A stretch of 64,000 bases of DNA from Candidatus Magasanikiibacteriota bacterium (GTDB taxonomy: Bacteria > Patescibacteriota > Patescibacteriia > Magasanikbacterales > UBA922). The stretch covers positions 1,688-65,687 of the forward strand of contig JABIEQ010000010.1 of assembly GCA_018651085.1 (NCBI GenBank), written 5' to 3'. Below the pieces are notes generated by a model. It saw only the letters and a list, made by a program, of their open reading frames with translations, did not search any database and was not told the DNA's origin. Both the position numbers and the translations under genes were made by a program. This document shows, piece by piece, positions 1-64,000 of the stretch; within the stretch, counting starts at the first letter, position 1; each line of letters begins with the position of its first letter.

Positions 1-577
1 CAAATAATAATACATCGCTTGGTGTAATTTCTTCATTGTTTTTAAATGCAATGAGCTGATCAATAAGCGTGTTTAATCTCCAAGTGTCAGATCCTAAATG
101 ACGCGATAAGTCTTGAGCTGCGCTCCTTGCAATCTGTCCGCCCCTTCTTTTTACTGTGTCGATAATCCAAGCATCAAGTTTTGTTCCTGAAAGTTCTTCA
201 AATCCTTGGGCAAATTTTTCTTTTCCTAAACGAGCAAACAATTCTTTTGCGACTTTTGTTCTAAACTTATCATTTCCTTCCCAGAAAACAAGAATTGTGT
301 CATCTGGAAATGATTGTGCTTCAATTCTATCAAGAATTATTTGCGCAAGTTCTTTTTGTTTTGATATTAAAAGATTCTCAATAACAACCATTCGCTTTTC
401 CGCAAGAAAGGGGATTGCTAGCATTTGCTCTTGCACCTTTGCCGGAGTTTCAGTTACACAATCTACCATAACGGTATTATACCCTTGCGGATCTCTATCT
501 TCTTTAAACTTCGTAATCATCTTTTTTAATTGTGCTCGACTGCGGAAAGTATCTTTCCCGTATAGAAATAAAATCAT
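1..577 (-). CDS. holA: DNA polymerase III delta subunit (HolA), 3'-truncated by the window edge
   Basis: Reverse-strand translation from the ATG at 577 gives MILFLYGKDTFRSRAQLKKMI...LAIPFLAEKRMVVIEN... with HolA-like N-terminal motifs. The frame stays open to position 1. The listed + ORF 156..584 is its antisense artefact. Confidence 0.65.
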   Translation of the reverse strand, partial: MILFLYGKDTFRSRAQLKKMITKFKEDRDPQGYNTVMVDCVTETPAKVQEQMLAIPFLAEKRMVVIENLLISKQKELAQIILDRIEAQSFPDDTILVFWEGNDKFRTKVAKELFARLGKEKFAQGFEELSGTKLDAWIIDTVKRRGGQIARSAAQDLSRHLGSDTWRLNTLIDQLIAFKNNEEITPSDVLLF

Positions 578-625
578 ATCCTGATACTTAGTATTGATAG
601 ATTCATTTTAGTACGTGTATCGTAC

Positions 626-1762
626 TTACGCAAGTCGCCGTTTATGTTGCTCCCATAAAAGCTCAAAATGAACCCTAAACGTTTGTGCCATGTCTTCGTC
701 ATTAATCTGTACAAATATTTTTTTACTTGGCAAACTAATCAATGTTTTATTTCCATATATAAGAAATGCGGCAAGAGTTACCGTCCCTGGCTCCATCCAT
801 TGTATTTGCGTATGATCTAAATTTTCTAAACGTGGCCCTACTTCTCGTGCTTTATTATTTAAAAGAATTCTTGTGTGTATGTTCTTCTTTGCACGCTTTT
901 CATGAAACTCAACTAACATATCTGCGAAATCCTTTCCGAAATTAGGAATACCCATAACAACAAGTTCTTCGCCCTCTTTAAGTGTTAGTAATATGTCTCC
1001 AAACGCGGCATAAAAACCTTCATTCCCATGTAAGGTATTTGTTTTTTGATTCCAAAGATGTTTAAAATATGTTTTAAACCCATCTACTACCTCTATACTT
1101 TTCAAACTAAAGGTTAGCGGGTTGTCACTTAAAATACTCAAATCTAGTTGGTCTCCAAAAAATGCCATGAGCATAGGAGTCCTAATATTTGAAGGTAAAT
1201 ATTTTGCCTCAATGTTATCAAGGCCATTTCTCCATTGAACCTCTTCTTGGTCTGCTGATCTATCAAATAAAAATTTAATATTTACCCCTTTCTCGCTTAA
1301 TTTTTTATTCCATTTTTTCCAATACGAAGAAAGAACTGGCATCGTACTTAATTTTGATCCACCAAGAATATAGACGGTTTCACCTTTATCAAGTGCGTAT
1401 GCTTTTGCTCGAAGTTGTTTTAGGCTTTCAATACCTTCATGAATACTTACTTCTCTTGGAGCTTCAATTTGCTTTTGCTTAAGTTTTTCAATAACATCAG
1501 CGGCAGTTTGCTTTCTTTTTTCTATTTCTTCCATAAGCACTTCCGGTGCGTTAGCACTAAACTCAGCAACACCTTTTTTCATAGTCTTACTCACGAGCCC
1601 ACGAAAAATAAGATCTTCAAGTGACGTATACACAAGATTTCTATGCAAACCCGTTATATCTATAATTTCACCTGCTCGTGCTTTTCCTAAATCAAAAAGT
1701 GTTAAATAGACATGGCCCTCATTTTTACTAAATCCTAATTCTTCAAGTTTATCTTTTATCAT
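626..1762 (-). CDS. TrmB-family transcriptional regulator (N-terminal wHTH plus C-terminal sensor-like domain)
   Basis: N-terminus LEELGFSKNEGHVYLTLFDLGKARAGEIIDITGLHRNLVYTSLEDLIFRGLV is a typical TrmB HTH. A paralog lies at 24133..24897. Confidence 0.6.
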   Translation of the reverse strand: MIKDKLEELGFSKNEGHVYLTLFDLGKARAGEIIDITGLHRNLVYTSLEDLIFRGLVSKTMKKGVAEFSANAPEVLMEEIEKRKQTAADVIEKLKQKQIEAPREVSIHEGIESLKQLRAKAYALDKGETVYILGGSKLSTMPVLSSYWKKWNKKLSEKGVNIKFLFDRSADQEEVQWRNGLDNIEAKYLPSNIRTPMLMAFFGDQLDLSILSDNPLTFSLKSIEVVDGFKTYFKHLWNQKTNTLHGNEGFYAAFGDILLTLKEGEELVVMGIPNFGKDFADMLVEFHEKRAKKNIHTRILLNNKAREVGPRLENLDHTQIQWMEPGTVTLAAFLIYGNKTLISLPSKKIFVQINDEDMAQTFRVHFELLWEQHKRRLA

Positions 1763-1879
1763 ATTATCATTATTAATGTGACAATACTACTATACTGTAT
1801 TAAGCCTTTTTTGTACATTTCTATCTTTTTGGTCAATATTTTTATGACTGAATTTTACCTAAGTTAAGCTTAAAATACT

Positions 1880-1908
1880 TGACTAGTCTCTTTTTTTATG
1901 ATATTATG
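1880..1908 (+). promoter_or_regulatory. sigma70-like promoter TTGACT-N17-TATTAT feeding islet A gene
   Basis: ttgactagtctctttttttatgatattat lies about 55 nt upstream of the GTG start at 1962. The GC-rich sequence begins right after it. Confidence 0.35.
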
Positions 1909-1961
1909 AGCTCGTCAAGCTTGATAACCGGCCAAACCCGGCCAGAACTGCAGGAACTATT

Positions 1962-2441
1962 GTGAAGACCTTTACCCCTGTCCTTATCATCATCTCAGCT
2001 CTTTTTATCAACACTACGACAGAGGCTCAGATCGTTCAGACCTACATTACGACTGTTACCCCCATTTCCTACGATGGGACGTGGTCTAAAACGACCATCA
2101 GCACAGGGGGAGCCGCCATTCTTGTTCCCCTCGGGGAGGAAGGATGGTTCTTTCGTGGTTTACTAGGGGGAGGTGCGTTCTTGCAAGGCAACTCCAAACC
2201 CAGCGTGCCCGTAGCCCAAGGCTTTGGACTCCTTGGCTATAAACTCACTAAGGAATTTGTTTTCCTTGGTGGAGGTGGCATGAACGCCTTATTTCTTCCT
2301 ACTGGAGACACCAAAATTGTCATGACAGGGGTTAGTGGGGTAGGATGGGCTGTGAATAGACGTCTCCTCCTTGCAGGAGTGATGGCATTTACGCCAGATG
2401 GTTTTGCCCCTGGAGTACAACTTACGATCAATCTATTTTAG
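1962..2441 (+). CDS. small secreted Gly-rich protein, putative 8-strand OMP-like beta-barrel (GC-rich islet A)
   Basis: GTG start. Signal peptide MKTFTPVLIIISALFINTTTEA. Alternating amphipathic strands and a C-terminal ...GVQLTINLF with terminal Phe. Local GC is much higher than the flanks. Confidence 0.5.
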   Translation: MKTFTPVLIIISALFINTTTEAQIVQTYITTVTPISYDGTWSKTTISTGGAAILVPLGEEGWFFRGLLGGGAFLQGNSKPSVPVAQGFGLLGYKLTKEFVFLGGGGMNALFLPTGDTKIVMTGVSGVGWAVNRRLLLAGVMAFTPDGFAPGVQLTINLF

Positions 2442-2526
2442 GAGGTCTGGTTATCTTTGGAACTGACCACCCCCGCTACCGGCGGCGCACACCGGAACCC
2501 TCTTGTTAGGCCTAAGAAGAGAATAA

Positions 2527-2556
2527 AAGATCACCTCGATGAGGTGATCTTTTATT
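2527..2556. terminator. bidirectional intrinsic terminator (gatcacctc-gat-gaggtgatc followed by T-run) between islet A gene and polA
   Basis: Perfect 9-bp stem 2529-2549 flanked by A-run and T-run. Confidence 0.6.
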
Positions 2557-2567
2557 CTCTAAATTTT

Positions 2568-5264
2568 TTATTTTAAGTTCCCCCAACTTTTTCCGATTTC
2601 GTATTCTACAACAACGGGCACTTTGAGTTCAACAACGGCTACCATGATGTCATGCAACTCTTTTGCTACGGATTCTTCTAATCCTTTTTTCACTTCAAGA
2701 ACGAGTTCGTCATGAACTTGCAAAAGAATTTTCACATCCTCTTTTTTATATGTCTTTTTAATATGCTTATGCATATTAATCATGGCAATTTTTGTAATGT
2801 CTGCTAACGTTCCTTGAATTGGCATGTTAATCGCCATACGCTCTCCTGACGCACGTACCTGAAAATTTCCTGCTTGTAGCTCAGGGACATACCGACGCCT
2901 TCCAAAGAGCGTCTCAACGTATCCAGTCTCTTTTGCTTTTTCTAATGTGTCATCAAGAAACTTTTTAACTCGAGAAAATGATTCAAAATATTTTTTAATG
3001 AATTCTCGAGCAACAGCTTGAGAAAGTTTTGTTCTTTGCGCAAGACCAAACGCTCCCATACCATAAAGTACGCCAAAGTTTACTTCTTTTGCCGAACGAC
3101 GCTGATCTTTTGTTACGTCTTCAAGTTTTACTCCATGAATAAATGCTGCGGTAGCTTTATGAATGTCTTCACCGTTTTGAAAAATGGCCATCATGTTTTT
3201 ATCTTCAGCCATTGATGCCACGATACGTAATTCCATTTGTGAATAATCAGCAGCAATGAGTATGTATCCTTCTTCTGCAACAAAAGCATCGCGAACTTTT
3301 TTTCCTTGTGTTGTTCTAATTGGAATATTTTGTAAGTTTGGATCTGAACTTGATAGACGACCAGTTGAAGCAACGGTTTGATTAAACGTTGTGTGAATGC
3401 GCCCTGTTTTTTTATTAATCAATGTTGGCAATACATCAACATACGTATTTTGTAGTTTTGAAAGTTCACGAAATGATTCAATCATTGCAATGATCTCGTG
3501 TTGATCACGAAGTTTTTCTAATTCACTCGCTGCAGTTGAATATCCCGTCTTCCCTTTTTTAATTCCTTCTGTTGGTAACTCCATTTTTTCAAATAGCACT
3601 TCTCGTAATTGCATGGAAGACGCTACATTAAACTCTTCTCCAGATTCCTTCCAAATCTTTTGAGTAATGTCCTTAAGGTCTTTTGCTATTTGGGTTGACT
3701 GCTCTTTTAATGCCTTTGTATCGAGTGCAATCCCATGTAATTCTGCTTGGGCAAGTGCTGGAATAAGCGCCATTTCCATATCTTCAAATAACTTGAGGTT
3801 CTCAGCTTCTTTTAATGATTTTTCTTGCTTTTTCTTTATCTCAAGTACTCGTTGTAGTTCACCGGCAATGAGTGTTGGGTCTACTCCAAACAAACTTGTT
3901 TGATCACCTCCGTCTACCATTGTTTCACCTAATTCTCGAAGCACGATGTCTTTTAAATTATGTGCACGTGTACTTGCATCAATAATGTATGAAGCAACCA
4001 TGACATCAAAAATTTTTGCTGCTATGTTTTTATTGTTCCACAACAATGCCCGCACAAGTTGTTTTAAGTTATGTCCAACAATGGTTTTCTTTTCATTCGT
4101 AAATAAACTGAACAATGTATCATTATCTTTTTTACTTATCTTTTTTACCTCAACATAATACGAATTCTTGTACGTTACAAAAACAAACCCTAAAAGGTCG
4201 CTTTCAAATACACTTGTACCACTAAGTACTTCTTTACACCCCCATTCTTTTTCAGCATTAAGTTCCTGAAAAAAAACAGCACTGTTTTTCTCGTTTACAA
4301 TAGTTATTTTTTTACTTCGTGCTTTTGTTTTTTTATTTCCGCTATGTTCGCTTTGTTCAACTCCAGGTATTCTTTTTACTAACGAATAAAAACCAAATGA
4401 TCGAAATAGATCTGTGACTTTTTTCACATCAAACTCATGCGCCACACATTTTGCTAATGTAAACTTCAGTTCTTTTACCTCGGTATGAATCGTTGCAAGC
4501 TCTTGGCTCATAAATGCATTGTCTTCACTTGCTTCAAGTTTTTCAATGATCCCTTTTTTAAATTCAGTATGTAAACGAGAGTCTTTGTCTTTTAGTTGTT
4601 TATAAATTTCTTCAAGACCACCAATCTCATTAATAAGTTTTGTCGCTCCTTTATCACCAATACCTTTAACTCCAGGAATGTTATCTGAACTATCTCCTTT
4701 TATTGATTTGTAGGTTACCACCATGTTTGGCCCAAAGGTAAACTTTTCGATAACTTTTTGTTCATCATATAATTCAAACTCAGATACCCCTCTTTTTAAA
4801 AGATATACATGTGTGTCTTCATCAACTAATTGTAAGAGATCTTTATCTCCAGTTACAATGACAAATTCAATATCTTCTTTGTTCTTTTTTACTTTTTTTG
4901 CAAGCGTACCAATAACATCATCAGCTTCAAACCCTTTTTGTTCGTAAATGGGAATATTAAACGCTTCAACAAGGTCGTGAGCAAGTGGAATTTGATCATA
5001 AAGATCCTGATCTGATTTTACCCGTGTTGCTTTATAGTCTTCATAAATTTCATCTCGAAAAGTTCCTCCAGGCATATCAAATGTCACTGCAAGGTATGTG
5101 GGTTTAATATCACTCAATATTTTCAATAGCATTAAGGCAAATCCGTACACGGCATTTACCACTGTTCCGTCTTTTGCGGTAAGTGGTGGCAGTGCGTGAT
5201 ACGCCCTATGAACAATAGCGTTCCCGTCAATAATGACAAATCGTGGTTTTTCTGATGTAGACAT
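2568..5264 (-). CDS. polA: DNA polymerase I (5'-3' exo, 3'-5' exo-like and polymerase domains)
   Basis: 898 aa. N-terminus FVIIDGNAIVHRAYHALPPLT matches the 5' nuclease. C-terminal palm motifs RRSAKEVNFGVLYG and LLQVHDELVLE are present. Confidence 0.95.
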   Translation of the reverse strand: MSTSEKPRFVIIDGNAIVHRAYHALPPLTAKDGTVVNAVYGFALMLLKILSDIKPTYLAVTFDMPGGTFRDEIYEDYKATRVKSDQDLYDQIPLAHDLVEAFNIPIYEQKGFEADDVIGTLAKKVKKNKEDIEFVIVTGDKDLLQLVDEDTHVYLLKRGVSEFELYDEQKVIEKFTFGPNMVVTYKSIKGDSSDNIPGVKGIGDKGATKLINEIGGLEEIYKQLKDKDSRLHTEFKKGIIEKLEASEDNAFMSQELATIHTEVKELKFTLAKCVAHEFDVKKVTDLFRSFGFYSLVKRIPGVEQSEHSGNKKTKARSKKITIVNEKNSAVFFQELNAEKEWGCKEVLSGTSVFESDLLGFVFVTYKNSYYVEVKKISKKDNDTLFSLFTNEKKTIVGHNLKQLVRALLWNNKNIAAKIFDVMVASYIIDASTRAHNLKDIVLRELGETMVDGGDQTSLFGVDPTLIAGELQRVLEIKKKQEKSLKEAENLKLFEDMEMALIPALAQAELHGIALDTKALKEQSTQIAKDLKDITQKIWKESGEEFNVASSMQLREVLFEKMELPTEGIKKGKTGYSTAASELEKLRDQHEIIAMIESFRELSKLQNTYVDVLPTLINKKTGRIHTTFNQTVASTGRLSSSDPNLQNIPIRTTQGKKVRDAFVAEEGYILIAADYSQMELRIVASMAEDKNMMAIFQNGEDIHKATAAFIHGVKLEDVTKDQRRSAKEVNFGVLYGMGAFGLAQRTKLSQAVAREFIKKYFESFSRVKKFLDDTLEKAKETGYVETLFGRRRYVPELQAGNFQVRASGERMAINMPIQGTLADITKIAMINMHKHIKKTYKKEDVKILLQVHDELVLEVKKGLEESVAKELHDIMVAVVELKVPVVVEYEIGKSWGNLK

Positions 5265-5366
5265 AGATATAGGGAAAATATTTTTTCACCATATCCATGG
5301 TCACCTCGTCTCCTCCAAACGACGAGGTGGTCCATGCACAGTGCACAGGAGATGAACAAAGACTCC

Positions 5367-5753
5367 CTACGTGAGCTTCTTTTCTCTCTCCATGATGTCT
5401 TCTAACAAAGAGACCGCCTGATCAGCGGCATATCTGCCGATCTCCCCGAATAGCCCTCCTCTTGAGTGTTCCTTTCGCAGGCGCCGAGCTTGGCGCCACC
5501 TGCTAAACCAGATCCACCCGATCCCGGGTGTTGCGGCGCACAGGGCACCGCCGATGGCGAGGGGCAGGATCATGGGGCCGTTGAAGACTCCGGAAAGCCC
5601 GAAGACCGTCACCGCAATCTGCATTGCGATGAGCATGACGCCGATCACTGGTGCGAGCACCAGTAACACCTGCCATCTTCTTGCTCGTGCTTCTGCCTTT
5701 TTCAGCTCCGCTCTGTCCTCGTTGGTTACCGTCGTCGCCAATGCCGTACTCAT
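5367..5753 (-). CDS. hypothetical 2-TM membrane protein (GC-rich islet B)
   Basis: ATG at 5753 is preceded by caggagg SD. Product MSTALATTVTNEDRAELKK...VLLVLAPVIGVMLIAMQIAVTVF... The region is GC-rich and ends in hairpin cacctcgtc/gacgaggtg at 5296-5330. Confidence 0.5.
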   Translation of the reverse strand: MSTALATTVTNEDRAELKKAEARARRWQVLLVLAPVIGVMLIAMQIAVTVFGLSGVFNGPMILPLAIGGALCAATPGIGWIWFSRWRQARRLRKEHSRGGLFGEIGRYAADQAVSLLEDIMEREKKLT

Positions 5754-5889
5754 AGGGTCCTCCTGTGTGTTGTGCATCTCCCTAGTTTGTACGTTCTATG
5801 GTACATGGAAGTCACAGGTACGTAAATAGGGAGAGATCTTGAGTAATTCTCTCTATTATGGTACATTGGACACGCTTGATTTTGCATTT

Positions 5890-5964
<75 letters not shown>

Positions 5965-5965
5965 A

Positions 5966-5999
5966 AGTAAAAAGCTCCCTCAATTGAGGGAGCTTTTTA
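5966..5999. terminator. intrinsic terminator aaagctccctc-aatt-gagggagcttt
   Basis: Perfect 11-bp stem 5971-5996 with A/T flanks. Serves tRNA-Cys (+) and the convergent 6013 gene (-). Confidence 0.6.
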
Positions 6000-6012
6000 G
6001 TATATATTTATT

Positions 6013-6594
6013 TTAGAAAATTTCCATTACTAACCTTTGTGCACCAAAGGTTACAGCTTCTGCACGAGACTTATCAGCATCAATTTTTCCGTTTTCTCCA
6101 AGTTCTGCCTTATAAAAGTCTACACGGTATTGTCCGTTATACTTTTTGTTCATCTTATCTCGTACGGTAAACACTTTATCTCCATAGATATCAGGAAATC
6201 GTACTTTTGTTCCGATAGCAAGCATGTTTGTTGCAATGGTATCTTCTAACCCATTTTCTTCAAACTGTTCACAAAGGTTAAATGACTCAAAGTACGGGAG
6301 ACATGGGTTTCCCCAGTTTTGCCAAGTATCAGAAGAATACGCTGTTGAAATAACTGTCACAATTCTTCGTGGTTCCCTTGTTCCTGCTTCGGGAAAGGCA
6401 ATGTCTTCAACCTGATAGACTCCTTTAAGAGAATCTACTTTGTTTGAAATTTCTGCGTGTACTACGGTATACGTCCCTGAGGCAACGAGAATAGCAATAA
6501 GTGTTGCTATTGTAATCACTGACTTAGAGAGGTTTCGGTAAATTTTGCTAAATAAAGCCTTTTTTAGGCGTTTCGAGGGTAAATCATCAATCAT
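6013..6594 (-). CDS. 3D-domain (MltA-like) cell-wall protein with N-terminal signal anchor
   Basis: C-terminal block LAIGTKVRFPDIYGDKVFTVRDKMNKKYNGQYRVDFY resembles a 3D domain. Start chosen at the Met preceding the signal anchor (MIDDLPSKRL...). The ORF track extends to a TTG at 6723. Confidence 0.5.
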   Translation of the reverse strand: MIDDLPSKRLKKALFSKIYRNLSKSVITIATLIAILVASGTYTVVHAEISNKVDSLKGVYQVEDIAFPEAGTREPRRIVTVISTAYSSDTWQNWGNPCLPYFESFNLCEQFEENGLEDTIATNMLAIGTKVRFPDIYGDKVFTVRDKMNKKYNGQYRVDFYKAELGENGKIDADKSRAEAVTFGAQRLVMEIF

Positions 6595-6998
6595 AGAATG
6601 AATATAATTGTACATGATTACCATTTTCTTTTGAAGTGTAGCTGTTGATATCTTCATAAACAGATATTGATTACCTTGTGTTTTATAACAAAATACTATA
6701 CCATAAATAGGACCTTTTGTCAATAGTTTTAACCCCTTTTTTAGCTTAACAAAGCCAAAATTTTATGCCTCGATCACCCCGTGGTGGACGCTCATATGGG
6801 TATGTTAATACCCCGCCTGATCACTCCCCTAAAAAGCGAAAAAAAATACAGAAAAATCAATCAACACCTTTAAAGAAAAAAAGAAATACTTCTTCTCGTT
6901 CTTTTGTTCCTCTATTACTCCTTCCTCTTCGTCTACTTGGGTGGCTATTAGTCCGTTTTTTTGGATTTTTTGCTCAGGTGCTCCGTAAAAAAGGAGGA

Positions 6999-9476
6999 AT
7001 GAAACAACTTTTTAAATATGGAGTGTTGAGCATGGTACTCCTTTTTGTACTAGCAGTAGTCTCAACCATTTGGATTGGGCGCAATCTCCCAGACCCTGAT
7101 AGGTTATCTGATAGACCAGTTGCTCAAAGTACAAAAATATATGACCGAACAGGCGACCATTTGTTATACGAAATTTTTGCTGATGAGAAACGAACGCTGG
7201 TGTCTTTAGAAGAAATACCTCAAGAACTTATTGATGCCGTCATTTCGACAGAAGACACTGCTTTTTATGAACATCGTGGTGTACGACCACTTAGTATTGC
7301 TCGATCTATTGTGTATGGCCTTGTAGGGAAAGGGCGTATTGGTGGAGGAGCATCAACACTTACACAACAACTTGTAAAAAATGCCATTCTTACAAATGAA
7401 CGAAAAATAACAAGAAAGGTAAAAGAAATACTGTTATCTGTTCGACTAGAACAAAAATATACAAAAGATCAGATTTTACAAATTTACTTTAATGAAATTC
7501 CATACGGATCAACAAACTATGGTGTGCAATCTGCTGCTCAAAGTTATTTTGGAAAAGATGTATCTAAACTCACCCTTCAAGAATCAGCGACACTTGCAGG
7601 CCTTCCAAGAGCTCCGTCAACATATCTTGGTAATCCTGAAGCATTAAAAAAACGACGAGACTTTGTCTTGTTTCGTATGGCGGCTGAAGGAAAAATAACA
7701 GAAGCCCAAAAAGTCGCTGCCCAAGCTGAACCACTAACGCTCTCTCGTTCGTTTAGTAATATCAAAGCGCCTCATTTTGTTTTGTATGTAAAAAAACAAT
7801 TAGCTAAACTTTATGGTGAGCAACTTGTTGAAACCGGTGGACTGAAAGTTATCACATCACTTGATTGGGACAAACAACAAATTGCTGAGCAAACCATTGA
7901 AGACTTAACAGAATCAACACTCACTACAGCAGGAGCAGATAATGCAGCCTTACTTGCCCTTGATCCAAGAAACGGACATATTTTGAGTCTGGTTGGTTCT
8001 CGAGATTTTTATGACGATGAGATTGATGGGCAGTTTAATGTGATTACTCTTGGATTACGCCAACCAGGATCAAGCATCAAACCAATTATTTATGCCGCAG
8101 CATTTGAAAAAGGGTATACCCCTGAGACAGTATTGTTTGATACTCGAACAAACTTTGCACCAAATGCGCGCGCGTATACACCTGAAAATTATGATCTTCA
8201 GGAACGTGGTCCAGTAACTATGAGACAAGCGCTTCAAGGATCATTAAATATTCCGGCAGTAAAAACACAATACCTTGTTGGGAACAATGCTGTCGGAGAC
8301 TTTTTGTCTCGTTTAAATTACACCACTCTTGATACAGATAGACTAGGACTTTCTCTTGTCCTTGGTGGAGGAGAAGTAAAACCCATGGAACATATTTCTT
8401 CGTTTGCCATTCTTGCAAACAATGGAAAAAATGTTACGCCAGTAAGTATTTTAAAAGTTGAAGATAACCAAGGCGCTATTCTTCAAGAATGGAAAGCAAC
8501 ACGAGCACAACAAGTAATTGATAACGATATTATCGCAACAATTACAAATGTGCTTCAAGACGATGAGGCTCGTGCATATTTATTTGGTGCAGGCGGTGTG
8601 CTGACACTCCCAGGAAGACCCGTTGCGGCAAAGACAGGAACAACAAATAATTATAAAGACGCTTGGACTGTTGGATACACTCCAAGTCTGGTTACAGGTG
8701 TGTGGGCAGGAAACACAAATAATAAATCAATGACGGTTGGATTTGGGGGAAGTCGAGTAGCGGCACCTATTTGGCAAAAATTCATGACAGAGGCGCTAAA
8801 AGATACCAAGGTTGAATCTTTCCCAACACCACCAGCTAATGACGCTGAGAAGCCCGTTTTACGCGGCTCACAAGGTGGTGGCATTACATTGAAGATCGAT
8901 AAAGTTACTAATAAACTTGCAACGACTTCAACGCCACCACAATATATTGTTGAGCGAACATATATTCCACCTCATTCTATTTTGCATTACGTTAAAAAAG
9001 ATGATCCTCGTGGAAGCGTTCCAAAAGATCCTAATGATGATTTTCAATATCACATTTGGGAAGCGTCTATTCAAGACTGGATAAAAAGAAAACAAGAAGA
9101 AGACGAAACATGGGAAGTAAGCTTTGACGAACCTCCAACAGAATATGATGATGTCCACTCTCTTGAACTTATACCAACTCTTAAAGTGGTGTTCCCTGCA
9201 CCAAGCAGTACCGTATCAGGAGACATTCTTAACACCGATATTCGAGTGAGTGCCCCTCGTGGTATTACTCGAGTTATTTATAGGGTTGATCAAAAGTATG
9301 TTGGTGTTGTGCGCGAACATCCGTTTAACCTTGTGTATGAGACCGGTGGCTTATCTGACGGAGAACATATACTGACCATTATTGTTGAAGACGATATTGG
9401 AAATAGCATTCGAGAAACAGTTCCTTTCACTTTTCTTAAACAAAAAGATCCTGAACAGAAAAAAGAAGACCTATAA
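6999..9476 (+). CDS. class A penicillin-binding protein (glycosyltransferase GT51 plus transpeptidase) with about 200-aa C-terminal extension
   Basis: ATG 6999 is preceded by perfect SD aaaaaaggagga. GT51 motifs EDTAFYEHRGV, GGGASTLTQQLVKN, RKVKEILL. Transpeptidase motifs PGSSIKP, KTGTT. The in-frame upstream extension back to 6765 is noted separately. Confidence 0.9.
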   Translation: MKQLFKYGVLSMVLLFVLAVVSTIWIGRNLPDPDRLSDRPVAQSTKIYDRTGDHLLYEIFADEKRTLVSLEEIPQELIDAVISTEDTAFYEHRGVRPLSIARSIVYGLVGKGRIGGGASTLTQQLVKNAILTNERKITRKVKEILLSVRLEQKYTKDQILQIYFNEIPYGSTNYGVQSAAQSYFGKDVSKLTLQESATLAGLPRAPSTYLGNPEALKKRRDFVLFRMAAEGKITEAQKVAAQAEPLTLSRSFSNIKAPHFVLYVKKQLAKLYGEQLVETGGLKVITSLDWDKQQIAEQTIEDLTESTLTTAGADNAALLALDPRNGHILSLVGSRDFYDDEIDGQFNVITLGLRQPGSSIKPIIYAAAFEKGYTPETVLFDTRTNFAPNARAYTPENYDLQERGPVTMRQALQGSLNIPAVKTQYLVGNNAVGDFLSRLNYTTLDTDRLGLSLVLGGGEVKPMEHISSFAILANNGKNVTPVSILKVEDNQGAILQEWKATRAQQVIDNDIIATITNVLQDDEARAYLFGAGGVLTLPGRPVAAKTGTTNNYKDAWTVGYTPSLVTGVWAGNTNNKSMTVGFGGSRVAAPIWQKFMTEALKDTKVESFPTPPANDAEKPVLRGSQGGGITLKIDKVTNKLATTSTPPQYIVERTYIPPHSILHYVKKDDPRGSVPKDPNDDFQYHIWEASIQDWIKRKQEEDETWEVSFDEPPTEYDDVHSLELIPTLKVVFPAPSSTVSGDILNTDIRVSAPRGITRVIYRVDQKYVGVVREHPFNLVYETGGLSDGEHILTIIVEDDIGNSIRETVPFTFLKQKDPEQKKEDL

Positions 9477-9512
9477 AAAAAGACCTCCGATATACGGAGG
9501 TCTTTTTTTGTA
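9477..9512. terminator. bidirectional intrinsic terminator agacctccg-atata-cggaggtct
   Basis: 9-bp stem 9481-9503 flanked by A7 and T7. Lies between the convergent PBP and dnaN. Confidence 0.6.
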
Positions 9513-9518
9513 TCATCA

Positions 9519-10646
9519 TTACTGACGAATAGGCATGACTATGTATAAGTAATCTTCACGATTGTGTGGACGAAGCATACAGGGAGCATCACTACTATTC
9601 AAAAGAAAATCTCCTTTTTCTTCAAACTGAGATAATCCATCAAGGACATACCGATGATTCAATAAAATGGAATTTTCTTCTCCAGTTATTTCTACATCTA
9701 CTTCTGAGGCATGTTCACCTGTTTGTGTACTTGTTGACGAGACACCAATTGAACTGTTTTCCACGTTTAAATCAAACGACACGGCGTTTACCCCCATGGT
9801 TGTAAACAAACTTGCTGCTTTGATTTTTTTCTTTACGATGTCAACGGGAAATGTTGCTGTTGTTTTAAAGCTTTCAGGAATAATTTGAACATAATCTGGG
9901 TAGGTTCCATCAATAATGCGTGATGTCATCTGTATTCCCTGAAAAAGCATCGCAATTTGATTATCACTAATATGTAATTCAACAGTCATGTCTCCCTCCA
10001 TACCTTTTTGTGAAGAAATCAGTCTTGCCATTTCATACACGGTTTTAGCAGGGATAATACAAGTTACCGTATCAACTCCTCCAGCAAGGGACACTTTCTT
10101 TTCTGCGAGACGGTATGAATCCGTAGCAGCTAAAATTAAACCACTGTATCGTTCTGTTTTAAATCCCATGTACACACCAGAAAGTTCTGGTCGTATTTCA
10201 TTTTTAGCGGCAGCAAAGACCACACTAGAAAGCGCATCTCTAAATGGTGCTGCACTGAGGGTAAATGTTTGAGCTTCTTGGATTGCAGGGATAACAGGAT
10301 ATTCGTCAGCGGGGATGCCTTTTATTTTTGTACTTGAGCTTCCGCTTTTTACAAGGAGTTCATTTCCTTTAAGTGTTACGTCGACTTGTTCACTACCAAG
10401 AAGGTTTACATAATCTGTAAGCGTTTTTGCTGGAACAGTAAACGATCCTGTTTGTTCTATTTTTCCTCTGAGTGTTGTTTGTACGGCTATCTCTAGATTT
10501 GTACTAATAACTTCAATATGCGCTTCGTGCGCTTTTATTAAAATATTAGTGAGTATAGGGAGGTTCACTTGTTTCCCTGCAATACCACTTACTACGGTAA
10601 GTGCATGTGCTAAGTTTTCTTTGGTACACGTAAATTTCATATACAC
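9519..10646 (-). CDS. dnaN: DNA polymerase III beta sliding clamp
   Basis: 375 aa. MKFTCTKENLAHALTVVSGIAGKQVNLPILTNILIKA... has the three-domain clamp architecture. Sits immediately downstream of dnaA. Confidence 0.9.
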   Translation of the reverse strand: MYMKFTCTKENLAHALTVVSGIAGKQVNLPILTNILIKAHEAHIEVISTNLEIAVQTTLRGKIEQTGSFTVPAKTLTDYVNLLGSEQVDVTLKGNELLVKSGSSSTKIKGIPADEYPVIPAIQEAQTFTLSAAPFRDALSSVVFAAAKNEIRPELSGVYMGFKTERYSGLILAATDSYRLAEKKVSLAGGVDTVTCIIPAKTVYEMARLISSQKGMEGDMTVELHISDNQIAMLFQGIQMTSRIIDGTYPDYVQIIPESFKTTATFPVDIVKKKIKAASLFTTMGVNAVSFDLNVENSSIGVSSTSTQTGEHASEVDVEITGEENSILLNHRYVLDGLSQFEEKGDFLLNSSDAPCMLRPHNREDYLYIVMPIRQ

Positions 10647-10922
10647 AGGTTGCTTAAAGGTCTTTTCCTTTTCTTTTTATATATTAAATAGTAGTAGTAG
10701 TAAGGGAGTGGAAAAGTAGGATAACTGTTTTTTTCTTTCCTTCACCCAGCCAATAAATGAACTTATCCCCTTGTTTGCTGACTGTTATATGATTGGCATT
10801 TGTCTGTGGGTATGTTTTTTTCTTATTTTTTTGTGTGTGTATAAGTCGATGTTTTTCCACATGTGATGTCTTTGTTTATTGATGTTGCCCACATAGTTAT
10901 ACGTAGGATTATCCGCGAAAGA

Positions 10923-12338
10923 TTACACAGTGCGCGCTCTTTGCTTTATAAGTTCTAGCTCTTCACGCATTTTTGCACTCTCTTTTATAGCATTTTGAAT
11001 CTTTGTGTGTGCATGCATTGCTGTTGTATGATCTCTTCCTCCGAGTTCTTGTCCAATTGCAGGATACGACATCTTCAGTTCGTCTCGAAGAAGGAACATC
11101 GCGATTTGTCTTGGAAGTGATAATCTTTTTTCTCTACTTTTTCCTCTAATGTCTTCAAGGGTAATGTCGTAAAACTTTACAATAAGTGCTATAAGTTCTT
11201 TTGGTGTAAGGATCTTTTTAAGACTTGTACTTTCAAAGCTTGCAAGTATAGAGTTTACCGTCTCTTTGCTTGGTGATATATTTTTTAGTTCATGATATGC
11301 AATCACCTTGTTTAGTGCGCCTTCAAGTTCTCTAATATTACTTTTTACTTTTTCTGCAATGATTTGAATAATATTTTCTGTTAAACCATAATTTTTTTCT
11401 TGGCATTTTGATTGGAGAATGGCAGCTCTTGTTTCTAGGTCAGGTGCTGAAATGTCTGCAATCATACCCCATTCAAATCTGCTTCGTAGACGATCTTCAA
11501 GTGCAGGGATAGCTTTTGGTGGTCGATCACTTGTAAGGACGACTTGTCTTCCGTGTTGGTGAAGTTCGTTAAAGGTGTGAAAAAATTCTTCTTGAGTTTG
11601 TTCTTTTCCTCCTATAAATTGAATGTCATCAATTAAGAGCAGATCAACATTTCTATATCGTTCTTTAAATTCTTTTGCACGCCCTTCTTTTACAGAAGAC
11701 ACAAATTCATTGGTGAACTTTTCTGAACTCACGTAGAGAATTTTTGTGTTTGGGTTTTCTGTAAGCATTTGGTCAGCAATGGCTTGAAGCAAATGCGTTT
11801 TTCCAAGTCCTACCCCACCGTATATAAATAATGGGTTATAAGCGTCTCCTGGGCGATTTGCAACGGCTTTTGCAGCTGCGTGTGCTAATTCATTTTGTTT
11901 CCCTACAATAAAGGTTGCAAAAGTATACTTTTTATTTAACCCAAACTGTGATGCTGATAACGTTGAGCGTTGATTTCCTGGATTTCGTTGGTATTGATAT
12001 CCTTGTGGTTGTTGTGCTGCTGGTTGTGTTGGGGCTGATGTTGCTCGAATAGGGGCACTTATAACAGCTTCTTGTTCTTCGACGTGTTTGATGTTTCCTA
12101 CGTTGTACTCTACCTTCTTAATAGGTTTTGATGTTACTCGTTCAAGAGATTTTACAACGTCAGAGTGGTATTTCTTTTGGAGCCAGCTTTGTGTAAAGGT
12201 ATTTGGTACAATTATGATAACGTTTCCTTCAGTATATTCACTAATACCGGTGTGTTTAAACCAGGTGGTGAAGTTTGCTTTAGAAATAGAGAGTTCAAAC
12301 TCGGCGAGAACAGCTTGCCAGATTTCATGATTGGTCAT
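10923..12338 (-). CDS. dnaA: chromosomal replication initiator DnaA
   Basis: 471 aa. AAA+ Walker A GGVGLGKTHLL. C-terminal DNA-binding signature LGGRDHTTAMHAHTKI. Confidence 0.95.
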   Translation of the reverse strand: MTNHEIWQAVLAEFELSISKANFTTWFKHTGISEYTEGNVIIIVPNTFTQSWLQKKYHSDVVKSLERVTSKPIKKVEYNVGNIKHVEEQEAVISAPIRATSAPTQPAAQQPQGYQYQRNPGNQRSTLSASQFGLNKKYTFATFIVGKQNELAHAAAKAVANRPGDAYNPLFIYGGVGLGKTHLLQAIADQMLTENPNTKILYVSSEKFTNEFVSSVKEGRAKEFKERYRNVDLLLIDDIQFIGGKEQTQEEFFHTFNELHQHGRQVVLTSDRPPKAIPALEDRLRSRFEWGMIADISAPDLETRAAILQSKCQEKNYGLTENIIQIIAEKVKSNIRELEGALNKVIAYHELKNISPSKETVNSILASFESTSLKKILTPKELIALIVKFYDITLEDIRGKSREKRLSLPRQIAMFLLRDELKMSYPAIGQELGGRDHTTAMHAHTKIQNAIKESAKMREELELIKQRARTV

Positions 12339-12718
12339 AGATATGTGGAAAAAAGGAAGAAATTAGAGGTGAAATATGTGTGTAACCTCATTTTAGCACA
12401 AAACCTTTTTCTAAAAAATTGCTTTACTTAGCCAAAAGTTAGTAATATGGGGATAAGTTGTGCACAGTGTGGATAAGTGTCTCTTCGTTTGTGGTCATTC
12501 TTGTTTATGTGTAGGGCTTTTTTATTTTTTCGGAAAGGTTTGTCTGTCTTTTTGTTTTTTTTATTTTTTCCTTTGTTAAGAGAAAACCTTGACATATTTC
12601 CTCTTTTTCGTTATAGTGATATCGCTTTACAAGTGAGGTCGTGTCGCAAGAGTTATTTGTGATAAAGATCTCCATTTTTTAATATAAAGCGTTGCCGACT
12701 ATTCTATTTTTGTAATAT
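12339..12718. promoter_or_regulatory. divergent rpmH/dnaA intergenic region with DnaA boxes and AT-rich tract; candidate oriC or dnaA promoter
   Basis: Perfect TGTGGATAA at 12468-12476 and GGGGATAAG at 12449. T-rich tract at 12520-12580. Classic rpmH<->dnaA arrangement. Confidence 0.45.
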
Positions 12719-12988
12719 ATGCCTAAAAGAACATTTCAACCAAATCAACGTCGTCGTCGTAAAAAACACGGATTTCGTAAACGAATGGGTACGAAACAAG
12801 GGAAAGTGATATTAAAAAGACGTCGTGTTCGTGGACGTGATACGTTAACCGCTTCATGTGGACTTAGCCTAAAGCAACGTCGAAAGACTGGGCGCAAAAA
12901 AGGGCGAGTAAAGATTACCAAAAAATTTCATTCAAAACGACGAGTGAAAAAAGCGGTAAAGATGGCTGCAAAAGCAAAGAAATCATAA
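12719..12988 (+). CDS. rpmH: ribosomal protein L34 with unusual 44-aa Lys/Arg-rich C-terminal extension
   Basis: First 45 aa [46 protein letters not shown] form canonical L34. The ORF continues in frame to 89 aa. Confidence 0.8.
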
Positions 12989-13042
12989 TCAACGTAAAGA
13001 GCCTCGAAAAAACGGGGCTCTTTTGTTATACTTTTTACTAGT

Positions 13043-13423
13043 ATGGTACCAAGACAATATCGACTTAAACATAAAAAGGATTTTGATGCACTGTTTTCAG
13101 TGGGTCGTTTTGTTGGTGGTGATTGTGTACAGTTGAAAATATGGAAAATTAATTCGGAGACATTTCCAAAACGGAAGTACACGACAGATGATTTGAAAAT
13201 TGGTTTTGTTGTCAGTGTTAAGGTACATAAACGAGCGGTTATCCGTAATCGTATGAAACGTCGTATGCGAGAGGTTGTGCGCCTTATGTTAAAAGAACAG
13301 GCTCTGTTACCTGGATATTTAATTGCCGTTATGGCAAAGCCACAGATTGTTGATGCAACGTATGACGAAATTTCTGAATCAATTACTGCGGTGTTTCAAA
13401 AAGCTGGAATCGTAGTGTTATAA
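13043..13423 (+). CDS. rnpA: RNase P protein component
   Basis: 126 aa basic protein ...VSVKVHKRAVIRNRMKRRMRE... Lies in the conserved position after rpmH. Confidence 0.85.
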   Translation: MVPRQYRLKHKKDFDALFSVGRFVGGDCVQLKIWKINSETFPKRKYTTDDLKIGFVVSVKVHKRAVIRNRMKRRMREVVRLMLKEQALLPGYLIAVMAKPQIVDATYDEISESITAVFQKAGIVVL

Positions 13424-13427
13424 ATAT

Positions 13428-13691
13428 ATGCGTGTATTTCAACGGCTTCTTTTTTTTCCACGATATGTTTTTATGATATCTGTGAGGTTATATCAATTAT
13501 TGTTTTCTCCTGACCATAGTTTTTGGGCAAAAGATGCGTTTCCTGAAGGGTATTGTAAATTTTATCCGACGTGCAGTGAGTATGGTCATCAGGTATTTTT
13601 TAAATACGGTGTATTTCGTGGCGGTATAAAAACCGTGTGGCGAATTTTACGGTGTAATCCATGGTCAGCGGGTGGTATTGATAAACCGTAA
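13428..13691 (+). CDS. yidD: membrane protein insertion efficiency factor YidD
   Basis: YQLLFSP...CKFYPTCSEY...LRCNPWSAGGIDKP matches the YidD signature. Confidence 0.85.
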   Translation: MRVFQRLLFFPRYVFMISVRLYQLLFSPDHSFWAKDAFPEGYCKFYPTCSEYGHQVFFKYGVFRGGIKTVWRILRCNPWSAGGIDKP

Positions 13692-13695
13692 GTGT

Positions 13696-13923
13696 ATGAA
13701 AAACATTTTCGTACGGGTTCTTCCAAGATCTTCTAAAGAGGAAGTTGTTGGGTTTATGGCTAACGGTGTATTAAAAGTGAAGTTGACGACTCCACCAGTT
13801 GATGGGAAAGCGAATGAAAAACTTATTGATCTTCTTTCCTCATATTATAGTGTACATCGTTCTGCTGTCAGTATTGTCTCTGGTCATACGAGTAAAAATA
13901 AACACGTTTCTATAGAAGAGTAA
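13696..13923 (+). CDS. YggU/DUF167 family protein
   Basis: MKNIFVRVLPRSSKEEVVG...LKVKLTTPPVDGKANEKLIDLLS...VSIVSGHTSKNKHVSI fits DUF167. The ATG at 13696 follows the yidD stop. Confidence 0.7.
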   Translation: MKNIFVRVLPRSSKEEVVGFMANGVLKVKLTTPPVDGKANEKLIDLLSSYYSVHRSAVSIVSGHTSKNKHVSIEE

Positions 13924-13957
13924 TAAAAAAGCCTCGTAAGAACGAGGCTTTTTTTAT

Positions 13958-15274
13958 TTACTTTTTTGGTGGCGCATCACATGTGTGATCGGCGCTTCCT
14001 AAAATTTGTTCTTTTAGGTACTTCATGACTGCTTTGTTTTGAAGTTGTGTTGCTATGGTTTCACGAACCTCTTTTCTTTTAAGATTTTCAAGATATCCAG
14101 CATTGTCTTTGTATGTTTCTTCAAGCATGCTAATTTCTTTATCTATCGCATCTTTGGTTGCTGTGATTTCTTGTTCTTTTGCAATGTGGCGAGAAAGAAG
14201 TGCTGCTTTTGCTCTTTTTTCTGCTTGTGTTGTAAAGTCTTCAAGAAGATCTTTTTCAGTCTTTTTAATGTCTTGAAGATATTGTTCAAGTGTTACCCCG
14301 TTTTTTTCGAGATCGCGAGTAAGCTCGTAAAACATTTTTTGTTTTTCATGATCACTCAGAACTTTCGGTATGTCGTCAAAGCTAGATTTTTCTACCAGTG
14401 TTTCGAGTATTTCGATCTCTGCTTTTTCTTCTGCTTTATGAAGCGCTTCGTGCTCCATGTTTGAACGAATGATTTTTTTAAGTGCATCAACATTGTCTTG
14501 TCCAATTTCTTTTGCAAAGGCATCATTAAGTTCTGGGAGTGTTCTTTCAAATACTTCTTTTATTTGTACTGAAAATCCAACTGATTTTCCAGCAAGCATT
14601 TTTTGATAATGATCTTTTGGAAAATCAAGAGAAAATATTTTTTCTTCTCCCTTTTTTGCTCCAAGTAATTGATCATTAAATCCTGGAATGTAATGTTTTT
14701 CACCAAGGTATACTTGGTAGTCTTTTGCTTGTCCGCCTTCAACAGGAACGTTATCAATTGACATCAACATGTCGATAATCAATTTATCTTCTTTTGTTGC
14801 TGCTTTGTCTGTTACTACTTCTGATGCACGCATACCACGAAGGGCATCAATAGTTTCAATAACTTTTTCGTCTTCAACAGGTTTTGGTTTCTTTTCTACT
14901 TTTATCTTTGTAAGATCTGCAATCTTTACCTTTGGTAATAGTGCAACAATTGCTTTATAGACAATGTCATTACCTGGTACAAGTGTTTCTACATCAACTT
15001 GTGGCATACCAATAACGTCGAGGTTTTCTTTTTTCAATGCCTCTGGGTATGTTTTTTGGATAAGTGTTTCTAGTGCTTCTTGATAAATGCGCATTTCTCC
15101 AACTTCTTTTTCTACCTTTTCGTAGGGCGCTTTTCCTTTTCTAAAACCTTTAATATCTACCTTGTCTGCAATTCTTTTTGCTGCTTCTTGTAGGTAGGGT
15201 TCGTATTCTTCTTTTGTAATTACGATAGTAAGTTCAACTTGTGACTTTTCTTGTTTTTTGAGTGTGTGTTTCAT
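13958..15274 (-). CDS. tig: trigger factor
   Basis: GFRKGKAPYEKVEKEVG signature. N-terminal ribosome-binding, PPIase and C-terminal domains. Start set at MKHTLKK (ATG 15274). The ORF track extends to 15337. Confidence 0.9.
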   Translation of the reverse strand: MKHTLKKQEKSQVELTIVITKEEYEPYLQEAAKRIADKVDIKGFRKGKAPYEKVEKEVGEMRIYQEALETLIQKTYPEALKKENLDVIGMPQVDVETLVPGNDIVYKAIVALLPKVKIADLTKIKVEKKPKPVEDEKVIETIDALRGMRASEVVTDKAATKEDKLIIDMLMSIDNVPVEGGQAKDYQVYLGEKHYIPGFNDQLLGAKKGEEKIFSLDFPKDHYQKMLAGKSVGFSVQIKEVFERTLPELNDAFAKEIGQDNVDALKKIIRSNMEHEALHKAEEKAEIEILETLVEKSSFDDIPKVLSDHEKQKMFYELTRDLEKNGVTLEQYLQDIKKTEKDLLEDFTTQAEKRAKAALLSRHIAKEQEITATKDAIDKEISMLEETYKDNAGYLENLKRKEVRETIATQLQNKAVMKYLKEQILGSADHTCDAPPKK

Positions 15275-15452
15275 AAAGTATGTTACGGTTATACATTTCC
15301 TCAGGATAGCGGATATGTTGGCATTTGTCAATGGCACTTTAGGGAAGGTGTGCTTATTTTTTTTGGCTTAAATAAGTCTTTTTTTCTCTTTTTACTCTGT
15401 TTAATCTGCATTGTATGTGCTACTATGATCATATTGACAGGACCTCATTATT

Positions 15453-16853
15453 ATGAGATTCTGTTTTATTACCTCACATATTATGAAGCACGTCGGCTAT
15501 CAATTTATCTTACGTCTTGTTCGAGGATGTATCTATATAAAACGAAGTATTGTATATGCTTTTGGGTTTTTGGTTGCTCGATTAGGTTGGGTAGGAAAAC
15601 TGTATAGAGAAACCCTTGGTGTCCGATTGTATAGAGTCCATTTTAGTATAAAGAGACTCTGGCAGCGTATTCGTGTTCCTTGGGCTCATCAAACTGTGGG
15701 ATGGTTAGGACGAAGAAGCACATTACAAATTGTGCTTTTTGGAGTGCTTCTCGTTGTGGTGTACCCACATAGTACACTGTATACCTATAATGATACTGCT
15801 GTTCCTGGACGAGATACAGTTCTTTATGCGTTAGTTGGTCCTGGGGACTTTGATGATGTTACGGTTGACGAAATTATTGCAGAAGGTATTGCAGCAAATA
15901 CTGAAATTCCTGTGTATAGGCAAGGGGCTGTCGTGTCTGAAATACCTTTTTCTGGAAATGATCAGGGACGTATTGTCGGTATACAAGAAATTGCTGGGGT
16001 GAGTGCTGGTGGTGGCGCTGTGATAAAGCCGAGTATTTTACCTGGGTCAACACTGCCAACGCCAACAGCGTCAGGATCTTCAATTCGTAAGCGATCAGAC
16101 ATTGTTGAATATGTTGTTCGGCCTGGAGATGTTATTGGTGCGATTGCAGAGGCGTATGGTATTAGTGTGCAAACAATATTAGTATCAAATAATTTAACTC
16201 CTCGATCATACATTCGTCCGGGACAAGCATTGTCTATTTTACCGTTTGATGGGGTGTTACATACAGTGAAATCTGGTGACACGGTTGGGAAGATTGCGAA
16301 GATTTATGATGCAGAACAAGATCGTATTATTAGTGCAAATAAATTAAAAAATGACGGATCAGATATTGTTGTTAATGAAGATTTGCTTATTCCTGGTGGT
16401 GTGAAACCACAGCCTCGTCAAGTGTATAGTCGTTCAACAGCAATTAGAAATATTGCTGCGCCTCCTCCATCTGTGAGTGCACCGGCTGGATCAGGGTATA
16501 TTTGGCCTTCAGCAGCGCGTATTGTAACGCAGTATTCTCATTGGCGTCATGTGGGAGCAGACATTGGTGGACCAATAGGCACGGCTATTTACGCTGCTCG
16601 GGCAGGGGTTGTCTCTAAATCACAGTGTGGGTGGAATTATGGATATGGATGTCATATTATTGTTGATCATGGTGGTGGTGTGCAAACGCTCTACGCTCAT
16701 GCAAGTCAACTTAATGTAAATGTTGGTGAACCGGTGTCTCAAGGGCAGGTAATTATGCTTATGGGGTCAACGGGTAATTCAACTGGATCGCATTTACACT
16801 TTGAGGTACGTATTAATGGGCAACGACAAAATCCATTTAGGTTTATTCGGTAA
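15453..16853 (+). CDS. M23 family metallopeptidase with two LysM domains and N-terminal TM
   Basis: LysM repeats YVVRPGDVIGAIAEAYGISVQTIL and HTVKSGDTVGKIAKIYD. M23 motifs HWRHVGADIGGPIGTAIYAARAG and GSTGNSTGSHLHFEV. Start codon uncertain. Confidence 0.8.
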   Translation: MRFCFITSHIMKHVGYQFILRLVRGCIYIKRSIVYAFGFLVARLGWVGKLYRETLGVRLYRVHFSIKRLWQRIRVPWAHQTVGWLGRRSTLQIVLFGVLLVVVYPHSTLYTYNDTAVPGRDTVLYALVGPGDFDDVTVDEIIAEGIAANTEIPVYRQGAVVSEIPFSGNDQGRIVGIQEIAGVSAGGGAVIKPSILPGSTLPTPTASGSSIRKRSDIVEYVVRPGDVIGAIAEAYGISVQTILVSNNLTPRSYIRPGQALSILPFDGVLHTVKSGDTVGKIAKIYDAEQDRIISANKLKNDGSDIVVNEDLLIPGGVKPQPRQVYSRSTAIRNIAAPPPSVSAPAGSGYIWPSAARIVTQYSHWRHVGADIGGPIGTAIYAARAGVVSKSQCGWNYGYGCHIIVDHGGGVQTLYAHASQLNVNVGEPVSQGQVIMLMGSTGNSTGSHLHFEVRINGQRQNPFRFIR

Positions 16854-16911
16854 TAGTTACATGGGGATAAAAAAACTACGGATATATCCGTAGTTTTCTG
16901 TTGTTTTTTAT

Positions 16912-17469
16912 TTAAGAACCTTCTTCTGGATTGATACCTTGTTTTTCATAAAAGAGTAGGGCTGCACGGGAGTGTCGGAGCTGTGCTTCATCAAGACCTA
17001 CTTTTAAACCGTCAGTAGTGTCATATTGGATACAGGCAAATACGGTTCCAATATATATGATGATTAAGGCTGGCCAGAAATGCCAAGGGGTTACAAAGAT
17101 TAACGTGGTTATCATAAGAGATAGTGCGATGGAAAATGCTGAGAATATCCAGAAGGTTATGGTCATGGCAAGAGTAAGTAGATTTTTTGGTATTCCGCCG
17201 AAGGAAACAGCAAACCATGCTCCTCCAAGGAACATCACTGGTGCTGCAAGTCCGATTGCAACAGTATTGAGGTCATTAATTTGGCCACTTATAAATCCTA
17301 AGATTGCCAGACTTAATGTAATTACATTAATCCATAGTATCTGACGATGTTTCATGATGTTTTCAAGGACGAAGTTTGTTTGGTGCTTTTTGATGTTTGT
17401 GGAAAAGAATTTTTTTAAGATTATATAGCGTAGTAGGTAATAGAATGGGTCTATTTTTTGAAGTTGCAT
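16912..17469 (-). CDS. hypothetical polytopic membrane protein
   Basis: 4-5 predicted TM helices. No recognisable family. Forms an apparent operon with lspA and the dksA-like gene. Confidence 0.4.
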   Translation of the reverse strand: MQLQKIDPFYYLLRYIILKKFFSTNIKKHQTNFVLENIMKHRQILWINVITLSLAILGFISGQINDLNTVAIGLAAPVMFLGGAWFAVSFGGIPKNLLTLAMTITFWIFSAFSIALSLMITTLIFVTPWHFWPALIIIYIGTVFACIQYDTTDGLKVGLDEAQLRHSRAALLFYEKQGINPEEGS

Positions 17470-17483
17470 AAACCAGTCTTTTA

Positions 17484-17945
17484 TTAATTTCTTTTTTCAT
17501 TTATGAGAATAAGGATTGCCCCTACAACAATGAGTATATCAGCTATATTTATAACAGACGTTATAATACGGAGGTAATCAATAGTAATACTAAATAAAAA
17601 TCGATCAATAAGGTTTGATACTGCCCCTGCAATAACAAGACATGTTCCGAGTAAAAGAAGTGGTGTGTTTTTTTTCTTATGGAGTATGAATGTTATACCT
17701 CCTAAAAGGATTATTGGGGTAATGATAATAAGTAGTGCGTTTGGTACAGGAATTTCAAAGGCAATACCGGGGTTTGGGAGGTATTCCCAGCCAAGCCATG
17801 GTTCTATAAGGTACCAAGATCCTTTTGGGTTTGCTCTTGCTAGTGATTTTAGTGTTTGATCAAGAAATAATAAAAACCCGCTTGTGATGATGTACCAGAT
17901 TAAGCGGGTTTTTGTTGATGTTATTGTGTGAAGTTTATGATTCAT
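17484..17945 (-). CDS. lspA: lipoprotein signal peptidase (signal peptidase II)
   Basis: PNPGIAFEI...GAVSNLIDRF...VINIADILIVVG matches conserved LspA blocks. Confidence 0.8.
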   Translation of the reverse strand: MNHKLHTITSTKTRLIWYIITSGFLLFLDQTLKSLARANPKGSWYLIEPWLGWEYLPNPGIAFEIPVPNALLIIITPIILLGGITFILHKKKNTPLLLLGTCLVIAGAVSNLIDRFLFSITIDYLRIITSVINIADILIVVGAILILINEKRN

Positions 17946-18321
17946 CCGTAAGGGTTTTTTTGCAACTTACGCAAGACCCTGATGTTGCACGAGCGCGTAG
18001 GCGTTCTTTTGAGATTGGCTGATCACAATACTTACAAATACCATAGGTACCCTCTTTTAATCGATCTAGAGCCTTTTTCACGTCTCGTAGAGACTTCTCT
18101 AATGTCATCTCAAGTGGTTTGTTTACAGTGTATTGTTCTACTTCTTGAATATTGTCGTCTTCTTTATCTCCGTATTCTGGGAATGTTGCATTAAAGTCCC
18201 CTGCAACGTGAGGGTTTTTCTTTGTAAATTGTCCCAATTCTTTTTCTAGACGGCTTTTGTCTTCTGTGAGTGTGTCTGTCATCTCTTTGAGGAAAGTCTT
18301 TTCAAAAGGATTCTTAGTCAT
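17935..18321 (-). CDS. DksA/TraR-family C4 zinc-finger protein
   Basis: C-terminal CKYCDQPISKERLRARATSGSCVSCKK is a CxxC-x17-CxxC motif. Coiled N-terminus. Confidence 0.7.
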   Translation of the reverse strand: MTKNPFEKTFLKEMTDTLTEDKSRLEKELGQFTKKNPHVAGDFNATFPEYGDKEDDNIQEVEQYTVNKPLEMTLEKSLRDVKKALDRLKEGTYGICKYCDQPISKERLRARATSGSCVSCKKTLTDES

Positions 18322-18409
18322 ACAGATATAGGGTTACAATATGGCTAGTAGTATATATAATTCTTTTTTTCTTTTCAAGTTGTGTGAGGGTTTACAGTTT
18401 TTTGTATAT

Positions 18410-18800
18410 AAAAAAGAGACGCCTATGGCGTCTCTCGAAGACTCTTTGGGAGTACTAGACTCCTATCTATCTACCTCAATCATTATTTGGGGCAAATACA
18501 TAGGAGCATAGCAACTTGCTACCAAAGACTCGTAAGCTCCTCTACCGCTTGCAATGGTGTAAAATCCCGACAGCACATATAAACATACTGTATAAGTGGG
18601 AAGGCACCTAAGTTTTGGGCTTTCCTCTTTAATCCACTCGTGTTTAACGTTTTATGTTTGTTTTATTTGTAGTGGAGTGGGATCAGTAAAAGGGGGGGCC
18701 CAAAAGAGAAGCAGTAGATGAGTCTACACGCTCATTACACTAGGTGTAAGAGTGTGGCTACATCCAGGTTGTTGAATGATCTGTATATATAATAACACTT
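18410..18800 (-). ncRNA. candidate structured ncRNA (identity unresolved) ending in an intrinsic terminator
   Basis: About 400 bp of GC-elevated sequence with no ORF above 60 aa. On the minus strand, hairpin agagacgcc-ata-ggcgtctct plus T6 at 18415-18445 terminates a right-to-left transcript. Conserved RNase P, tmRNA and SRP blocks could not be matched by eye. Confidence 0.25.
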
Positions 18801-18839
18801 TTTTGCTAGGTTGTCAATGGTGTGAGTTGCTTTTTGCCT

Positions 18840-19140
18840 ATGTGTAGCCTTTTTTTTCTTTATTTTTGGCATTTAAAAAAAGTATAGACTAGTCTATACT
18901 TTCATTTATTTGGTTGATTTATCCCCATTTTAGGGGAGTTTTACACAGAGTTATCCACAATGTATAGATTAGTCTATACAAATAGCCGATATATACTGTG
19001 AATATATCGTGTATAGCTTCTTTTGTTCCTGTTTATTTCTTGGGGATAGCTCTTTTTTCTCTTGTTTTCCACAGTCTTAGGTGGTTTTACACAGATTTAT
19101 CCCCTTTTGTAGAGAGTAGTGTATACAAACAGAGTTTTGC
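18840..19140. promoter_or_regulatory. cluster of DnaA-box-like 9-mers and 16-bp palindromes; candidate oriC or DnaA-regulated/titration locus
   Basis: TTATCCACA perfect at 18951-59. TTATCCCCA at 18919-27. TTATCCCCT at 19097-105. TTTTCCACA at 19065-73. gttttacacag appears twice, each adjacent to a box. Palindromes TATAGACTAGTCTATA (18883) and TATAGATTAGTCTATA (18963). AT tract at 18850-18880. Confidence 0.4.
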
Positions 19141-19189
19141 TCTTTTTTTATTGGAGGTATTTTTGTATACTATTGATATCTATTTTTAT

Positions 19190-19606
19190 ATGTCTATTCG
19201 ATTTTTTTTGGCGACAAAGGCTTTTATCTCTTATCAAGGGCAAATTCTGGTTCTTCGTGAATCCCCCTCTTATGAAGATACGAGCAATACTGGTTTTTAT
19301 GATGTGGTCGGCGGTCGGTTAGATCCCGGAGAACACTTCGGTGATGCCCTTACTAGAGAGGTATACGAGGAAACTGGATTAAAAGTAACGATGGGTCGTC
19401 CCTTTTTTGTGAATGAGTGGAGACCTGTGGTTCGAGGAGAACAATGGCACATCGTAGGTATATTTTTTGCCTGTGAGGCTGATAATCAGACTGTTGTGCT
19501 AAGTAAGGACCACGATGATTATAAATGGATTGATCCTAAAGAGTATAAACAAGAACACATTATAGAAAATTTGTCCTTTGCCTTTGATGCATATCTTACT
19601 CGTTAG
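19190..19606 (+). CDS. NUDIX hydrolase
   Basis: Nudix box GGRLDPGEHFGDALTREVYEETGL. Start set at ATG 19190. The ORF track 5' extension 18998-19189 is non-protein-like. Confidence 0.8.
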   Translation: MSIRFFLATKAFISYQGQILVLRESPSYEDTSNTGFYDVVGGRLDPGEHFGDALTREVYEETGLKVTMGRPFFVNEWRPVVRGEQWHIVGIFFACEADNQTVVLSKDHDDYKWIDPKEYKQEHIIENLSFAFDAYLTR

Positions 19607-19614
19607 CCTGTCTT

Positions 19615-20622
19615 ATGTCTGAATCCCCTTTGTATGAGCCTGTCCATACACAGCACCCTGTTCGAACAGGAGTGCTTTTTGTTGTGGTTAGCATTTTTGT
19701 TGTAGCTATTGTGATAGCTTTTTGGTGGTGGCAGTCTTATGGATTTACCTTTTCTCGTGCTACAGATCTACGACAAGATATTTTGTTACAAGAGGAAGAT
19801 GATACATTCGCTCGTTTACTTGATGGTAAATCAGTGGAATCTCCACAGATTCAAGATGTGCTTGAGGGGATTCCCGATATATCTGACATGCAATATGTGT
19901 TAACTCCAAACAGTGGATGGGAAACATATTTTCCATCTAATGCTCCGACACTGTTGTTAGGAAAAACTCGTTCAGAGGTTCGACAAACATTAGGAGAGCC
20001 TCCTGTATTGCTACGTCAACATACAAATGAATCAATTGAAGAAGATTGGGTGTATTTTCCATACCTGAATGATCCTACTGGGCTTTATATAGATTTTTCT
20101 TCTGGTATTGTTATAAGTAGTAAACTTGATGAGTATAGTGGTTTAAGTAGTCTTGGTGTGGTAGATACATCAGAAGTTGCAGCTGATTACCCTTCGTCTT
20201 TTGATGCTGTGCTTGATTTTGGAGCTGAAAGAACCGTTAGCTCAACATTTTTTAGTCTTTCACCTTCTAGTATTACTGATGTGAAAAAATTTGTGGGTGA
20301 TGGAACTCGCATTCATGAGTTTACTGTTATACAAACGAGAGAAGTTGATTTAAATCGTAGTGTTGGTGGGAGTATTGAACGACTGTATGTCTCTGTGTCC
20401 TTTTACGAAGTTGAAGGAGATGTAGTTTATGAAACAGTATTGTTTGATCCGCAAATTGCTGCATTACAAATTGAAAATGTATCAGTAAACAATGGGAAAA
20501 TGGTTGTGTCTGTGTCTGATTATGAAGACTATGATGATGTTAGTAACAGCACTGTGTTTCGATATACATATGTCCTTTCTTTTTTGGAACAAGAAGTATT
20601 ATTTATAGAAAAAAAAGGATAA
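19615..20622 (+). CDS. hypothetical membrane-anchored extracytoplasmic protein
   Basis: N-terminal TM VLFVVVSIFVVAIVIAFWWW followed by 290 aa of Ser/Asp/Val-rich sequence. No family recognised. Confidence 0.6.
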   Translation: MSESPLYEPVHTQHPVRTGVLFVVVSIFVVAIVIAFWWWQSYGFTFSRATDLRQDILLQEEDDTFARLLDGKSVESPQIQDVLEGIPDISDMQYVLTPNSGWETYFPSNAPTLLLGKTRSEVRQTLGEPPVLLRQHTNESIEEDWVYFPYLNDPTGLYIDFSSGIVISSKLDEYSGLSSLGVVDTSEVAADYPSSFDAVLDFGAERTVSSTFFSLSPSSITDVKKFVGDGTRIHEFTVIQTREVDLNRSVGGSIERLYVSVSFYEVEGDVVYETVLFDPQIAALQIENVSVNNGKMVVSVSDYEDYDDVSNSTVFRYTYVLSFLEQEVLFIEKKG

Positions 20623-20637
20623 TGTTTCTTTTTTCTA

Positions 20638-20666
20638 TTGACAAACGGTGATTTTTTTGCTATACT
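20638..20666 (+). promoter_or_regulatory. sigma70-like promoter TTGACA-N17-TATACT upstream of the 864-aa charged protein gene
   Basis: ttgacaaacggtgatttttttgctatact. ATG at 20734. Confidence 0.4.
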
Positions 20667-20733
20667 GTGTGTAGAGTTGTACAAAAACCGTTGCAACTTT
20701 CAAAAATAAATACACACATAAAAAACAATTCAT

Positions 20734-23328
20734 ATGATCTCATGCTTGGAGGGTTCTCACACCCAAACATCTCATTTTTCTTTTATTTATCGTTGTCTGT
20801 TTGCAGGAATTGTATTTTCAATTGCTGTTTTTTTATTTTTACCTGGTATTTCTTTCGCTGCTGAAGAAGATTTTTCTGATGCTGTTATAGAAGATGCTAT
20901 TATTGATCATGAAGACTTGGGGGTTGAAGCGCCAACAGTTCTCCCTGATCAAAAAGTACGATATGGATTTAAACGATTTGGCCGATTTTTTCAAAAAACA
21001 CTCGCTACTGGCGAAAAGAAACAAGAACTTATTGAACAATTCGCTAATCAAGAACTTGCAGATGCCTCTTTGCTTCTTGAACAAAAAAATACTGAAGGGC
21101 GTGCTGTTAATGCTGCTGTAAAGGCTATTAAACGGGCACAAAAACAATTAGAGAACGTTGAAGTGAAAAATCCAGAGGCTGCAGGAAAGTTTCTTGGACA
21201 TGAAGTAGTTCGTCAAAAAGTATATGATCGTGTTCAAAGACAGTTACTTGATCATGCTCCTGCTGATGTAATTGATGATGCCTTTGAAAGCATTGTTAAT
21301 GCTAAAAAAGAAGCTGCAGAGTACGCAGCTCAAACACTTGGTTCAATTGAAGATCAAGAAGGACTACTTGAAGAAGTAGGACTTGTACTTGAAGATGCAA
21401 AAGGAAGTTCACTTAATGCATTTAAACAAGCTGAAGCGTTACAGTTTTTTGAAGATCATGCCTCTAAAAATAGGCGTGATTTTTTTGATAAAGCAAAAAA
21501 ACGTACTCTTGAACGGTTTGCTGAAAATATTCATGATGAGTTTGTAGGGGGAAATCGTGATATCGTTGATAGGTTTGAGCAGTATGCAAAAGAAATTCCA
21601 GGAGACGAGACAATCCATCTTGAAATTTTTGATACGTTGAAAACTGGTCTTGAAGAATATGATTTTCCAGAAGAAGTGCGAGGGAAAATTGAACAATGGA
21701 AAGATATTTCTGCAAGACGTCATGAACAGGATGCTGAACGTGCGGAAGACCGGTTTGGTGATGATATTGCACATAAAATTTATGAGCGTCGTTTAGAACG
21801 TTTCTCTGACTTAGGTAAAGAAGAAGTAGATGTGTCACGATTTCGTGTGCTTGAAGAACTTCGAACGAGAACTTCTGGAGAAGAAGGAAGAGTACATGCT
21901 GTGGTGCAAGCAGAGCATAAAAAAATGGCAGCAAAATTTAAAGCACAATTTACAGATGAAGGATCACAAAAACTTGCCGATAAGTTTCTTGAACTTTCTA
22001 AAAATCCTGATCCAACATCATTTGCTATTATTAAAGAGCTTGAAAAACAGTTAACTCCAGAACAACGAAAATTTGTTGATGCACTTGACCAACAATTAAA
22101 GCATGAACTTGTGCAACAACGAGCAGAACATGGGGCTTTGTTTGAAGATAAGTTTTTTTCTAATCTTCCTGAACATCAAGATATTTTGCAAGGGTTAGAA
22201 CGAGATTTTCGTGATCATCGTGAAGACTTTTTAGGACCAGCTGACTTATTTGCTTCTTTTGATGGACAAGAACCTCTTCCATTTGTTCAACGACCAGGGC
22301 AACTTGATCAATTTTTTCAAAAAGCATCTTTTGATCAGCAAGTTCGTATTCGACGTGAGCTTGAATCAATTGATGATCCTGAAGCATTTGATCATTTTCA
22401 AGGAAAGTTTGAAGGATTTGAAAATATTCCACCTGAATTTCAATTTTTACAAGGTACTTTTGATGTGAAACGTCGTCAAATTGAAGAACGTCGTCTTCAA
22501 GATAAAGAGGAAGAACATTCAAGAGATACTGAACAAGCTTTTGAAGTTCTTGAAGAAGAATATCGTCAAAAAATTGAGGGTGTTTTAGAAAAAGATCGTG
22601 AAGCTTTTGAACGTCAATTTAATGAAAAACGTAATAACTTGAAGGAACGAGAATTAAAGAATAGACAAGAGTTGTTTGAAGAACGAATTGGAGATAGATC
22701 ATCATTTGATCCATTTTGTGATGAACGTTGTCAAAAAGAGGAAGAACTTTTTATTAGACAACGGTTTGAACAAAATATTGATAATGATAGACGTCGTTTT
22801 GAAGAGGATCAAGATTTTTTTAGACTAGAAAGAGAGAGCCTTGGAGATTTTAATCGGTTATCTGATCAAGATAATGCTTTATTTGAAACACGAAAACGTG
22901 ATGGTACTGAAGGTCCAATTGTTGATCGTCATCAGATTATTAATATCCGAAAATCACCGTCGTCCTCTAGAGGTAGATTAGATCAAAGAGATTCAGATCG
23001 ACATCTCAACTCAGAGTTTGAGCCACCTCGTGATTTTTCAAATCTTCCTTCTAAATCGGAGCTTGAAAGACGGGGTGAATTTAAACAACCAACAGTTGAA
23101 GATCGCCGTGATGAATTTAAACAACCGAGGTTTGAAGATCGTCGCGATGAATTTAAACCAAAAGAACCATTAAGTAATGGTGATACTCGTTCAAAGGTAG
23201 ATTTTAATTTACCTGTGAACCCTCCAAAATTTGAACATAATACCACTGAAAACAAAGATCTTTTTGAAAGAGAGAAGCTAGAAGACGTTAATAGGCCCGA
23301 CTTTGGAGATTCGTTTAAAGGATTTTAA
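20734..23328 (+). CDS. large secreted, extremely charged (E/R/D/K/F/Q-rich) low-complexity protein with C-terminal tandem repeats
   Basis: 864 aa. N-terminal signal-like FAGIVFSIAVFLFLPGISFAAEE. Long runs such as EERRLQDKEEEHSRDTEQAFEVLEEEYRQKIEG. Three tandem EDRRDEFKQP repeats near the C-terminus. Confidence 0.7.
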   Translation: MISCLEGSHTQTSHFSFIYRCLFAGIVFSIAVFLFLPGISFAAEEDFSDAVIEDAIIDHEDLGVEAPTVLPDQKVRYGFKRFGRFFQKTLATGEKKQELIEQFANQELADASLLLEQKNTEGRAVNAAVKAIKRAQKQLENVEVKNPEAAGKFLGHEVVRQKVYDRVQRQLLDHAPADVIDDAFESIVNAKKEAAEYAAQTLGSIEDQEGLLEEVGLVLEDAKGSSLNAFKQAEALQFFEDHASKNRRDFFDKAKKRTLERFAENIHDEFVGGNRDIVDRFEQYAKEIPGDETIHLEIFDTLKTGLEEYDFPEEVRGKIEQWKDISARRHEQDAERAEDRFGDDIAHKIYERRLERFSDLGKEEVDVSRFRVLEELRTRTSGEEGRVHAVVQAEHKKMAAKFKAQFTDEGSQKLADKFLELSKNPDPTSFAIIKELEKQLTPEQRKFVDALDQQLKHELVQQRAEHGALFEDKFFSNLPEHQDILQGLERDFRDHREDFLGPADLFASFDGQEPLPFVQRPGQLDQFFQKASFDQQVRIRRELESIDDPEAFDHFQGKFEGFENIPPEFQFLQGTFDVKRRQIEERRLQDKEEEHSRDTEQAFEVLEEEYRQKIEGVLEKDREAFERQFNEKRNNLKERELKNRQELFEERIGDRSSFDPFCDERCQKEEELFIRQRFEQNIDNDRRRFEEDQDFFRLERESLGDFNRLSDQDNALFETRKRDGTEGPIVDRHQIINIRKSPSSSRGRLDQRDSDRHLNSEFEPPRDFSNLPSKSELERRGEFKQPTVEDRRDEFKQPRFEDRRDEFKPKEPLSNGDTRSKVDFNLPVNPPKFEHNTTENKDLFEREKLEDVNRPDFGDSFKGF
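23060..23170 (+). repeat. three imperfect tandem ~33-nt repeats (EDRRDEFKQP units) inside the charged protein gene
   Basis: cggggtgaatttaaacaacc.. / cgccgtgatgaatttaaacaaccg.. / cgtcgcgatgaatttaaacca. Confidence 0.6.
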
Positions 23329-23335
23329 TTATCTT

Positions 23336-23370
23336 TTGCTACGTTCATTATAATGAACGTAGCTTTTTTT
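23336..23370 (+). terminator. intrinsic terminator: 26-bp perfect palindrome GCTACGTTCATTATAATGAACGTAGC plus T7
   Basis: Immediately after the stop at 23328 and ending at the VIT-family gene ATG 23371. Confidence 0.6.
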
Positions 23371-24096
23371 ATGTCAGTCGAACATAACCCTAAATACATT
23401 CATCATGCTGATCCTGTTGATACTTCTTTAATACGTGAAGGGGTGTTTGGTTTGGAAGATGGTATGGTTTCAACACTTGGGGCTGTTACTGGTATTGCAA
23501 CAGCCACGCAAGATTATTTTACGGTTATTTTAGCCGGGTGCGTTGTTATTTCAGTTGAATCCATTGCTATGGCCGTTGGTTCATACCTTTCAAGTAAGTC
23601 TGAAAAAGAGATTGATGAGCGCATGCTTTTTGAAGAGAAACAAGAGATTGCAAAATTTCCTCAGGAAGAACGAGAAGAGTTATATGAAATGTATGTTCAA
23701 GAAGAATGGCCAAAAGAACTTGCTCATAATATGGCTGATGCTGCGTCAGCTAATCCAAAAATAATGCTTCAAGAAATGGCATATAGAGAACTTCAGATTA
23801 TTCCGGATAACTTAGAGCGTCCACTCCATAATGCTGTTATTATGGGAATTTCATATGTTATAGGTGGATCTATTCCTCTTATCCCGTATCTATTTTCCAG
23901 GGATATTTCATTTATTCTCCCTATTTCTATTGGGTTTACTCTTGTTGCTTTATTTGGTCTTGGTGCGCTTACCACAAAATTCTCTAAACGATCTTGGTGG
24001 AAAGCTGGTCTTGAAATGTTTGCTCTTGCGAGTGCTGCCGCTTTTATTGGATATGCTGTGGGGCAAGGTATTGATAAAGTATTTGGGCTTGGGTAA
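23371..24096 (+). CDS. VIT1/CCC1-family (iron/manganese transporter-like) membrane protein
   Basis: REGVFGLEDGMVSTLGAVTGIA is the hallmark VIT-family N-terminal helix. Three further C-terminal TMs. Start set at MSVEHNPKY. Confidence 0.75.
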   Translation: MSVEHNPKYIHHADPVDTSLIREGVFGLEDGMVSTLGAVTGIATATQDYFTVILAGCVVISVESIAMAVGSYLSSKSEKEIDERMLFEEKQEIAKFPQEEREELYEMYVQEEWPKELAHNMADAASANPKIMLQEMAYRELQIIPDNLERPLHNAVIMGISYVIGGSIPLIPYLFSRDISFILPISIGFTLVALFGLGALTTKFSKRSWWKAGLEMFALASAAAFIGYAVGQGIDKVFGLG

Positions 24097-24109
24097 TAGT
24101 TTTAATGTA

Positions 24110-24150
24110 TATAAAAAAGAGACTAGTATATACTAGTCTCTTTTATTAAA
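24110..24150. terminator. bidirectional terminator aagagactagtatatactagtctctt
   Basis: Perfect stem between the convergent VIT gene and TrmB paralog. Confidence 0.55.
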
Positions 24151-24897
24151 TAAATGGTCAAAAATGGCATGTTGTTGGTCAGCGATATCTTTGTGTTTTA
24201 TATACACTCCACCAGGAAGTTCTCCTACACTTAAAAATATGACAACATCTTCGTAGATGTATGAAGCGGTATTTGTTTTAAAATCTTTTAGGGTTTTTCT
24301 TTCTCGGAGGTGCTCTGTTTTTTGTAGTGTGTTTGTCGGTTCTTTTTTTAAAGAACTTGGGCAGTCTTCTCCTCTAATAAGTTTTACAGTAATATTTTTT
24401 TTTGCTCTTTTTTCTAGATGTGCATGAAATATGGTACTAATTTCTTCGTTTTCCATGTACACGGAGTATGATTTTAATTCTTTTGGTTCATCAAGGATTA
24501 TTTTTTCTAGAACTTGTCTGATTCCTTGTATGCCTGGATAATTTTTAAAAAATGGGTCATTATTAATTTTACTGTAAGCTGCTTCAAGTGTTCCAAAGTG
24601 TTCTTCGAGTTTTTTTTCTGTCTCTATTAATGCTTTTCTTTTTTTGTAGAGAAATTCTTTGAGATTTTCAGGATGGGTAATAGTGTAGTGGAGCACTTTT
24701 TTTTGTGGATTTTTATAGATGAGCGTATGCTCTTCTAGCCAATCACAAATATTATAGATAGTCCCTTTTTTAAGGGATGTTTTTTTTACGATGTTTGCAA
24801 CCGTTAATTCTTTGTGTTCAAAAATAGTCGTGTACACACGTATTTGTTCTTGTTGCAATCCAAGAGTTTGTAATGTTTCAATAATTTCTTTTTTCAT
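24133..24897 (-). CDS. TrmB-family transcriptional regulator (paralog)
   Basis: N-terminal LGLQQEQIRVYTTIFEHKELTVANIVKKTSLKKGTIYNICDWLEE is a TrmB-type wHTH. Confidence 0.6.
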   Translation of the reverse strand: MKKEIIETLQTLGLQQEQIRVYTTIFEHKELTVANIVKKTSLKKGTIYNICDWLEEHTLIYKNPQKKVLHYTITHPENLKEFLYKKRKALIETEKKLEEHFGTLEAAYSKINNDPFFKNYPGIQGIRQVLEKIILDEPKELKSYSVYMENEEISTIFHAHLEKRAKKNITVKLIRGEDCPSSLKKEPTNTLQKTEHLRERKTLKDFKTNTASYIYEDVVIFLSVGELPGGVYIKHKDIADQQHAIFDHLFNKRD

Positions 24898-25147
24898 GTC
24901 TTTTTGACAAAAAATAGATGATACTGCTTCTAGTTTATCATTTTGTCAGTGTTTTTTGAAATATTTTGTGGATAACCCACTGTTTTGTCTGTTTATATTT
25001 GACTAAAATTAACCTATGTATAGCTAATTTTATTAATATTTCAAATCTATTTGACAAAAAGACAGTTCTTTTTCATACTAAAGAGGCGCTATTTTGGTAG
25101 AGCACTATACTTTATGAAGGGTTTTTGTTGAATATTGTCGTCGATAT

Positions 25148-25396
25148 ATGAAAGGACTGTATGTCTCACAACAAGATGTGTTAGGGCTTTTTCTTCAAAA
25201 GCCCCTTCATGAGGTTGATGTTCGTGAACTTGAGCGCACGCTGGCAACACTTCGTGGTCATGTTGCTCACATAAAAAAACATTGTTGTGAATTTTGGTGT
25301 GCAGAGTGTCATGCAAAGGGGTGGTGGGAAGAGGATCTTTTTATTCTTCAAGATGCTAAAAGACGTGTTCTTCAAGAATTACTTTCTCGTTTTTAA
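25148..25396 (+). CDS. hypothetical small Cys/His-rich protein (82 aa)
   Basis: Putative promoter TTGACA-N17-CATACT at 25050-25078. CCEFWCAECH cluster. Convergent with the methyltransferase gene, with 4-nt overlap. Coding status uncertain. Confidence 0.3.
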   Translation: MKGLYVSQQDVLGLFLQKPLHEVDVRELERTLATLRGHVAHIKKHCCEFWCAECHAKGWWEEDLFILQDAKRRVLQELLSRF

Positions 25397-26523
25397 TTTT
25401 TTTCCCATTTCCAAATACTTCTTCCAATATGTTGTCCAGCTCTTCTATATAAAAGGCTTTCACTATCTTTTGTTAAGGGTATGTTGGTAAAACCAAGTTG
25501 TTCAATGTCATTTTTACAATTAATAGTGATCCATTCGTTGTGAAAGTGAAACTGTGGCACTATAAAAATAATTATTCCTCCTGGTTTTACGATGCGGTGA
25601 AATTGTTTGAATGTTTTTACAAATAATTGGCGAAGTTCTTTAGCTTGTTTTGTGAGGAGTTGTTTTCCTTCTTTTCCCGTCAGGGGCTTTCCCATATATG
25701 GTTCTGAAACGATTGCATCAATAGTATTTTCTGCAATTTTTTTTGTTTTTGTGGTTGCGTCATGTTGAAATATAGTAACTGTTGCATTCGTATCTACCTG
25801 CTCTTCTAACCATGACATGTTTGCTTCTGAATCCCTTACCGCTCTTATAGAGATATCTGTTCCTATAATATGTTGTATACCAGAAGACAATGCTTCCATG
25901 AGGACTGTCCCTGATCCACAAAAAGCATCAAGGAGTGTTTCATTGGGTTGTATCTCTGATAGGTTGATAAGGATTTTTGCAAGTTTGGGTGGAAGCATGC
26001 CGCTTTTATCGTCACTTCGTGGTCGTCCATAGTCTCTTTTTGCAAAATCTTCAAACGGTTGAATTGCGCGTGTAACAAAAAGCGTGTCTTTTATGTTTAA
26101 CAAGTCTCCTTGTTTTCTAATAAGACTATTATTTTTAATCGTAGCTGTATTTTTAGCTTCAATAAAACGGACAGATCGGCCGAGTGCTTTTAGTTCTTTT
26201 TTGACTTGAAGGGCAAAAGGTTTTGCTCCTTCTCCTGATAAAGAAAAGTGAATTTTCCCTTCAGGAGTTGTTTGTTGTAGATATTCTATGATCCGATCTT
26301 GTATAGATCCCTCTGTTTTTGGAATGGCTTCTGAAATTTTTTTTGTTCCACCAAGCTTTGCCATTATTTGAGGGGTATCAAGTATTCTTTTTGTTGAAAC
26401 AATAATATATTGCTTGGTTTCTTTTTCTATTGTCGCGTCGTATTCTTCTTTTGAAAGGGTAAAGAGAATTTCCGCTATAGAGATATGTGGTTGATGTCCA
26501 AGTTCGAAGTAGTAAGTGGGCAT
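25393..26523 (-). CDS. putative RNA (guanine-N2)-methyltransferase, UPF0020/Trm11-like, with N-terminal THUMP-like region
   Basis: SAM motif I LLDAFCGSGTVLMEA. Motif IV VSEPYMG. YGRPRSDDKSGMLPPKLAKILINLS block typical of COG1041-type methylases. Confidence 0.65.
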   Translation of the reverse strand: MPTYYFELGHQPHISIAEILFTLSKEEYDATIEKETKQYIIVSTKRILDTPQIMAKLGGTKKISEAIPKTEGSIQDRIIEYLQQTTPEGKIHFSLSGEGAKPFALQVKKELKALGRSVRFIEAKNTATIKNNSLIRKQGDLLNIKDTLFVTRAIQPFEDFAKRDYGRPRSDDKSGMLPPKLAKILINLSEIQPNETLLDAFCGSGTVLMEALSSGIQHIIGTDISIRAVRDSEANMSWLEEQVDTNATVTIFQHDATTKTKKIAENTIDAIVSEPYMGKPLTGKEGKQLLTKQAKELRQLFVKTFKQFHRIVKPGGIIIFIVPQFHFHNEWITINCKNDIEQLGFTNIPLTKDSESLLYRRAGQHIGRSIWKWEKN

Positions 26524-26526
26524 ATG

Positions 26527-27558
26527 TTAATCGTTTGGGACCTGTTTATTAAGGTGGGTATAAGCAAGAAGGGTCGCTTTTCTCCCTCGAGGTGTTCTTT
26601 CAAGCATTCCTGTCTGAAGAAGGTATGGTTCATATATTGTTTCAAGTGTATCCATATCTTCTGCCACAGCTGCCGCAATAGTGCTTAGTCCTACAGGTCC
26701 TCCTTGAAACTTTTCAATAATCGTCTCCAGGATGAGATAATCTACCGCATCAAGCCCCTCTGTGTCAACCTGAAGAGTCGTAAGAGCTTCATGTGCGATG
26801 TCTTTGGTAATTGTTCCATTGTGGCGTACGTCAGCATGGTCTCGTACGCGTCGTAAGAGCCTATTAGCGACTCTTGGCGTCTTTCTTGACCTATGAGCAA
26901 TGGTTTCCTCAGCACCGCCTTCAAGCGGCGTATTAAGGATAAGAGCGTTTGTCTTTATGATTGTCTCAATATGACTGTTTTCGTAGAATTTGAAGTGGAA
27001 AACATGGCCAAAACGGTCTCGAAGTGGTCCTGAGATTAGATTCATCTTAGTTGTGGCCCCAATAAGGGTAAATGGTTCAAGGGACATACGTAATGTTCGT
27101 GCTGTAGGTCCTTTTCCAACAATGATATCAAGAGCAAAGTCTTCCATTGCACTATAGAGTACTTCTTCAATAGTTTTGTTCATTCGATGGATTTCATCGA
27201 TGAATAGGACATCTCCGTACTCAAGGTTCGAAAGGATAGCCGCAAGATCTCCAACACGTTCTAGTGCTGGTCCTGCTGTTATTCTAATGTGTGCATCCAT
27301 TTCTTTTGCAATAATGTGTGCGAGTGTTGTTTTCCCAAGGCCGGGATTTCCATATAATAGTACATGCTCAATTGGTTCTTTTCTTTTTTCTGCTGCTTGC
27401 ATGGCGATATCAAGAGGCTCTTTGATGTGTTGTTGCCCAATAAACCCCTCAAGTGTCTTTGGGCGAAGGGTTCGTTCAATCTTTTTTTCTTCTTCTTTCT
27501 CTTCTTGATCGGGATTTACGATTCTTTCTGTGTGTTGTGAGGTATTTATTGGATTCAT
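26527..27558 (-). CDS. ruvB: Holliday junction branch migration helicase RuvB
   Basis: Walker [22 protein letters not shown]. Sensor and arginine-finger regions. C-terminal winged helix. No ruvA adjacent. Confidence 0.9.
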
Positions 27559-27667
27559 AGTGGTCGGTAGTATACATGTCGATTTATCTTATCTCAAGAA
27601 ATATATTGTTTTTTTTGCGTGGGTTTCTTTTTTGTGTATACGAGTGGGGATGGTGATTGGGAACGAA

Positions 27668-27829
27668 TGTGGATAACTTATTGGTTTGTATATTTTATGG
27701 CTCTTTTAAGAGAAAAATGCATTTGTGGTCCGTATGAAACTTGTGTGGTATAATAATACTCGTTCGATCATTACCTTACTAAACACAATATATAGTGGTT
27801 TAAATATATTTGAACCACAATATATTGTG
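27668..27829 (+). promoter_or_regulatory. nrdAB control region: DnaA box, extended -10 and tandem NrdR boxes
   Basis: TGTGGATAA at 27668-76. tgtggTATAAT near 27748. NrdR-box-like palindromes acacaatatatagtgg (27782-97) and ccacaatatattgtgt (27814-29) with 32-bp spacing. nrdA ATG at 27910. Confidence 0.5.
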
Positions 27830-27909
27830 TTCAACATATTTCTGTTGAATGCGGTTGCGCTGGGTTTTGGCGTTTTTTTTATCCTTTTATTTATTTTCTG
27901 CCTTGTCAT

Positions 27910-30681
27910 ATGTCACCAACTACGTTTTTACAAAAAATTCGTAAACGAAACGGAGCGATTGTCGATTTTTCTTCTGAGAAGGTCATGAAAGCCATGAAAA
28001 AAGCATTTTTAGAAGTGCGTGGTGGCGTTGATGAATTAAAAATGGCGAGCATGTCTGAACATGTTATTCGTCATCTTGAAAAATCTTTTGGTGAGGATGC
28101 TGTGCCTTCAGTTGAACATGTACAAAACACTGTTGAGAGTGTATTGATGGAAGAAGGGTACTATGATGTTGCAAAAGCGTACATCATTTATCGGTATCAA
28201 CATGAAAAAGAACGAGCACAAAAGAAACAAGAGGTGATAGAGAAAATTGAACAAGATGGATTGTTCGTTACGAAACGTAATGGACAACGAGAACGATTTT
28301 CTGATGAAAAATTAAGAGAGTATCTTACGCGATTTATTGGTGGATTTGAAAATGTTATTGATGTTGAAATGCTTGTAAAGCAATGTCGAGTAGAATTATT
28401 TGAACATATTACAACAAAGGAAATTTCTCAGGCACTAGCTCTTGTTACTCGCGCATGTATTGAACAAGATCCTGCGTATTCAAAGGTAGCCGCTCGTATT
28501 GTGCTTGATATGCTCTATAAAGATGCTATTAGTGGTGAATTAGAGTATGAACGCTTTGAAGAACAATACAGAGCAGCATTTAAAACATATATTTATAAAG
28601 GTGTTGAGCTTGGTCGTCTTGATCCACGGATGCTTGTGTTTCCACTTGACGAGTTAGCTGCTCGCATGGATATTGCTCGGGATGATTTATTTGATTACAT
28701 TGGTATTCAGACGTTGTGTGATCGATATTTTGTTCGAGACCCAAATACAGGTCAACTGTTTGAAACACCGCAATTTTTCTTTATGCGTATTGCGATGGGG
28801 CACGCAATTTTAGAAAAAGATAAACTTGAAACGACGACAAAATTTTATGAAATCATGTCTACTCTTCGATACATGAGTTCAACACCAACATTGTTTCATG
28901 CTGGTCTTACGAATCCACAGCTTAGTTCATGTTATTTAACGACAGTAGAAGATGATTTACAGCATATCTTTAAATGTCTTGGAGATAATGCTCAAATGTC
29001 TAAATGGTCAGGTGGACTTGGAAATGATTGGACTAACCTTCGTGGAACTGGTGCACAAATTAAAACAACGGCTGTTGAGTCTCAAGGTGTTATTCCATTT
29101 TTAAAGATTGCGAACGATGTGACTGTTGCTATTAACAGAAGTGGAAAACGCCGTGGGGCAACGTGTGCGTATCTTGAAACATGGCACATTGATATTGAAG
29201 ATTTTATTGAGCTTCGTCGAAACACTGGAGATGAACGGAGAAGAACTCATGACATGAATACATCAAATTGGATTCCTGATTTGTTTATGAAGCGTGTGAG
29301 AGAAGATGGTCAATGGACATTATTTTCTCCCGATGAAACTCCTGATTTACATCATATTTATGGTTCAGCTTTTGAAGAACAATATATTCGGTACGAACAA
29401 ATGGCAAAAGAGGGACGAATTCGTTTGTTTAAGACGATAAAGGCAAAAGATTTGTGGCGGAAAATGATTTCAATGTTATATGAAACAGGACATCCATGGA
29501 TTACTTTTAAAGATCCGTGTAATGTTCGTTCACCACAAGATCATGCTGGTGTTATTCATAGTTCAAATTTGTGTACAGAAATTACGCTTAACACTTCTTC
29601 TGAAGAAACTGCGGTATGTAATTTAGGATCGTTAAACCTTGATCGACTAGTAGTAAACGGTGTGCTTGACGAAGGACTTGTTAAAGACACCGTGAAGACT
29701 GCAATGCGGATGCTTGATAATGTTATTGATATTAACTTTTATCCGACAAAAGAAGGGAAGAAATCAAATATGCGACATCGTCCAGTTGGGCTTGGTGTTC
29801 GTGGGTTTCAAGATGCTTTGTATTTACAAGGAATTAATTTTACGTCAGACGAGTGTGTTGAATTCGCTGATTCGAGTATGGAAATGATTTCGTACTATAC
29901 GATTCTTGCTTCAAGTGATCTTGCTCGTCAACGAGGGGCATATAGATCATTTAGAGGATCAAAATGGGATCGTGGTATTTTGCCACTTGATACATTAGAT
30001 TTGTTAGAAAAAGAGCGTGGAGAGAAGATTCACGTGTCTCGTACGAGTCGATATGATTGGAATGAAGTGCGATCATCGATTAAAAAGCATGGTATGCGTA
30101 ATTCAAACTGTATTGCCGTTGCGCCAAGTGCTTCTACTGCAACATTGTGTGGATGTTTCCCAACGATTGAACCTATCTATAAAAATTTATACGTTAAATC
30201 AAATATGAGTGGGGAATTCACGGTTATTAATAAGTATCTTGTTGAAGATTTGAAGAAATTGAATTTGTGGAATGCTGAAATGGTTTCTCAACTTAAACAA
30301 CATGATGGAAGTGTGGAACACATTACTGTTATCCCACAAAATTTACGAGAGAAATATAAAGAAGTATTTGAAGTTGGTCCACAATGGCTTATCAAAGCAG
30401 CCGCTCATCGTGGTAAATGGGTTGATCAGAGTCAATCATTGAATGTCTTTTATAAAGGAAGTTCAGGGAAAGAATTATCTGACATTTATTTTTACGCATG
30501 GTCTATGGGACTTAAAACCACCTATTACCTTCGGACTATGGCTGCGTCACATGTAGAAAAAAGTACTGTGAATCTTAATGTTGCTGGTGAAAGTAATGCT
30601 TCTAGTAGATTGATGGCAACGACTGGACCTGTGAAAGCTTGTGCTATTGATGATCCTACGTGTGAAGCATGTGAATCATAA
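27910..30681 (+). CDS. nrdA: class Ia ribonucleotide reductase alpha subunit with N-terminal ATP-cone
   Basis: 923 aa. ATP-cone KRNGAIVDFSSEKV. Catalytic NLCTEI and PSASTA-like blocks. C-terminal CEACES redox Cys pair. Confidence 0.9.
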   Translation: MSPTTFLQKIRKRNGAIVDFSSEKVMKAMKKAFLEVRGGVDELKMASMSEHVIRHLEKSFGEDAVPSVEHVQNTVESVLMEEGYYDVAKAYIIYRYQHEKERAQKKQEVIEKIEQDGLFVTKRNGQRERFSDEKLREYLTRFIGGFENVIDVEMLVKQCRVELFEHITTKEISQALALVTRACIEQDPAYSKVAARIVLDMLYKDAISGELEYERFEEQYRAAFKTYIYKGVELGRLDPRMLVFPLDELAARMDIARDDLFDYIGIQTLCDRYFVRDPNTGQLFETPQFFFMRIAMGHAILEKDKLETTTKFYEIMSTLRYMSSTPTLFHAGLTNPQLSSCYLTTVEDDLQHIFKCLGDNAQMSKWSGGLGNDWTNLRGTGAQIKTTAVESQGVIPFLKIANDVTVAINRSGKRRGATCAYLETWHIDIEDFIELRRNTGDERRRTHDMNTSNWIPDLFMKRVREDGQWTLFSPDETPDLHHIYGSAFEEQYIRYEQMAKEGRIRLFKTIKAKDLWRKMISMLYETGHPWITFKDPCNVRSPQDHAGVIHSSNLCTEITLNTSSEETAVCNLGSLNLDRLVVNGVLDEGLVKDTVKTAMRMLDNVIDINFYPTKEGKKSNMRHRPVGLGVRGFQDALYLQGINFTSDECVEFADSSMEMISYYTILASSDLARQRGAYRSFRGSKWDRGILPLDTLDLLEKERGEKIHVSRTSRYDWNEVRSSIKKHGMRNSNCIAVAPSASTATLCGCFPTIEPIYKNLYVKSNMSGEFTVINKYLVEDLKKLNLWNAEMVSQLKQHDGSVEHITVIPQNLREKYKEVFEVGPQWLIKAAAHRGKWVDQSQSLNVFYKGSSGKELSDIYFYAWSMGLKTTYYLRTMAASHVEKSTVNLNVAGESNASSRLMATTGPVKACAIDDPTCEACES

Positions 30682-30708
30682 TTTGTTTTGATAATATATT
30701 TTATAGAT

Positions 30709-31719
30709 ATGAATAAGGCTGGTATTTTGAACAATTCAACTATTGATCCAAATAAAATTCTCCCGATGCGATATCCCTGGGCGAGAGAATATTATAAAAC
30801 AGGAGTGAATAATAACTGGGTACCTGAAGAAGTTCCAATGATGGATGATATTGAATTATGGAAAAAATCTCCAGAACGAGGGGGATTGACACCAGAAGAA
30901 CGACGAATGATCCTCTGGAATTTAGGATTTTTCTCTACTGCTGAAAGTCTGACGGCAAATAATATTGTCTTAGCAGTGTATCGTCATGTGACAAACCCTG
31001 AATGTCGTCAATATTTGCTTCGTCAGGCGTTTGAAGAAGCAATTCATACGGACATGTTTATCTATTGTAGTGATTCCTTGGGGCTTGATCCTGATGAAAT
31101 TTACTCAATGTATGAAAGTGTTCCATCAATTAAAGCAAAGGATGATTTTGTCATTGGTATGACTTCATCAATCATGGATCCAAACTTTAAAACAGATACA
31201 ACAGAAAATATTCAGAAATTTATCCATGATTTATTTGGGTATTACGTGATTATGGAAGGAGTGTTTTTTTATGCTGGGTTTGCGATGATGTTGCAACTTT
31301 TGCGTCAGCAAAAAATGGTTGGTATTGGAGAACAGTTTCAATACACCCTTCGTGACGAATCAGTGCATTTAGCATTTGGGTCTGATCTTATTAATACTAT
31401 TGTACAAGAAAATTCTGAAGTGTGGACTGATTCATTTAAACAAGATTTAGCTGATAAAATGAAAGTAGCTGTTGATTTAGAAGATGCGTATGCACAAGAT
31501 TGTTTGCCTCGTGGAATTATGGGAATGAATGCAGAAATTATTAGGCAATATCTCGAGCACATTGCTGACAGACGACTTGAACGTATTGGCTTAGAAAAGA
31601 TTTATGGTGCTACAAATCCATTTCCTTGGATGAGTGAAATTATGGATCTTAAAAAAGAAAAGAATTTCTTTGAGACGCGTGTCACAGAATACCAAACTGC
31701 AGGAAATTTGGACTGGTAA
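30709..31719 (+). CDS. nrdB: class Ia ribonucleotide reductase beta subunit
   Basis: Ferritin-like diiron ligands FEEAIHTD and RDESVHLAF. Radical-site FYAGFAMM. ATG 30709 chosen; the ORF track starts at TTG 30688. Confidence 0.85.
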   Translation: MNKAGILNNSTIDPNKILPMRYPWAREYYKTGVNNNWVPEEVPMMDDIELWKKSPERGGLTPEERRMILWNLGFFSTAESLTANNIVLAVYRHVTNPECRQYLLRQAFEEAIHTDMFIYCSDSLGLDPDEIYSMYESVPSIKAKDDFVIGMTSSIMDPNFKTDTTENIQKFIHDLFGYYVIMEGVFFYAGFAMMLQLLRQQKMVGIGEQFQYTLRDESVHLAFGSDLINTIVQENSEVWTDSFKQDLADKMKVAVDLEDAYAQDCLPRGIMGMNAEIIRQYLEHIADRRLERIGLEKIYGATNPFPWMSEIMDLKKEKNFFETRVTEYQTAGNLDW

Positions 31720-31740
31720 CACCTTCTACTTGTCGTGGTT

Positions 31741-31775
31741 AACAATACCCACCGATTTGGTGGGTATTGTTAATT
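31741..31775 (+). terminator. intrinsic terminator aacaatacccacc-gattt-ggtgggtattgtt after nrdB
   Basis: 13-bp perfect stem followed by T-rich tract. Confidence 0.55.
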
Positions 31776-31830
31776 TATCTAGATCTTGATTTTCTTTGTG
31801 TCTCGTGCTAAAGTGACATCACTTTTTCAC

Positions 31831-31913
31831 GGGTCAGTGGTGGAATTGGTATACACGCGAGACTTAAAATCTCGTCCGGTTTCCGGATGCGGGTTCGATT
31901 CCCGCCTGACCCA
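31831..31913 (+). tRNA. tRNA-Leu (anticodon TAA), type II with long variable arm, CCA not encoded
   Basis: Acceptor GGGTCAG/CTGACCC. Anticodon loop cuTAAaa. Variable hairpin ccggtttccgg. T-arm GCGGGTTCGATTCCCGC. Followed by terminator aaaagccccatacggggctttttt. Confidence 0.85.
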
Positions 31914-31942
31914 CAGTAAAAAAGCCCCATACGGGGCTTTTT

Positions 31943-33049
31943 TTAGTTTCGTTGTAAATCTTTTTTATAATGTTCTGAGTAGATCGATAGAACAGAAAGG
32001 AATAATGCGGCGATAATTGGTCCAATAACAAAGCCTGAGACCCCGAAGACGATGATTCCCCCTAAGGTTGAAAAGAGAATAATTACAGGGTGCATTTGGG
32101 TGTCTTTTCCAATTAATGGTGGACGAAGGAGGTTATCTATCATACTTATGACTATGCCTCCAAATAGTAGTATAAGGATACCTTCCCAAGTGTTTCCAAG
32201 AGCAAGCATAATGACTCCTGCTGGAAACCAAACAAGAAAAGCACCAATTGCCGGAATGATTGATAAAATAACCATGATTATTGCCCAAACAAAGGCTCCT
32301 TCAATACCAGTGATCCAGAAGATGATTCCTCCAAGAGCCCCTTGAATTCCCCCGACAATGAGTGTACTTTTTAGTGTTGCTTTTGTTGTTGATGTAAATT
32401 TTTCAAAGAGTTTATGTTCATATTTATCACCAAGAGGGGATAGATATGAGGCTTTTTCAAGTATTGATTTCCCGTCTTTAAGAAAGTAATACAAACAGTA
32501 AAACATGATAAAGACCATTGCAATGAATTTGAGTGCCGTTGTTGTGAGATTTTTTATGTTTTCTAAGAGTGTAAAAAATTCTTTTGTATTTTCAAAAATA
32601 AAAAGACTTGTTTTTTCTGCAGCTTGATTTGCGTATTCTACCCAGGTTCCTCTGATATTTAAAAGAAGTGGTTCAAGAAAACTTCCCTCAAACCTTGTGG
32701 ATATAGTATTTACATCTAAAAATGTTTCTGGGTTTGTGGTTACTGTTTGATAGAGGTTAATTGATTGTGTTGTAGTAAGAAATGTAATCAAGGAGAGTGG
32801 AATAAAGAGAGTTACGATAATAAGAAGAATAGTTATCATCGTATTTAGGCTTGGAATAGTTATGTATTTTCCTAAAAATTTATACAATGGATAGAACATG
32901 ACGGCAATTACTGCAGCCCAAAAGATTGGATAAAAGAATGGACGAAATAAATATAGGAGTCCTACTCCGAGTAATCCTAAAATGCTAAAAAAGAAAATTC
33001 GTCGCATGGAGTCAAACTTGTTTGATGGTTTTTTTCTTGATGGTGGCAT
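31943..33049 (-). CDS. AI-2E (PerM/YhhT) family transporter-like membrane protein
   Basis: 368 aa with 7-8 TMs. The C-terminal half ...LILLFGGIVISMIDNLLRPPLIGKDTQMHPVIILFSTLGG matches the AI-2E conserved region. Confidence 0.6.
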   Translation of the reverse strand: MPPSRKKPSNKFDSMRRIFFFSILGLLGVGLLYLFRPFFYPIFWAAVIAVMFYPLYKFLGKYITIPSLNTMITILLIIVTLFIPLSLITFLTTTQSINLYQTVTTNPETFLDVNTISTRFEGSFLEPLLLNIRGTWVEYANQAAEKTSLFIFENTKEFFTLLENIKNLTTTALKFIAMVFIMFYCLYYFLKDGKSILEKASYLSPLGDKYEHKLFEKFTSTTKATLKSTLIVGGIQGALGGIIFWITGIEGAFVWAIIMVILSIIPAIGAFLVWFPAGVIMLALGNTWEGILILLFGGIVISMIDNLLRPPLIGKDTQMHPVIILFSTLGGIIVFGVSGFVIGPIIAALFLSVLSIYSEHYKKDLQRN

Positions 33050-33113
33050 AAAATGAAATTAAAACTTTTTTTCAGTATACCATTTTTATATCAGTAATCG
33101 AAGGATGCTCTTT

Positions 33114-33845
33114 TTACACAATGTTTTCTTTTTTTACAAAGCGCCATCTTCCTGGGGGAAGTGTTCCAATAGTAAGTTTGGCCATTTGTATTCTTTTTAG
33201 TCCTGTGATGCTATATCCAAGTCGTCCAAACATTTTACGGACTTGTCTGTTTTTTCCTTCATGAAGAACAACGGTGACAACTGTTCGTTTTCCTCTTATA
33301 CTTTCATTTGTAATTTTAATTCCTTTTACGCGTTTGTCTCCTAACGTCATTCCTTTTGTTAATATGTCTTTTGCGTCTCTTGTTAGAGGTTTGTCAATTG
33401 TCACCTCATATAGCTTTGTATGTTCATACCGTGGATGGGTGAGTTTGTTTGTAAGTTCTCCATCATTTGTAAGAAGTACTAATCCTTCTGAATCTTTGTC
33501 GAGGCGTCCTACTGGATATACTCTTTCTTTTACGTCTACACCAAATTTTGGTTTAATGTTATTTTCTTTTACCAGTAGATCTATCACAGAAGCTCCTTGT
33601 GCGCTTGTGGTGGTTGTAATGTAATCTACGGGCTTATTAAGAGCAATGTATATGTTTTTCCCTTTCTTAAGGGGTTTTTCTCCAAGTATGTCTACTTCAT
33701 CTTTTTTGGGGTTTACCTTTGTCCCAAATTTTGTTATTACTTTTCCATTTACTTTTACGCGCCCTGCTTCAATGAGTATCTCTGCTTTTCTTCTTGAACA
33801 AATACCGAGGTCTGCAATATGTTTTTGTAGTCGGATAAGGGTCAT
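33114..33845 (-). CDS. rluB: 23S rRNA pseudouridine synthase (RsuA/RluB family) with S4 domain
   Basis: S4 domain LQKHIADLGICSRRKAEILIEAGRVKVNGKV. Catalytic VGRLDKDSEGLVLLTNDG. Confidence 0.8.
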   Translation of the reverse strand: MTLIRLQKHIADLGICSRRKAEILIEAGRVKVNGKVITKFGTKVNPKKDEVDILGEKPLKKGKNIYIALNKPVDYITTTTSAQGASVIDLLVKENNIKPKFGVDVKERVYPVGRLDKDSEGLVLLTNDGELTNKLTHPRYEHTKLYEVTIDKPLTRDAKDILTKGMTLGDKRVKGIKITNESIRGKRTVVTVVLHEGKNRQVRKMFGRLGYSITGLKRIQMAKLTIGTLPPGRWRFVKKENIV

Positions 33846-33913
33846 AGGGGTTGATTAAGTTAGGGTTTTATGGTACATATGGGGTTGGACGCACATTGTT
33901 GTGCGAAGGAGAT

Positions 33914-34204
33914 AACATGGACGATAGATTGTCTGGTCTCAACTTTTTTTATGTGAGGGCGCAATTGTCTTCTTGGGGCTTGATCCCTGACGAAGACAGG
34001 GAGCGTATCCTTCAAGAAGTGGACGCAGCTCGTCAGGATCCACCTAACCTCGAGGAAGAAGATCCTCAGGGTACGAAGGCTTCTATTTCTGATGGGGATC
34101 TCAAGAGGATCCTTGGAGAGCTTCAGGGCCCCTTCAATCAGATGTGGGATGATTGGATACGAGCAACCGCTGAGATGGGAGGGTATGATCTTGACTCCTT
34201 GTAG
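33914..34204 (+). CDS. hypothetical small acidic protein (GC-rich islet C)
   Basis: aaggag SD lies 7 nt before ATG 33914. Product MDDRLSGLNFFYVRAQLSSWGLIPDEDRERILQEVDAARQD.. The TATGGTACAT motif lies about 40 nt upstream. Confidence 0.45.
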   Translation, partial: NMDDRLSGLNFFYVRAQLSSWGLIPDEDRERILQEVDAARQDPPNLEEEDPQGTKASISDGDLKRILGELQGPFNQMWDDWIRATAEMGGYDLDSL

Positions 34205-34536
34205 CCTGTGAAGGGAGCACGGGCTTCGGGTACGACGGTAAGGCGACATGCTTTGCCGTCGTCACCTTGCCTATTTTTGTATAGTAATTATTTTTCTCTT
34301 TTTTAAGTATTTTTCAATAGTGTTATGAAGCGCGATGTAATGCATCGTGTTTTTATATATCTTTAGTTAACCGTATTTAGTCTTTTTTAGCAATGGGGGT
34401 ATATATTGACAGTCGTCTTTATCTATGATAATTATTTTTTTAAGGTCCTGTGTGCATGTATGGGGCTTTGTTATTTGTATTTTTTTGTTTGGGTTGATAT
34501 AGTCTGGGTAGTTTGGGACTTTCATAGGAGGTTCAT

Positions 34537-34852
34537 TGTGGTTAGGAAAAATGGTGTGAAAAGGAAGGGGTTCAAACAAAAAGGGTATGTCGATATTCTT
34601 CGCGAAGGTCCGCGAATGTCTGTTGATGGAACCTTTCTTAGAGAAGGAGATAGGAGGAGACTGGGTGTCCGTTGGTTTACTCGCTTTGAGAAGCGAAGTA
34701 AGGGGGCTCGAGAAATCTTCGTGATTGAAGAACACCGTGGTAGCAGGGAGAAAAGAGTTCTGCACCAGCTGCTGGTTCATCACGATGGACTCTATCGGGT
34801 CTCACGAAGAGGGATCATACTTCTCGAAGAAAGTAACCGCGCTACAGGGTGA
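34537..34852 (+). CDS. hypothetical small basic protein (GC-rich islet D)
   Basis: aggagg SD then GTG 34537. Arg/Lys-rich product ..GVKRKGFKQKGYVDILREGPRMSVDGTFLREGDRRRLGVRWF.. Promoter TTGACA..TGATAAT at 34395-34421. Terminator hairpin at 34921-34950. Confidence 0.4.
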
Positions 34853-34949
34853 GATCTGGGGCGTTAGCGAGGGCTCAGTCTTCGCGTTAGTTATAATAAG
34901 TGTATTGTTCTTACTAACGAAAACACCACCCTTATTGGGTGGTGTTTGG

Positions 34950-35903
34950 TTATGCACGGATGATAGCAAAAGCGATATAGGTAATATATAACAGGACGAA
35001 AAGCCACCCTTGCCATCGTTTGAGTTGGTGCTTGGGTCCAATAAACATGAAGGCAAAAAGAAGAAATGTAATAAAACAGGTAAATAATACGTCAGTATTT
35101 ATTGCAACATTAAATGGAAGTGGTTTGATGAGTGCTGTAATTCCTAATATCCAAAAGACATTGAAAATGTTTGATCCAATAGCATTTCCAATAGCAAGAT
35201 CAGTGTGTCCTTGGCGTATTGCTGATACTGTGGTTGCAAGTTCTGGTAGCGATGTTCCAATTGCTACAATGGTAAGACCAATAATTCTTTCACTTAACCC
35301 GGCCTGTGTCGCTAGAATTATTGCATTATCTACAATCCATTTTCCTCCAAGGACAAGACCAACAATTCCTATAGCAAACATGAATAGTGATGTTGACCAG
35401 TTGTATGTTTCTACTTCTTCTTTTTCTGTCTCTACCTTAGAGATGCCATAGACATGGTAAAGAAATATGATGAAAAATAAGAGGAATATCATTCCGTCAG
35501 CACGGCTTAATACGTTTACTGATGTGTGATTTAAAAATCCATCGTTTCCCATGATAGCTACAACAAAAATTGCGAGTAGGGCAAAGGGTATTTCTTTGTA
35601 AGTAGTGCCCCTTTTTATTTTTAAGGTTTTAATTATCGCTCCAATTCCTAGAATAAGAAGGATGTTTGCCATGTTACTTCCGATAATGTTGGCAATTGCT
35701 AAATCAGTAGTTCCTTTAGTAGCTGAAAGAAGGTTTACAACAAGTTCTGGTGCAGATGTACCAAAGGCAACAACAGTAAATCCAATTGCAATTGCTGAAA
35801 TACCAAATCGTTTTGCGATAGATGCTGATCCACGGACAAGCATTTCTGCTCCACCAATTAAAATGGCGAGACCAAGAATAAGAAAGAGAATAGGGATAAT
35901 CAT
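34950..35903 (-). CDS. CaCA-family Na+/Ca2+ exchanger (YrbG-like)
   Basis: Two alpha-repeats GTSAPELVVNL and GTSLPELATTV. 10 TMs. Confidence 0.8.
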   Translation of the reverse strand: MIIPILFLILGLAILIGGAEMLVRGSASIAKRFGISAIAIGFTVVAFGTSAPELVVNLLSATKGTTDLAIANIIGSNMANILLILGIGAIIKTLKIKRGTTYKEIPFALLAIFVVAIMGNDGFLNHTSVNVLSRADGMIFLLFFIIFLYHVYGISKVETEKEEVETYNWSTSLFMFAIGIVGLVLGGKWIVDNAIILATQAGLSERIIGLTIVAIGTSLPELATTVSAIRQGHTDLAIGNAIGSNIFNVFWILGITALIKPLPFNVAINTDVLFTCFITFLLFAFMFIGPKHQLKRWQGWLFVLLYITYIAFAIIRA

Positions 35904-36030
35904 AATGATTTTAATATTGCGATAAGTATATCGTTCTTTGTTGTTTCTCTCAACTTTTTGCGGTTTTTTGTATTTTTTGGTAGGGTGTAAGTAACTTTCA
36001 AATCAACCAGCTTTTGTGGGAGGGGCTTAC

Positions 36031-36282
36031 ATGACGACTTTGGATAGAGGCCATTATTCATACGGAACTGTGGTTCAGGTTGAGAAGGATGGAGCGCTGA
36101 CTTTGTATTTTCAGTACCACCCTGTTCCCGGTCGTGAACATTGGATTGTCGTTGTGCCCGAAGAAAAAAGAGGATACCTTCGGGTGGGTTCGAGTTTCTA
36201 TCAGCGGCGTCCCTTTAAGAGTGAGGGAATCACCATCGTCGAGAGGTATTTCACACAGTTGGTTCAGGTTCACGGAGGGTAG
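36031..36282 (+). CDS. hypothetical small protein (GC-rich islet E)
   Basis: MTTLDRGHYSYGTVVQVEKDGALTLYFQYHPVPGREHWIVVVPEEKRGYLRV.. Composition is distinct from the flanks. Confidence 0.4.
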   Translation: MTTLDRGHYSYGTVVQVEKDGALTLYFQYHPVPGREHWIVVVPEEKRGYLRVGSSFYQRRPFKSEGITIVERYFTQLVQVHGG

Positions 36283-36322
36283 GATTCTGTTTGAAAGTGT
36301 TAGCGGCGTATATTACTCCGCT

Positions 36323-37279
36323 TCACTGTTTTATAATGATATATAGGATTGCTCGGAAAGTGGATCTGACAATAAACCAGTGGGCTTTTATACTAAACAA
36401 TATGGTTTGCCACTTGGAAAGGTGTATTTCTCCCCATTTTATATTGATAGCTTTTTTAAATAATAAAAAATCTTTTGGGGTAAGTGACCCTTTTGTGTGG
36501 TCAAGTTGTATATGGAAAAGGGCACTAAGGGACATTGTAAATTCTTCAAGGAGTATTTTTTTGTTTTTTTCTATTTTTTCGTCTCTATTCATTTTTTTGT
36601 ATTGATCAATGGTTCCTAGGAGTCCGTCTATATGATATAGGAGCGCTTTTGTGGTGTAGCTCACAGACTTCTTTGTCGAAATTGGGCTTAAAAGTATCCC
36701 AAATTTACTTAAAAATAATGGTGCGAGGCTAATACGAAGTCGATCGAGTTTTGTAATAGTAATATCTATCTCTTGTCTAATGTCTCGTCCATAAAGGACT
36801 TCTCCTTCTTGCTTAAATTTTAAAAAGACAGATCGTTGAGGAATAAGAAGATGTTTTCCAATATTTATAAGAGGATTGTCGCTTTTTATATTTCCTTTTT
36901 TCCAATCAATGTCCCCTTTTACAAATACAAACACTGGGACGTAAAGAAAACTTGCCGCTTCAAGTGTTTGGAGGGTTTTTTCTAGTATTTTTTCTTCCTT
37001 AGAACTTGTTGAAAGTGATTCGTGGAATCCTAAATCTTTATATTGATTCGTAATGCGCCAAAAAATGTCCGTTGCCGTTTTTTCTATAAATGCTTTGTCT
37101 TCTTTATTATAAATTTGGATAATAATATCAACATCACTTTTATTTGGGACGAATTCTTTTCGAACGGCTGAGCCGTAGATGATAATAAAATCTATTTTGT
37201 CTGCGCACGTTGCAACAACATTATTTCTAAATGCTCTAATAAATTGCCAGACTCGTTCTTGTGCGTGTTTTTTGTTCAT
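36323..37279 (-). CDS. Pol-beta superfamily nucleotidyltransferase with about 200-aa C-terminal helical domain (ANT/KNTase- or CD-NTase-like architecture)
   Basis: hG[GS]x10DhDh motif IIYGSAVRKEFVPNKSDVDIII. Third acidic strand FVFVKGDID. No HEPN Rx4-6H motif found. Confidence 0.7.
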   Translation of the reverse strand: MNKKHAQERVWQFIRAFRNNVVATCADKIDFIIIYGSAVRKEFVPNKSDVDIIIQIYNKEDKAFIEKTATDIFWRITNQYKDLGFHESLSTSSKEEKILEKTLQTLEAASFLYVPVFVFVKGDIDWKKGNIKSDNPLINIGKHLLIPQRSVFLKFKQEGEVLYGRDIRQEIDITITKLDRLRISLAPLFLSKFGILLSPISTKKSVSYTTKALLYHIDGLLGTIDQYKKMNRDEKIEKNKKILLEEFTMSLSALFHIQLDHTKGSLTPKDFLLFKKAINIKWGEIHLSKWQTILFSIKAHWFIVRSTFRAILYIIIKQ

Positions 37280-37294
37280 ACAATGCTGTTTGTG

Positions 37295-37624
37295 TTATCT
37301 ATTGTCTCCGTTTCCTTGTAGTTTATTTCTTTTTTGGCGAGATGCAAGCTTTTCGAGATTTTCTTTTGCAATGGTTTCTAAAGGAATACCTAATTCAATT
37401 GAAACCTGACTTAGGTACCATAATACATCGCCTAGTTCTTTACCAATGTCTTGTCTTCTTTCTTCACTCATGACACCGTTATTGTCTCTGATTATTTTTT
37501 TTACTTTTCCTGCCACTTCTCCTGCTTCATTTACTAATCCAAGTGTCGGATAGATGATATTTTCTCCTTTATTGGGATAAATAGCCGTTGTTTTTGCTTG
37601 GCTTTGGTATGTAGTAAAATCCAT
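37295..37624 (-). CDS. MazG-like all-alpha NTP pyrophosphohydrolase
   Basis: LGLVNEAGEVAGKVKKIIRD...IGKELGDVLWYLSQVSIELGIPLE matches the EExxE/D MazG core. Lies 15 nt upstream of the NTase gene. Confidence 0.75.
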   Translation of the reverse strand: MDFTTYQSQAKTTAIYPNKGENIIYPTLGLVNEAGEVAGKVKKIIRDNNGVMSEERRQDIGKELGDVLWYLSQVSIELGIPLETIAKENLEKLASRQKRNKLQGNGDNR

Positions 37625-37647
37625 AGTGTTTTATTACGTATTGTCTA

Positions 37648-38940
37648 TTATTTTTTTCTCTCAAGGATGCATAATCCTTCTATATGTGGTGTTCGTGGAA
37701 AGTAATTATACAGTGTTATTGATTTTAGGGTATATAGTTCATGAAGATGCTCTATATCTCTTGCTTGGGTTGTGAGATTACACGATAGATATATAATCTT
37801 TTTTGGAGGTGTGTCTAGTATTTTAGCAATAACATCCTTATGAAGACCTGCCCTTGGTGGGTCTATAATAAGAACATGGTTTTCTGTAATAATTTCTGTG
37901 ATTTTTTCGGCCTCTACACAATGTGCTTCACAGTTTTTGATATTATTACTTTCAATATTTTTCATGGCGTATTCAATGGCTTGTTTGCTACTGTCTATAA
38001 GTGTACATGTTTTATATTTTGTATGTAGTGGTAGACCAATTGATCCTACACCACTATAAAAATCTAATAGATGCGTTTCTGGAGTAAGTTCTTTTTCAAT
38101 ATTTTCAATTGTTTTTGTAAATACAGGAGTGTTTACTTGAAAAAAACTTAGTAATCCGTATGTAAGAGGGGTGTCTTTGATGGGTTCTTTGAGATATTCC
38201 TGTCCTGCCTCATATAAAAGTGCATCAGGTCTTGATGCTGGGCTTTTATGTGTTGAATAGTATATCTTAAATCCTTGTAAACTTTCTTTTATTTCTGGAT
38301 ATTCATCAAAGGCAAGTTTGTCTTTTATAAATAATGCAGCAATGGTATCTCCTTTTTCATTACTTCGTATCACAAGAGATTTTAAACTTCTATGTGGAAT
38401 GGCCATATCATTAATCCATTCAAGAAGGGTTGATGCTGTGTTATTAATAGTTTCGTTCGCAAGTTTACATGGAGAAATAGCAATTCTATTATTTTTTCCT
38501 CTTTCAAAAAAAGCGAATGATACTGTTTGGTCATCTTTTTCTGAAAAACTATATTCAATTTTATTTCTATAGCCGTATTCTTTGTCACTTTTTATTAAAA
38601 TAATGTCTGCAGGAATGTTGTAGCTTGTGAACTTTTCGTATACTTCTTTTGCAATATTTTTCTTCCATGCTTCTTCTTCCTCTATGGTCATTATTTGCCA
38701 AGGGCTACATGATAGATAATGATCTGATATAGGATCTTGTCTTTTGTCTGAGGCTTCTATGATTTTGAGAATTTTTGCTTCAAAGTAGTTTCCTTTTTTC
38801 TTTTTTTTAAGGAGTTCTATTTCTACTTTTTCTCCTGGAAGAGCACCCCAAATAAAAACGACTTGTCCGTCGTTAAGTTTAGCAAGCGCTTGGCCTCCAA
38901 ATATAAGTTTTTCTATTGTTACAATGTGAATATTTTCCAT
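37648..38940 (-). CDS. 23S rRNA (uracil-5)-methyltransferase RlmD/RumA-like (TRAM plus SAM methyltransferase)
   Basis: N-terminal TRAM-like beta domain. FFQVN. LLDFYSGVGSIGLPL. VLIIDPPRAGL. C-terminal CILERKK-like end. Confidence 0.8.
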   Translation of the reverse strand: MENIHIVTIEKLIFGGQALAKLNDGQVVFIWGALPGEKVEIELLKKKKKGNYFEAKILKIIEASDKRQDPISDHYLSCSPWQIMTIEEEEAWKKNIAKEVYEKFTSYNIPADIILIKSDKEYGYRNKIEYSFSEKDDQTVSFAFFERGKNNRIAISPCKLANETINNTASTLLEWINDMAIPHRSLKSLVIRSNEKGDTIAALFIKDKLAFDEYPEIKESLQGFKIYYSTHKSPASRPDALLYEAGQEYLKEPIKDTPLTYGLLSFFQVNTPVFTKTIENIEKELTPETHLLDFYSGVGSIGLPLHTKYKTCTLIDSSKQAIEYAMKNIESNNIKNCEAHCVEAEKITEIITENHVLIIDPPRAGLHKDVIAKILDTPPKKIIYLSCNLTTQARDIEHLHELYTLKSITLYNYFPRTPHIEGLCILERKK

Positions 38941-38995
38941 ATGGTATTGATTGTGTTATGTCTTGATAAAAATCTTAAATAGATATGAGATTTTT

Positions 38996-39460
38996 TTATA
39001 CTAGTGTCTTTATTTTTTCTTTTATTATGATAAGTAGTTCTTGAGGATTTTGTACAAGGGTAGCATTACTTTTTTTTAACATTTCTATGTTTCCTAAGCC
39101 CCAAGACACTGCTAATGTTGATATGTTTGCTTCTTTTGCAAGATGCACATCACGTGCAGTGTCTGTCACCATAAGACACGTTTTGGGGGCTACATTGTAT
39201 TCATAACAAACCTCAAGCATTTGGTCGGTTTTGTTTTTGTTTGGTTCTCCCCCTATAACATGAGTAAATACCGTATTAAGTTTCCATAGGTTGATTTGTT
39301 CTTCTATAGTGCTTTTTGAAAGGGAAGAAACAATTACAAGAATATGGTTTTTGGTAAGTTCTTTTACTATCGTATCCATATATTCTACTAGGCCATTTTT
39401 TGTTTTGAATTTTCCGGTTGAAAGAAGTACTCCTACAACATCAAAAAAAATAATTTGCAT
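38996..39460 (-). CDS. HAD-superfamily hydrolase-like protein (motif I degenerate: DVVG)
   Basis: IIFFDVVGVLL has motif I with the second Asp replaced. Motif II and III-like VIVSS and KTD are present. Confidence 0.6.
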   Translation of the reverse strand: MQIIFFDVVGVLLSTGKFKTKNGLVEYMDTIVKELTKNHILVIVSSLSKSTIEEQINLWKLNTVFTHVIGGEPNKNKTDQMLEVCYEYNVAPKTCLMVTDTARDVHLAKEANISTLAVSWGLGNIEMLKKSNATLVQNPQELLIIIKEKIKTLV

Positions 39461-39550
39461 ATGGAGTATTATTTCACATTTTTTTGTAAAAAGAAAACGA
39501 CCAATTTTGTCGTTTTCTTTAGATCTTTACTATCAATATTATTTCATAGC

Positions 39551-39600
39551 ATAGATCTCCTCGGTCAGCGCGTAGGGAGCTACGCGCTGACCTGGTTGAG
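39551..39600. terminator. two GC-rich hairpins (ggtcagcgcgta-gggagc-tacgcgctgacc; gaggaggc..gcctcctc) downstream of islet F gene
   Basis: 12-bp perfect stem plus a second 8-bp stem. Confidence 0.5.
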
Positions 39601-39609
39601 GAGGCCTGT

Positions 39610-40272
39610 TCATGGTTGAGCCTCCTCCTTCCCCTTGTTGGTGTCGATTTTTTTTGTGCCTACGACGACTTTTCCTCTTTTGAAGATGATATCGAATCGG
39701 GTTGCCCCTCGTCTCATCTTCTGGATGTCGGGCTTCAATAAGGTAAGCCTCACGCTTTTTCCCAGTCCGTCGGGGTTAAAGGTGAAACGTCGTTTCATCT
39801 CAGCTCCATGCAGTCCCTCAGGTGCTTCGAAGCGAATAAACACTTGGAGAGGTTCGTGCATACCGCCGCCTGCGAGTAGCATGGTGCGTCCTCCTTGAGA
39901 AGTCACGCTGTATATGAAGACGGTGTGCCCTTTGGCTACTGCATCTTCGAGTACAAACATTCTTTCTTCAGTTTGAACAGCCCTCTTCTGGAGTCCTTCC
40001 ATCATGTTCTCGAGTTGTCCGATCTTCTCGAGAAGGGTGATCGCTTCAGAAGACAGCTCTTCAGGCTCTTCCTCTGGTACGACCTCCATGATGCTTGCCA
40101 GAGCATCTTGTTGGGCTTTCAGGATGGTCTTGATGACTTCTCCTTTTTTGCCCTTTGGAGACACTCCTAAACTTTCGGCGATTTGCCTTACATAGGTGGC
40201 GTCTTCGTTTCCCTTGGCCTTGCTTTGGCCTAAGGTGAGTCCTTTGAGCTCTTGCTCGGTCCACTCTTTCAT
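39610..40272 (-). CDS. hypothetical protein with Rho_N/SAP-like N-terminal motif (GC-rich islet F)
   Basis: ATYVRQIAESLGVSPKGKKGEVIKTILKAQQ resembles the Rho N-terminal helix-hairpin. A beta-rich C-terminal half follows. About 50 % GC versus AT-rich flanks. Confidence 0.5.
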   Translation of the reverse strand: MKEWTEQELKGLTLGQSKAKGNEDATYVRQIAESLGVSPKGKKGEVIKTILKAQQDALASIMEVVPEEEPEELSSEAITLLEKIGQLENMMEGLQKRAVQTEERMFVLEDAVAKGHTVFIYSVTSQGGRTMLLAGGGMHEPLQVFIRFEAPEGLHGAEMKRRFTFNPDGLGKSVRLTLLKPDIQKMRRGATRFDIIFKRGKVVVGTKKIDTNKGKEEAQP

Positions 40273-40461
40273 GGCTTAACCTCCTTGTGGTTAGCCGGTT
40301 GATCTAAGGGGAAAGCAGTATATATATATGTATCTATATACAACATCCACCTTAGCTTTGGCCGACAGATCAAATTAACATGATATTGGTGTTTTTGTCA
40401 ATATCTTTTACTTCTTGTTTGAGGTATACTTTTTGTATAGTTTTTTAATATATAAGGAGAT

Positions 40462-41496
40462 ATGCGCATATTAATATATATAGGGCTTGTTGCTTCTTTT
40501 TGTCTTTGTGGTTTTTCAGTTCAAGCAGTAACGGGGACTGTATCATCTCATGCTAAACTGCGGGTGGCTGCCTTAGAAGGGGCTTCAATTACAAGATTAG
40601 TCATTAAAGGATCTTCTGTTGATGTGTTAGAAGAAGTGGGAGATTGGGTGAAAATTCGAACATCAAGTGGGGGAGTAGGATGGATTCCTAGTAGGTCTAT
40701 TATCTTTTCTTCTGTTTTACAAAAGAATGTAGAAAGTGTTCCAATTTTTTCTTTATCAGAATCATCTGGAGTGTTTTTGTATAATTCGCGTATTCGAGAG
40801 GGTGGTTCTTTAGATCATCGGATTATTCGTATTGTTGGAAAAGGAAAAAAAGTAACTATTCTTCAAGAAAAGAGTGGTTGGTATGAAGTATCTTCAGAAG
40901 GGTTACGAGGATGGGCCGCTTCTTGGTTGTTGCAAAAAGAAGACGGTGTGGATGTACCCTCACAGGTGTTAGGCGTTAAGATTGGAGATATTCCAAGTAC
41001 TGCTCCTACAGGCATTAATGAAGATGCGCTTAATCGTTATTGGTTAAATCAAATTAATATACTTCGGAAACAACGAGGCCTTCGTTTGTTATTTTTAGAT
41101 GATCGTTGGCGGGTGACTGCTCATGAGTATGCACAAATTATGACTCAATATGGATATCGAGCTCACCAAAGACCTGATGGAAAGAGTATGCATAAATGGA
41201 TTGATACAAAAGGGCTTGATTTTACGGTGCGAAATAGCTCTGGTGGTTGGGTAGGCAATTATTTTACAGAAAATCTTACTTGGGGGCGTGTGTCTCAATC
41301 AACAGACAGTGTGAAACGGAAGCTTGATAGTACGTTGGCATTCTTTTTAGGGGAAGCGTCATATAATGGTGCGCATTATCGTACTATTTATCACGAAGAT
41401 TGGAATAGTGTTGGTTTAGGGTTTGATTATGTTGATAAAGGAAATGGTATGTATGATATAAGTGTTGTGATGCATTATGGAAGTTTACAATTGTAG
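40462..41496 (+). CDS. secreted protein with two SH3b domains and a C-terminal CAP/SCP (PR-1-like) domain
   Basis: Signal peptide. SH3b repeats ..VDVLEEVGDWVKIRTSSGGVGWIP and ..VTILQEKSGWYEVSSEGLRGWAASWLL. CAP motifs HYRTIYHEDWNSVGLGF. aaggaga SD. Confidence 0.75.
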   Translation: MRILIYIGLVASFCLCGFSVQAVTGTVSSHAKLRVAALEGASITRLVIKGSSVDVLEEVGDWVKIRTSSGGVGWIPSRSIIFSSVLQKNVESVPIFSLSESSGVFLYNSRIREGGSLDHRIIRIVGKGKKVTILQEKSGWYEVSSEGLRGWAASWLLQKEDGVDVPSQVLGVKIGDIPSTAPTGINEDALNRYWLNQINILRKQRGLRLLFLDDRWRVTAHEYAQIMTQYGYRAHQRPDGKSMHKWIDTKGLDFTVRNSSGGWVGNYFTENLTWGRVSQSTDSVKRKLDSTLAFFLGEASYNGAHYRTIYHEDWNSVGLGFDYVDKGNGMYDISVVMHYGSLQL

Positions 41497-41540
41497 TGTT
41501 AACAGATAAAAAAACACCAGCAGATTGCTGGTGTTTTTAA

Positions 41541-41945
41541 TTATTCTGTTTTTGGTTTGAAATCTAGTGCAATGGAGTTAATACAAAATCTATTTCCACT
41601 TTTTCCTGGTCCGTCAGGAAAGACATGACCAAGATGAGAATTGCAATGTTTGCATCGTACCTCTGTTCGTACCATGCCGTGGGTAGAATCTTCTTCTAAA
41701 ATAATATGTTCTTTATTTATTGGATCAGTGAAGCTTGGCCATCCAGATCCAGATTCGAATTTTGTGTTTGAAGAAAAAAGTTCGTTGTTACATGCACCAC
41801 ATACATACATGCCATCTTCTTTATGTTTGTAGTATTTTCCAGTAAAAGGAGATTCTGTACCGGATTGCCGTAATACTTGATATTGTTCTTGCGAAAGTTT
41901 TTCTTTCCAATCTTCTTCACTATGGTGAGGTGTTTGTGTATCCAT
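41541..41945 (-). CDS. msrB: peptide-methionine (R)-S-oxide reductase
   Basis: Zn-binding CxxC pairs CGACNN / CKHCNSH. Catalytic RCKHCNSHLGHVFPDG. Confidence 0.9.
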   Translation of the reverse strand: MDTQTPHHSEEDWKEKLSQEQYQVLRQSGTESPFTGKYYKHKEDGMYVCGACNNELFSSNTKFESGSGWPSFTDPINKEHIILEEDSTHGMVRTEVRCKHCNSHLGHVFPDGPGKSGNRFCINSIALDFKPKTE

Positions 41946-41978
41946 ATGTTATGTGTAGAGATGATTTATTTGGGTAGT

Positions 41979-43439
41979 TTACGCGATTATTTTCCCAAGA
42001 TCAAGTTCATTTGTAAACGTAATTTTTTCTACAAATTCTGGCATATGGCTCACCATAATCATAGCCCCTTCGTATGCATCAAGAGCTTTTGCAATAACAG
42101 GAAGATGTCTGAAATTTACGTGATTTGTTGGTTCATCAAAGATGAGGAGTCCTGGTCCTTGTAAGGCAAAGCGAGCAAATGAAAGGAGTGCTTTTTGTCC
42201 TTCGGAATAGGTTCCAACTTCGTTATGGAGAATATTTCCTGGAATAAGAAATTGTGCTGCAGTTCTGAAAATAGTTTCTTTATCACCTATTTCCATTACT
42301 CGTTCGAGTGAATTATATCCTGTTTCAGAAAAATCTAGACCAGAAAAATCTTGGCGATAATAACCAACTTTCACTGTTTCTTCTAAGACGGCTCCTTTTT
42401 CTTTGTTGTTTGCAAGCCTTTCTAAAAGTGTACTTTTCCCTACACCGTTTGGTCCTTTAATTAATAGTTTCTGTCCTTTTCGTAATTCGATATTTACTTC
42501 TTTTTCTATTGTTTCATGATTTTTCATTGCGGTCACTGAAGTAATTGTTACGATAGGTTTTGTCATGTGTTGTGCTGGGATGGTGAAAGGAACAATAGTA
42601 CGATCTTCCTGACGGACACCGACCATGTTTTCTTCAGCATCTCCAATTTCCTCTTTTAATTTACTTGCAAGCTTTCTCATTTTTCCTCCTTTATATGAGA
42701 AGAAGTTTACTTTGTCTTTTTTATCTTGAATTTCTTTTTTGAGTTGTGCATTTTTTCTTTGTTCTTTTTCAATGCGGGATTTCACTTGTTCTAATACATC
42801 AGAATAGTTTCCTTTATACTGTTCTATTTTTTTACTAAAGACATCAAGATACAAAACACCATCTGTAAATGCATTTAAAAAGTTTTCGTCATGAGAAACT
42901 ACGATTACAGTTTTTTCATACATCATTAAGAAAGCAGTAAGGTATCCAATTCCTTCATCATCAAGATTATTTGTGGGCTCATCAAGAAGGAGAATATCAG
43001 GTTTTTGTATGAGTGCGTGTCCAAGTAATAGTCTTGCTTGTTGTCCTCCTGAAAGATCTTTAATTTTCTTTTCATGAGGTACAGAAAAGTTCACAATCTG
43101 TAGGGCATCATCAATCAGCTTTGGTAGGTTGTGTTTTTTTTCTTCAAATGCTGATTCAAAAAATTCAATTACAGTTTTTTCCATGTGTACTTCTTCCATT
43201 ACTTGTTTTGCTATAGCAACTGTCGCACCATCAGTAACATGAAGAGAACCTTTTGTTGGGGTAACTTCTTTTGTGATTAACTTAAATAGGGTACTTTTCC
43301 CTGCACCATTTTGTCCCATGATGGTGATTTTATTGTTTTCTCGTATAGAAAAATTAACCTCATCTAGAACGGTCTTTTTGTCTGAGTATCCAAATGTGAG
43401 ATTCTCAAAGCGAAGGATAACGGTTTCTTGTGTGTTCAT
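41979..43439 (-). CDS. ABC-F family ATPase (tandem NBDs, no TMD)
   Basis: Walker A GQNGAGKSTLFKLI and GPNGVGKSTLLERL. Two LSGG signatures. Inter-domain linker present. Start may be upstream at 43520. Confidence 0.8.
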   Translation of the reverse strand: MNTQETVILRFENLTFGYSDKKTVLDEVNFSIRENNKITIMGQNGAGKSTLFKLITKEVTPTKGSLHVTDGATVAIAKQVMEEVHMEKTVIEFFESAFEEKKHNLPKLIDDALQIVNFSVPHEKKIKDLSGGQQARLLLGHALIQKPDILLLDEPTNNLDDEGIGYLTAFLMMYEKTVIVVSHDENFLNAFTDGVLYLDVFSKKIEQYKGNYSDVLEQVKSRIEKEQRKNAQLKKEIQDKKDKVNFFSYKGGKMRKLASKLKEEIGDAEENMVGVRQEDRTIVPFTIPAQHMTKPIVTITSVTAMKNHETIEKEVNIELRKGQKLLIKGPNGVGKSTLLERLANNKEKGAVLEETVKVGYYRQDFSGLDFSETGYNSLERVMEIGDKETIFRTAAQFLIPGNILHNEVGTYSEGQKALLSFARFALQGPGLLIFDEPTNHVNFRHLPVIAKALDAYEGAMIMVSHMPEFVEKITFTNELDLGKIIA

Positions 43440-43483
43440 AGGTATATTATTTTTGCTAATTTTAGCTTTACCTAGCACTTTTG

Positions 43484-43933
43484 TCAAGTGTTTTCTATGT
43501 GTTTTTTTAAAATGTTCCAATATTTCTCCATATCTTCTTTTACACCTGGATGCATAGGTGTTGGTAGATTATTAAGAGAAAACCAGCCAATTTCGTCGAC
43601 ATTTTGAGGCTCTCCTATCTTTTCTTCTCCTTTTTGTATGCGTACAATAAAAGGAATAATAAGCCAATGTCTTTTTTTTCCATTTGTTTTACCGAAAAAT
43701 GAGTTTGTTGGAAGTTGTTTTTCTATTATCCCTTCACAACCATATTCTTCTTTTAGTTCACGAAGGAGTCCTTCCTCTACCGTTTCTCCGAATTCGAGTT
43801 GGCCACCGCCACAGTCCCATGTGTTATGTTCATCTCTACAATTTTGGCTTCTTTTGTGAAATAGAAAGTTTCCTTCTCCATCATGACAGAAAAATGCGGT
43901 GGAGATCCCAATATAATTAATTCCTGGTTGCAT
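43484..43933 (-). CDS. NUDIX hydrolase
   Basis: Nudix box GGGQLEFGETVEEGLLRELKEEYG. Confidence 0.75.
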   Translation of the reverse strand: MQPGINYIGISTAFFCHDGEGNFLFHKRSQNCRDEHNTWDCGGGQLEFGETVEEGLLRELKEEYGCEGIIEKQLPTNSFFGKTNGKKRHWLIIPFIVRIQKGEEKIGEPQNVDEIGWFSLNNLPTPMHPGVKEDMEKYWNILKKHIENT

Positions 43934-43942
43934 ATATACGTA

Positions 43943-45214
43943 TTATTTTGAAATGAAGTAGTGTTTTGTTTGGGTGTAAATAAGTGCTGGAAATAACCAG
44001 AAAAGAATACTTAAATCATTTTTGATGTATGGGGAATCAACGAGACCCATGATCAATATAACAATGAAAGAAGCACATAGATATGCGGCTTCTTTTTTTT
44101 GTACGTATAAGAGTGTTGAAATAATAATACACAAAAAACCAATGAACCCAATGATTCCAACATTAACCCATATGGTTAAAAATAGATTGTGTGGATGGTG
44201 AAATATTTCTATACCTTCTCCATGTACAAGTGTGTGGTAGGGCTTAATTTGTGTGGTGTATGATGCTAGCCCGGCACCCGTTATAGGGTAGTCTTGAAGT
44301 AAATGAAGAGTGTCCTCCCACATAGATATTCTAATTTGTCCTGACCTATCTTGCGCTAAAACTTCTTGTTTTATTGTGTGTTCTGTTGGTAAAAGTATGA
44401 AAATTGTGATACCAATTATTCCTATAACTATAGCGAAGAGTCTTGTTTTTTTGTGAACAAAAAGTAATAGACCGCAAGCACCAATGATACCAATAATCGC
44501 TCCTGTTGATTTTGCATATATGATTGCAAGAATCATTAATGGTATCGCTACACTAGATATAATTACTCTTATGTAATCAGTTGTTGTTTTTTTTGTTTTA
44601 TTCCATCCTGTTTTTACGAGAAACATAGCCATGATGACGAGAGGTCCCAGAAATAATCCAACACCATTTGGAAACCCATACCAGGCTGTTACACGAAAAG
44701 TTTCTCTGTTTTCCCAAAAAGCATACGGGACCATCCATCCTGTAAAATGTTGGTATATGGCAAGAATACTTGTGATTATTCCAATGCTTACAAGACTAAA
44801 AAGGATGTTGTGTAGATTTTTTTTTGTTTGTATTGTTGTTATTGTAATGAAGAAAACTAGTATAGGTTCAATATAGAATGCTCGCCACTCACCAAGAGCC
44901 GCAAGGATATCAATTGCTATAAATATATTTATGCTTGCCCCTAGAAAAAATAAGAGTATTCCTAAAGAGAGAAGTTTTTTTGTTTGTATTCCATGAAGAA
45001 TAGTTTTTTGTATGTTTTTTTTGTCTTTTATTAGCCAAATAATGGCTAGTATAAGTATTGTTATTTCAAGAAGTGTCGTTGGTATTATGCCAATGCTAAA
45101 ACGGATTAAGTATGTTGGTAGAAGAAAGCAAAGTACAATAAGCCCGTGCATGCGGTTACGCCAACTGAGTATTCCAAAAAAAATACTGTAGATACTGATT
45201 AAGAAAATACCCAT
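43943..45214 (-). CDS. O-antigen ligase/polymerase (Wzy_C)-like polytopic membrane protein
   Basis: 423 aa with about 10 TMs and a large periplasmic loop. Composition is typical of the WaaL/Wzy family. Confidence 0.5.
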   Translation of the reverse strand: MGIFLISIYSIFFGILSWRNRMHGLIVLCFLLPTYLIRFSIGIIPTTLLEITILILAIIWLIKDKKNIQKTILHGIQTKKLLSLGILLFFLGASINIFIAIDILAALGEWRAFYIEPILVFFITITTIQTKKNLHNILFSLVSIGIITSILAIYQHFTGWMVPYAFWENRETFRVTAWYGFPNGVGLFLGPLVIMAMFLVKTGWNKTKKTTTDYIRVIISSVAIPLMILAIIYAKSTGAIIGIIGACGLLLFVHKKTRLFAIVIGIIGITIFILLPTEHTIKQEVLAQDRSGQIRISMWEDTLHLLQDYPITGAGLASYTTQIKPYHTLVHGEGIEIFHHPHNLFLTIWVNVGIIGFIGFLCIIISTLLYVQKKEAAYLCASFIVILIMGLVDSPYIKNDLSILFWLFPALIYTQTKHYFISK

Positions 45215-45216
45215 AT

Positions 45217-46656
45217 TTATTGTTGCTTTTTAATAGACAACATTTGTTTAATGGTTGTTTTATTGATTCCTCCAATTGCATAAAGTACACCACCGTAAAC
45301 ACCTGTTCCAATAATAATAAGGGCTACAATGTTTAAGGATGTACAAAAGGTAAGTGTAATTCCCATTACTGCTGTTGCAATTATTGCTTTTAAGAAGGTT
45401 ATAAAGTTTAGGCGTGTTTTACTGTAGTACCAAATTGCAAGAAAAAGAAGAATGCCGGCGTATAATTCAGAGAAGACTGTCATCCATGCGGCTCCTTTCA
45501 TACCAAACGGAGGAATGAAAATAAGGTATCCAATAAGTGTAATAATGGCATTACTTGCATAAATCCAAAGTGTTGCTCGTTGTTTATTTATAGCAACTGC
45601 TGTGTGACCAAATACGGCACCAAGATAAATACCAAATAGTCCAATTGCTAAAATACGAAGTGGTGTAGCTGAGGCAATAAACTCTTCATTACCAAAAAAA
45701 GCTACAATATCATCCGCAATGACTATGATACCTACTATTGCTGGCAAAATGAATATCATTAACGCATCAAATGCTTGTTGGAGGTATTTTTTGAAGAAGT
45801 CTTTGTTGTTTCGTGTCCAGTGAAATGCAAGAAGAGGTAAGAAAATACCAACAATCATCATGGCAAGTTGTGTGAGAATATCAAGTACACGATATGCTGC
45901 ACCATAAATTCCAACATCTGTTTGTGTGTGAAATTTTGCCAGAAGGAGAATGTCTCCTTTTAAATAAATAACATTACATAAAATTGCTATGGCAATTGGC
46001 CACATTTTTGTAAAAATGGCTTTCATTATTGGGGCGTCAAATCGAAACCGTACGTTTGTTTGTGTTCTTGTCACGCCGTAACTAATAAGGGTATATACAA
46101 TACTTGCTCCGGCGACGACCCACATGAATGGTAAAAATGTTGCATTACCAAGAATAAGTAAAAATACTCCAACCATAAGAAATAATCGACCAATAACTTC
46201 TCCAATCGCCTGAATGTGCATTTGAAGTTTTGTCTGGTGATATCCGACAAATATTTGATTCATGGTGATTGCAAAGAAGGAAATGCTTGTAAAAAGGATG
46301 GCTGTCTTTACTTCTTGTGGGTAGTTACCAAAAAATGGGACAAAAAGAGGTATGGTTGGAATAATAAGAAAAAAGAGTAAGGCACTTACAAATCGAAAGC
46401 CGAGTAAATTTTGAAAGAGATGTTCTTTATTAAATTTTGTTTCATTTAGCATGCTTGCAGTAACGGGAATCATACCAAAATCAATAATGATTCCTGCAAA
46501 GCCAAGATAAGAAATGACCGTGGTATACCATCCAAACTGTTCAGCACCAAGGTACCTTGTCATCATTAATAAGGCTGCAAGGCCAAAGATTGTTGCAATG
46601 ACTTTTCCTATTATTTGAACGAGGGTATTTTGTGCAAGTTTTTGTGTTGTTGACAT
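45217..46656 (-). CDS. MOP-superfamily polysaccharide/lipid-linked oligosaccharide flippase (Wzx-like)
   Basis: 479 aa with 12-14 TMs. N-terminus LAQNTLVQIIGKVIATIFGLAALLMMTRYLGAEQFG is typical of PST-family flippases. Confidence 0.7.
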   Translation of the reverse strand: MSTTQKLAQNTLVQIIGKVIATIFGLAALLMMTRYLGAEQFGWYTTVISYLGFAGIIIDFGMIPVTASMLNETKFNKEHLFQNLLGFRFVSALLFFLIIPTIPLFVPFFGNYPQEVKTAILFTSISFFAITMNQIFVGYHQTKLQMHIQAIGEVIGRLFLMVGVFLLILGNATFLPFMWVVAGASIVYTLISYGVTRTQTNVRFRFDAPIMKAIFTKMWPIAIAILCNVIYLKGDILLLAKFHTQTDVGIYGAAYRVLDILTQLAMMIVGIFLPLLAFHWTRNNKDFFKKYLQQAFDALMIFILPAIVGIIVIADDIVAFFGNEEFIASATPLRILAIGLFGIYLGAVFGHTAVAINKQRATLWIYASNAIITLIGYLIFIPPFGMKGAAWMTVFSELYAGILLFLAIWYYSKTRLNFITFLKAIIATAVMGITLTFCTSLNIVALIIIGTGVYGGVLYAIGGINKTTIKQMLSIKKQQ

Positions 46657-46753
46657 AGTGCTACGACTATATCATGTGTAATGGGAAAAATCAATAAAAA
46701 TTGCTTTGTATAGCTATTTTTTGTCTAATTTTGTTGAGTGAAATATCACACTC

Positions 46754-48661
46754 ATGGTATACTATTGTTCTATAAATTTGTTTTTTATGTTTTCATTTTT
46801 TTCTTACCGATATTCACTATTTATTTTTTTCATTAGTCTGTTTGGGCTTCTTTTTTTCGGTTTTGTAGGCACCAGTTTTGCTGAAGATCCTGATCATACT
46901 ATTCGTGATACGTCATATGCTGTGCGGTATGTTGATCAGAGTGCTTTAGATCCTGTGACAATTCATGCTGGGGAAACAAAAACTATTAATTTTCGATTTA
47001 AAAATGTAGGATCTTCAACATTAGTTGCTTCTGGTGCTCGATATATTTCTGCTCACACTATTCAACCGAGGTATCATGCATCTTTATGGAAAGGGGCTAA
47101 TTGGGTTGATCAAACTGAAACAGCTTCAATTACTTCTAACGTTTTGCCTGGAGGGATTGCTACACTTCCACTTAGTATTCATGTGCCCGTTGATACTATT
47201 TCGGGGGATTATACCGAAGAATTTTATTTAGCAGCTCAGAGCTATTCTTGGGTAAAGGGAGGATATTTTTATATTAAAATTCGTGTTGTGCCTGCTGTTG
47301 TTGAAGAAATTATTCCTGAAACTCCGATTGAATCTGAAAAAGAAGACATTGTTTCTTCTTTGCGTGTAAAAAAATTTATTGTTAGTCGTAAAGAGGTGAC
47401 TGCTAAAGGTGGTGAACTCGTTAAAGTTGTTGTTGCATACAAGAATATTGGAGAGACAGCCTGGGATAATTTTTCATTAGTGGCAAATCGGCCAGTATCT
47501 GTTGCGAGTAGTGATGTTAAAGATCTTTCTTTTGCTGACGAGAGTTGGAAAAGTCATACTGTTGTATTTTCTCATACGGATAATGTTGAAATGGATGGGG
47601 TTCTTCGTAAAACAATTACATTTCGTGTTCCAGAGCATAAAGGAAATTATGTTTTAAGTTTTCAACCACAGGTTGACGAGGAACTTATTGTTGGTGCTTC
47701 TGCTGAAGTGCAGATTCATGTAACTGAGAATGCAAAATTGTATACTCCTATTTTATTTAGTAATACGAGTGATATCATTATTGATCAACCTCGATTATCA
47801 GAAGAAGCTCGTGTACGTGTTGGTATTTATCATAAAGATACTACCCTTGAATTTGTTGCTAATGACGATGAGTATAGAATATCAAATGAAACAAAGATTT
47901 TTGGGGTGCTTCCAAAAGGTGAAAAAGCGAGTATTACTTTTAGTAATGGAACATATACACTGACCATTCAAGACGACGTATATAAAACAAGTCGTTATTT
48001 TCGTTTTGTTCCAATAAATAATCCTCATAGTATTTCATCTTTTACAACATTGAGTAGGCCACTTCGAAATCAACCAAGAAATTATAATACGTATAGAGGA
48101 GCCATTGAATTTCGTCAAGGAGAAAATGATGGAAAAATGTATATTGTGAATGATGTATTGATGGAAGATTATTTATCGGGTATTGCTGAAACGTCTGATT
48201 TTGCCCCAATTGAATATATAAAGTCTCTTTTAACTGCTGCGAGAACATATGCTTATCTTTCTAAAGATAAATACCCCTTCTTTGATGTTTTAGGAAGTAC
48301 ACATGATCAATTGTATTTAGGGTATGAGAGTGAAAAGATTCGTCCTCACGTTGTTGAAGCGTCTAAAGCAACACGAGGGTATATTGTGACATATGATGAT
48401 AATCCTGCTATTACGCCATACCATGGAAATACGGACGGTATGACTAAAAATGCAAGAGATGTTTGGGGATGGCGACATACCCCTTGGTTGGTTCCAGTTG
48501 AAGCAACTTATGATAGGCGAGATGGAAAACGACTGTTTGGTCATGGCATTGGAATGAGCCAACGAGATGCGGCTATCCGTGCTGACGAGGGTGGTGCTAG
48601 TTGGACAGATCTTTTAACTTACTATTATACTGGGGTCGAAGTGGAGCGATTTTATTTCTAG
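46754..48661 (+). CDS. SpoIID/LytB-domain protein with N-terminal TM and Ig-like repeats
   Basis: C-terminal SpoIID blocks YLSGIAETSDFAPIEYIKSLLTAARTYA and NPAITPYHGNTDGMTKNA. Confidence 0.7.
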   Translation: MVYYCSINLFFMFSFFSYRYSLFIFFISLFGLLFFGFVGTSFAEDPDHTIRDTSYAVRYVDQSALDPVTIHAGETKTINFRFKNVGSSTLVASGARYISAHTIQPRYHASLWKGANWVDQTETASITSNVLPGGIATLPLSIHVPVDTISGDYTEEFYLAAQSYSWVKGGYFYIKIRVVPAVVEEIIPETPIESEKEDIVSSLRVKKFIVSRKEVTAKGGELVKVVVAYKNIGETAWDNFSLVANRPVSVASSDVKDLSFADESWKSHTVVFSHTDNVEMDGVLRKTITFRVPEHKGNYVLSFQPQVDEELIVGASAEVQIHVTENAKLYTPILFSNTSDIIIDQPRLSEEARVRVGIYHKDTTLEFVANDDEYRISNETKIFGVLPKGEKASITFSNGTYTLTIQDDVYKTSRYFRFVPINNPHSISSFTTLSRPLRNQPRNYNTYRGAIEFRQGENDGKMYIVNDVLMEDYLSGIAETSDFAPIEYIKSLLTAARTYAYLSKDKYPFFDVLGSTHDQLYLGYESEKIRPHVVEASKATRGYIVTYDDNPAITPYHGNTDGMTKNARDVWGWRHTPWLVPVEATYDRRDGKRLFGHGIGMSQRDAAIRADEGGASWTDLLTYYYTGVEVERFYF

Positions 48662-48670
48662 ACTTATTGT

Positions 48671-49225
48671 ATGATGGTGCCTAAGCAAGCGAAGAAGGTG
48701 TTCTCTGGAAAGATTTTTGATATTTATCAATGGGAGCAAGAACAGTTTGATGGAACGTTTGCTACATTTGAAATGCTAAAGCGTCCTAATACGCTTCAGG
48801 TTATCCCTGTTATGGGGGATACAATTTTATTGTCTGATGAAGAACAACCTTTAAAAGATCCGTTTATTAGTTTTTTTGGGGGACGACAAGAACCGAATGA
48901 AACTCCTCTTGAAGGGATTAAACGAGAATTTTTAGAAGAGACGGGTATGGTGGCTGACGAGTGGGAGTTATATAAAACGTATATGCCTATTTCAAAGATG
49001 GAATGGGAAGTATATATTTATATCGCTCGAGGATGTCGGAAGGTACAAGACACCGCACTTGAGTCTGGAGAACGGATTACTATTAAGCCTGTGTCGTTTG
49101 AAGAATTTGTATCTTTTGTAAGTTCAGGTGACTTTTGGGGAAAAGAACTTATGATTGATGTTATGCAGATGCAACAACATTCGGGTGACATTGAAAAGTT
49201 TCGTAATACTATATTTGGTACGTAG
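48671..49225 (+). CDS. NUDIX hydrolase (ADP-ribose pyrophosphatase-like)
   Basis: Nudix box GGRQEPNETPLEGIKREFLEETG. Confidence 0.7.
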   Translation: MMVPKQAKKVFSGKIFDIYQWEQEQFDGTFATFEMLKRPNTLQVIPVMGDTILLSDEEQPLKDPFISFFGGRQEPNETPLEGIKREFLEETGMVADEWELYKTYMPISKMEWEVYIYIARGCRKVQDTALESGERITIKPVSFEEFVSFVSSGDFWGKELMIDVMQMQQHSGDIEKFRNTIFGT

Positions 49226-49227
49226 GT

Positions 49228-49743
49228 ATGGCTATTTTTTTTGGAATTATTTTATTTTTTCTTATTACAATTGCTATTGGTGCTGTTACCTTTGCACCGT
49301 GGGTGCCTGCGTATAAGGAAGATATTTCTCGCATATCAGATCTTGCTAAATTAAAAGATGGAGATGTTTTTTATGATTTAGGGTGTGGAAATGGACGTGT
49401 TGTTTTTGCCGTGGCAAAGAATTGTGATGTACAAGCAATTGGTATTGAAATAGCCTTTCCTTTATATTTGTTTTGTGTTTTTCGTCGGTGGTTTTTTCCA
49501 TATAAACATCGAGTTAAGTATAGATGGCGTAATCTTTTTTTTATAGATGTATCTTCTGCTGATGTTGTATACGTGTATGGATTACCTGAAACACTCTCAG
49601 GTAAAGTTGCTAAGAAGTTAAGACAAGAACTTAGGCCTGGTACATGCGTATTATCTTATGCATTTCCTATTGCTGTTTGGAAACCTATTCATGTTGATAA
49701 ACCTCAAAAAGAGAATACTGCTATTTATGTATATGAGATATAA
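49228..49743 (+). CDS. class I SAM-dependent methyltransferase with N-terminal TM helix
   Basis: Motif I VFYDLGCGNGRVVFAVA. Motif post-I-like D/E. Confidence 0.6.
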   Translation: MAIFFGIILFFLITIAIGAVTFAPWVPAYKEDISRISDLAKLKDGDVFYDLGCGNGRVVFAVAKNCDVQAIGIEIAFPLYLFCVFRRWFFPYKHRVKYRWRNLFFIDVSSADVVYVYGLPETLSGKVAKKLRQELRPGTCVLSYAFPIAVWKPIHVDKPQKENTAIYVYEI

Positions 49744-49772
49744 AAAAGAGGCCATATGTATGGCCTCTTTTT
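49742..49772. terminator. bidirectional terminator aagaggccat-atgt-atggcctctt
   Basis: Perfect stem with T-run. Lies between the convergent methyltransferase gene and recA. Confidence 0.55.
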
Positions 49773-50837
49773 TTATTTTGTTATGATTTCTTTTTTACCA
49801 GGTTCTTTTTGTTCTTCTTCAGGTGCCGCACCTCTTTCTATTGCTTCCCATACTTTTGCTTTGATTACTTTCATCATTTTTGGATTGTCTTTTAAAAATT
49901 GTTTTGCTTTTTCTCGCCCAACACCTAGTCGTTCTTCTTTAAAAGAATAAGTGTTTCCGTTTTTGTGTACAATTTTGTGTTCAATCCCTGTATCAATGAG
50001 ATCTCCTGCAACGGAAATTCCTTCATTATACATAATATCAAATTGAGTGGTTCTAAATGGTGCTGCCACTTTATTCTTTACTACTTTTATTTTTACACGA
50101 TTTCCGATTACTTTGTCTCCTTGTTTAATTTGTGCTGCTCGTCGTATTTCAATACGAACAGAAGAATAGAATTTCAAAGCTTTTCCTCCAGACGTTGTCT
50201 CGGGGTTACCAAAAAATACACCGATTTTTTGTCTTGTTTGATTAATGAAAATAACAATTGTTTTACTTTTACTTACTACCCCTGTAAGTTTTCTCAGTGC
50301 TTGGCTCATGAGTCTTGCCTGAAGACCCATGTGTGCGTCTCCCATATTTCCTTCTATTTCTGCCTTTGGTACAAGTGCTGCCACTGAATCAATTACGACA
50401 ACATCAACGGCATTTGATCGTACAAGTGTTTCAAGAATTTCTAATGCTTGTTCTCCTGTGTCTGGTTGAGAAATAAGGAGATTATCTACATCTACTCCTA
50501 TTTTTCTTGCATAGTCTGGATCAAGTGCGTGTTCAGCATCAATAAAAGCTGCGATTCCTCCTTTTTTTTGTACTTCAGCAATAATGTGTTGCGCGAGTGT
50601 TGTTTTTCCGCTTGATTCTGGCCCAAAAATTTCGATTACACGGCCGCGAGGTACTCCTTTTACCCCAAGAGCGATATCAAGAGAAATAGATCCTGTAGGG
50701 ACCGTTTCAACCTCCATAGAACGTGCCTCACCAAACTTCATGATGGCTCCTTCTCCATATCGTTGTTTAATTTGTTCAATTGCAGACTGAGCGGCCTTTA
50801 GTTTCCCTGAATTGTCTTCGTTTGATTTTTTACTCAT
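49773..50837 (-). CDS. recA: recombinase RecA
   Basis: Walker [17 protein letters not shown]1/L2 loops. 354 aa. Confidence 0.95.
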
Positions 50838-50992
50838 ATATAGATTAGTTATAATACCTTATATTATACGGTAAGAGGTATGAATACGTAACAAAATAAA
50901 AAAAGAAGATACACTTCTTTTGGGAGGATACTGCATTTTTTATAGACCCGTCAAATAAAATCTTGTTTTTATGAGTGTATTCCTATTTTTGT

Positions 50993-51679
50993 TTAATTTG
51001 GACTGTTTGGGCGTTCTCTAAAAATAACATATCGTGCTTCTTGCGTTTGTTTTCCGTGTTTATTTTTTGCAGTCACAATAAGTGTGTTTACTCCAGGTGT
51101 AAGAGTAAGCTCTTCTTCAAATTGTCCCGTTTTATTATGTTTAATATTTGTTCCATTAATGGCTACTTCTATATTTTTTTCTGTTTGTCCGTTTATAATT
51201 ACGGTATTTTGACTGGTAATAAGTCCGTCTTGTGGAGTATTTATTGTAAGTAATGGTGGTGTCAAAATATTGTGGACTTGAAGTCCTACGTAAAGCACAA
51301 AAATAAAAATTACTCCAAGTATTGTGCTGTAGCGAAGTAGTGTTGGTAATTGATGAAGATGATTAGTTCGTACTTCTTTTACTCCTTGTGGTTCAAGCGT
51401 ATGCTTTGGTTTTTGTTCTTCTTCTTCAAATTGAGCCACGTATGGTGTTGGATCAGCACCAATTGCTTCTATGTATGATTTTATAAAGTTTCGTTGGTAT
51501 ATTTTTGCGTAGGGAATATCATCAAAACGACATTCTTCTAATGCGAGAAGATGGCGTTTACTTATTTTTGTTCTTCTTGCTATAGTCTCAAGAGATAAAT
51601 GCTCTTTTTGTCGCATTTCCTTTAATCGCAAACAAACCCGTTTTGTTTTGTGTAATTGTTTTTTTTGAAATTCCGACAT
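50993..51679 (-). CDS. RodZ-like protein (XRE-HTH, TM, C-terminal periplasmic domain)
   Basis: HTH LSLETIARRTKISKRHLLALEE. Single TM ILGVIFIFVLYVGL. C-terminal beta-rich domain. Confidence 0.55.
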   Translation of the reverse strand: MSEFQKKQLHKTKRVCLRLKEMRQKEHLSLETIARRTKISKRHLLALEECRFDDIPYAKIYQRNFIKSYIEAIGADPTPYVAQFEEEEQKPKHTLEPQGVKEVRTNHLHQLPTLLRYSTILGVIFIFVLYVGLQVHNILTPPLLTINTPQDGLITSQNTVIINGQTEKNIEVAINGTNIKHNKTGQFEEELTLTPGVNTLIVTAKNKHGKQTQEARYVIFRERPNSPN

Positions 51680-51698
51680 ACCCCCTTTTTAGTAGCAC

Positions 51699-53921
51699 TT
51701 ATTCTTCGTCGTACGCATCTTCTTCTAGTACGATTGCTGGTGTATTTATTGTAACAGACTCTTCTAAACCTGTCACAAGAATGTCTCGAGGTTTTGCACC
51801 ATTCGCTTCGCTAATAATGCCAGCCTCTTCCAGTTCATCCATAATACGGGCTGCTCTTGCGTACCCTACTCTAAGGCGTCTTTGTAGAAATGAGGCACTG
51901 GCTTTTCCAGCTTCTATAACAACTTTTTTTGCATCATGAAAGAGACTGTCTTGGTCAGTATTGGTATTTCCAAATTTCCCTGTATTTTTTCCTTCTTCTC
52001 CAAAGAGTGTTTCGTCATACTCAACAGGGCCACTTCCTTTAAGGTACTTAACAACACGTTTTACTTCTTCTTCTGTTACAAATGCCCCTTGAATACGGAC
52101 GGGTTTTGATAACTCTGCTGTGAGATGAAGCATGTCTCCTCTTCCAAGTAGTTTTTCTGCACCAGAACAATCAAGAATTGTTCTTGAATCTATCAGTGAT
52201 GCAACAGAAAAAGCAATACGGGCAGGAATATTTGCTTTCATGAGTCCGGTAATAACATCAACACTTGGCCGTTGCGTTGCAACGATAAGATGAATTCCTA
52301 CAGCTCTTGCTAGTTGTGCAATACGAATAATGCCTGCTTCTACATCGTTTGCTGCTGTTGCCATGAGGTCAGCTAACTCATCAATAAAGAAAACAATGTG
52401 TGGGAGTTTTGTATCTGGGTTTTTTGTGTTGTATGAAGTAATGTCTCTACACTTTGCTTTTGCAAGGACATCAAACCGTCGTTCCATTTCACCTATTGTC
52501 CATTTTAAGGCATTGATTGTTTTATTGGTATTTGTAATAACAGGTGCAATAAGATGTGGAATGCCGTTATATACACTTAGTTCTACTCGTTTTGGATCAA
52601 CCATGATCATACGAAGCGTTTCTGCTGTGTTTTGGTAGAGCAAACTAATGATGATGCTATGCATGCACACTGTTTTTCCTGATCCTGTTGCTCCTGCAAT
52701 AAGAAGATGTGGCATGCGTGGTAAATCTCCAAACCATGAGGTTCCTGAGACATCTTTTCCAAGACCAACCATAAGATTGTGTGATCTTTTTTCATGATTT
52801 TCACTTTGTAATAATTCTCGAAGTGATACGAGTGCATTTTTTTCATTTGGCACTTCAATTCCTACTAAAGATTTTCCTGGAATTGGAGCTTCTATTCTAA
52901 TTGGATGTGCTGCAAGAGCTAATGCAAGATCATTTGTAAGTGCTGTAATCTTTGATATTTTCACTCCTTTTGCTGGTTTAATTGCGTATTGTGTCACTGT
53001 TGGTCCAACGCGAACATCTTCAACAACAATATCAATGCGGAATTCTTTAAAAGTATCTTTAATAATTTTTGCATTTACTTTTATGTCTCCACTTGTTGGT
53101 TTCCCTTTTTTATTTGATAGTAATGTGAGTTTTGGAATTTCTTTTATAACAGGTTTTTTTGTCCAAGGGTCTTGTGCTGTATTGTCTTTGTTTTGTCTTA
53201 CTTGTACAGGAGTTGGTTGTGTTTGCTCTTCTTCGTGATCCTCTTCGTCTTCGTCATATTTATCATCCTCTTCTTCCCCAATATTACGAGAAGAAAATCG
53301 TTCTTCGTCATCTTCATCCTCGTATTCTTCTTCGTCTTCATTTTTTACAAATAATACGTTTGTGCCTTTTGTTATACCTTTTCCTACAATGCCAAGTTTT
53401 TCGAAAAGTTTTTTGTGAAATAAAATGAAATGGGTAACGCTGGTATTAAAAATCAAAAAGATAGATACAAGAAGTAGACCAATAAGGATAACAAAACTTC
53501 CTATTGTTCCTACATATGTTTTTAAAGGCCATGCGAGCATACCACTAAATCCACCACCATTACCGTTTAATGCTTGTTTCCACATGTCATCAACTGGAAA
53601 AGAAAGATGAAAGAAGCTCGCAACAGAAAAGAAAAATAGAATGGCTCCTAATATATGTGTTGATCGATAATCGTATTCGTTATCTTTTATCTGGAACCAG
53701 GCAAGGATTAAAATAATAGGAGGAACCGTATAGCGGATGTGTCCAAATAGTGAGCTTAATATCCACTCATTGATGATTTGTCCGAGTGTTCCTGCGGCAT
53801 TAAAGAAACTTAATGTAATGATAATTGCTGTAATGACAAGAATCACGGCTATGATGCCGCGAGAAAGGGGAGGGTCAATGTATTCTTCTTGTTTTTTTCG
53901 TCCCATAGATATAATAGGCAT
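51699..53921 (-). CDS. ftsK: DNA translocase FtsK/SpoIIIE
   Basis: N-terminal 4-TM region. Acidic linker EDEEEYEDEDDEE... Motor GATGSGKTV. C-terminal gamma wHTH LQRRLRVGYARAARIMDELEEAGII. Confidence 0.9.
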   Translation of the reverse strand: MPIISMGRKKQEEYIDPPLSRGIIAVILVITAIIITLSFFNAAGTLGQIINEWILSSLFGHIRYTVPPIILILAWFQIKDNEYDYRSTHILGAILFFFSVASFFHLSFPVDDMWKQALNGNGGGFSGMLAWPLKTYVGTIGSFVILIGLLLVSIFLIFNTSVTHFILFHKKLFEKLGIVGKGITKGTNVLFVKNEDEEEYEDEDDEERFSSRNIGEEEDDKYDEDEEDHEEEQTQPTPVQVRQNKDNTAQDPWTKKPVIKEIPKLTLLSNKKGKPTSGDIKVNAKIIKDTFKEFRIDIVVEDVRVGPTVTQYAIKPAKGVKISKITALTNDLALALAAHPIRIEAPIPGKSLVGIEVPNEKNALVSLRELLQSENHEKRSHNLMVGLGKDVSGTSWFGDLPRMPHLLIAGATGSGKTVCMHSIIISLLYQNTAETLRMIMVDPKRVELSVYNGIPHLIAPVITNTNKTINALKWTIGEMERRFDVLAKAKCRDITSYNTKNPDTKLPHIVFFIDELADLMATAANDVEAGIIRIAQLARAVGIHLIVATQRPSVDVITGLMKANIPARIAFSVASLIDSRTILDCSGAEKLLGRGDMLHLTAELSKPVRIQGAFVTEEEVKRVVKYLKGSGPVEYDETLFGEEGKNTGKFGNTNTDQDSLFHDAKKVVIEAGKASASFLQRRLRVGYARAARIMDELEEAGIISEANGAKPRDILVTGLEESVTINTPAIVLEEDAYDEE

Positions 53922-54109
53922 ATTTTACCATATATATAGGTATAAAGGGAATTCGGGATGGGTTCCCTCTATATATAGGTGTATATATCTCTTTATAAGT
54001 GGACATTTTGTGGATAATTTTATAAATCGTCAGGCATAAATGCCATTTTTTGCTTAATGTAGCTTAAATTGACATTTTTTCTTGACAAAGTTCTATCCAC
54101 CTGATCTAT

Positions 54110-54138
54110 TTGACATTTTTTTCGTTTTCCCCTATAAT
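54110..54138 (+). promoter_or_regulatory. perfect consensus sigma70 promoter TTGACA-N17-TATAAT about 360 nt upstream of rpoB
   Basis: ttgacatttttttcgttttcccctataat. Two more TTGACA hexamers at 54069 and 54082. TGTGGATAA at 54009-17. Confidence 0.5.
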
Positions 54139-54491
54139 AAGCCCATTCAAAAGTAGTCCCTCTTTTCGTTACTTCTATTAAAGATAGTGAGAAGAGTAAC
54201 TATTTGCACCGTTTATTTTATTGTGCGCCTTTTTCTTCTGTTCCGGCTACGTGTCTGTAATGGCAACTGCTTTACTATATATAGTGTATAGTGTCGTAGT
54301 GAGTGACTCCTTGGTGCGCGTTTGGCATTATATTCCATGCGCCTTTTATTGAGTCAGTACAACTAGTTTCTCATACAAACGGCTATTAAGCTGGATTTTT
54401 TGCTGTCTGTAGTTCTTTTTAACAAGAGATGCACGAGATGATGTCTTTACATAGATACGTCGTTTCTTTTTTCTTTTGTTCTTAATTCCTT

Positions 54492-57400
54492 GTGTTTTAC
54501 CCTATGTCACGATATACCCGTCAACCGTTGACCACTAAGGAGCGTAAGTTTTTTACTGACATTCGTGGGGATGTTGCAGATCCTGATTTGATTGAGTTAC
54601 AAAAAACCTCATATCGTTGGTTTTTTGAACGTGGTATACGAGAACTCTTTGATGAGATTTCTCCTATCACTGATTTTACTGGTCGTGATCTAGAATTATA
54701 TTTTGATGATTACTTTATTGATGAAGCAAAATTTGATGAAGTGGCTTGTCGAGAAAAGAATATTTCGTATGAGGCAGCACTTCGTGCAAAAGTACGATTA
54801 GTAAATAAACGTACAAACGAAGAAACTACACAAGAAATTTATCTCGGAGACATTCCACTTATGACGGAACGTGGAACGTTTATTGTTAATGGAATTGAAC
54901 GAGTTGTGGTTTCTCAGCTTATTCGTAGTGCTGGTGCATTTTTTACTGCATCAATGACACGAGGACGACGATATTATGGTGCAAAAATTATTCCAAATAG
55001 AGGAGCGTGGATTGAAATTGAAACTGATGCAAATAATGTCCTTTGGGTGAAGGTTGATCGAAAACGAAAAGTTGCGGCAACATCACTTCTTCGTGCATTT
55101 GGATTTGGAGAAAATGAAGAGATTATAAAACTATTTGGTGATGTTAATACTCATTCAAATATTGACTATATTGAAAATACGATTAAAAAGGATGTTGCGA
55201 CAAGTGAAGATGAAGGATTTATTGAAGTATATAAACGTATCCGACCAGGTGATCTTGCAACGGCTGATAATGCGAAAGGATTAATCCATTCAATGTTTTT
55301 CAATTTTGATCGGTATGATCTTGATCGTGTTGGAGTATATAAGTTTAGTACGAAATTTAATCTTAATCTTTCTGAAGAAGAATTTGAAAAAAAGGAACAA
55401 CGGGTGTTGTCTCCAGAAAAGTTATTGCTTGTACTAAAAGAAGTTGTTCGATTGAATGTATCACAAGAACCACCTGATGATATTGATCATCTTGGAAATC
55501 GACGTGTGCGTGCTGTTGGAGAGCTTGTACAGAATCGATTCCGTATTGGTTTAGCGCGAATGGAACGAATTGTAAAAGATAGAATGAGTACATATGAGCT
55601 TGAGGGCATTAGCCCAAACAAGCTTATTAATGCACGACCAGTGATTGGATCAATTCGAGAATTTTTCATGAGTTCACAGCTTTCTCAGTTCATGGACCAA
55701 GTAAACCCATTAGCTGAACTTGAGCATAAGCGTCGTATTAGTGCGTTAGGGCCAGGTGGACTTTCACGTGATAGAGCTGGGTTTGAAGTTCGTGATGTAC
55801 ATACGACTCATTACGGTCGTATTTGTCCGATTGCAACGCCAGAAGGACCAAATATTGGTCTTGTTGGTCATCTTGCAAGTTACGCTCGTATTAATCATTT
55901 TGGATTTTTAGAAACACCGTATAGACGTGTTATTCATGATGTACCAAATGAAGCACGGTTTACTGAAGGTGAAGTTGCAAGAGAAGATATTAAAGGTGTT
56001 GTAAAAGCAGGTGAAGAAATTACGGCTGCTATTGCAAAAAAACTTGCAACAAAAAAAGATGTTACTACCGTTGCTGTAAAAGCTCGGGTAACAAATGAGA
56101 TTGTATACATAAACTCTTTTCAAGAAGAAAAAGTAATTACAGCAAGTGCAAAAACACCGGTTGATGAAAAAGGGTTTTTAAAAGAAGGGCGAGTACCTGC
56201 GCGATTGTTTGGAAAACCAGGTGCTGTTGATGTTGATAAGATTGATTACCTTGATGTTGTTACGAATCAAATTTTAAGTATTGCAACGAGTCTTATTCCA
56301 TTTTTGGAGCATGATGATGCGACGCGTGCATTGATGGGAACGAACATGCAACGCCAAGCTGTACCTTGTATTAAACCAGATTCACCGATTGTTGGAACTG
56401 GTGTTGAAAAGATTGCTGCAGAAAACAGTGGGCATGTGATTTTAGCACAAGCTGATGGAGAAATTACTGCTGTTGATGCGACGATGATTGAGCTTACACC
56501 GAAAAAAGGACAGCCAATTGTACATTCACTCAATAAGTTTGTTCGGTCAAATGCTTCAAGTAGCATTAACCAACGTCCAATGGTGAATTTGGGAGATAAA
56601 GTGAAAAAAGGACAACCACTTTGTGATGGACCGGCAACAGAACAAGGTGAACTTGCTTTGGGGCAAAATGTGTTAGTTGCATACATGATTTGGAATGGAT
56701 TTAACTATGAAGATGCGATTATTGTCTCTGAACGACTTGTTCAATCTGATAAGTTTACTTCAGTGCATATTGAAAACTATGCAAACGATGTTCGTGATAC
56801 AAAACTTGGACCGGAAGTTGTGACGAGTGATATTCCAAACGTTAGTGAAGAAAAATTAAAAAATCTTGATTCAGAAGGAGTTGTTCGTATTGGAGCTGAA
56901 GTACAATCAGGAGATATCTTGGTTGGAAAAATTACTCCTAAAGGAGAAACTGAATTGAGTGCTGAAGAACGACTCTTGCGAGCTATCTTTGGAGAAAAAG
57001 CACGAGATGTTCGTGATTCATCACTATACTTAGAACATGGTGAACATGGGAAAGTAACTGATGTTCGTGTATTTTCTGCTGAAGAAGGTGACCGATTGCA
57101 ACCGGGTGTTGTGAAAAAAGTACAAGTGACTGTTGCTGACATGAGAAAACTTCAAGTGGGAGATAAAATGGCTGGTCGGCATGGAAATAAAGGAGTTATT
57201 TCTCGGATTGTGCCAGCAGAAGATATGCCATTTTTAGAAGATGGAACACCTGTTGATATTATTTTGACGCCGGTTGGTGTTATTTCTCGTATGAACCTTG
57301 GGCAGCTTTTGGAAACCCATTTGGGTCTTGCCGCAAATGCCCTTGGGTATAAAGCAGCGTCTCCAATTCTTAACGGAATTACTGAAGAACAAATTCATGG

Positions 57401-57926
57401 TGAACTTGAAAAAGCAGGATATCCGGTTGATGGGCAACTTCAACTGTACGATGGAAAAACTGGAGAAGCGTTTGATCATAGAACAACGGTTGGATACAAC
57501 TACATGTTGAAACTTAACCACATGATTGAAGATAAGATGCACCAACGGTCAATTGGGCCGTACAGTTTGATTACCCAACAACCACTCGGAGGAAAAGCAC
57601 AGTTTGGTGGACAACGGTTCGGAGAGATGGAAGTTTGGGCACTTGAAGCTTATGGTGCAGCGTACTCACTTCAAGAAATGCTTACGATTAAATCTGATGA
57701 TGTGCCAGGACGATCAAAAGCATATGAATCTATTATTAAAGGAGATCCAATTACGAAGGTTAACCTTCCTGAGTCATTTAATGTGCTTGTTCGTGAGATG
57801 AAAGGACTTGGGCTTGATGTTGAACTTCTTAAGGAAATGGAAAATGAAGAATACGTGCCGCTCGATCAAGTGCGGTCTCGTCAGCGGTCGACTGATGACG
57901 AAAAGACGAAAGCAGCGAAAGCATAA
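54492..57926 (+). CDS. rpoB: DNA-directed RNA polymerase beta subunit
   Basis: 1144 aa with conserved beta blocks throughout. Start may be the ATG at 54504 (MSRYTRQPL). Confidence 0.95.
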   Translation: MFYPMSRYTRQPLTTKERKFFTDIRGDVADPDLIELQKTSYRWFFERGIRELFDEISPITDFTGRDLELYFDDYFIDEAKFDEVACREKNISYEAALRAKVRLVNKRTNEETTQEIYLGDIPLMTERGTFIVNGIERVVVSQLIRSAGAFFTASMTRGRRYYGAKIIPNRGAWIEIETDANNVLWVKVDRKRKVAATSLLRAFGFGENEEIIKLFGDVNTHSNIDYIENTIKKDVATSEDEGFIEVYKRIRPGDLATADNAKGLIHSMFFNFDRYDLDRVGVYKFSTKFNLNLSEEEFEKKEQRVLSPEKLLLVLKEVVRLNVSQEPPDDIDHLGNRRVRAVGELVQNRFRIGLARMERIVKDRMSTYELEGISPNKLINARPVIGSIREFFMSSQLSQFMDQVNPLAELEHKRRISALGPGGLSRDRAGFEVRDVHTTHYGRICPIATPEGPNIGLVGHLASYARINHFGFLETPYRRVIHDVPNEARFTEGEVAREDIKGVVKAGEEITAAIAKKLATKKDVTTVAVKARVTNEIVYINSFQEEKVITASAKTPVDEKGFLKEGRVPARLFGKPGAVDVDKIDYLDVVTNQILSIATSLIPFLEHDDATRALMGTNMQRQAVPCIKPDSPIVGTGVEKIAAENSGHVILAQADGEITAVDATMIELTPKKGQPIVHSLNKFVRSNASSSINQRPMVNLGDKVKKGQPLCDGPATEQGELALGQNVLVAYMIWNGFNYEDAIIVSERLVQSDKFTSVHIENYANDVRDTKLGPEVVTSDIPNVSEEKLKNLDSEGVVRIGAEVQSGDILVGKITPKGETELSAEERLLRAIFGEKARDVRDSSLYLEHGEHGKVTDVRVFSAEEGDRLQPGVVKKVQVTVADMRKLQVGDKMAGRHGNKGVISRIVPAEDMPFLEDGTPVDIILTPVGVISRMNLGQLLETHLGLAANALGYKAASPILNGITEEQIHGELEKAGYPVDGQLQLYDGKTGEAFDHRTTVGYNYMLKLNHMIEDKMHQRSIGPYSLITQQPLGGKAQFGGQRFGEMEVWALEAYGAAYSLQEMLTIKSDDVPGRSKAYESIIKGDPITKVNLPESFNVLVREMKGLGLDVELLKEMENEEYVPLDQVRSRQRSTDDEKTKAAKA

Positions 57927-57955
57927 TACTTCACTCAACGAATAATATTATTTGT

Positions 57956-60900
57956 ATGTCACGAGACACCCTTCATTCAATTGCCTTTGACGCGTTACGT
58001 ATCCGTCTTGCTTCGCCTGAAAAGATTCGTGCATGGTCACATGGAGAAATTAGAAAACCAGAAACGATTAATTATCGAACACAAAAACCAGAAAAGACTG
58101 GATTGTTTGCGGAAGAAATTTTTGGACCGACAAAAGATTGGGAATGTTATTGTGGAAAGTATAAGAAAATTCGATATAAAGGTATTGTGTGTGATAAATG
58201 TGGAGTAGAGGTAACACACTCACTTGTTCGACGTGAACGTATGGGACACATTGAGCTTGCGTCACCTGTAACACATATTTGGTTTTTGCGATCAATTCCT
58301 TCAAAAATGGGACTTGTGCTTGATATGTCTGTCCAAAATATGGAAAAGGTGGTTTACTTTGCATCGTTTATTATTACGAAAGTTGATGTAGATACTGTTG
58401 AGCAAACGAAAGTTATGCTTAAGCAAGAATATACCTCAAAGAAAAAACAACTTGAAAATCAATATAAGCAAAAGATTGCTGCGGCAAAAGAAAGTGGACA
58501 AACAAAGAGTGTTATTGAAGAAATTTCTGTTGATCGGGATGCGTCACTTGAATCGCTTGATGAAGATTTTTCAACGGCAGAACAAGAACTTAAAGACATT
58601 TCACTTTTTTCTATTATCTCTGAAAACAGATATCAAGAATTATCTTTACGATACGGTCATTTGTTTGAAGCAAGTATTGGAGCTGAAGCGATTCGATTTT
58701 TGCTTGATAAGCTTGATCTTACAAAGACCATTGAACGTATTCAAACAGATATTTTAAAAACAAAAGGTGCACGGCGTGATAAGCTTGTGAATCGTGCAAA
58801 ATTATTAAAGAATTTACAAAACAATGACATTGATCCAGCGTGGATGGTCATGAAAAATATTCCTGTCATCCCACCAGACCTTCGACCAATGGTAGCGCTT
58901 GATGGTGGACGATTTGCAACGAGTGATTTAAATGATTTGTATCGTCGTGTCATCAACAGAAATAATCGGTTAAAACGATTAATTGAATTGAACGCGCCAG
59001 AAGTTATTTGTCGAAATGAAAAGAGAATGCTTCAAGAAGCTTGTGATGCATTGTTTGATAATAATGCTAGAGCCGCGAAAACAGTCCGTTCTTCAACTGG
59101 ACAAAAACGACAACTTCGATCACTTGCTGATATTTTGAAAGGAAAACAAGGACGGTTCCGACAAAACTTGCTTGGAAAACGTGTTGATTACTCTGCTCGA
59201 TCAGTTATTGTTGTTGGGCCTGGTCTTAAAATTCATGAATGTGGTCTTCCAAAGAAGATGGCTCTTGAAATCTTTAAGCCGTTTGTGATGGCGCAAATTA
59301 TTAAACGAGAGTTAGCACATAATGTCCGAAGTGCGTCACGATTTATTGAAAGTAACGCGTCAGAAGTGTGGGATATTTTAGAATACGTGATTAAAGACAC
59401 TCGTGTATTATTGAATCGTGCACCAACACTTCATAGACTTGGTATTCAAGCGTATCGTCCTGTACTTGTTGAAGGAAAAGCGATTCAGTTGCATCCATTA
59501 TCTTGTTCTGGTTTTAATGCCGATTTTGATGGAGATCAAATGGCAGTTCACGTACCACTTTCTGAACAAGCAAAATGGGAAGCTGAAAATTTGATTGCTG
59601 CTGAAAAGAATTTGTTAAAACCTGCTACTGGAGCACCTGTAAAAACACCACAACAAGATATTGTACTTGGGTGTTATTATATGACGCAATATGCTGAAGC
59701 TGATACTAAAGAAGTAACAAGAATATTTTCTAACGTAACAGAAGCACAATTTGCGTATAAGAGTCGTAACATTAGTCTTCGTGAGCGTATAAAAGTACGA
59801 TTTTCTGATCTATCTAAATTTGAAGAAGGTGTTGGACCAATTATTGAAACATCAGTTGGAAGAATTCTCTTTAATGACATTTTACCTGATTCGATTGTTT
59901 ACTATAATAAAGCCATCACGAAAAAAGATCTTGGGGCTATTATTCAATTGTTACTTGAATTTTGTGGAGTAGAAGTTGCTGCTGGTGTACTTGATGTGAT
60001 GAAGAACTTAGGATATAAGTATGCAACAAAATCAGGATACTCATTAAGTATGTCTGATTATCCACATATTCCAGAAAAGAAAGCTATTTTGGCTGATGGA
60101 GATGAACAAGCAACTCGTATTCAAGATCAATATGATCAAGGATTGCTTACCGATTCAGAGCGACATGCCAAAGTCATTGAAACGTGGACAAATATTAAAG
60201 ATCAAGTCATGGACCAAATGACGGGGGCACTTGAACAAGATGGAGCAGTGTTTGCCATGATTGACTCAGGTGCTCGTGGTAGTAGAGGACAACTTGGTCA
60301 GGCGATTGCCATGAAAGGACTGGTAGCCAATCCGAGTGGAGACATTATTGAGTTGCCGGTAAAAGGAAGTTTTAAAGAAGGGTTTGATGTACTTGAATTT
60401 TTCATTTCAAGTCATGGAACACGTAAAGGATTAGCTGATACAGCGCTTCGTACTGCGAATGCGGGGTATCTTACTCGTCGACTTGTTGATGTTGCACAAG
60501 ATGTGGTTGTTATTACTAAAGAATGTGGAGATAAAGAAGGTGAAATATTTACTAAGGAGCAATCACAAGAAATGGGACAAACATTAGTTGAACGTGTACT
60601 TGGTCGGTTTGTTCTTGAAGAGATTAAAGTTGGAAATAAGGTATACCTTAAGGCTGGAGAAGTGGTTACTGAAGAGATCGTTCGTCAGCTTGATGGTGTT
60701 GAACTTGATGCTGTCCATGTGCGAAGCGTGCTTCAGTGTAAACTTCCTAAGGGAGTATGTGTAAAATGTTATGGATATGACTTAAGTCATAATAAGGTTT
60801 CAAAAACAGGTGTTGCTGCGGGAATTATTGCCGCACAATCTATTGGAGAACCTGGAACACAGCTTACGATGAGAACCTTCCATACTGGAGGAGTTGCGGG

Positions 60901-61834
60901 GGCTGATATTACACAAGGTCTTCCTCGTGTTGAAGAATTGTTTGAGGCACGTAATCCAAAACGAAAGGCAATTTTGTCTGAAGTTGCTGGAACAATTGAA
61001 ATTGAAGACGCTGACGGAAAGATTATTACGAGTCCGAGTGGAAGAAAGGTGTTTGAAGGACGGCGTGGTCAAAAGATTGTAAAAGTTCATTTTGAAGGGA
61101 TTGATGAAGAAGAATTTAAGATTCGAAAGGTTGATGATGTTCAAGTTGAAGAAGGACAAACTGTGAAAAAAGGTCAGATCTTGCTTGTACGTGGATCTTC
61201 TGGAGAAGAAATTACTGCACCATATAAAGGAGCTATCCGTATTGATGGAAAGAAACTTATTCTTTCGTATGAAGGAAAACATAACAAAGAATATATTTCG
61301 CCAATTGGTTATAAGCTTTGGGTGAAAAATGGAGACATGGTAGAAAAAGGAGCACAGCTCACAGAAGGAAGCCTTCATCTACAAGAACTCTTTACTCTTC
61401 GTGGACGAGATGCTGTACAACGATATATTTTGCGAGAAATTCAAGCAATTTATGCTGGACAAGGACAGCGCTTAAATGATAAGCATATTGAAATTATCAT
61501 TAAGCAAATGTTTAGTAGAATGTATGTAGAAGATCCAGGAGATACTGATCTATTACCTGGTGAAACAGTAGAAAAAGCACAATTTTTAATAGCGAATGCA
61601 CAAGCGAAAAAAGAAAAGAAGAAAGTTGCACAAGCAAGAGAATTGTTCTTAGGAATTAGTAAAGTATCTCTTTCAACACAAAGTTTGTTGTCTGCTGCAT
61701 CATTTCAAGAAACAGCACGTGTACTTATTAATGCTGCTGTTACTGGAAAAATTGATTATCTTGAAGGACTTAAAGAAAATGTTATTATTGGACGACTTAT
61801 CCCTGTTGGAACTGGGTTTAAGGAAGAAAAATAA
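57956..61834 (+). CDS. rpoC: DNA-directed RNA polymerase beta' subunit
   Basis: 1292 aa. Zn-binding [20 protein letters not shown]. Catalytic NADFDGDQM. Confidence 0.95.
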
Positions 61835-61854
61835 TCCTTTTTGTTTCGTCGATA

Positions 61855-61882
61855 AAACCCCCGTTATGGGGGTTTTATTATT
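61855..61882 (+). terminator. intrinsic terminator aaaacccccg-ttat-gggggtttt after rpoC
   Basis: Perfect GC stem followed by a T-run. Confidence 0.6.
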
Positions 61883-61940
61883 GCAGAAATGTAAAAAACA
61901 CGTTACAGTAGTTTTGCTAATAGTTATTGATATTTATTTT

Positions 61941-62672
61941 ATGAGTGGACACAGCAAATGGTCTAAAATTCAACATAAAAAAGGAAAAAATGATAAGGCA
62001 AGGGGAAATTTATTTACGAAATTGTCTCGTGCCATTACTTTAGCTGCTCAGCAAGGAGGAGGAGACATTGATATGAATTTTTCTTTGCGACTTGCTGTAC
62101 AAAAAGGAAAAGTGGGTAATTTGCCAAAAGATAATATTACTCGTGCGATTAAACGAGGAACTGGTGAGTTAAAAGATGGGGCGATGTTAACAGAAGCACT
62201 CTATGAAGGGTTTGGCCCTAGTGGTGTTGCCTTTTTGGTTGAAACGGTGAGTGATAATAAGAATCGGACTGTTTCTGAAGTAAAACATGCTTTTTCAAAG
62301 TACGGTGGTTCTCTTGGTGCAAATGGGAGTGTGCAATGGCAATTTGATCGATTAGGTGTTATTCGTGTAAGAAAAGAACTTATCGATGGGCTTAGTAGTT
62401 GGGATGATGTTGAACTTGCATTTATTGACGCTGGAGCGAAGGATATTAAGATGGGTCCGTTTGGTGTTGAAGTATATGTAGAGACTTCTCAGTTTCAGAC
62501 TGTGCTTGGTGTGCTTAAGACTGTCTTTATTGAACCTGACGAAAGTGGTATGGAATGGATAGCAAAAGAGACTGTTTCTTGTGATGAAGCTACTTCTGCT
62601 AAGGTAGAATCTCTTTATGATGCACTTGACGTACTTGATGATGTAAAAGCGGTGCATACTAATGAAGCTTAA
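61941..62672 (+). CDS. yebC: YebC/PmpR-family transcriptional regulator
   Basis: MSGHSKWSKIQHKKGKNDKARGNLFTKLSRAITLAAQQGGGD. Start set at ATG 61941. The ORF track 5' extension is non-protein-like. Confidence 0.85.
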   Translation: MSGHSKWSKIQHKKGKNDKARGNLFTKLSRAITLAAQQGGGDIDMNFSLRLAVQKGKVGNLPKDNITRAIKRGTGELKDGAMLTEALYEGFGPSGVAFLVETVSDNKNRTVSEVKHAFSKYGGSLGANGSVQWQFDRLGVIRVRKELIDGLSSWDDVELAFIDAGAKDIKMGPFGVEVYVETSQFQTVLGVLKTVFIEPDESGMEWIAKETVSCDEATSAKVESLYDALDVLDDVKAVHTNEA

Positions 62673-62679
62673 TATGGCA

Positions 62680-63165
62680 ATGCCATTACGTATTTTAGGG
62701 GTTGATCCTGGGTATGGACGAGTAGGGTGGGGCATTGTTGAAAAATTTCGAGGAGATATTACTTACATTGCTCACGGATGTATTGAAACATCACCAAAGG
62801 TGTCTTTTTCTCAAAGACTATCTGATATTTTTGTGGCGCTTGAAGGGCTTATCTCTACATATTCACCAGAAGTTGCAGCAATTGAAGAATTATTTTTTGC
62901 AAAAAATGTTACGACAGGTATTCAAGTGGCTCATGCACGTGGGGTCATATTACTTGCCCTTCATCAAGCAAATATACCTTCTAAAACCGTTACACCTTCT
63001 CAGGTGAAACAATCAATGACTGGATATGGTCGTGCATCAAAAAGACAGGTGCAAGAGATGGTGAAACATTGTTTACATTTGAAAGTAATTCCTTCACCTG
63101 ACGATGCGGCTGACGCTCTTGCCGTTGCATTTACAGCGAGTCCTTTATTTTTTGTGGAAAAGTAG
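62680..63165 (+). CDS. ruvC: Holliday junction resolvase RuvC
   Basis: MPLRILGVDPGYGRVGWGIV with catalytic Asp. C-terminal PSPDDAADALAVA. Upstream in-frame ATGs at 62662 and 62674 are possible. Confidence 0.8.
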   Translation: MPLRILGVDPGYGRVGWGIVEKFRGDITYIAHGCIETSPKVSFSQRLSDIFVALEGLISTYSPEVAAIEELFFAKNVTTGIQVAHARGVILLALHQANIPSKTVTPSQVKQSMTGYGRASKRQVQEMVKHCLHLKVIPSPDDAADALAVAFTASPLFFVEK

Positions 63166-63421
63166 TACATTGTACTGCTTTTTTTGTTGGTGTTGTGTTA
63201 TACTGTAGTTGTCTATTTATTTTGTTGTTTCACTTTTATTTTTTGTGAATACGCAATGTTTTTGTACAACACACTGTTTGTCGTGTGTGGTTTTTCTAAA
63301 CGACTGTTTTTAATTGTCGTTTTTTTTATTTATATTTGGTGTATATAGTGCGCCCTCATGTGTGAACATGGTTCGGTCGGTACGTAGTTAGACATCAAAT
63401 TTCTACTAAATATATATTTTT

Positions 63422-64000
63422 ATGCCAGAACGAATTAAACAACATTTTGTTCAACAAAAGTTTATTTATACTTCTCTTCTTTGTATTGTAGCTATCCTTG
63501 TCGGAGGATATCTTTCTTTATTTTCTCATAGCTTTGTAAGTGCAAACGTAAGTGGTGTTACTGCCTCTGATAGTGATACTACGGGTTTTGGTCTTGATGG
63601 GCGAGATATTAGCATGAGTTGGACTCCAGGAGCTGAACCTGCTGGTTTTGAATCTCTTCATTTTTTCCTTACGCCTGATGATCAAGTACCTGTTTTGAGT
63701 ACAAGCACCATTTTTGTAGATGGTTGTATGCTTTTTACTTGTTTTGATGTAGGTTTTACTCACCAATATTCTCAATCTTCTTTTACATTACCCGATTTTG
63801 CTGATGTTGATAGCACGTTATTCCCTTTTACAACTACGTCATTTTACACTGCTTGGGTATACACGTCTTCAACTGAGCCAACTCTTGCATCTTCTTCTCC
63901 ATTTTTATTAACTTCTGATGCTCCTTCTGATACGGATGCTCCTTTTATTGAACATTTGAGTGTACATACCGCATTTGCAAATACTACCGGGACTTTATAT
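63422..64000 (+). CDS. hypothetical signal-anchored secreted protein, 3'-truncated by the window edge
   Basis: ATG 63422 opens a 193-codon frame with no stop to the window end. Product MPERIKQHFVQQKFIYTSLLCIVAILVGGYLS.. then Ser/Thr/Asp-rich sequence. Confidence 0.45.
   Translation, partial: MPERIKQHFVQQKFIYTSLLCIVAILVGGYLSLFSHSFVSANVSGVTASDSDTTGFGLDGRDISMSWTPGAEPAGFESLHFFLTPDDQVPVLSTSTIFVDGCMLFTCFDVGFTHQYSQSSFTLPDFADVDSTLFPFTTTSFYTAWVYTSSTEPTLASSSPFLLTSDAPSDTDAPFIEHLSVHTAFANTTGTLY

Follow-up and report, generated by a model that had tools for sequence, protein, structure and literature searches.

The promoter of nrdAB in this uncultured member of Candidatus Magasanikbacteria (Patescibacteria/CPR) probably receives two regulatory inputs, one through an NrdR operator and one through a DnaA box. 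The 351-bp spacer between ruvB and nrdA holds a DnaA 9-mer, an extended -10 element and two 16-bp palindromes, and the positions originally predicted for these elements (both boxes, the extended -10 and the DnaA 9-mer) are correct to the base (Table 1). By the window we mean the whole 64,000-nucleotide stretch of DNA that was analysed; within it, ribonucleotide reductase (RNR) is represented by class I only, as an nrdA-nrdB operon. The NrdA start, MSPTT, is conserved in the related locus L079, and nrdB has an alternative TTG start at 30688.

Table 1. Elements of the nrdAB control region and the genes discussed with it (positions are those of the window).
Feature	Position	Strand	Evidence or remark
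dnaA, candidate trans-acting factor for the DnaA box	10923..12338	-	Pfam DnaA_N, Bac_DnaA, Bac_DnaA_C; DNA-binding domain IV intact
ruvB, divergent neighbour	26527..27558	-	Pfam; own promoter-like site at 27597-27569 (promoter scan)
Perfect DnaA box	27668..27676	-	Exact 9-mer match; TTATCCACA on - strand, TGTGGATAA on nrdA strand
Predicted extended -10 promoter element, TGgTATAAT	27746..27754	+	Within invariant island TTGTGnTATAAT, three-way alignment
Putative NrdR box 1, ACACAATATATAGTGG	27783..27798	.	1 mismatch to ACACWATATATWGTGT; in register in L079 and L096
Linker between boxes, 16 bp, TTTAAATATATTTGAA	27799..27814	.	Palindromic in this genome; sequence not conserved in L079
Putative NrdR box 2, CCACAATATATTGTGT	27815..27830	.	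1 mismatch to ACACWATATATWGTGT; in register in L079 and L096
Small hairpin in nrdA leader, rich in G+C and trailed by 8 consecutive T	27857..27881	+	Terminator-like match; might be an attenuator or a stem-loop of the leader
nrdA, class I ribonucleotide reductase large subunit, N-terminal ATP-cone	27910..30681	+	Pfam ATP-cone, Ribonuc_red_lgN, Ribonuc_red_lgC; NCBIfam NF005544, 1283 bits
nrdB, ribonucleotide reductase small subunit	30709..31719	+	Pfam Ribonuc_red_sm; NCBIfam NF005550; 336-aa gene call in MAG

We are confident that the tandem palindromes constitute an NrdR operator, a reading supported by their agreement with the consensus, their critical positions, their linker, their location before RNR genes and their phylogenetic footprint. 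Their proposed match to the NrdR-box consensus, acaCwAtATaTwGtgt, was borne out with a single mismatch in each box, and the bases C4, A6, A8, T9, T11 and G13, mutation of which weakens or abolishes NrdR binding (PMC13584703), are present in both (12 of 12). The predicted interval of 32 bp from start to start, or three helical turns, is likewise correct and applies equally from centre to centre; the resulting linker of 16 bp falls within the dominant class of 15-16 bp among NrdR sites, which tolerate 14-17 bp or, alternatively, have linkers of 24-27 bp (PMC12051234, PMC13584703), lengths at which the box centres are spaced by whole helical turns (PMC12051234). A chance origin of the boxes is excluded: no box with one mismatch or fewer occurred in 300 Markov-1 random windows, and relaxed tandem pairs had a mean of 0.007 per random window. 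No tandem pair other than the one upstream of nrdA occurs in the window and 20 kb of flanks. Two other matches were discounted, these being a third NrdR-like box at 54272-54287, which is probably due to chance because it has no partner box, and a box-like match at 8937, with three mismatches, which falls within a PBP gene.

The closest NrdA relatives found by searching two contig collections, L079 and L096, are 75% identical, and when their spacers are compared with that of the window the invariant islands are TTGTGnTATAAT and both boxes, which keep the same 32-bp register, while the rest of the spacer has diverged. Over the six boxes in these three loci the six critical positions do not vary at all, and 8 of the 10 other positions do. 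This pattern bears on an alternative explanation, that the palindromes are mainly a nucleic-acid structure, either a leader RNA hairpin or a DNA cruciform, with control over pausing, translation or the stability of the mRNA. The sequence from box 1 through the linker to box 2 would indeed fold into a near-perfect RNA hairpin of 48 nt (dG -24.6 kcal/mol, z = -7.1), the nrdA leader as a whole has z = -4.9, and in L096, where the hairpin has z = -5.3, a change from T-A to C-G relative to the window keeps position 7 of box 1 paired with position 10 of box 2. However, the long hairpin is lost from L079 (z = -1.8) while the six bases critical for NrdR are retained there, the invariant columns are the positions of protein contact and not arbitrary paired columns, and any two near-consensus NrdR boxes will be partly complementary by construction. 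Nor does any Rfam family match above gathering scores anywhere in the window, the leader giving only sub-threshold matches to miRNA hairpins. We therefore consider it very improbable that structure is the main role of the palindromes.

As an operator for NrdR, the box pair would act from a position downstream of the promoter. The boxes (27783-27830) do follow the string tgtggTATAAT (27744-27754), which contains the extended -10, as had been proposed; transcription of nrdAB is predicted from this element to start near 27761, so that box 1 would span about +22 to +37 and box 2 about +54 to +69, and the boxes lie 80-127 bp upstream of the nrdA start. A promoter scan returned a second, weaker promoter-like site between and within the NrdR boxes (TTTAAA-16-TATATT, 27799-27826), which was set aside because it is not conserved in L096. 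The spacer is common to nrdA and the divergent ruvB. Further into the leader, L079 and L096 have G+C-rich hairpins in the corresponding position, of different sequence, a comparison of three sequences only; a riboswitch or other known leader RNA was set aside, since nothing exceeded the Rfam gathering scores.

No nrdR gene was detected in the window by regular expression, tblastn or HMM searches, or within 10 kb beyond either end, making about 84 kb covered in all. The original prediction was therefore right that nrdR is not nearby, but its presentation of this as an oddity does not hold; the lack of nrdR there is unremarkable because nrdR adjoins nrdA in only 4 of 160 related loci (directly upstream in L006, L013, L017 and L019) and because NrdR is common in CPR, with 8000 matches at E<=1e-10 in a profile search of a protein collection, some of them named from Doudnabacteria or Patescibacteria MAGs. 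Among the 120 matches listed from that search there were close relatives of the Doudnabacteria-like query only, and three proteins considered as the NrdR of the window organism (P0082, P0068 and P0022) were rejected, as they belong to other organisms. The window organism presumably encodes nrdR elsewhere in its genome, and the arrangement would then resemble that of E. coli, in which we take nrdR not to adjoin nrdAB either.

The failure to find nrdR in the 84 kb searched could also be read in favour of another regulator with an operator that happens to resemble NrdR boxes, and candidates are at hand in the TrmB-like proteins encoded nearby, by TrmB-family genes at 24133-24897 and 626-1762. Yet the palindromes fit the definition of an NrdR site completely, with 16-bp boxes, all six positions, a 16-bp linker and a location ahead of RNR genes, and the same motif precedes nrdA in lineages that are unrelated, among them Simkaniaceae, Peribacteria and Gracilibacteria. 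We regard this explanation as extremely improbable.

The second input would be provided by the DnaA box. A perfect box had been reported roughly 80 bp further upstream and was found 81 bp before TATAAT, which is about -93 to -85 from the predicted start. We lean towards a regulatory role for this box at nrdAB, a reading supported by comparison with other loci, in which the box is kept by relatives, is enriched, co-occurs with NrdR box pairs and tracks nrdA. The organism also encodes DnaA with its DNA-binding domain, and its use of the canonical box is indicated by the 6 perfect copies in the window and by groups of such boxes ahead of dnaA and between dnaA and dnaN. There is also precedent, for control of nrdAB by DnaA is, as the original prediction had it, established in E. 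coli, and it has been proposed in B. subtilis and Caulobacter (PMC8203912).

The principal competing explanation, which we judge unlikely but not negligible, accepts the NrdR operator and holds that the DnaA 9-mer does not regulate nrdAB, being instead a titrating site near the origin, a site belonging to the divergent ruvB, or a product of chance. The box is single, with no other at one mismatch or fewer in the 351-bp spacer, and several boxes near or overlapping the core promoter, of the kind present at E. coli nrdAB and dnaA, are not found there; the box is separated from the predicted nrdA start by about 90 bp and from the ruvB -35 by about 75 bp. The window is, moreover, origin-proximal and rich in DnaA boxes, having 6 perfect 9-mers where 0.83 are expected (none of 100 shuffles reached 6). 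Against this, 27 of 126 distinct nrdA upstream regions carry a perfect DnaA box, mostly with a co-directional upstream neighbour other than ruvB and without dnaA or dnaN nearby, and perfect boxes occur at 0.586 per kb in non-coding DNA upstream of nrdA but at 0.054 per kb in other non-coding DNA, an enrichment of about 11-fold (Poisson P about 1e-8, with loci treated as independent though they are related). The distance to the -10 cuts both ways; it differs between the window and its relatives, but all three of these Magasanikbacteria-like loci possess a perfect box, and in L079 and L096, themselves diverged, the interval to TATAAT is exactly 117 bp in each. Since ruvB is the upstream neighbour in L079 alone among the 160 related loci searched, and none of the related loci contains dnaA or dnaN, the DnaA box follows nrdA and not ruvB. 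The possibility that DnaA boxes upstream of nrdA are a mere part of oriC was rejected on the same absence of dnaA and dnaN.

The association between the two kinds of site also favours a regulatory DnaA box. Tandem NrdR pairs lie upstream of nrdA in 8 of 77 and 10 of 74 related loci, and control DNA amounting to 399 kb and 344 kb contains none. Of the 126 regions, 16 carry tandem NrdR boxes, and in 12 of these 16 a perfect DnaA box is present as well (odds ratio 19, P about 1e-6, where loci or clusters are treated as independent despite being phylogenetically related). In other modules of this NrdA clade (L023, L078, L157, L161 and L165, with others) a perfect DnaA 9-mer stands upstream of tandem NrdR boxes as it does in the window; these modules differ from the Magasanikbacteria-like trio in the distance from the DnaA box to box 1, which is only 27-48 bp, against 115-142 bp in the trio, where the -10 separates the two; some of the modules also have the DnaA box in the opposite orientation. 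Under the scan used, about 87% of related loci have no tandem pair, and the module is therefore not universal in the NrdA clade. With the balance close to even, we tentatively suggest that a DnaA box with tandem NrdR boxes could be a conserved two-input module of nrdA promoters across many Patescibacteria/CPR lineages and others that possess this NrdA clade. A literature search returned no paper naming NrdR together with CPR taxa.

In the mechanism that we propose, for which we infer binding of NrdR at the boxes and of DnaA at the 9-mer, an NrdR tetramer carrying dATP plus ATP/ADP would bind both boxes and bend the DNA, and the bound tetramer would block initiation or promoter escape at nrdAB, by analogy at each step with S. 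coelicolor and E. coli. With little dATP present and only ATP bound, NrdR would exist in non-binding oligomers and nrdAB would be expressed. DnaA, whose gene is 15 kb distant, would occupy the one high-affinity 9-mer, some 90 bp before the start, and might thereby match nrdAB transcription to the state of replication initiation.

The nrdAB operon of E. coli offers a close comparison. Its functional NrdR boxes 1 and 2 are located downstream of the -10 and start site and are separated by a 15-bp linker (PMC12176259), and its DnaA boxes are upstream of the promoter, where DnaA activates or represses according to its nucleotide state and level (PMC8203912). The window shares with it a class I operon, NrdR boxes downstream of a start that is here predicted, and an upstream DnaA site; it differs in the length of the linker (16 bp against 15 bp), in having one perfect DnaA box at about -90 where E. 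coli has three near the -35, one of them specific for DnaA-ATP, and in giving no sign of other factors, whereas Fis, IciA and H-NS act additionally on the E. coli promoter. In S. coelicolor, two 16-bp partially palindromic boxes are bound by one NrdR tetramer loaded with dATP/ATP, as seen by cryo-EM (7P3F), and C4 and G13 are critical (PMC9110341, PMC13584703). The window resembles the S. coelicolor nrdRJ and nrdAB sites in its paired, partially palindromic 16-bp boxes with C4 and G13, although its boxes are AT-rich and nearer to the consensus, and nrdR, which in S. coelicolor is co-transcribed with nrdJ and autoregulated, is lacking from the 84 kb around them. Listeria monocytogenes, in nrdDG and the proximal nrdAB site, likewise has paired boxes 16 bp apart in the promoter region of RNR genes, spacers of 14-18 bp being bound most tightly (PMC12051234); however, Listeria nrdAB has two box pairs, which overlap the RNA polymerase site, and the window has one, downstream of the predicted -10.

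Judged from its sequence and that of related loci, the nrdAB control region of the window is a well-supported but ordinary example of the known circuit of NrdR and DnaA, and it reveals no new mechanism. It does provide a clean, near-consensus candidate operator, with a 16-bp linker and a phylogenetic footprint, from the uncultured CPR radiation, where to our knowledge almost nothing is known of transcriptional regulation. This suggests that reduced genomes may keep both of the controls on DNA precursors that operate in E. coli, NrdR responding to dATP/ATP and DnaA to replication status. That DnaA and NrdR boxes recur together at many nrdA promoters is a comparative finding of modest weight, and it could be of use in predicting DnaA regulons. 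If the conserved module is real, coupling of dNTP synthesis to both the dATP level and the status of the initiator would be ancient, and would have been kept even in genomes of about 0.9 Mb.

The predicted operator upstream of nrdA has the sequence features of an NrdR site, in which two boxes of defined sequence stand in a fixed register. The original prediction had described two palindromes, an extended -10 and a DnaA 9-mer in this region, and all are present in the 351 bp between ruvB and nrdA exactly as it set out (see table); nrdA and nrdB, to judge from their domains and family matches, encode a class I ribonucleotide reductase. Each palindrome differs from ACACWATATATWGTGT at a single position, in agreement with the proposed match to the NrdR consensus, and the two begin 32 bp apart, as had also been claimed, leaving a linker of 16 bp. 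No box with one mismatch or fewer occurred in 300 first-order Markov random windows; relaxed tandem pairs arose in these at 0.007 per window, and box 1 and box 2 form the sole tandem pair in the window and its 20-kb flanks.

Features of the ruvB-nrdA region, the dnaA region and the DnaA boxes of the window
Feature	Position	Strand	Remarks
dnaN	9519-10646	minus	
DnaA boxes	10836, 10853		dnaA-dnaN spacer; 1 mismatch each
dnaA	10923-12338	minus	
DnaA boxes	12344, 12448, 12468		upstream of dnaA; 12344 and 12448 with 1 mismatch, 12468 perfect
rpmH	about 12720-12986		
rnpA	13043-13423		
DnaA boxes	18919, 18951, 19065		18951 perfect, others 1 mismatch
DnaA box	24967-24975		perfect; upstream of TrmB-like regulator gene
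ruvB	26527-27558	minus	upstream neighbour of nrdA across spacer
DnaA box TGTGGATAA	27668-27676		perfect 9-mer
tgtggTATAAT	27744-27754		contains extended -10 TGgTATAAT, 27746-27754
NrdR box 1 ACACAATATATAGTGG	27783-27798		
NrdR box 2 CCACAATATATTGTGT	27815-27830		
nrdA	27910-30681		ATP-cone, lgN and lgC domains; NCBIfam NF005544, 1283 bits
nrdB	downstream of nrdA		NCBIfam NF005550
DnaA box	54009-54017		perfect; ftsK-rpoB spacer
DnaA box	60058-60066		perfect; inside rpoC

The NrdR site has been defined biochemically as two partially palindromic 16-bp boxes with 15-16 bp between them, in which C4, A6, A8, T9, T11 and G13 are strongly conserved; substitutions at C4/G13 or A6/T11 reduce binding or eliminate it (PMC13584703). 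Single boxes are not bound (PMC12051234; PMC13584703), and the spacer must be 14-17 bp, or one helical turn longer (PMC12051234). Both boxes here possess all six critical bases and are separated by 16 bp, and because this fit to the definition is complete it is very unlikely that the palindromes are the target of some other regulator, for instance the TrmB-like proteins encoded close by. Elsewhere in the window, a lone NrdR-like box (TTACTATATATAGTGT, 54272-54287) lies 205 bp upstream of rpoB and retains the six critical bases with two mismatches; it has no partner at 30-34 or 40-43 bp and is probably a chance match, since NrdR does not bind single boxes (PMC13584703).

Comparison with the closest retrievable relatives, the loci L079 (identical to L135) and L096, whose NrdA is 75% identical, provides a phylogenetic footprint. 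Their upstream DNA is mostly unalignable with the window outside three invariant islands: TTGTGnTATAAT and the two boxes, which keep their 32-bp register. Among the six boxes of these three lineages, the invariant positions are the six critical ones together with A3 and T14, while eight of the ten non-critical positions vary; the chance that eight randomly placed invariant columns of 16 would cover all six critical positions is 45/12870 (~0.0035). With box 1 close to being box 2 in reverse complement and a palindromic linker between them, 27783-27830 forms a 48-nt near-perfect dyad with a strong predicted RNA fold (dG -24.6, z = -7.1); a rival reading is that the boxes and linker act as RNA structure. 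This hairpin is common to L096 (z = -5.3), but L079 lacks it (z = -1.8) while keeping every NrdR-critical base, and no known leader element in Rfam is matched, so any structural role is at most secondary. A separate, small G+C-rich hairpin occurs 3' of box 2 in the nrdA leader (window 27857-27881, L079 2928-2950, L096 2410-2440), differing in sequence among the three; in the window and L079 a run of T comes after it. It is a possible attenuator or leader stem-loop, with too few sequences (three) to judge covariation.

Beyond these relatives, the tandem pair is found upstream of nrdA in 8 of 77 usable loci from species reference genomes and at 10 of 74 nrdA loci from JGI metagenomes, and nowhere in the remaining 399 kb and 344 kb of locus sequence respectively. 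The lineages concerned include Paceibacteria-like bacteria, Peribacteria, Gracilibacteria and Simkaniaceae, so the motif is the NrdR box in general rather than a variant confined to this locus.

A perfect DnaA box recurs in the same setting. The ruvB-nrdA spacer contains one, with no second box of one mismatch or fewer; L079 and L096 also carry one, each exactly 117 bp before TATAAT, as against 81 bp in the window. In non-coding DNA upstream of nrdA the density of perfect boxes is 0.586/kb, compared with 0.054/kb in the rest of the non-coding DNA (Poisson P ~1e-8). When similar upstream sequences were collapsed into 126 distinct nrdA upstream regions, a perfect DnaA box was present in 27, a tandem NrdR pair in 16 and the two together in 12 (odds ratio 19, Fisher P ~1e-6), although these tests ignore phylogenetic relatedness and so overstate significance somewhat. 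Of the related loci, L079 alone has ruvB next to nrdA on the upstream side, and none contains dnaA or dnaN, so the box is linked to nrdA rather than to ruvB or a dnaA-adjacent origin. In seven other loci (L023, L078, L114, L157, L159, L161 and L165), including some from G+C-rich lineages, a perfect DnaA box lies 27-48 bp upstream of box 1, and L114 has two upstream of nrdA; the pairing thus recurs within this NrdA clade, with lineage-specific geometry.

The window as a whole has six perfect DnaA 9-mers against 0.83 expected, a number reached in 0 of 100 shuffles, and five of the six lie between real genes. Canonical boxes cluster upstream of dnaA and in the dnaA-dnaN spacer, and the organism therefore uses the standard DnaA box. 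This region (8000-13500) resembles a replication-origin neighbourhood, with a GC skew sign change at ~8-12 kb. An 870-bp gene-free stretch (18322-19190), flanked by a DksA/TraR-like gene on one side and a NUDIX gene on the other, has three further boxes, repeats of 'ttttacacagaNttatccNca' and two copies of the palindrome 'gtatagaNtagtctatac', and matches no Rfam family. The stretch may be another cluster of DnaA-binding sites, may belong to oriC or may encode an unannotated RNA. An ORF of 864 aa at 20734-23328, which the gene calls of the MAG also include, is without a match in Pfam or NCBIfam. At the window start or just beyond it (flank L086, 14955-15803) are a transposase gene of the IS1595 family and two additional genes for TrmB-like regulators.

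As originally noted, there is no nrdR nearby: none was found in the window or in the 10 kb beyond each of its ends, a span that takes in nearly the whole 87.8-kb MAG contig. That contig is JABGSG010000013.1 of assembly GCA_018647845.1; an 863-kb contig carries the same proteins, and the 90% cluster of its RpoC has members named Candidatus Magasanikbacteria, which places the organism in the CPR/Patescibacteria. This is not unusual, because nrdR is directly upstream of nrdA in only 4 of 160 related loci (L006, L013, L017 and L019). Some CPR nrdR genes instead directly precede a class II nrdJ-like gene with a TSCPD domain (L090-L095, L180-L183) and others stand alone (L176-L179), so its genomic context is variable within CPR. 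A published survey reports NrdR from 77% of bacterial genomes (PMC13584703). It is also abundant in CPR: our search gave 8000 matches at E<=1e-10, some named from Doudnabacteria or Patescibacteria MAGs. That the boxes are under purifying selection in three lineages indirectly supports the existence of a protein that binds them.

The extended -10 is conserved in the window and its relatives, with the NrdR boxes 18-28 nt downstream; a start of transcription near 27761 is inferred, from which the boxes would span roughly +22 to +69. A second, weaker promoter-like sequence within the boxes was rejected, not being conserved in L096. Recent work on E. coli nrdAB placed the functional boxes 1 and 2 beyond the -10 and the start of transcription (PMC12176259). 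DnaA control, invoked in the original prediction, is indeed established there and has been put forward for B. subtilis and Caulobacter (PMC8203912). Here too, in a Magasanikbacteria genome, the boxes are 3' of the -10 and predicted start, in the early transcribed region with DnaA upstream; unlike E. coli, there is a single distal DnaA box, the NrdR boxes are near-consensus and there is no evidence for further regulatory inputs. We found no literature naming NrdR together with CPR taxa, and while the kind of arrangement is well known, this instance and the DnaA/NrdR recurrence in the NrdA clade appear undescribed. On balance we favour a regulatory role for the DnaA box at this nrdAB, whether activating or repressing. 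In S. coelicolor and E. coli, NrdR loaded with ATP only forms oligomers unable to bind DNA, whereas a rise in dATP yields a dATP/ATP-loaded tetramer that occupies both boxes and represses the RNR genes (PMC9110341; PMC12176259). By analogy, the nrdAB operon described here would be subject to the same dATP/ATP-dependent repression by NrdR.

Follow-up and report, generated by a model that had tools for sequence, protein, structure and literature searches.

GC-rich single-gene islets in the core chromosome of a Candidatus Magasanikbacteria population are probably separate imports of orphan genes

Introduction

Where did six small GC-rich genes come from that stand singly in the AT-rich core chromosome of a CPR bacterium? 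The source of orphan genes, imported or invented, is a standing question, their homologues being untraceable by definition. The stretch of DNA analysed here (the window) is 64 kb of the core chromosome of a Candidatus Magasanikbacteria population, and dnaA/dnaN/oriC, polA, recA and rpoBC all lie within it. The original prediction, made from the letters and open reading frames, was that the six segments reflect either repeated acquisition of small foreign genes or a class of selfish or accessory cassettes not described before.

Results

Six islets and their genes

The GC content of the window was 37.2%, and GC in 150-nt sliding windows had a mean of 0.372 and an sd of 0.053. Islet segments were defined by sliding GC sustained at or above 0.46. 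The scan recovered the same six segments that had been predicted (0.36-0.88 kb each, 47-52% GC; Table 1). They are scattered along 38 kb in intergenic spacers and interrupt no gene; dnaA, dnaN, polA, rluB, CaCA, rumA, recA, rpoBC and similar genes make up the neighbourhood. GC peaks also mark both tRNAs in the window. Further GC bumps (8.5-9.3 kb, 16.4-16.7 kb, 26.6-27.0 kb and others) were attributed to amino-acid content because they fall within native genes with normal GC3.

Table 1. Features of islets i1 to i6 and of adjoining native genes in the window. GC3, third-position GC; z, 3'-UTR folding relative to shuffled sequence.
Feature	Coordinates	Strand	Details
i1 promoter-like site	1879..1907	+	TTGACT-17-TATTAT, TG-extended; 10/12 consensus match only; AT-rich flank, 31% GC
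i1 GC segment	1902-2563		GC 0.494
i1 ORF	1962..2441	+	159 aa; GTG start, weak SD (AGGA); GC 0.50, GC3 0.48
i1 terminator	2518..2560	+	perfect 20-bp hairpin and T-run; z -5.4
i2 GC segment	5268-6010		GC 0.518; right end is tRNA-Cys
i2 3' hairpin	5302..5329	-	9-bp GC-rich stem CACCTCGTC/GACGAGGTG; z -2.6
i2 ORF	5367..5753	-	128 aa; ATG led by SD AGGAGG, 5-nt spacer; GC 0.58, GC3 0.69
TATGGTACAT	5797..5866	+	two exact copies (5797, 5857) between i2 and tRNA-Cys
tRNA-Cys	5890..5964	+	native, adjoins i2
i3 GC segment	33856-34313		GC 0.474
i3 ORF	33917..34204	+	95 aa, acidic (pI 4.1); SD AAGGAG, 5-nt spacer; GC3 0.51
i3 terminator	34232..34279	+	13-bp GC-rich hairpin, then T-run; z -4.4
i4 promoter-like site	34406..34435	+	TTGACA-18-AATTAT; consensus match only, 10/12; 28%-GC spacer
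i4 GC segment	34526-34983		GC 0.467
i4 ORF	34538..34852	+	104 aa, very basic (pI 11.3); GTG start; SD AGGAGGT, 5-nt spacer; GC3 0.43
i4 3' hairpins	34867..34947	+	two; z -4.3
Na+/Ca2+ exchanger (CaCA)	34950..35903	-	native, between i4 and i5; GC3 0.26, no SD
i5 GC segment	35979-36337		GC 0.465
i5 ORF	36031..36282	+	83 aa; SD GGAGG, 7-nt spacer; GC3 0.51; without strong terminator
i6 GC segment	39491-40367		GC 0.482
i6 3' hairpin	39563..39592	-	perfect 13-bp GC-rich stem; z -7.0
i6 ORF	39610..40272	-	220 aa; SD AAGGAGG, 7-nt spacer; GC3 0.54

The islets follow one plan, a short GC-rich leader with a canonical SD, one ORF and usually a strong 3' hairpin. That each holds a single small ORF (83-220 aa) stood, with start positions refined; the six genes are among about 53 in the window. 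For i2 an alternative in-frame ATG lies upstream at 5777 and would give 136 aa. Most annotation pipelines leave i5 uncalled as a gene. The i1 protein is Gly-rich and predicted to be all-beta, with an N-terminal signal-peptide-like hydrophobic segment; that of i2 is basic, with a hydrophobic core that would fit about two TM segments. The i6 protein combines a marginal N-terminal HTH-like motif (residues 23-45), a helical linker and a beta-rich C-terminal half. AlphaFold models built without alignments had pLDDT values of 42 (i6) and 37 (i1) and were unusable.

Composition and Shine-Dalgarno signals

Islet ORFs had GC3 values of 0.43-0.69 and native ORFs (n = 47) of 0.148-0.349, the ranges being disjoint. 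The pooled usage of the other islets described the codons of each islet better than native usage did, by 12.6 to 54 log-likelihood units; for eight small native genes the sign was opposite (-25 to -52). The GC-rich codon usage that had been proposed is thus confirmed by GC3 and by synonymous choice, and either measure separates all six islets from the native genes compared (47 for GC3, eight small ones for codon likelihood). Deviant base composition and codon usage are marks of horizontal transfer, and the islets carry both. By the Muto-Osawa relation, their codon-position GC would be close to the expectation for a genome of 50-58% GC at equilibrium. De novo ORFans are expected to resemble native non-coding DNA in composition; the islet ORFs did not (0.48-0.58 GC vs 0.33 in native intergenic DNA). 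The spacer between i3 and i4, at 28% GC, does resemble host intergenic DNA (33%). All six ORFs showed a coding signal, with GC1 above GC2 and a first-position G of 0.35-0.39, and an open frame of 220 codons would rarely arise by chance, at about 3e-5 per frame for a GC of 50%.

An AGGAGG-type SD of 5-7 nt, spaced 5-7 nt from the start, precedes five of the six islet ORFs, as had been expected of most; the exception is i1, with AGGA only. Among native genes an SD of at least 5 nt was found at the annotated start in 1/47, or in 3/47 if any nearby in-frame start is allowed. The hypergeometric estimate for enrichment in islet genes was p ~1e-5. SD 5-mers occupy about 1% of islet positions, and their placement before five of six starts is hence not a by-product of GC. 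The anti-SD motif is missing in about half of Parcubacteria (PMC9297842), and among the relatives' loci compared a 16S 3' end on which to check it was found in one distant locus only. Use of the islet SDs would hinge on the lineage keeping its anti-SD; if that has been lost, they would be relics of the donor.

Transcription signals

A GC-rich hairpin had been said to end every islet. This held for five of the six (3'-UTR folding z -2.6 to -7.0), and i5 had none of note. The i1 terminator lies between i1 and polA, which are convergent, and the i2 hairpin is 38 nt upstream of the polA start. Downstream of i4, the second hairpin (about 34920-34947) lies directly against the stop of CaCA, which is convergent with i4, and is probably shared by the two genes; i6 has a second hairpin, AT-rich with a T-run, at 39490-39520. 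i3 is divergent from native rluB across a gap of 71 nt. Promoters of the TTGACA/TATAAT type had also been proposed. The i1 and i4 sites score 10/12, which lends weak support; promoter-like hits were not clearly above shuffles (23 vs 19.2+/-4.7; 17 vs 11.0+/-3.3). The only further exact copy of TATGGTACAT in addition to those in Table 1 is at 33869-33878, between rluB and i3. It is possibly a native extended -10 element.

Searches for relatives of the six proteins

Searches of Pfam, NCBIfam, PHROGs and PADLOC gave no match above threshold for any of the six proteins, in line with the prediction of no recognisable family; i2 had sub-threshold family matches only. No PADLOC, Pfam or NCBIfam model assigned any of the six to defence or toxin-antitoxin systems. 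Deep searches of protein collections were made with i1, i2 and i6, and i3, i4 and i5 were followed to their 90% clusters. Against 5.8 billion protein clusters, i1, i2 and i6 matched their own species only. For i6, 1.84 billion representatives were scanned in full with HMMER, and only i6 itself and a match to a 23-residue HTH-like motif were returned. A viral contig set contained no match to i1, i2 or i6, and phage records none to i3, i4 or i5. The six proteins are new families. Neither the deep search (i1, i2, i6) nor the viral sets yielded an identifiable donor or a homologue elsewhere, and import is therefore read from signatures alone. The idea that an islet ORF is an out-of-frame reading of a foreign gene fragment was tried with ten alternative-frame ORFs and rejected, none having a Pfam match. 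A literature search found no paper on this pattern in CPR.

Mobile elements and repeats

Neither mobility genes (integrase, transposase) and phage genes nor att-like repeats or pseudogene debris were found anywhere in the 64-kb window, which upholds the predicted lack of integrase and attachment repeats. Mobility genes, flanking repeats or tRNA association are typical of horizontal transfer and not required for it; of these, the islets offer only the tRNA that i2 abuts. No sequence common to the islets was found at word size 7, no similarity among the six proteins, and no islet-wide terminal inverted or direct repeats or target duplications; apart from TATGGTACAT, beside two islets, they had no repeats or motifs in common. 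An integron cassette would carry at its 3' end an attC site (R''-L''...L'-R', RYYYAAC...GTTRRRY) that folds as a hairpin. The window was scanned for attC-like sites by regex and folding, a simple test and not a covariance model. Two pairs with complementary core sites were obtained, neither of which folds stably. A single genomic context was seen for i6 across the 23 contigs read, and the other five islets lay in the same invariant population contigs wherever these reach them.

Assembly, population and syntenic loci

Over all islet junctions, identity was 99.93-100% among 14 contigs taken from NCBI, ENA and JGI assemblies of separate samples, and the same junctions came out of SPAdes, MEGAHIT and JGI assemblies made from different samples and in different years. 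Misassembly is excluded because these 14 independent assemblies agree across all junctions. The islet units are fixed in a nearly clonal population, whose cluster variants amount to single substitutions, start codons noted differently, or a frameshift; the clonality makes a dN/dS test of selection impossible.

The closest CaCA in genome and metagenome scans had at most 73% identity (about 72-73%). There being no close relative in the collections, alignment to an empty site at the nucleotide level and dating of the insertions are impossible. The syntenic comparison took in i3-i6 through the CaCA neighbourhood, and even the nearest relatives in it are remote (CaCA identity 73% or less). Its 174 loci (1.9 Mb) contained nothing similar to an islet protein or to islet DNA. 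Presence or absence in related genomes had been named as a check, and these islets are absent from the nearest relatives' loci, as expected of horizontally transferred genes. In one locus (L030) rluB and CaCA are directly adjacent, and in other relatives different native genes occupy the interval.

GC-rich orphans led by an SD also occur in related CPR genomes, and these are unrelated to the islets. Nineteen GC-rich ORFs, mutually unrelated, were found in 42 AT-rich CPR loci, and an SD of at least 6 nt precedes 53% of them vs 8% of 679 native ORFs. The GC-rich ORFs of different relatives have neither similarity nor position in common.

Discussion

The islets are best read, with a probability of roughly 0.7, as independent recent imports, that is, moron-like single-gene units, each self-contained, protein-coding and foreign. 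Repeated acquisition of small foreign genes, one of the two origins first proposed, is well supported by composition, codon usage and SD signals all unlike those of host genes, and further by syntenic absence, the lack of homologues outside the species and reproducible assembly. Each gene would have arrived separately and recently in an intergenic spacer of the core chromosome, from donors that may have been SD-using bacteria or their viruses of about 48-58% GC. At least two sources are inferred because i2 is much GC-richer than the other islets. Uptake of DNA or a mobile element present only transiently could account for entry and illegitimate recombination for fixation, and strong deletion pressure in a streamlined genome would leave only the tolerated or useful single gene. 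Transcription would begin in the AT-rich flank. The products would be accessory, with i1 a putative secreted Gly-rich beta protein, i2 a small membrane protein and the remaining four small and soluble, among them an acidic one, a very basic one and one bearing an HTH-like motif. Roles at the cell envelope, in interaction with host or phage, or on nucleic acids are the most likely.

It is possible, if doubtful, that the islets are instead the last remaining genes of larger imports (a prophage, an integrative element or a long DNA fragment) reduced by deletion; the route of entry would then differ and the foreign origin would be unchanged. i3 and i4 are adjacent and co-oriented and occupy the whole rluB-CaCA spacer, and i2 adjoins a tRNA gene, a classic integration site. 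CPR genomes are streamlined, and relatives hold GC-rich blocks of at least two adjacent ORFs (L046, 12.4-14.1 kb; L039, 13.9-16.0 kb; L030, 0-6.2 kb) as well as single-ORF islets. Against such remnants, the window lacks integrases, transposases and phage genes as well as att-like repeats and pseudogene debris, the i3-i4 spacer is host-like in GC (28% vs 33%), and the islets vary in GC (0.48-0.58) and are scattered over 38 kb. A native origin, in which lineage-specific, very fast-evolving or de novo genes have their GC and SD held by selection (for mRNA stability or special translation, for example), is improbable. It would account for the missing donor homologues of i1, i2 and i6 and for the recurrence of GC-rich, SD-led genes among related CPR genomes, and islet transcripts with their UTRs do fold better than shuffles, as does the i6 ORF by itself (z -4.5). 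Genes born from DNA of 33-37% GC should however show native composition, and here the shift affects third-position GC and synonymous choice and not amino-acid content alone; codon-position GC would be near that of a 50-58% GC genome at equilibrium. Moreover, the GC-rich ORFs of relatives lack common similarity or position, and ORF-only folding is unremarkable in five of six (z +1.6 to -2.4).

The other origin first proposed, which takes the islets for one undescribed family of mobile cassettes (integron-cassette-like, MITE-like or similar) inserting without an integrase in cis, was not borne out and is very unlikely. Its appeal lies in the common architecture, in which SD, ORF and 3' hairpin make up a GC-rich block that looks promoterless, in the scatter over intergenic spacers, and in TATGGTACAT, which occurs exactly three times and always beside islets. 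That sequence, though, stands in AT-richer flanks by native rluB and tRNA-Cys and is missing from four islets. Common DNA (word size 7) or protein sequence, terminal repeats, target duplications and stable attC-like pairs were all lacking, and the islets keep one context (23 contigs for i6, invariant population contigs for the others). Multiple copies, terminal inverted repeats and target-site duplications, by which MITEs and IS elements are recognised, are thus absent, as is any integrase or cassette array nearby. GC-rich structured non-coding RNA genes with incidental ORFs are just as unlikely. GC peaks often mark RNA genes in AT-rich genomes, as both tRNAs do here, and whole-unit folding z was -3.8 to -6.0 in five of six. 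These values come mostly from the terminator hairpins and the mixture of GC-rich and AT-rich parts; when ORFs and 3' UTRs were folded apart, the only ORFs that exceeded shuffles in structure were those of i6 and, less markedly, i1 (z -2.4). Rightly placed SDs, coding-type codon-position statistics, the 220-codon ORF and the lack of conservation in relatives argue against RNA genes. Rfam returned only the two tRNAs from the window at the gathering threshold and nothing credible from 33800-36400 in a permissive scan (E <=10), and known RNAs were not found in the GC-rich non-coding patches of relatives. Chimeric assembly or contaminant insertion comes to mind with a metagenome-assembled genome and abrupt shifts in composition; it is hardly credible given identical junctions from different assemblers and islets set precisely between intact genes with gene signals of their own.

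Read as imports, the islets resemble several known systems. Morons are described by deviant GC together with their own promoter and terminator (PMC3594210). Like the phage morons of Hendrix and Juhala (PMC3594210), each islet is a single extra gene between conserved neighbours, with GC unlike its surroundings, and may form an independent transcription unit, from a putative promoter to a terminator-like 3' hairpin; function is likewise usually unknown or accessory. Terminator-like hairpins were found in five of six islets and promoter matches at i1 and i4, the latter not above chance. Morons are defined in phage or prophage genomes, whereas the islets lie in the core chromosome by oriC, polA and rluB, with no phage genes in 64 kb. 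Single-gene transfers and small islands in Patescibacteria (PMC12455944) concern the same host group, in which gain by horizontal transfer is common without obvious mobility genes; competence or pili are the proposed uptake route, and individually transferred genes and islands are reported to account for up to 13% of Patescibacteria genomes (PMC12455944). Those transfers were found by donor-recipient homology, the islets by composition, codon and SD signatures with no homologue found. Imported species-specific ORFans of E. coli (PMC13012023) and the gut microbiome (PMC11293555) are, like the islets, short, species-restricted, homologue-free and judged imported. The islets differ from classical ORFans in being much GC-richer than the host and in an SD signal that host genes lack. 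Daubin and Ochman are said to have found in 2004 that classical ORFans are AT-richer than their host. Integron cassettes, also outside integrons, share with the islets the layout of one promoterless-looking ORF and a hairpin behind it, set between genes; the islets lack attC-like sites, integrase and cassette array, and their 3' hairpins are ordinary terminator-like stems.

A bolder proposal, which we hold to be a long shot, is that GC-rich SD-led orphan mini-genes form a distinct, ever-renewed class in SD-independent CPR that the translation machinery handles differently. If true, they might stay silent except when the anti-SD is exposed, or a sub-population of ribosomes might translate them; more radically, they might be payloads for expression in the SD-using host bacterium of the episymbiont. 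The recurrence of GC-rich, SD-led orphans among relatives would then reflect function and not mere recency of import.

For orphan genes in general, the islets offer two independent marks of import that need no homologue, namely codon composition and an SD signal that host genes do not use. The SD test could be applied genome-wide in CPR, Bacteroidota and other SD-poor lineages as a measure of the influx of foreign orphans. It also raises the question whether SD-led foreign genes would be translated at all in CPR that have lost the anti-SD.

Islet composition and gene models

GC content of the window was 37.2%, with a standard deviation of 0.053 for 150-nt sliding GC. Six segments of 0.36-0.88 kb each were sustained at 46% GC or more in this profile, and the GC-rich islets of the original prediction (i1 to i6) lie where it had placed them. 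tRNA-Cys accounts for the right-hand edge of the second peak. The remaining GC bumps of the window fall inside native genes of normal GC3. GC3 was 0.43-0.69 for the six islet ORFs and 0.148-0.349 for the 47 native ORFs, with no overlap. By codon log-likelihood, every islet favoured the pooled other islets over the host (+12.6 to +54 lnL); all eight small native genes tested went in the opposite direction (-25 to -52 lnL). The shares of Ile ATC (71% vs 14% in native genes), Pro CCC (43% vs 7%) and Lys AAG (50% vs 19%) were raised; the proposed GC-rich codon use is seen in both GC3 and synonymous codon choice.

A single small ORF per islet was retained after refinement of the gene models.

Islet ORFs (refined gene models) and their predicted products
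Islet	Position	Strand	Length (aa)	Predicted product
i1	1962-2441	+	159	Predicted Gly-rich beta protein with signal peptide
i2	5367-5753	-	128	Predicted small basic membrane protein, about two TM segments
i3	33917-34204	+	95	Predicted acidic protein
i4	34538-34852	+	104	Predicted very basic protein
i5	36031-36282	+	83	Predicted protein
i6	39610-40272	-	220	Predicted marginal HTH-like motif, beta-rich C-terminal half (low-confidence model)

All six ORFs had coding-type position statistics (GC1 > GC2; first-position G 0.35-0.39). The i6 frame is very unlikely to be open by chance alone (about 3e-5 per frame at 50% GC by our own estimate); for the three shortest ORFs, length by itself is no proof of a gene. 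The antisense frame of i3 is longer than the sense frame but lacks a Shine-Dalgarno (SD) sequence and is junk-like, and the sense frame has an AAGGAG-N5-ATG start and a downstream terminator. The GC-rich hairpin said to end each islet was found, as a strong hairpin 3' of the ORF, in five islets; i5 shows no strong one.

Folded alone, the i6 coding region exceeded dinucleotide shuffles in stability (z -4.5); z was +1.6 to -2.4 in the remaining five ORFs, the last value for i1. The i6 ORF is bracketed by an 18-nt direct repeat comprising SD and ATG (39609-39626 and 40268-40285). The downstream copy, which shares bases with the stop codon (ATGA), begins a 24-codon ORF (39541-39613); this ORF extends through the terminator hairpin and could be a remnant of a donor gene located downstream. 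In one assembly variant (P0020, 230 aa) a frameshift fuses the two ORFs. Around i2, an imperfect 18-nt inverted repeat (5334-5351 / 5760-5777, 83% complementary) pairs the long-form start-codon region with sequence directly past the stop, and could close the entire ORF in a long-range stem. On the same strand, polA follows immediately after this ORF (spacer 5265-5366). Since only about 38 nt separate the i2 hairpin, which has no T-run, from the polA start, transcription from the i2 promoter may continue into polA.

Shine-Dalgarno usage

An AGGAGG-type SD, 5-7 nt long and 5-7 nt before the sense-strand start codon, was present in five islet ORFs; i1 has only AGGA, not the good SD expected of islet genes. 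The correct placement of these SDs is no by-product of GC richness, as SD 5-mers cover only some 1% of islet positions. At the annotated starts of native genes, no SD was found in 37 of 47, a 4-mer in nine and a 5-mer in one (5/6 vs 1/47, hypergeometric p ~1e-5, our own calculation). When every in-frame start within the first 20% of the gene was admitted, only 3/47 had an SD of at least 5 nt. The translation signal borne by the islet genes goes unused in the genes native to the host.

Native genes being almost without SD would imply SD-independent initiation in this Magasanikbacteria lineage. The near-absence of SD is consistent with the anti-SD loss reported for many Parcubacteria, about half of which lack the anti-SD motif of 16S rRNA (PMC9297842). 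A/T-rich sequence (TATAT before ATG, for instance) runs up to the native starts, as at 5264(-), 33845(-), 35903(-) and 54492(+).

Genomic setting and assembly

Exact-protein look-ups traced the window to a Candidatus Magasanikbacteria (CPR/Patescibacteria) population repeatedly recovered from marine samples, including Saanich Inlet at 135-150 m (NCBI, ENA and JGI assemblies; longest contig 863 kb). The window is core chromosome. It carries polA, PBP, trigger factor, ruvB, ribonucleotide reductase, rluB, a CaCA exchanger gene, rumA, recA, ftsK, rpoB, rpoC and ruvC. No integrase, transposase or phage gene was found across its whole length, as had been predicted for integrase. The replication-origin neighbourhood (9519-13923) comprises dnaN(-), dnaA(-), a 380-nt intergenic gap (12339-12718), then rpmH, rnpA, yidD and a DUF167 gene (+). 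The cumulative GC skew minimum, near 8-10 kb, is close to it; the origin is some 6.5-10 kb distant from i1 and i2.

Fourteen contigs from different assemblers and samples were 99.93-100% identical to the window over 24.9-50.3 kb, a span taking in every border of i3 to i6. They differed by a few SNPs and one 6-bp indel. No SNP fell in an islet ORF, and one (39572) is within the 3' hairpin of i6. The other islet proteins were recorded on 12-22 contigs. The islets are very unlikely to be an assembly artefact. In one assembly (contig L006), a 6-bp deletion at the CaCA 5' end (35896-35901) moves the called start (297 vs 317 aa).

Homologue searches

No islet protein exceeded threshold in Pfam, NCBIfam, PHROGs or PADLOC, in keeping with the claim that they belong to no recognisable family. 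Among 5.8 billion clusters, i6, i1 and i2 matched only their own species' cluster. A full HMMER pass of i6 over 1.84 billion representatives returned itself and one 23-residue match, which lies in a giant protein and covers an HTH-like repeat named Sigma70_r4 by Pfam. For i3, i4 and i5, homologues were checked at the 90%-cluster level and in family and phage libraries. Viral contigs (for i6, i1 and i2) and phage records (for i3, i4 and i5) gave no match, alternative frames of the islets gave none, and cluster variants were trivial. AlphaFold was run on i6 and i1 without alignment and gave no usable confidence. At a guess, the products have envelope, host-interaction or nucleic-acid-binding accessory roles.

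Three large native AT-rich ORFs also lack a Pfam match at E <= 1e-5 (20734-23328, 864 aa; 19615-20622, 335 aa; 36323-37279, 318 aa). Missing annotation alone is therefore no mark of an islet; composition and SD are.

Comparison with related loci

In the closest genomes and metagenome contigs, CaCA protein identity was at most 72-73%. Gene order (rumA ... CaCA ... rluB-AI-2E) is kept among relatives. At these syntenic loci (174 loci, 1.9 Mb) no islet showed similarity at either the protein or the DNA level. The CaCA-rluB interval is variable: the genes are adjacent in relative L030, 0.7 kb apart in L017 and 2-5.5 kb apart elsewhere (L015-L035), where the gap holds native AT-rich ahcY, a CBS/DUF21 gene and an alkylation-repair gene. 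That of L015 also holds two unrelated GC-rich ORFs.

A crude filter applied to 42 AT-rich CPR loci (669 kb) gave 19 GC-rich ORFs, about 1 per 35 kb compared with 1 per 11 kb in the window. These 19 are mutually unrelated, with one weak pair among the 36 GC-rich ORFs compared. An SD of at least 6 nt preceded 53% of them vs 8% of 679 native ORFs. A few appear enzyme-like by eye (ClpP-like, DapB-like) and would be conventional transfers from GC-richer bacteria. GC-rich patches with no convincing ORF or Rfam match in L016 (5496-6111, 8999-9920) and L018 (8290-8831) may be either imports that have decayed or RNAs of unknown type. LOOT RNA (RF03000, 75 bits) was found in a related Magasanikbacteria contig (L039, 3637-3761).

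Origin of the islets

Because composition, codon choice and SD usage agree, the islet DNA most likely comes from organisms or viruses that use SD sites and have a GC content of roughly 48-58%, with a composition that has yet to approach the host's. The same evidence supports the earlier suggestion of repeated acquisition of small foreign genes. Codon-position GC of the islets is presumably near equilibrium for genomes of 48-58% GC, on the Muto-Osawa and Lawrence-Ochman relations; only i4 has lowered GC3, which we take to be possible partial amelioration. The other suggestion, an undescribed class of selfish cassettes, is disfavoured by the lack of common ends, repeats, mutual similarity or integrase and by the single genomic context (for i6, across 23 contigs). 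Mutual dissimilarity also rejects one islet family. MITE- or IS-like elements were rejected on absent shared ends and duplications and the single context, and integron cassettes on absent attC-like sites and integrase; the predicted absence of attachment repeats was borne out. An RNA-gene reading could draw on strongly negative z for whole-unit folding, which was due for the most part to the terminator hairpins and to mixed composition; no known RNA was matched.

TATGGTACAT occurs in three exact copies in the 64 kb (5797-5806, 5857-5866, 33869-33878), all in spacers flanking i2/tRNA-Cys and rluB/i3. At up to one mismatch the count rises to 10 sites vs 4.1+/-1.7 expected. The motif may act as an operator, or as a native promoter element of the extended -10-like type (TTGAnT-N17-TACAT).

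Every islet unit occupies an intergenic spacer, disrupts no gene and brings an SD of its own, in most cases together with a terminator. Units start just 3' of AT-rich DNA; of the host-like promoters proposed there, promoter-like hexamers were found before i1 and i4, as consensus matches only. Such spacer units with their own SD and usually a terminator resemble phage 'morons' (PMC3594210) but differ in their core chromosome location. The route would comprise DNA uptake or a transient element, illegitimate recombination into the chromosome, and deletion pressure that left single genes. Units may have entered one by one or be remnants of larger islands. The kind of event is ordinary horizontal acquisition. 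Three features raise it above the routine: the density (six of roughly 53 genes), the total lack of homologues in the very large collections searched, and the clean split between SD and no SD. With that split, imported orphans in SD-poor lineages can be tested for without any homologue.
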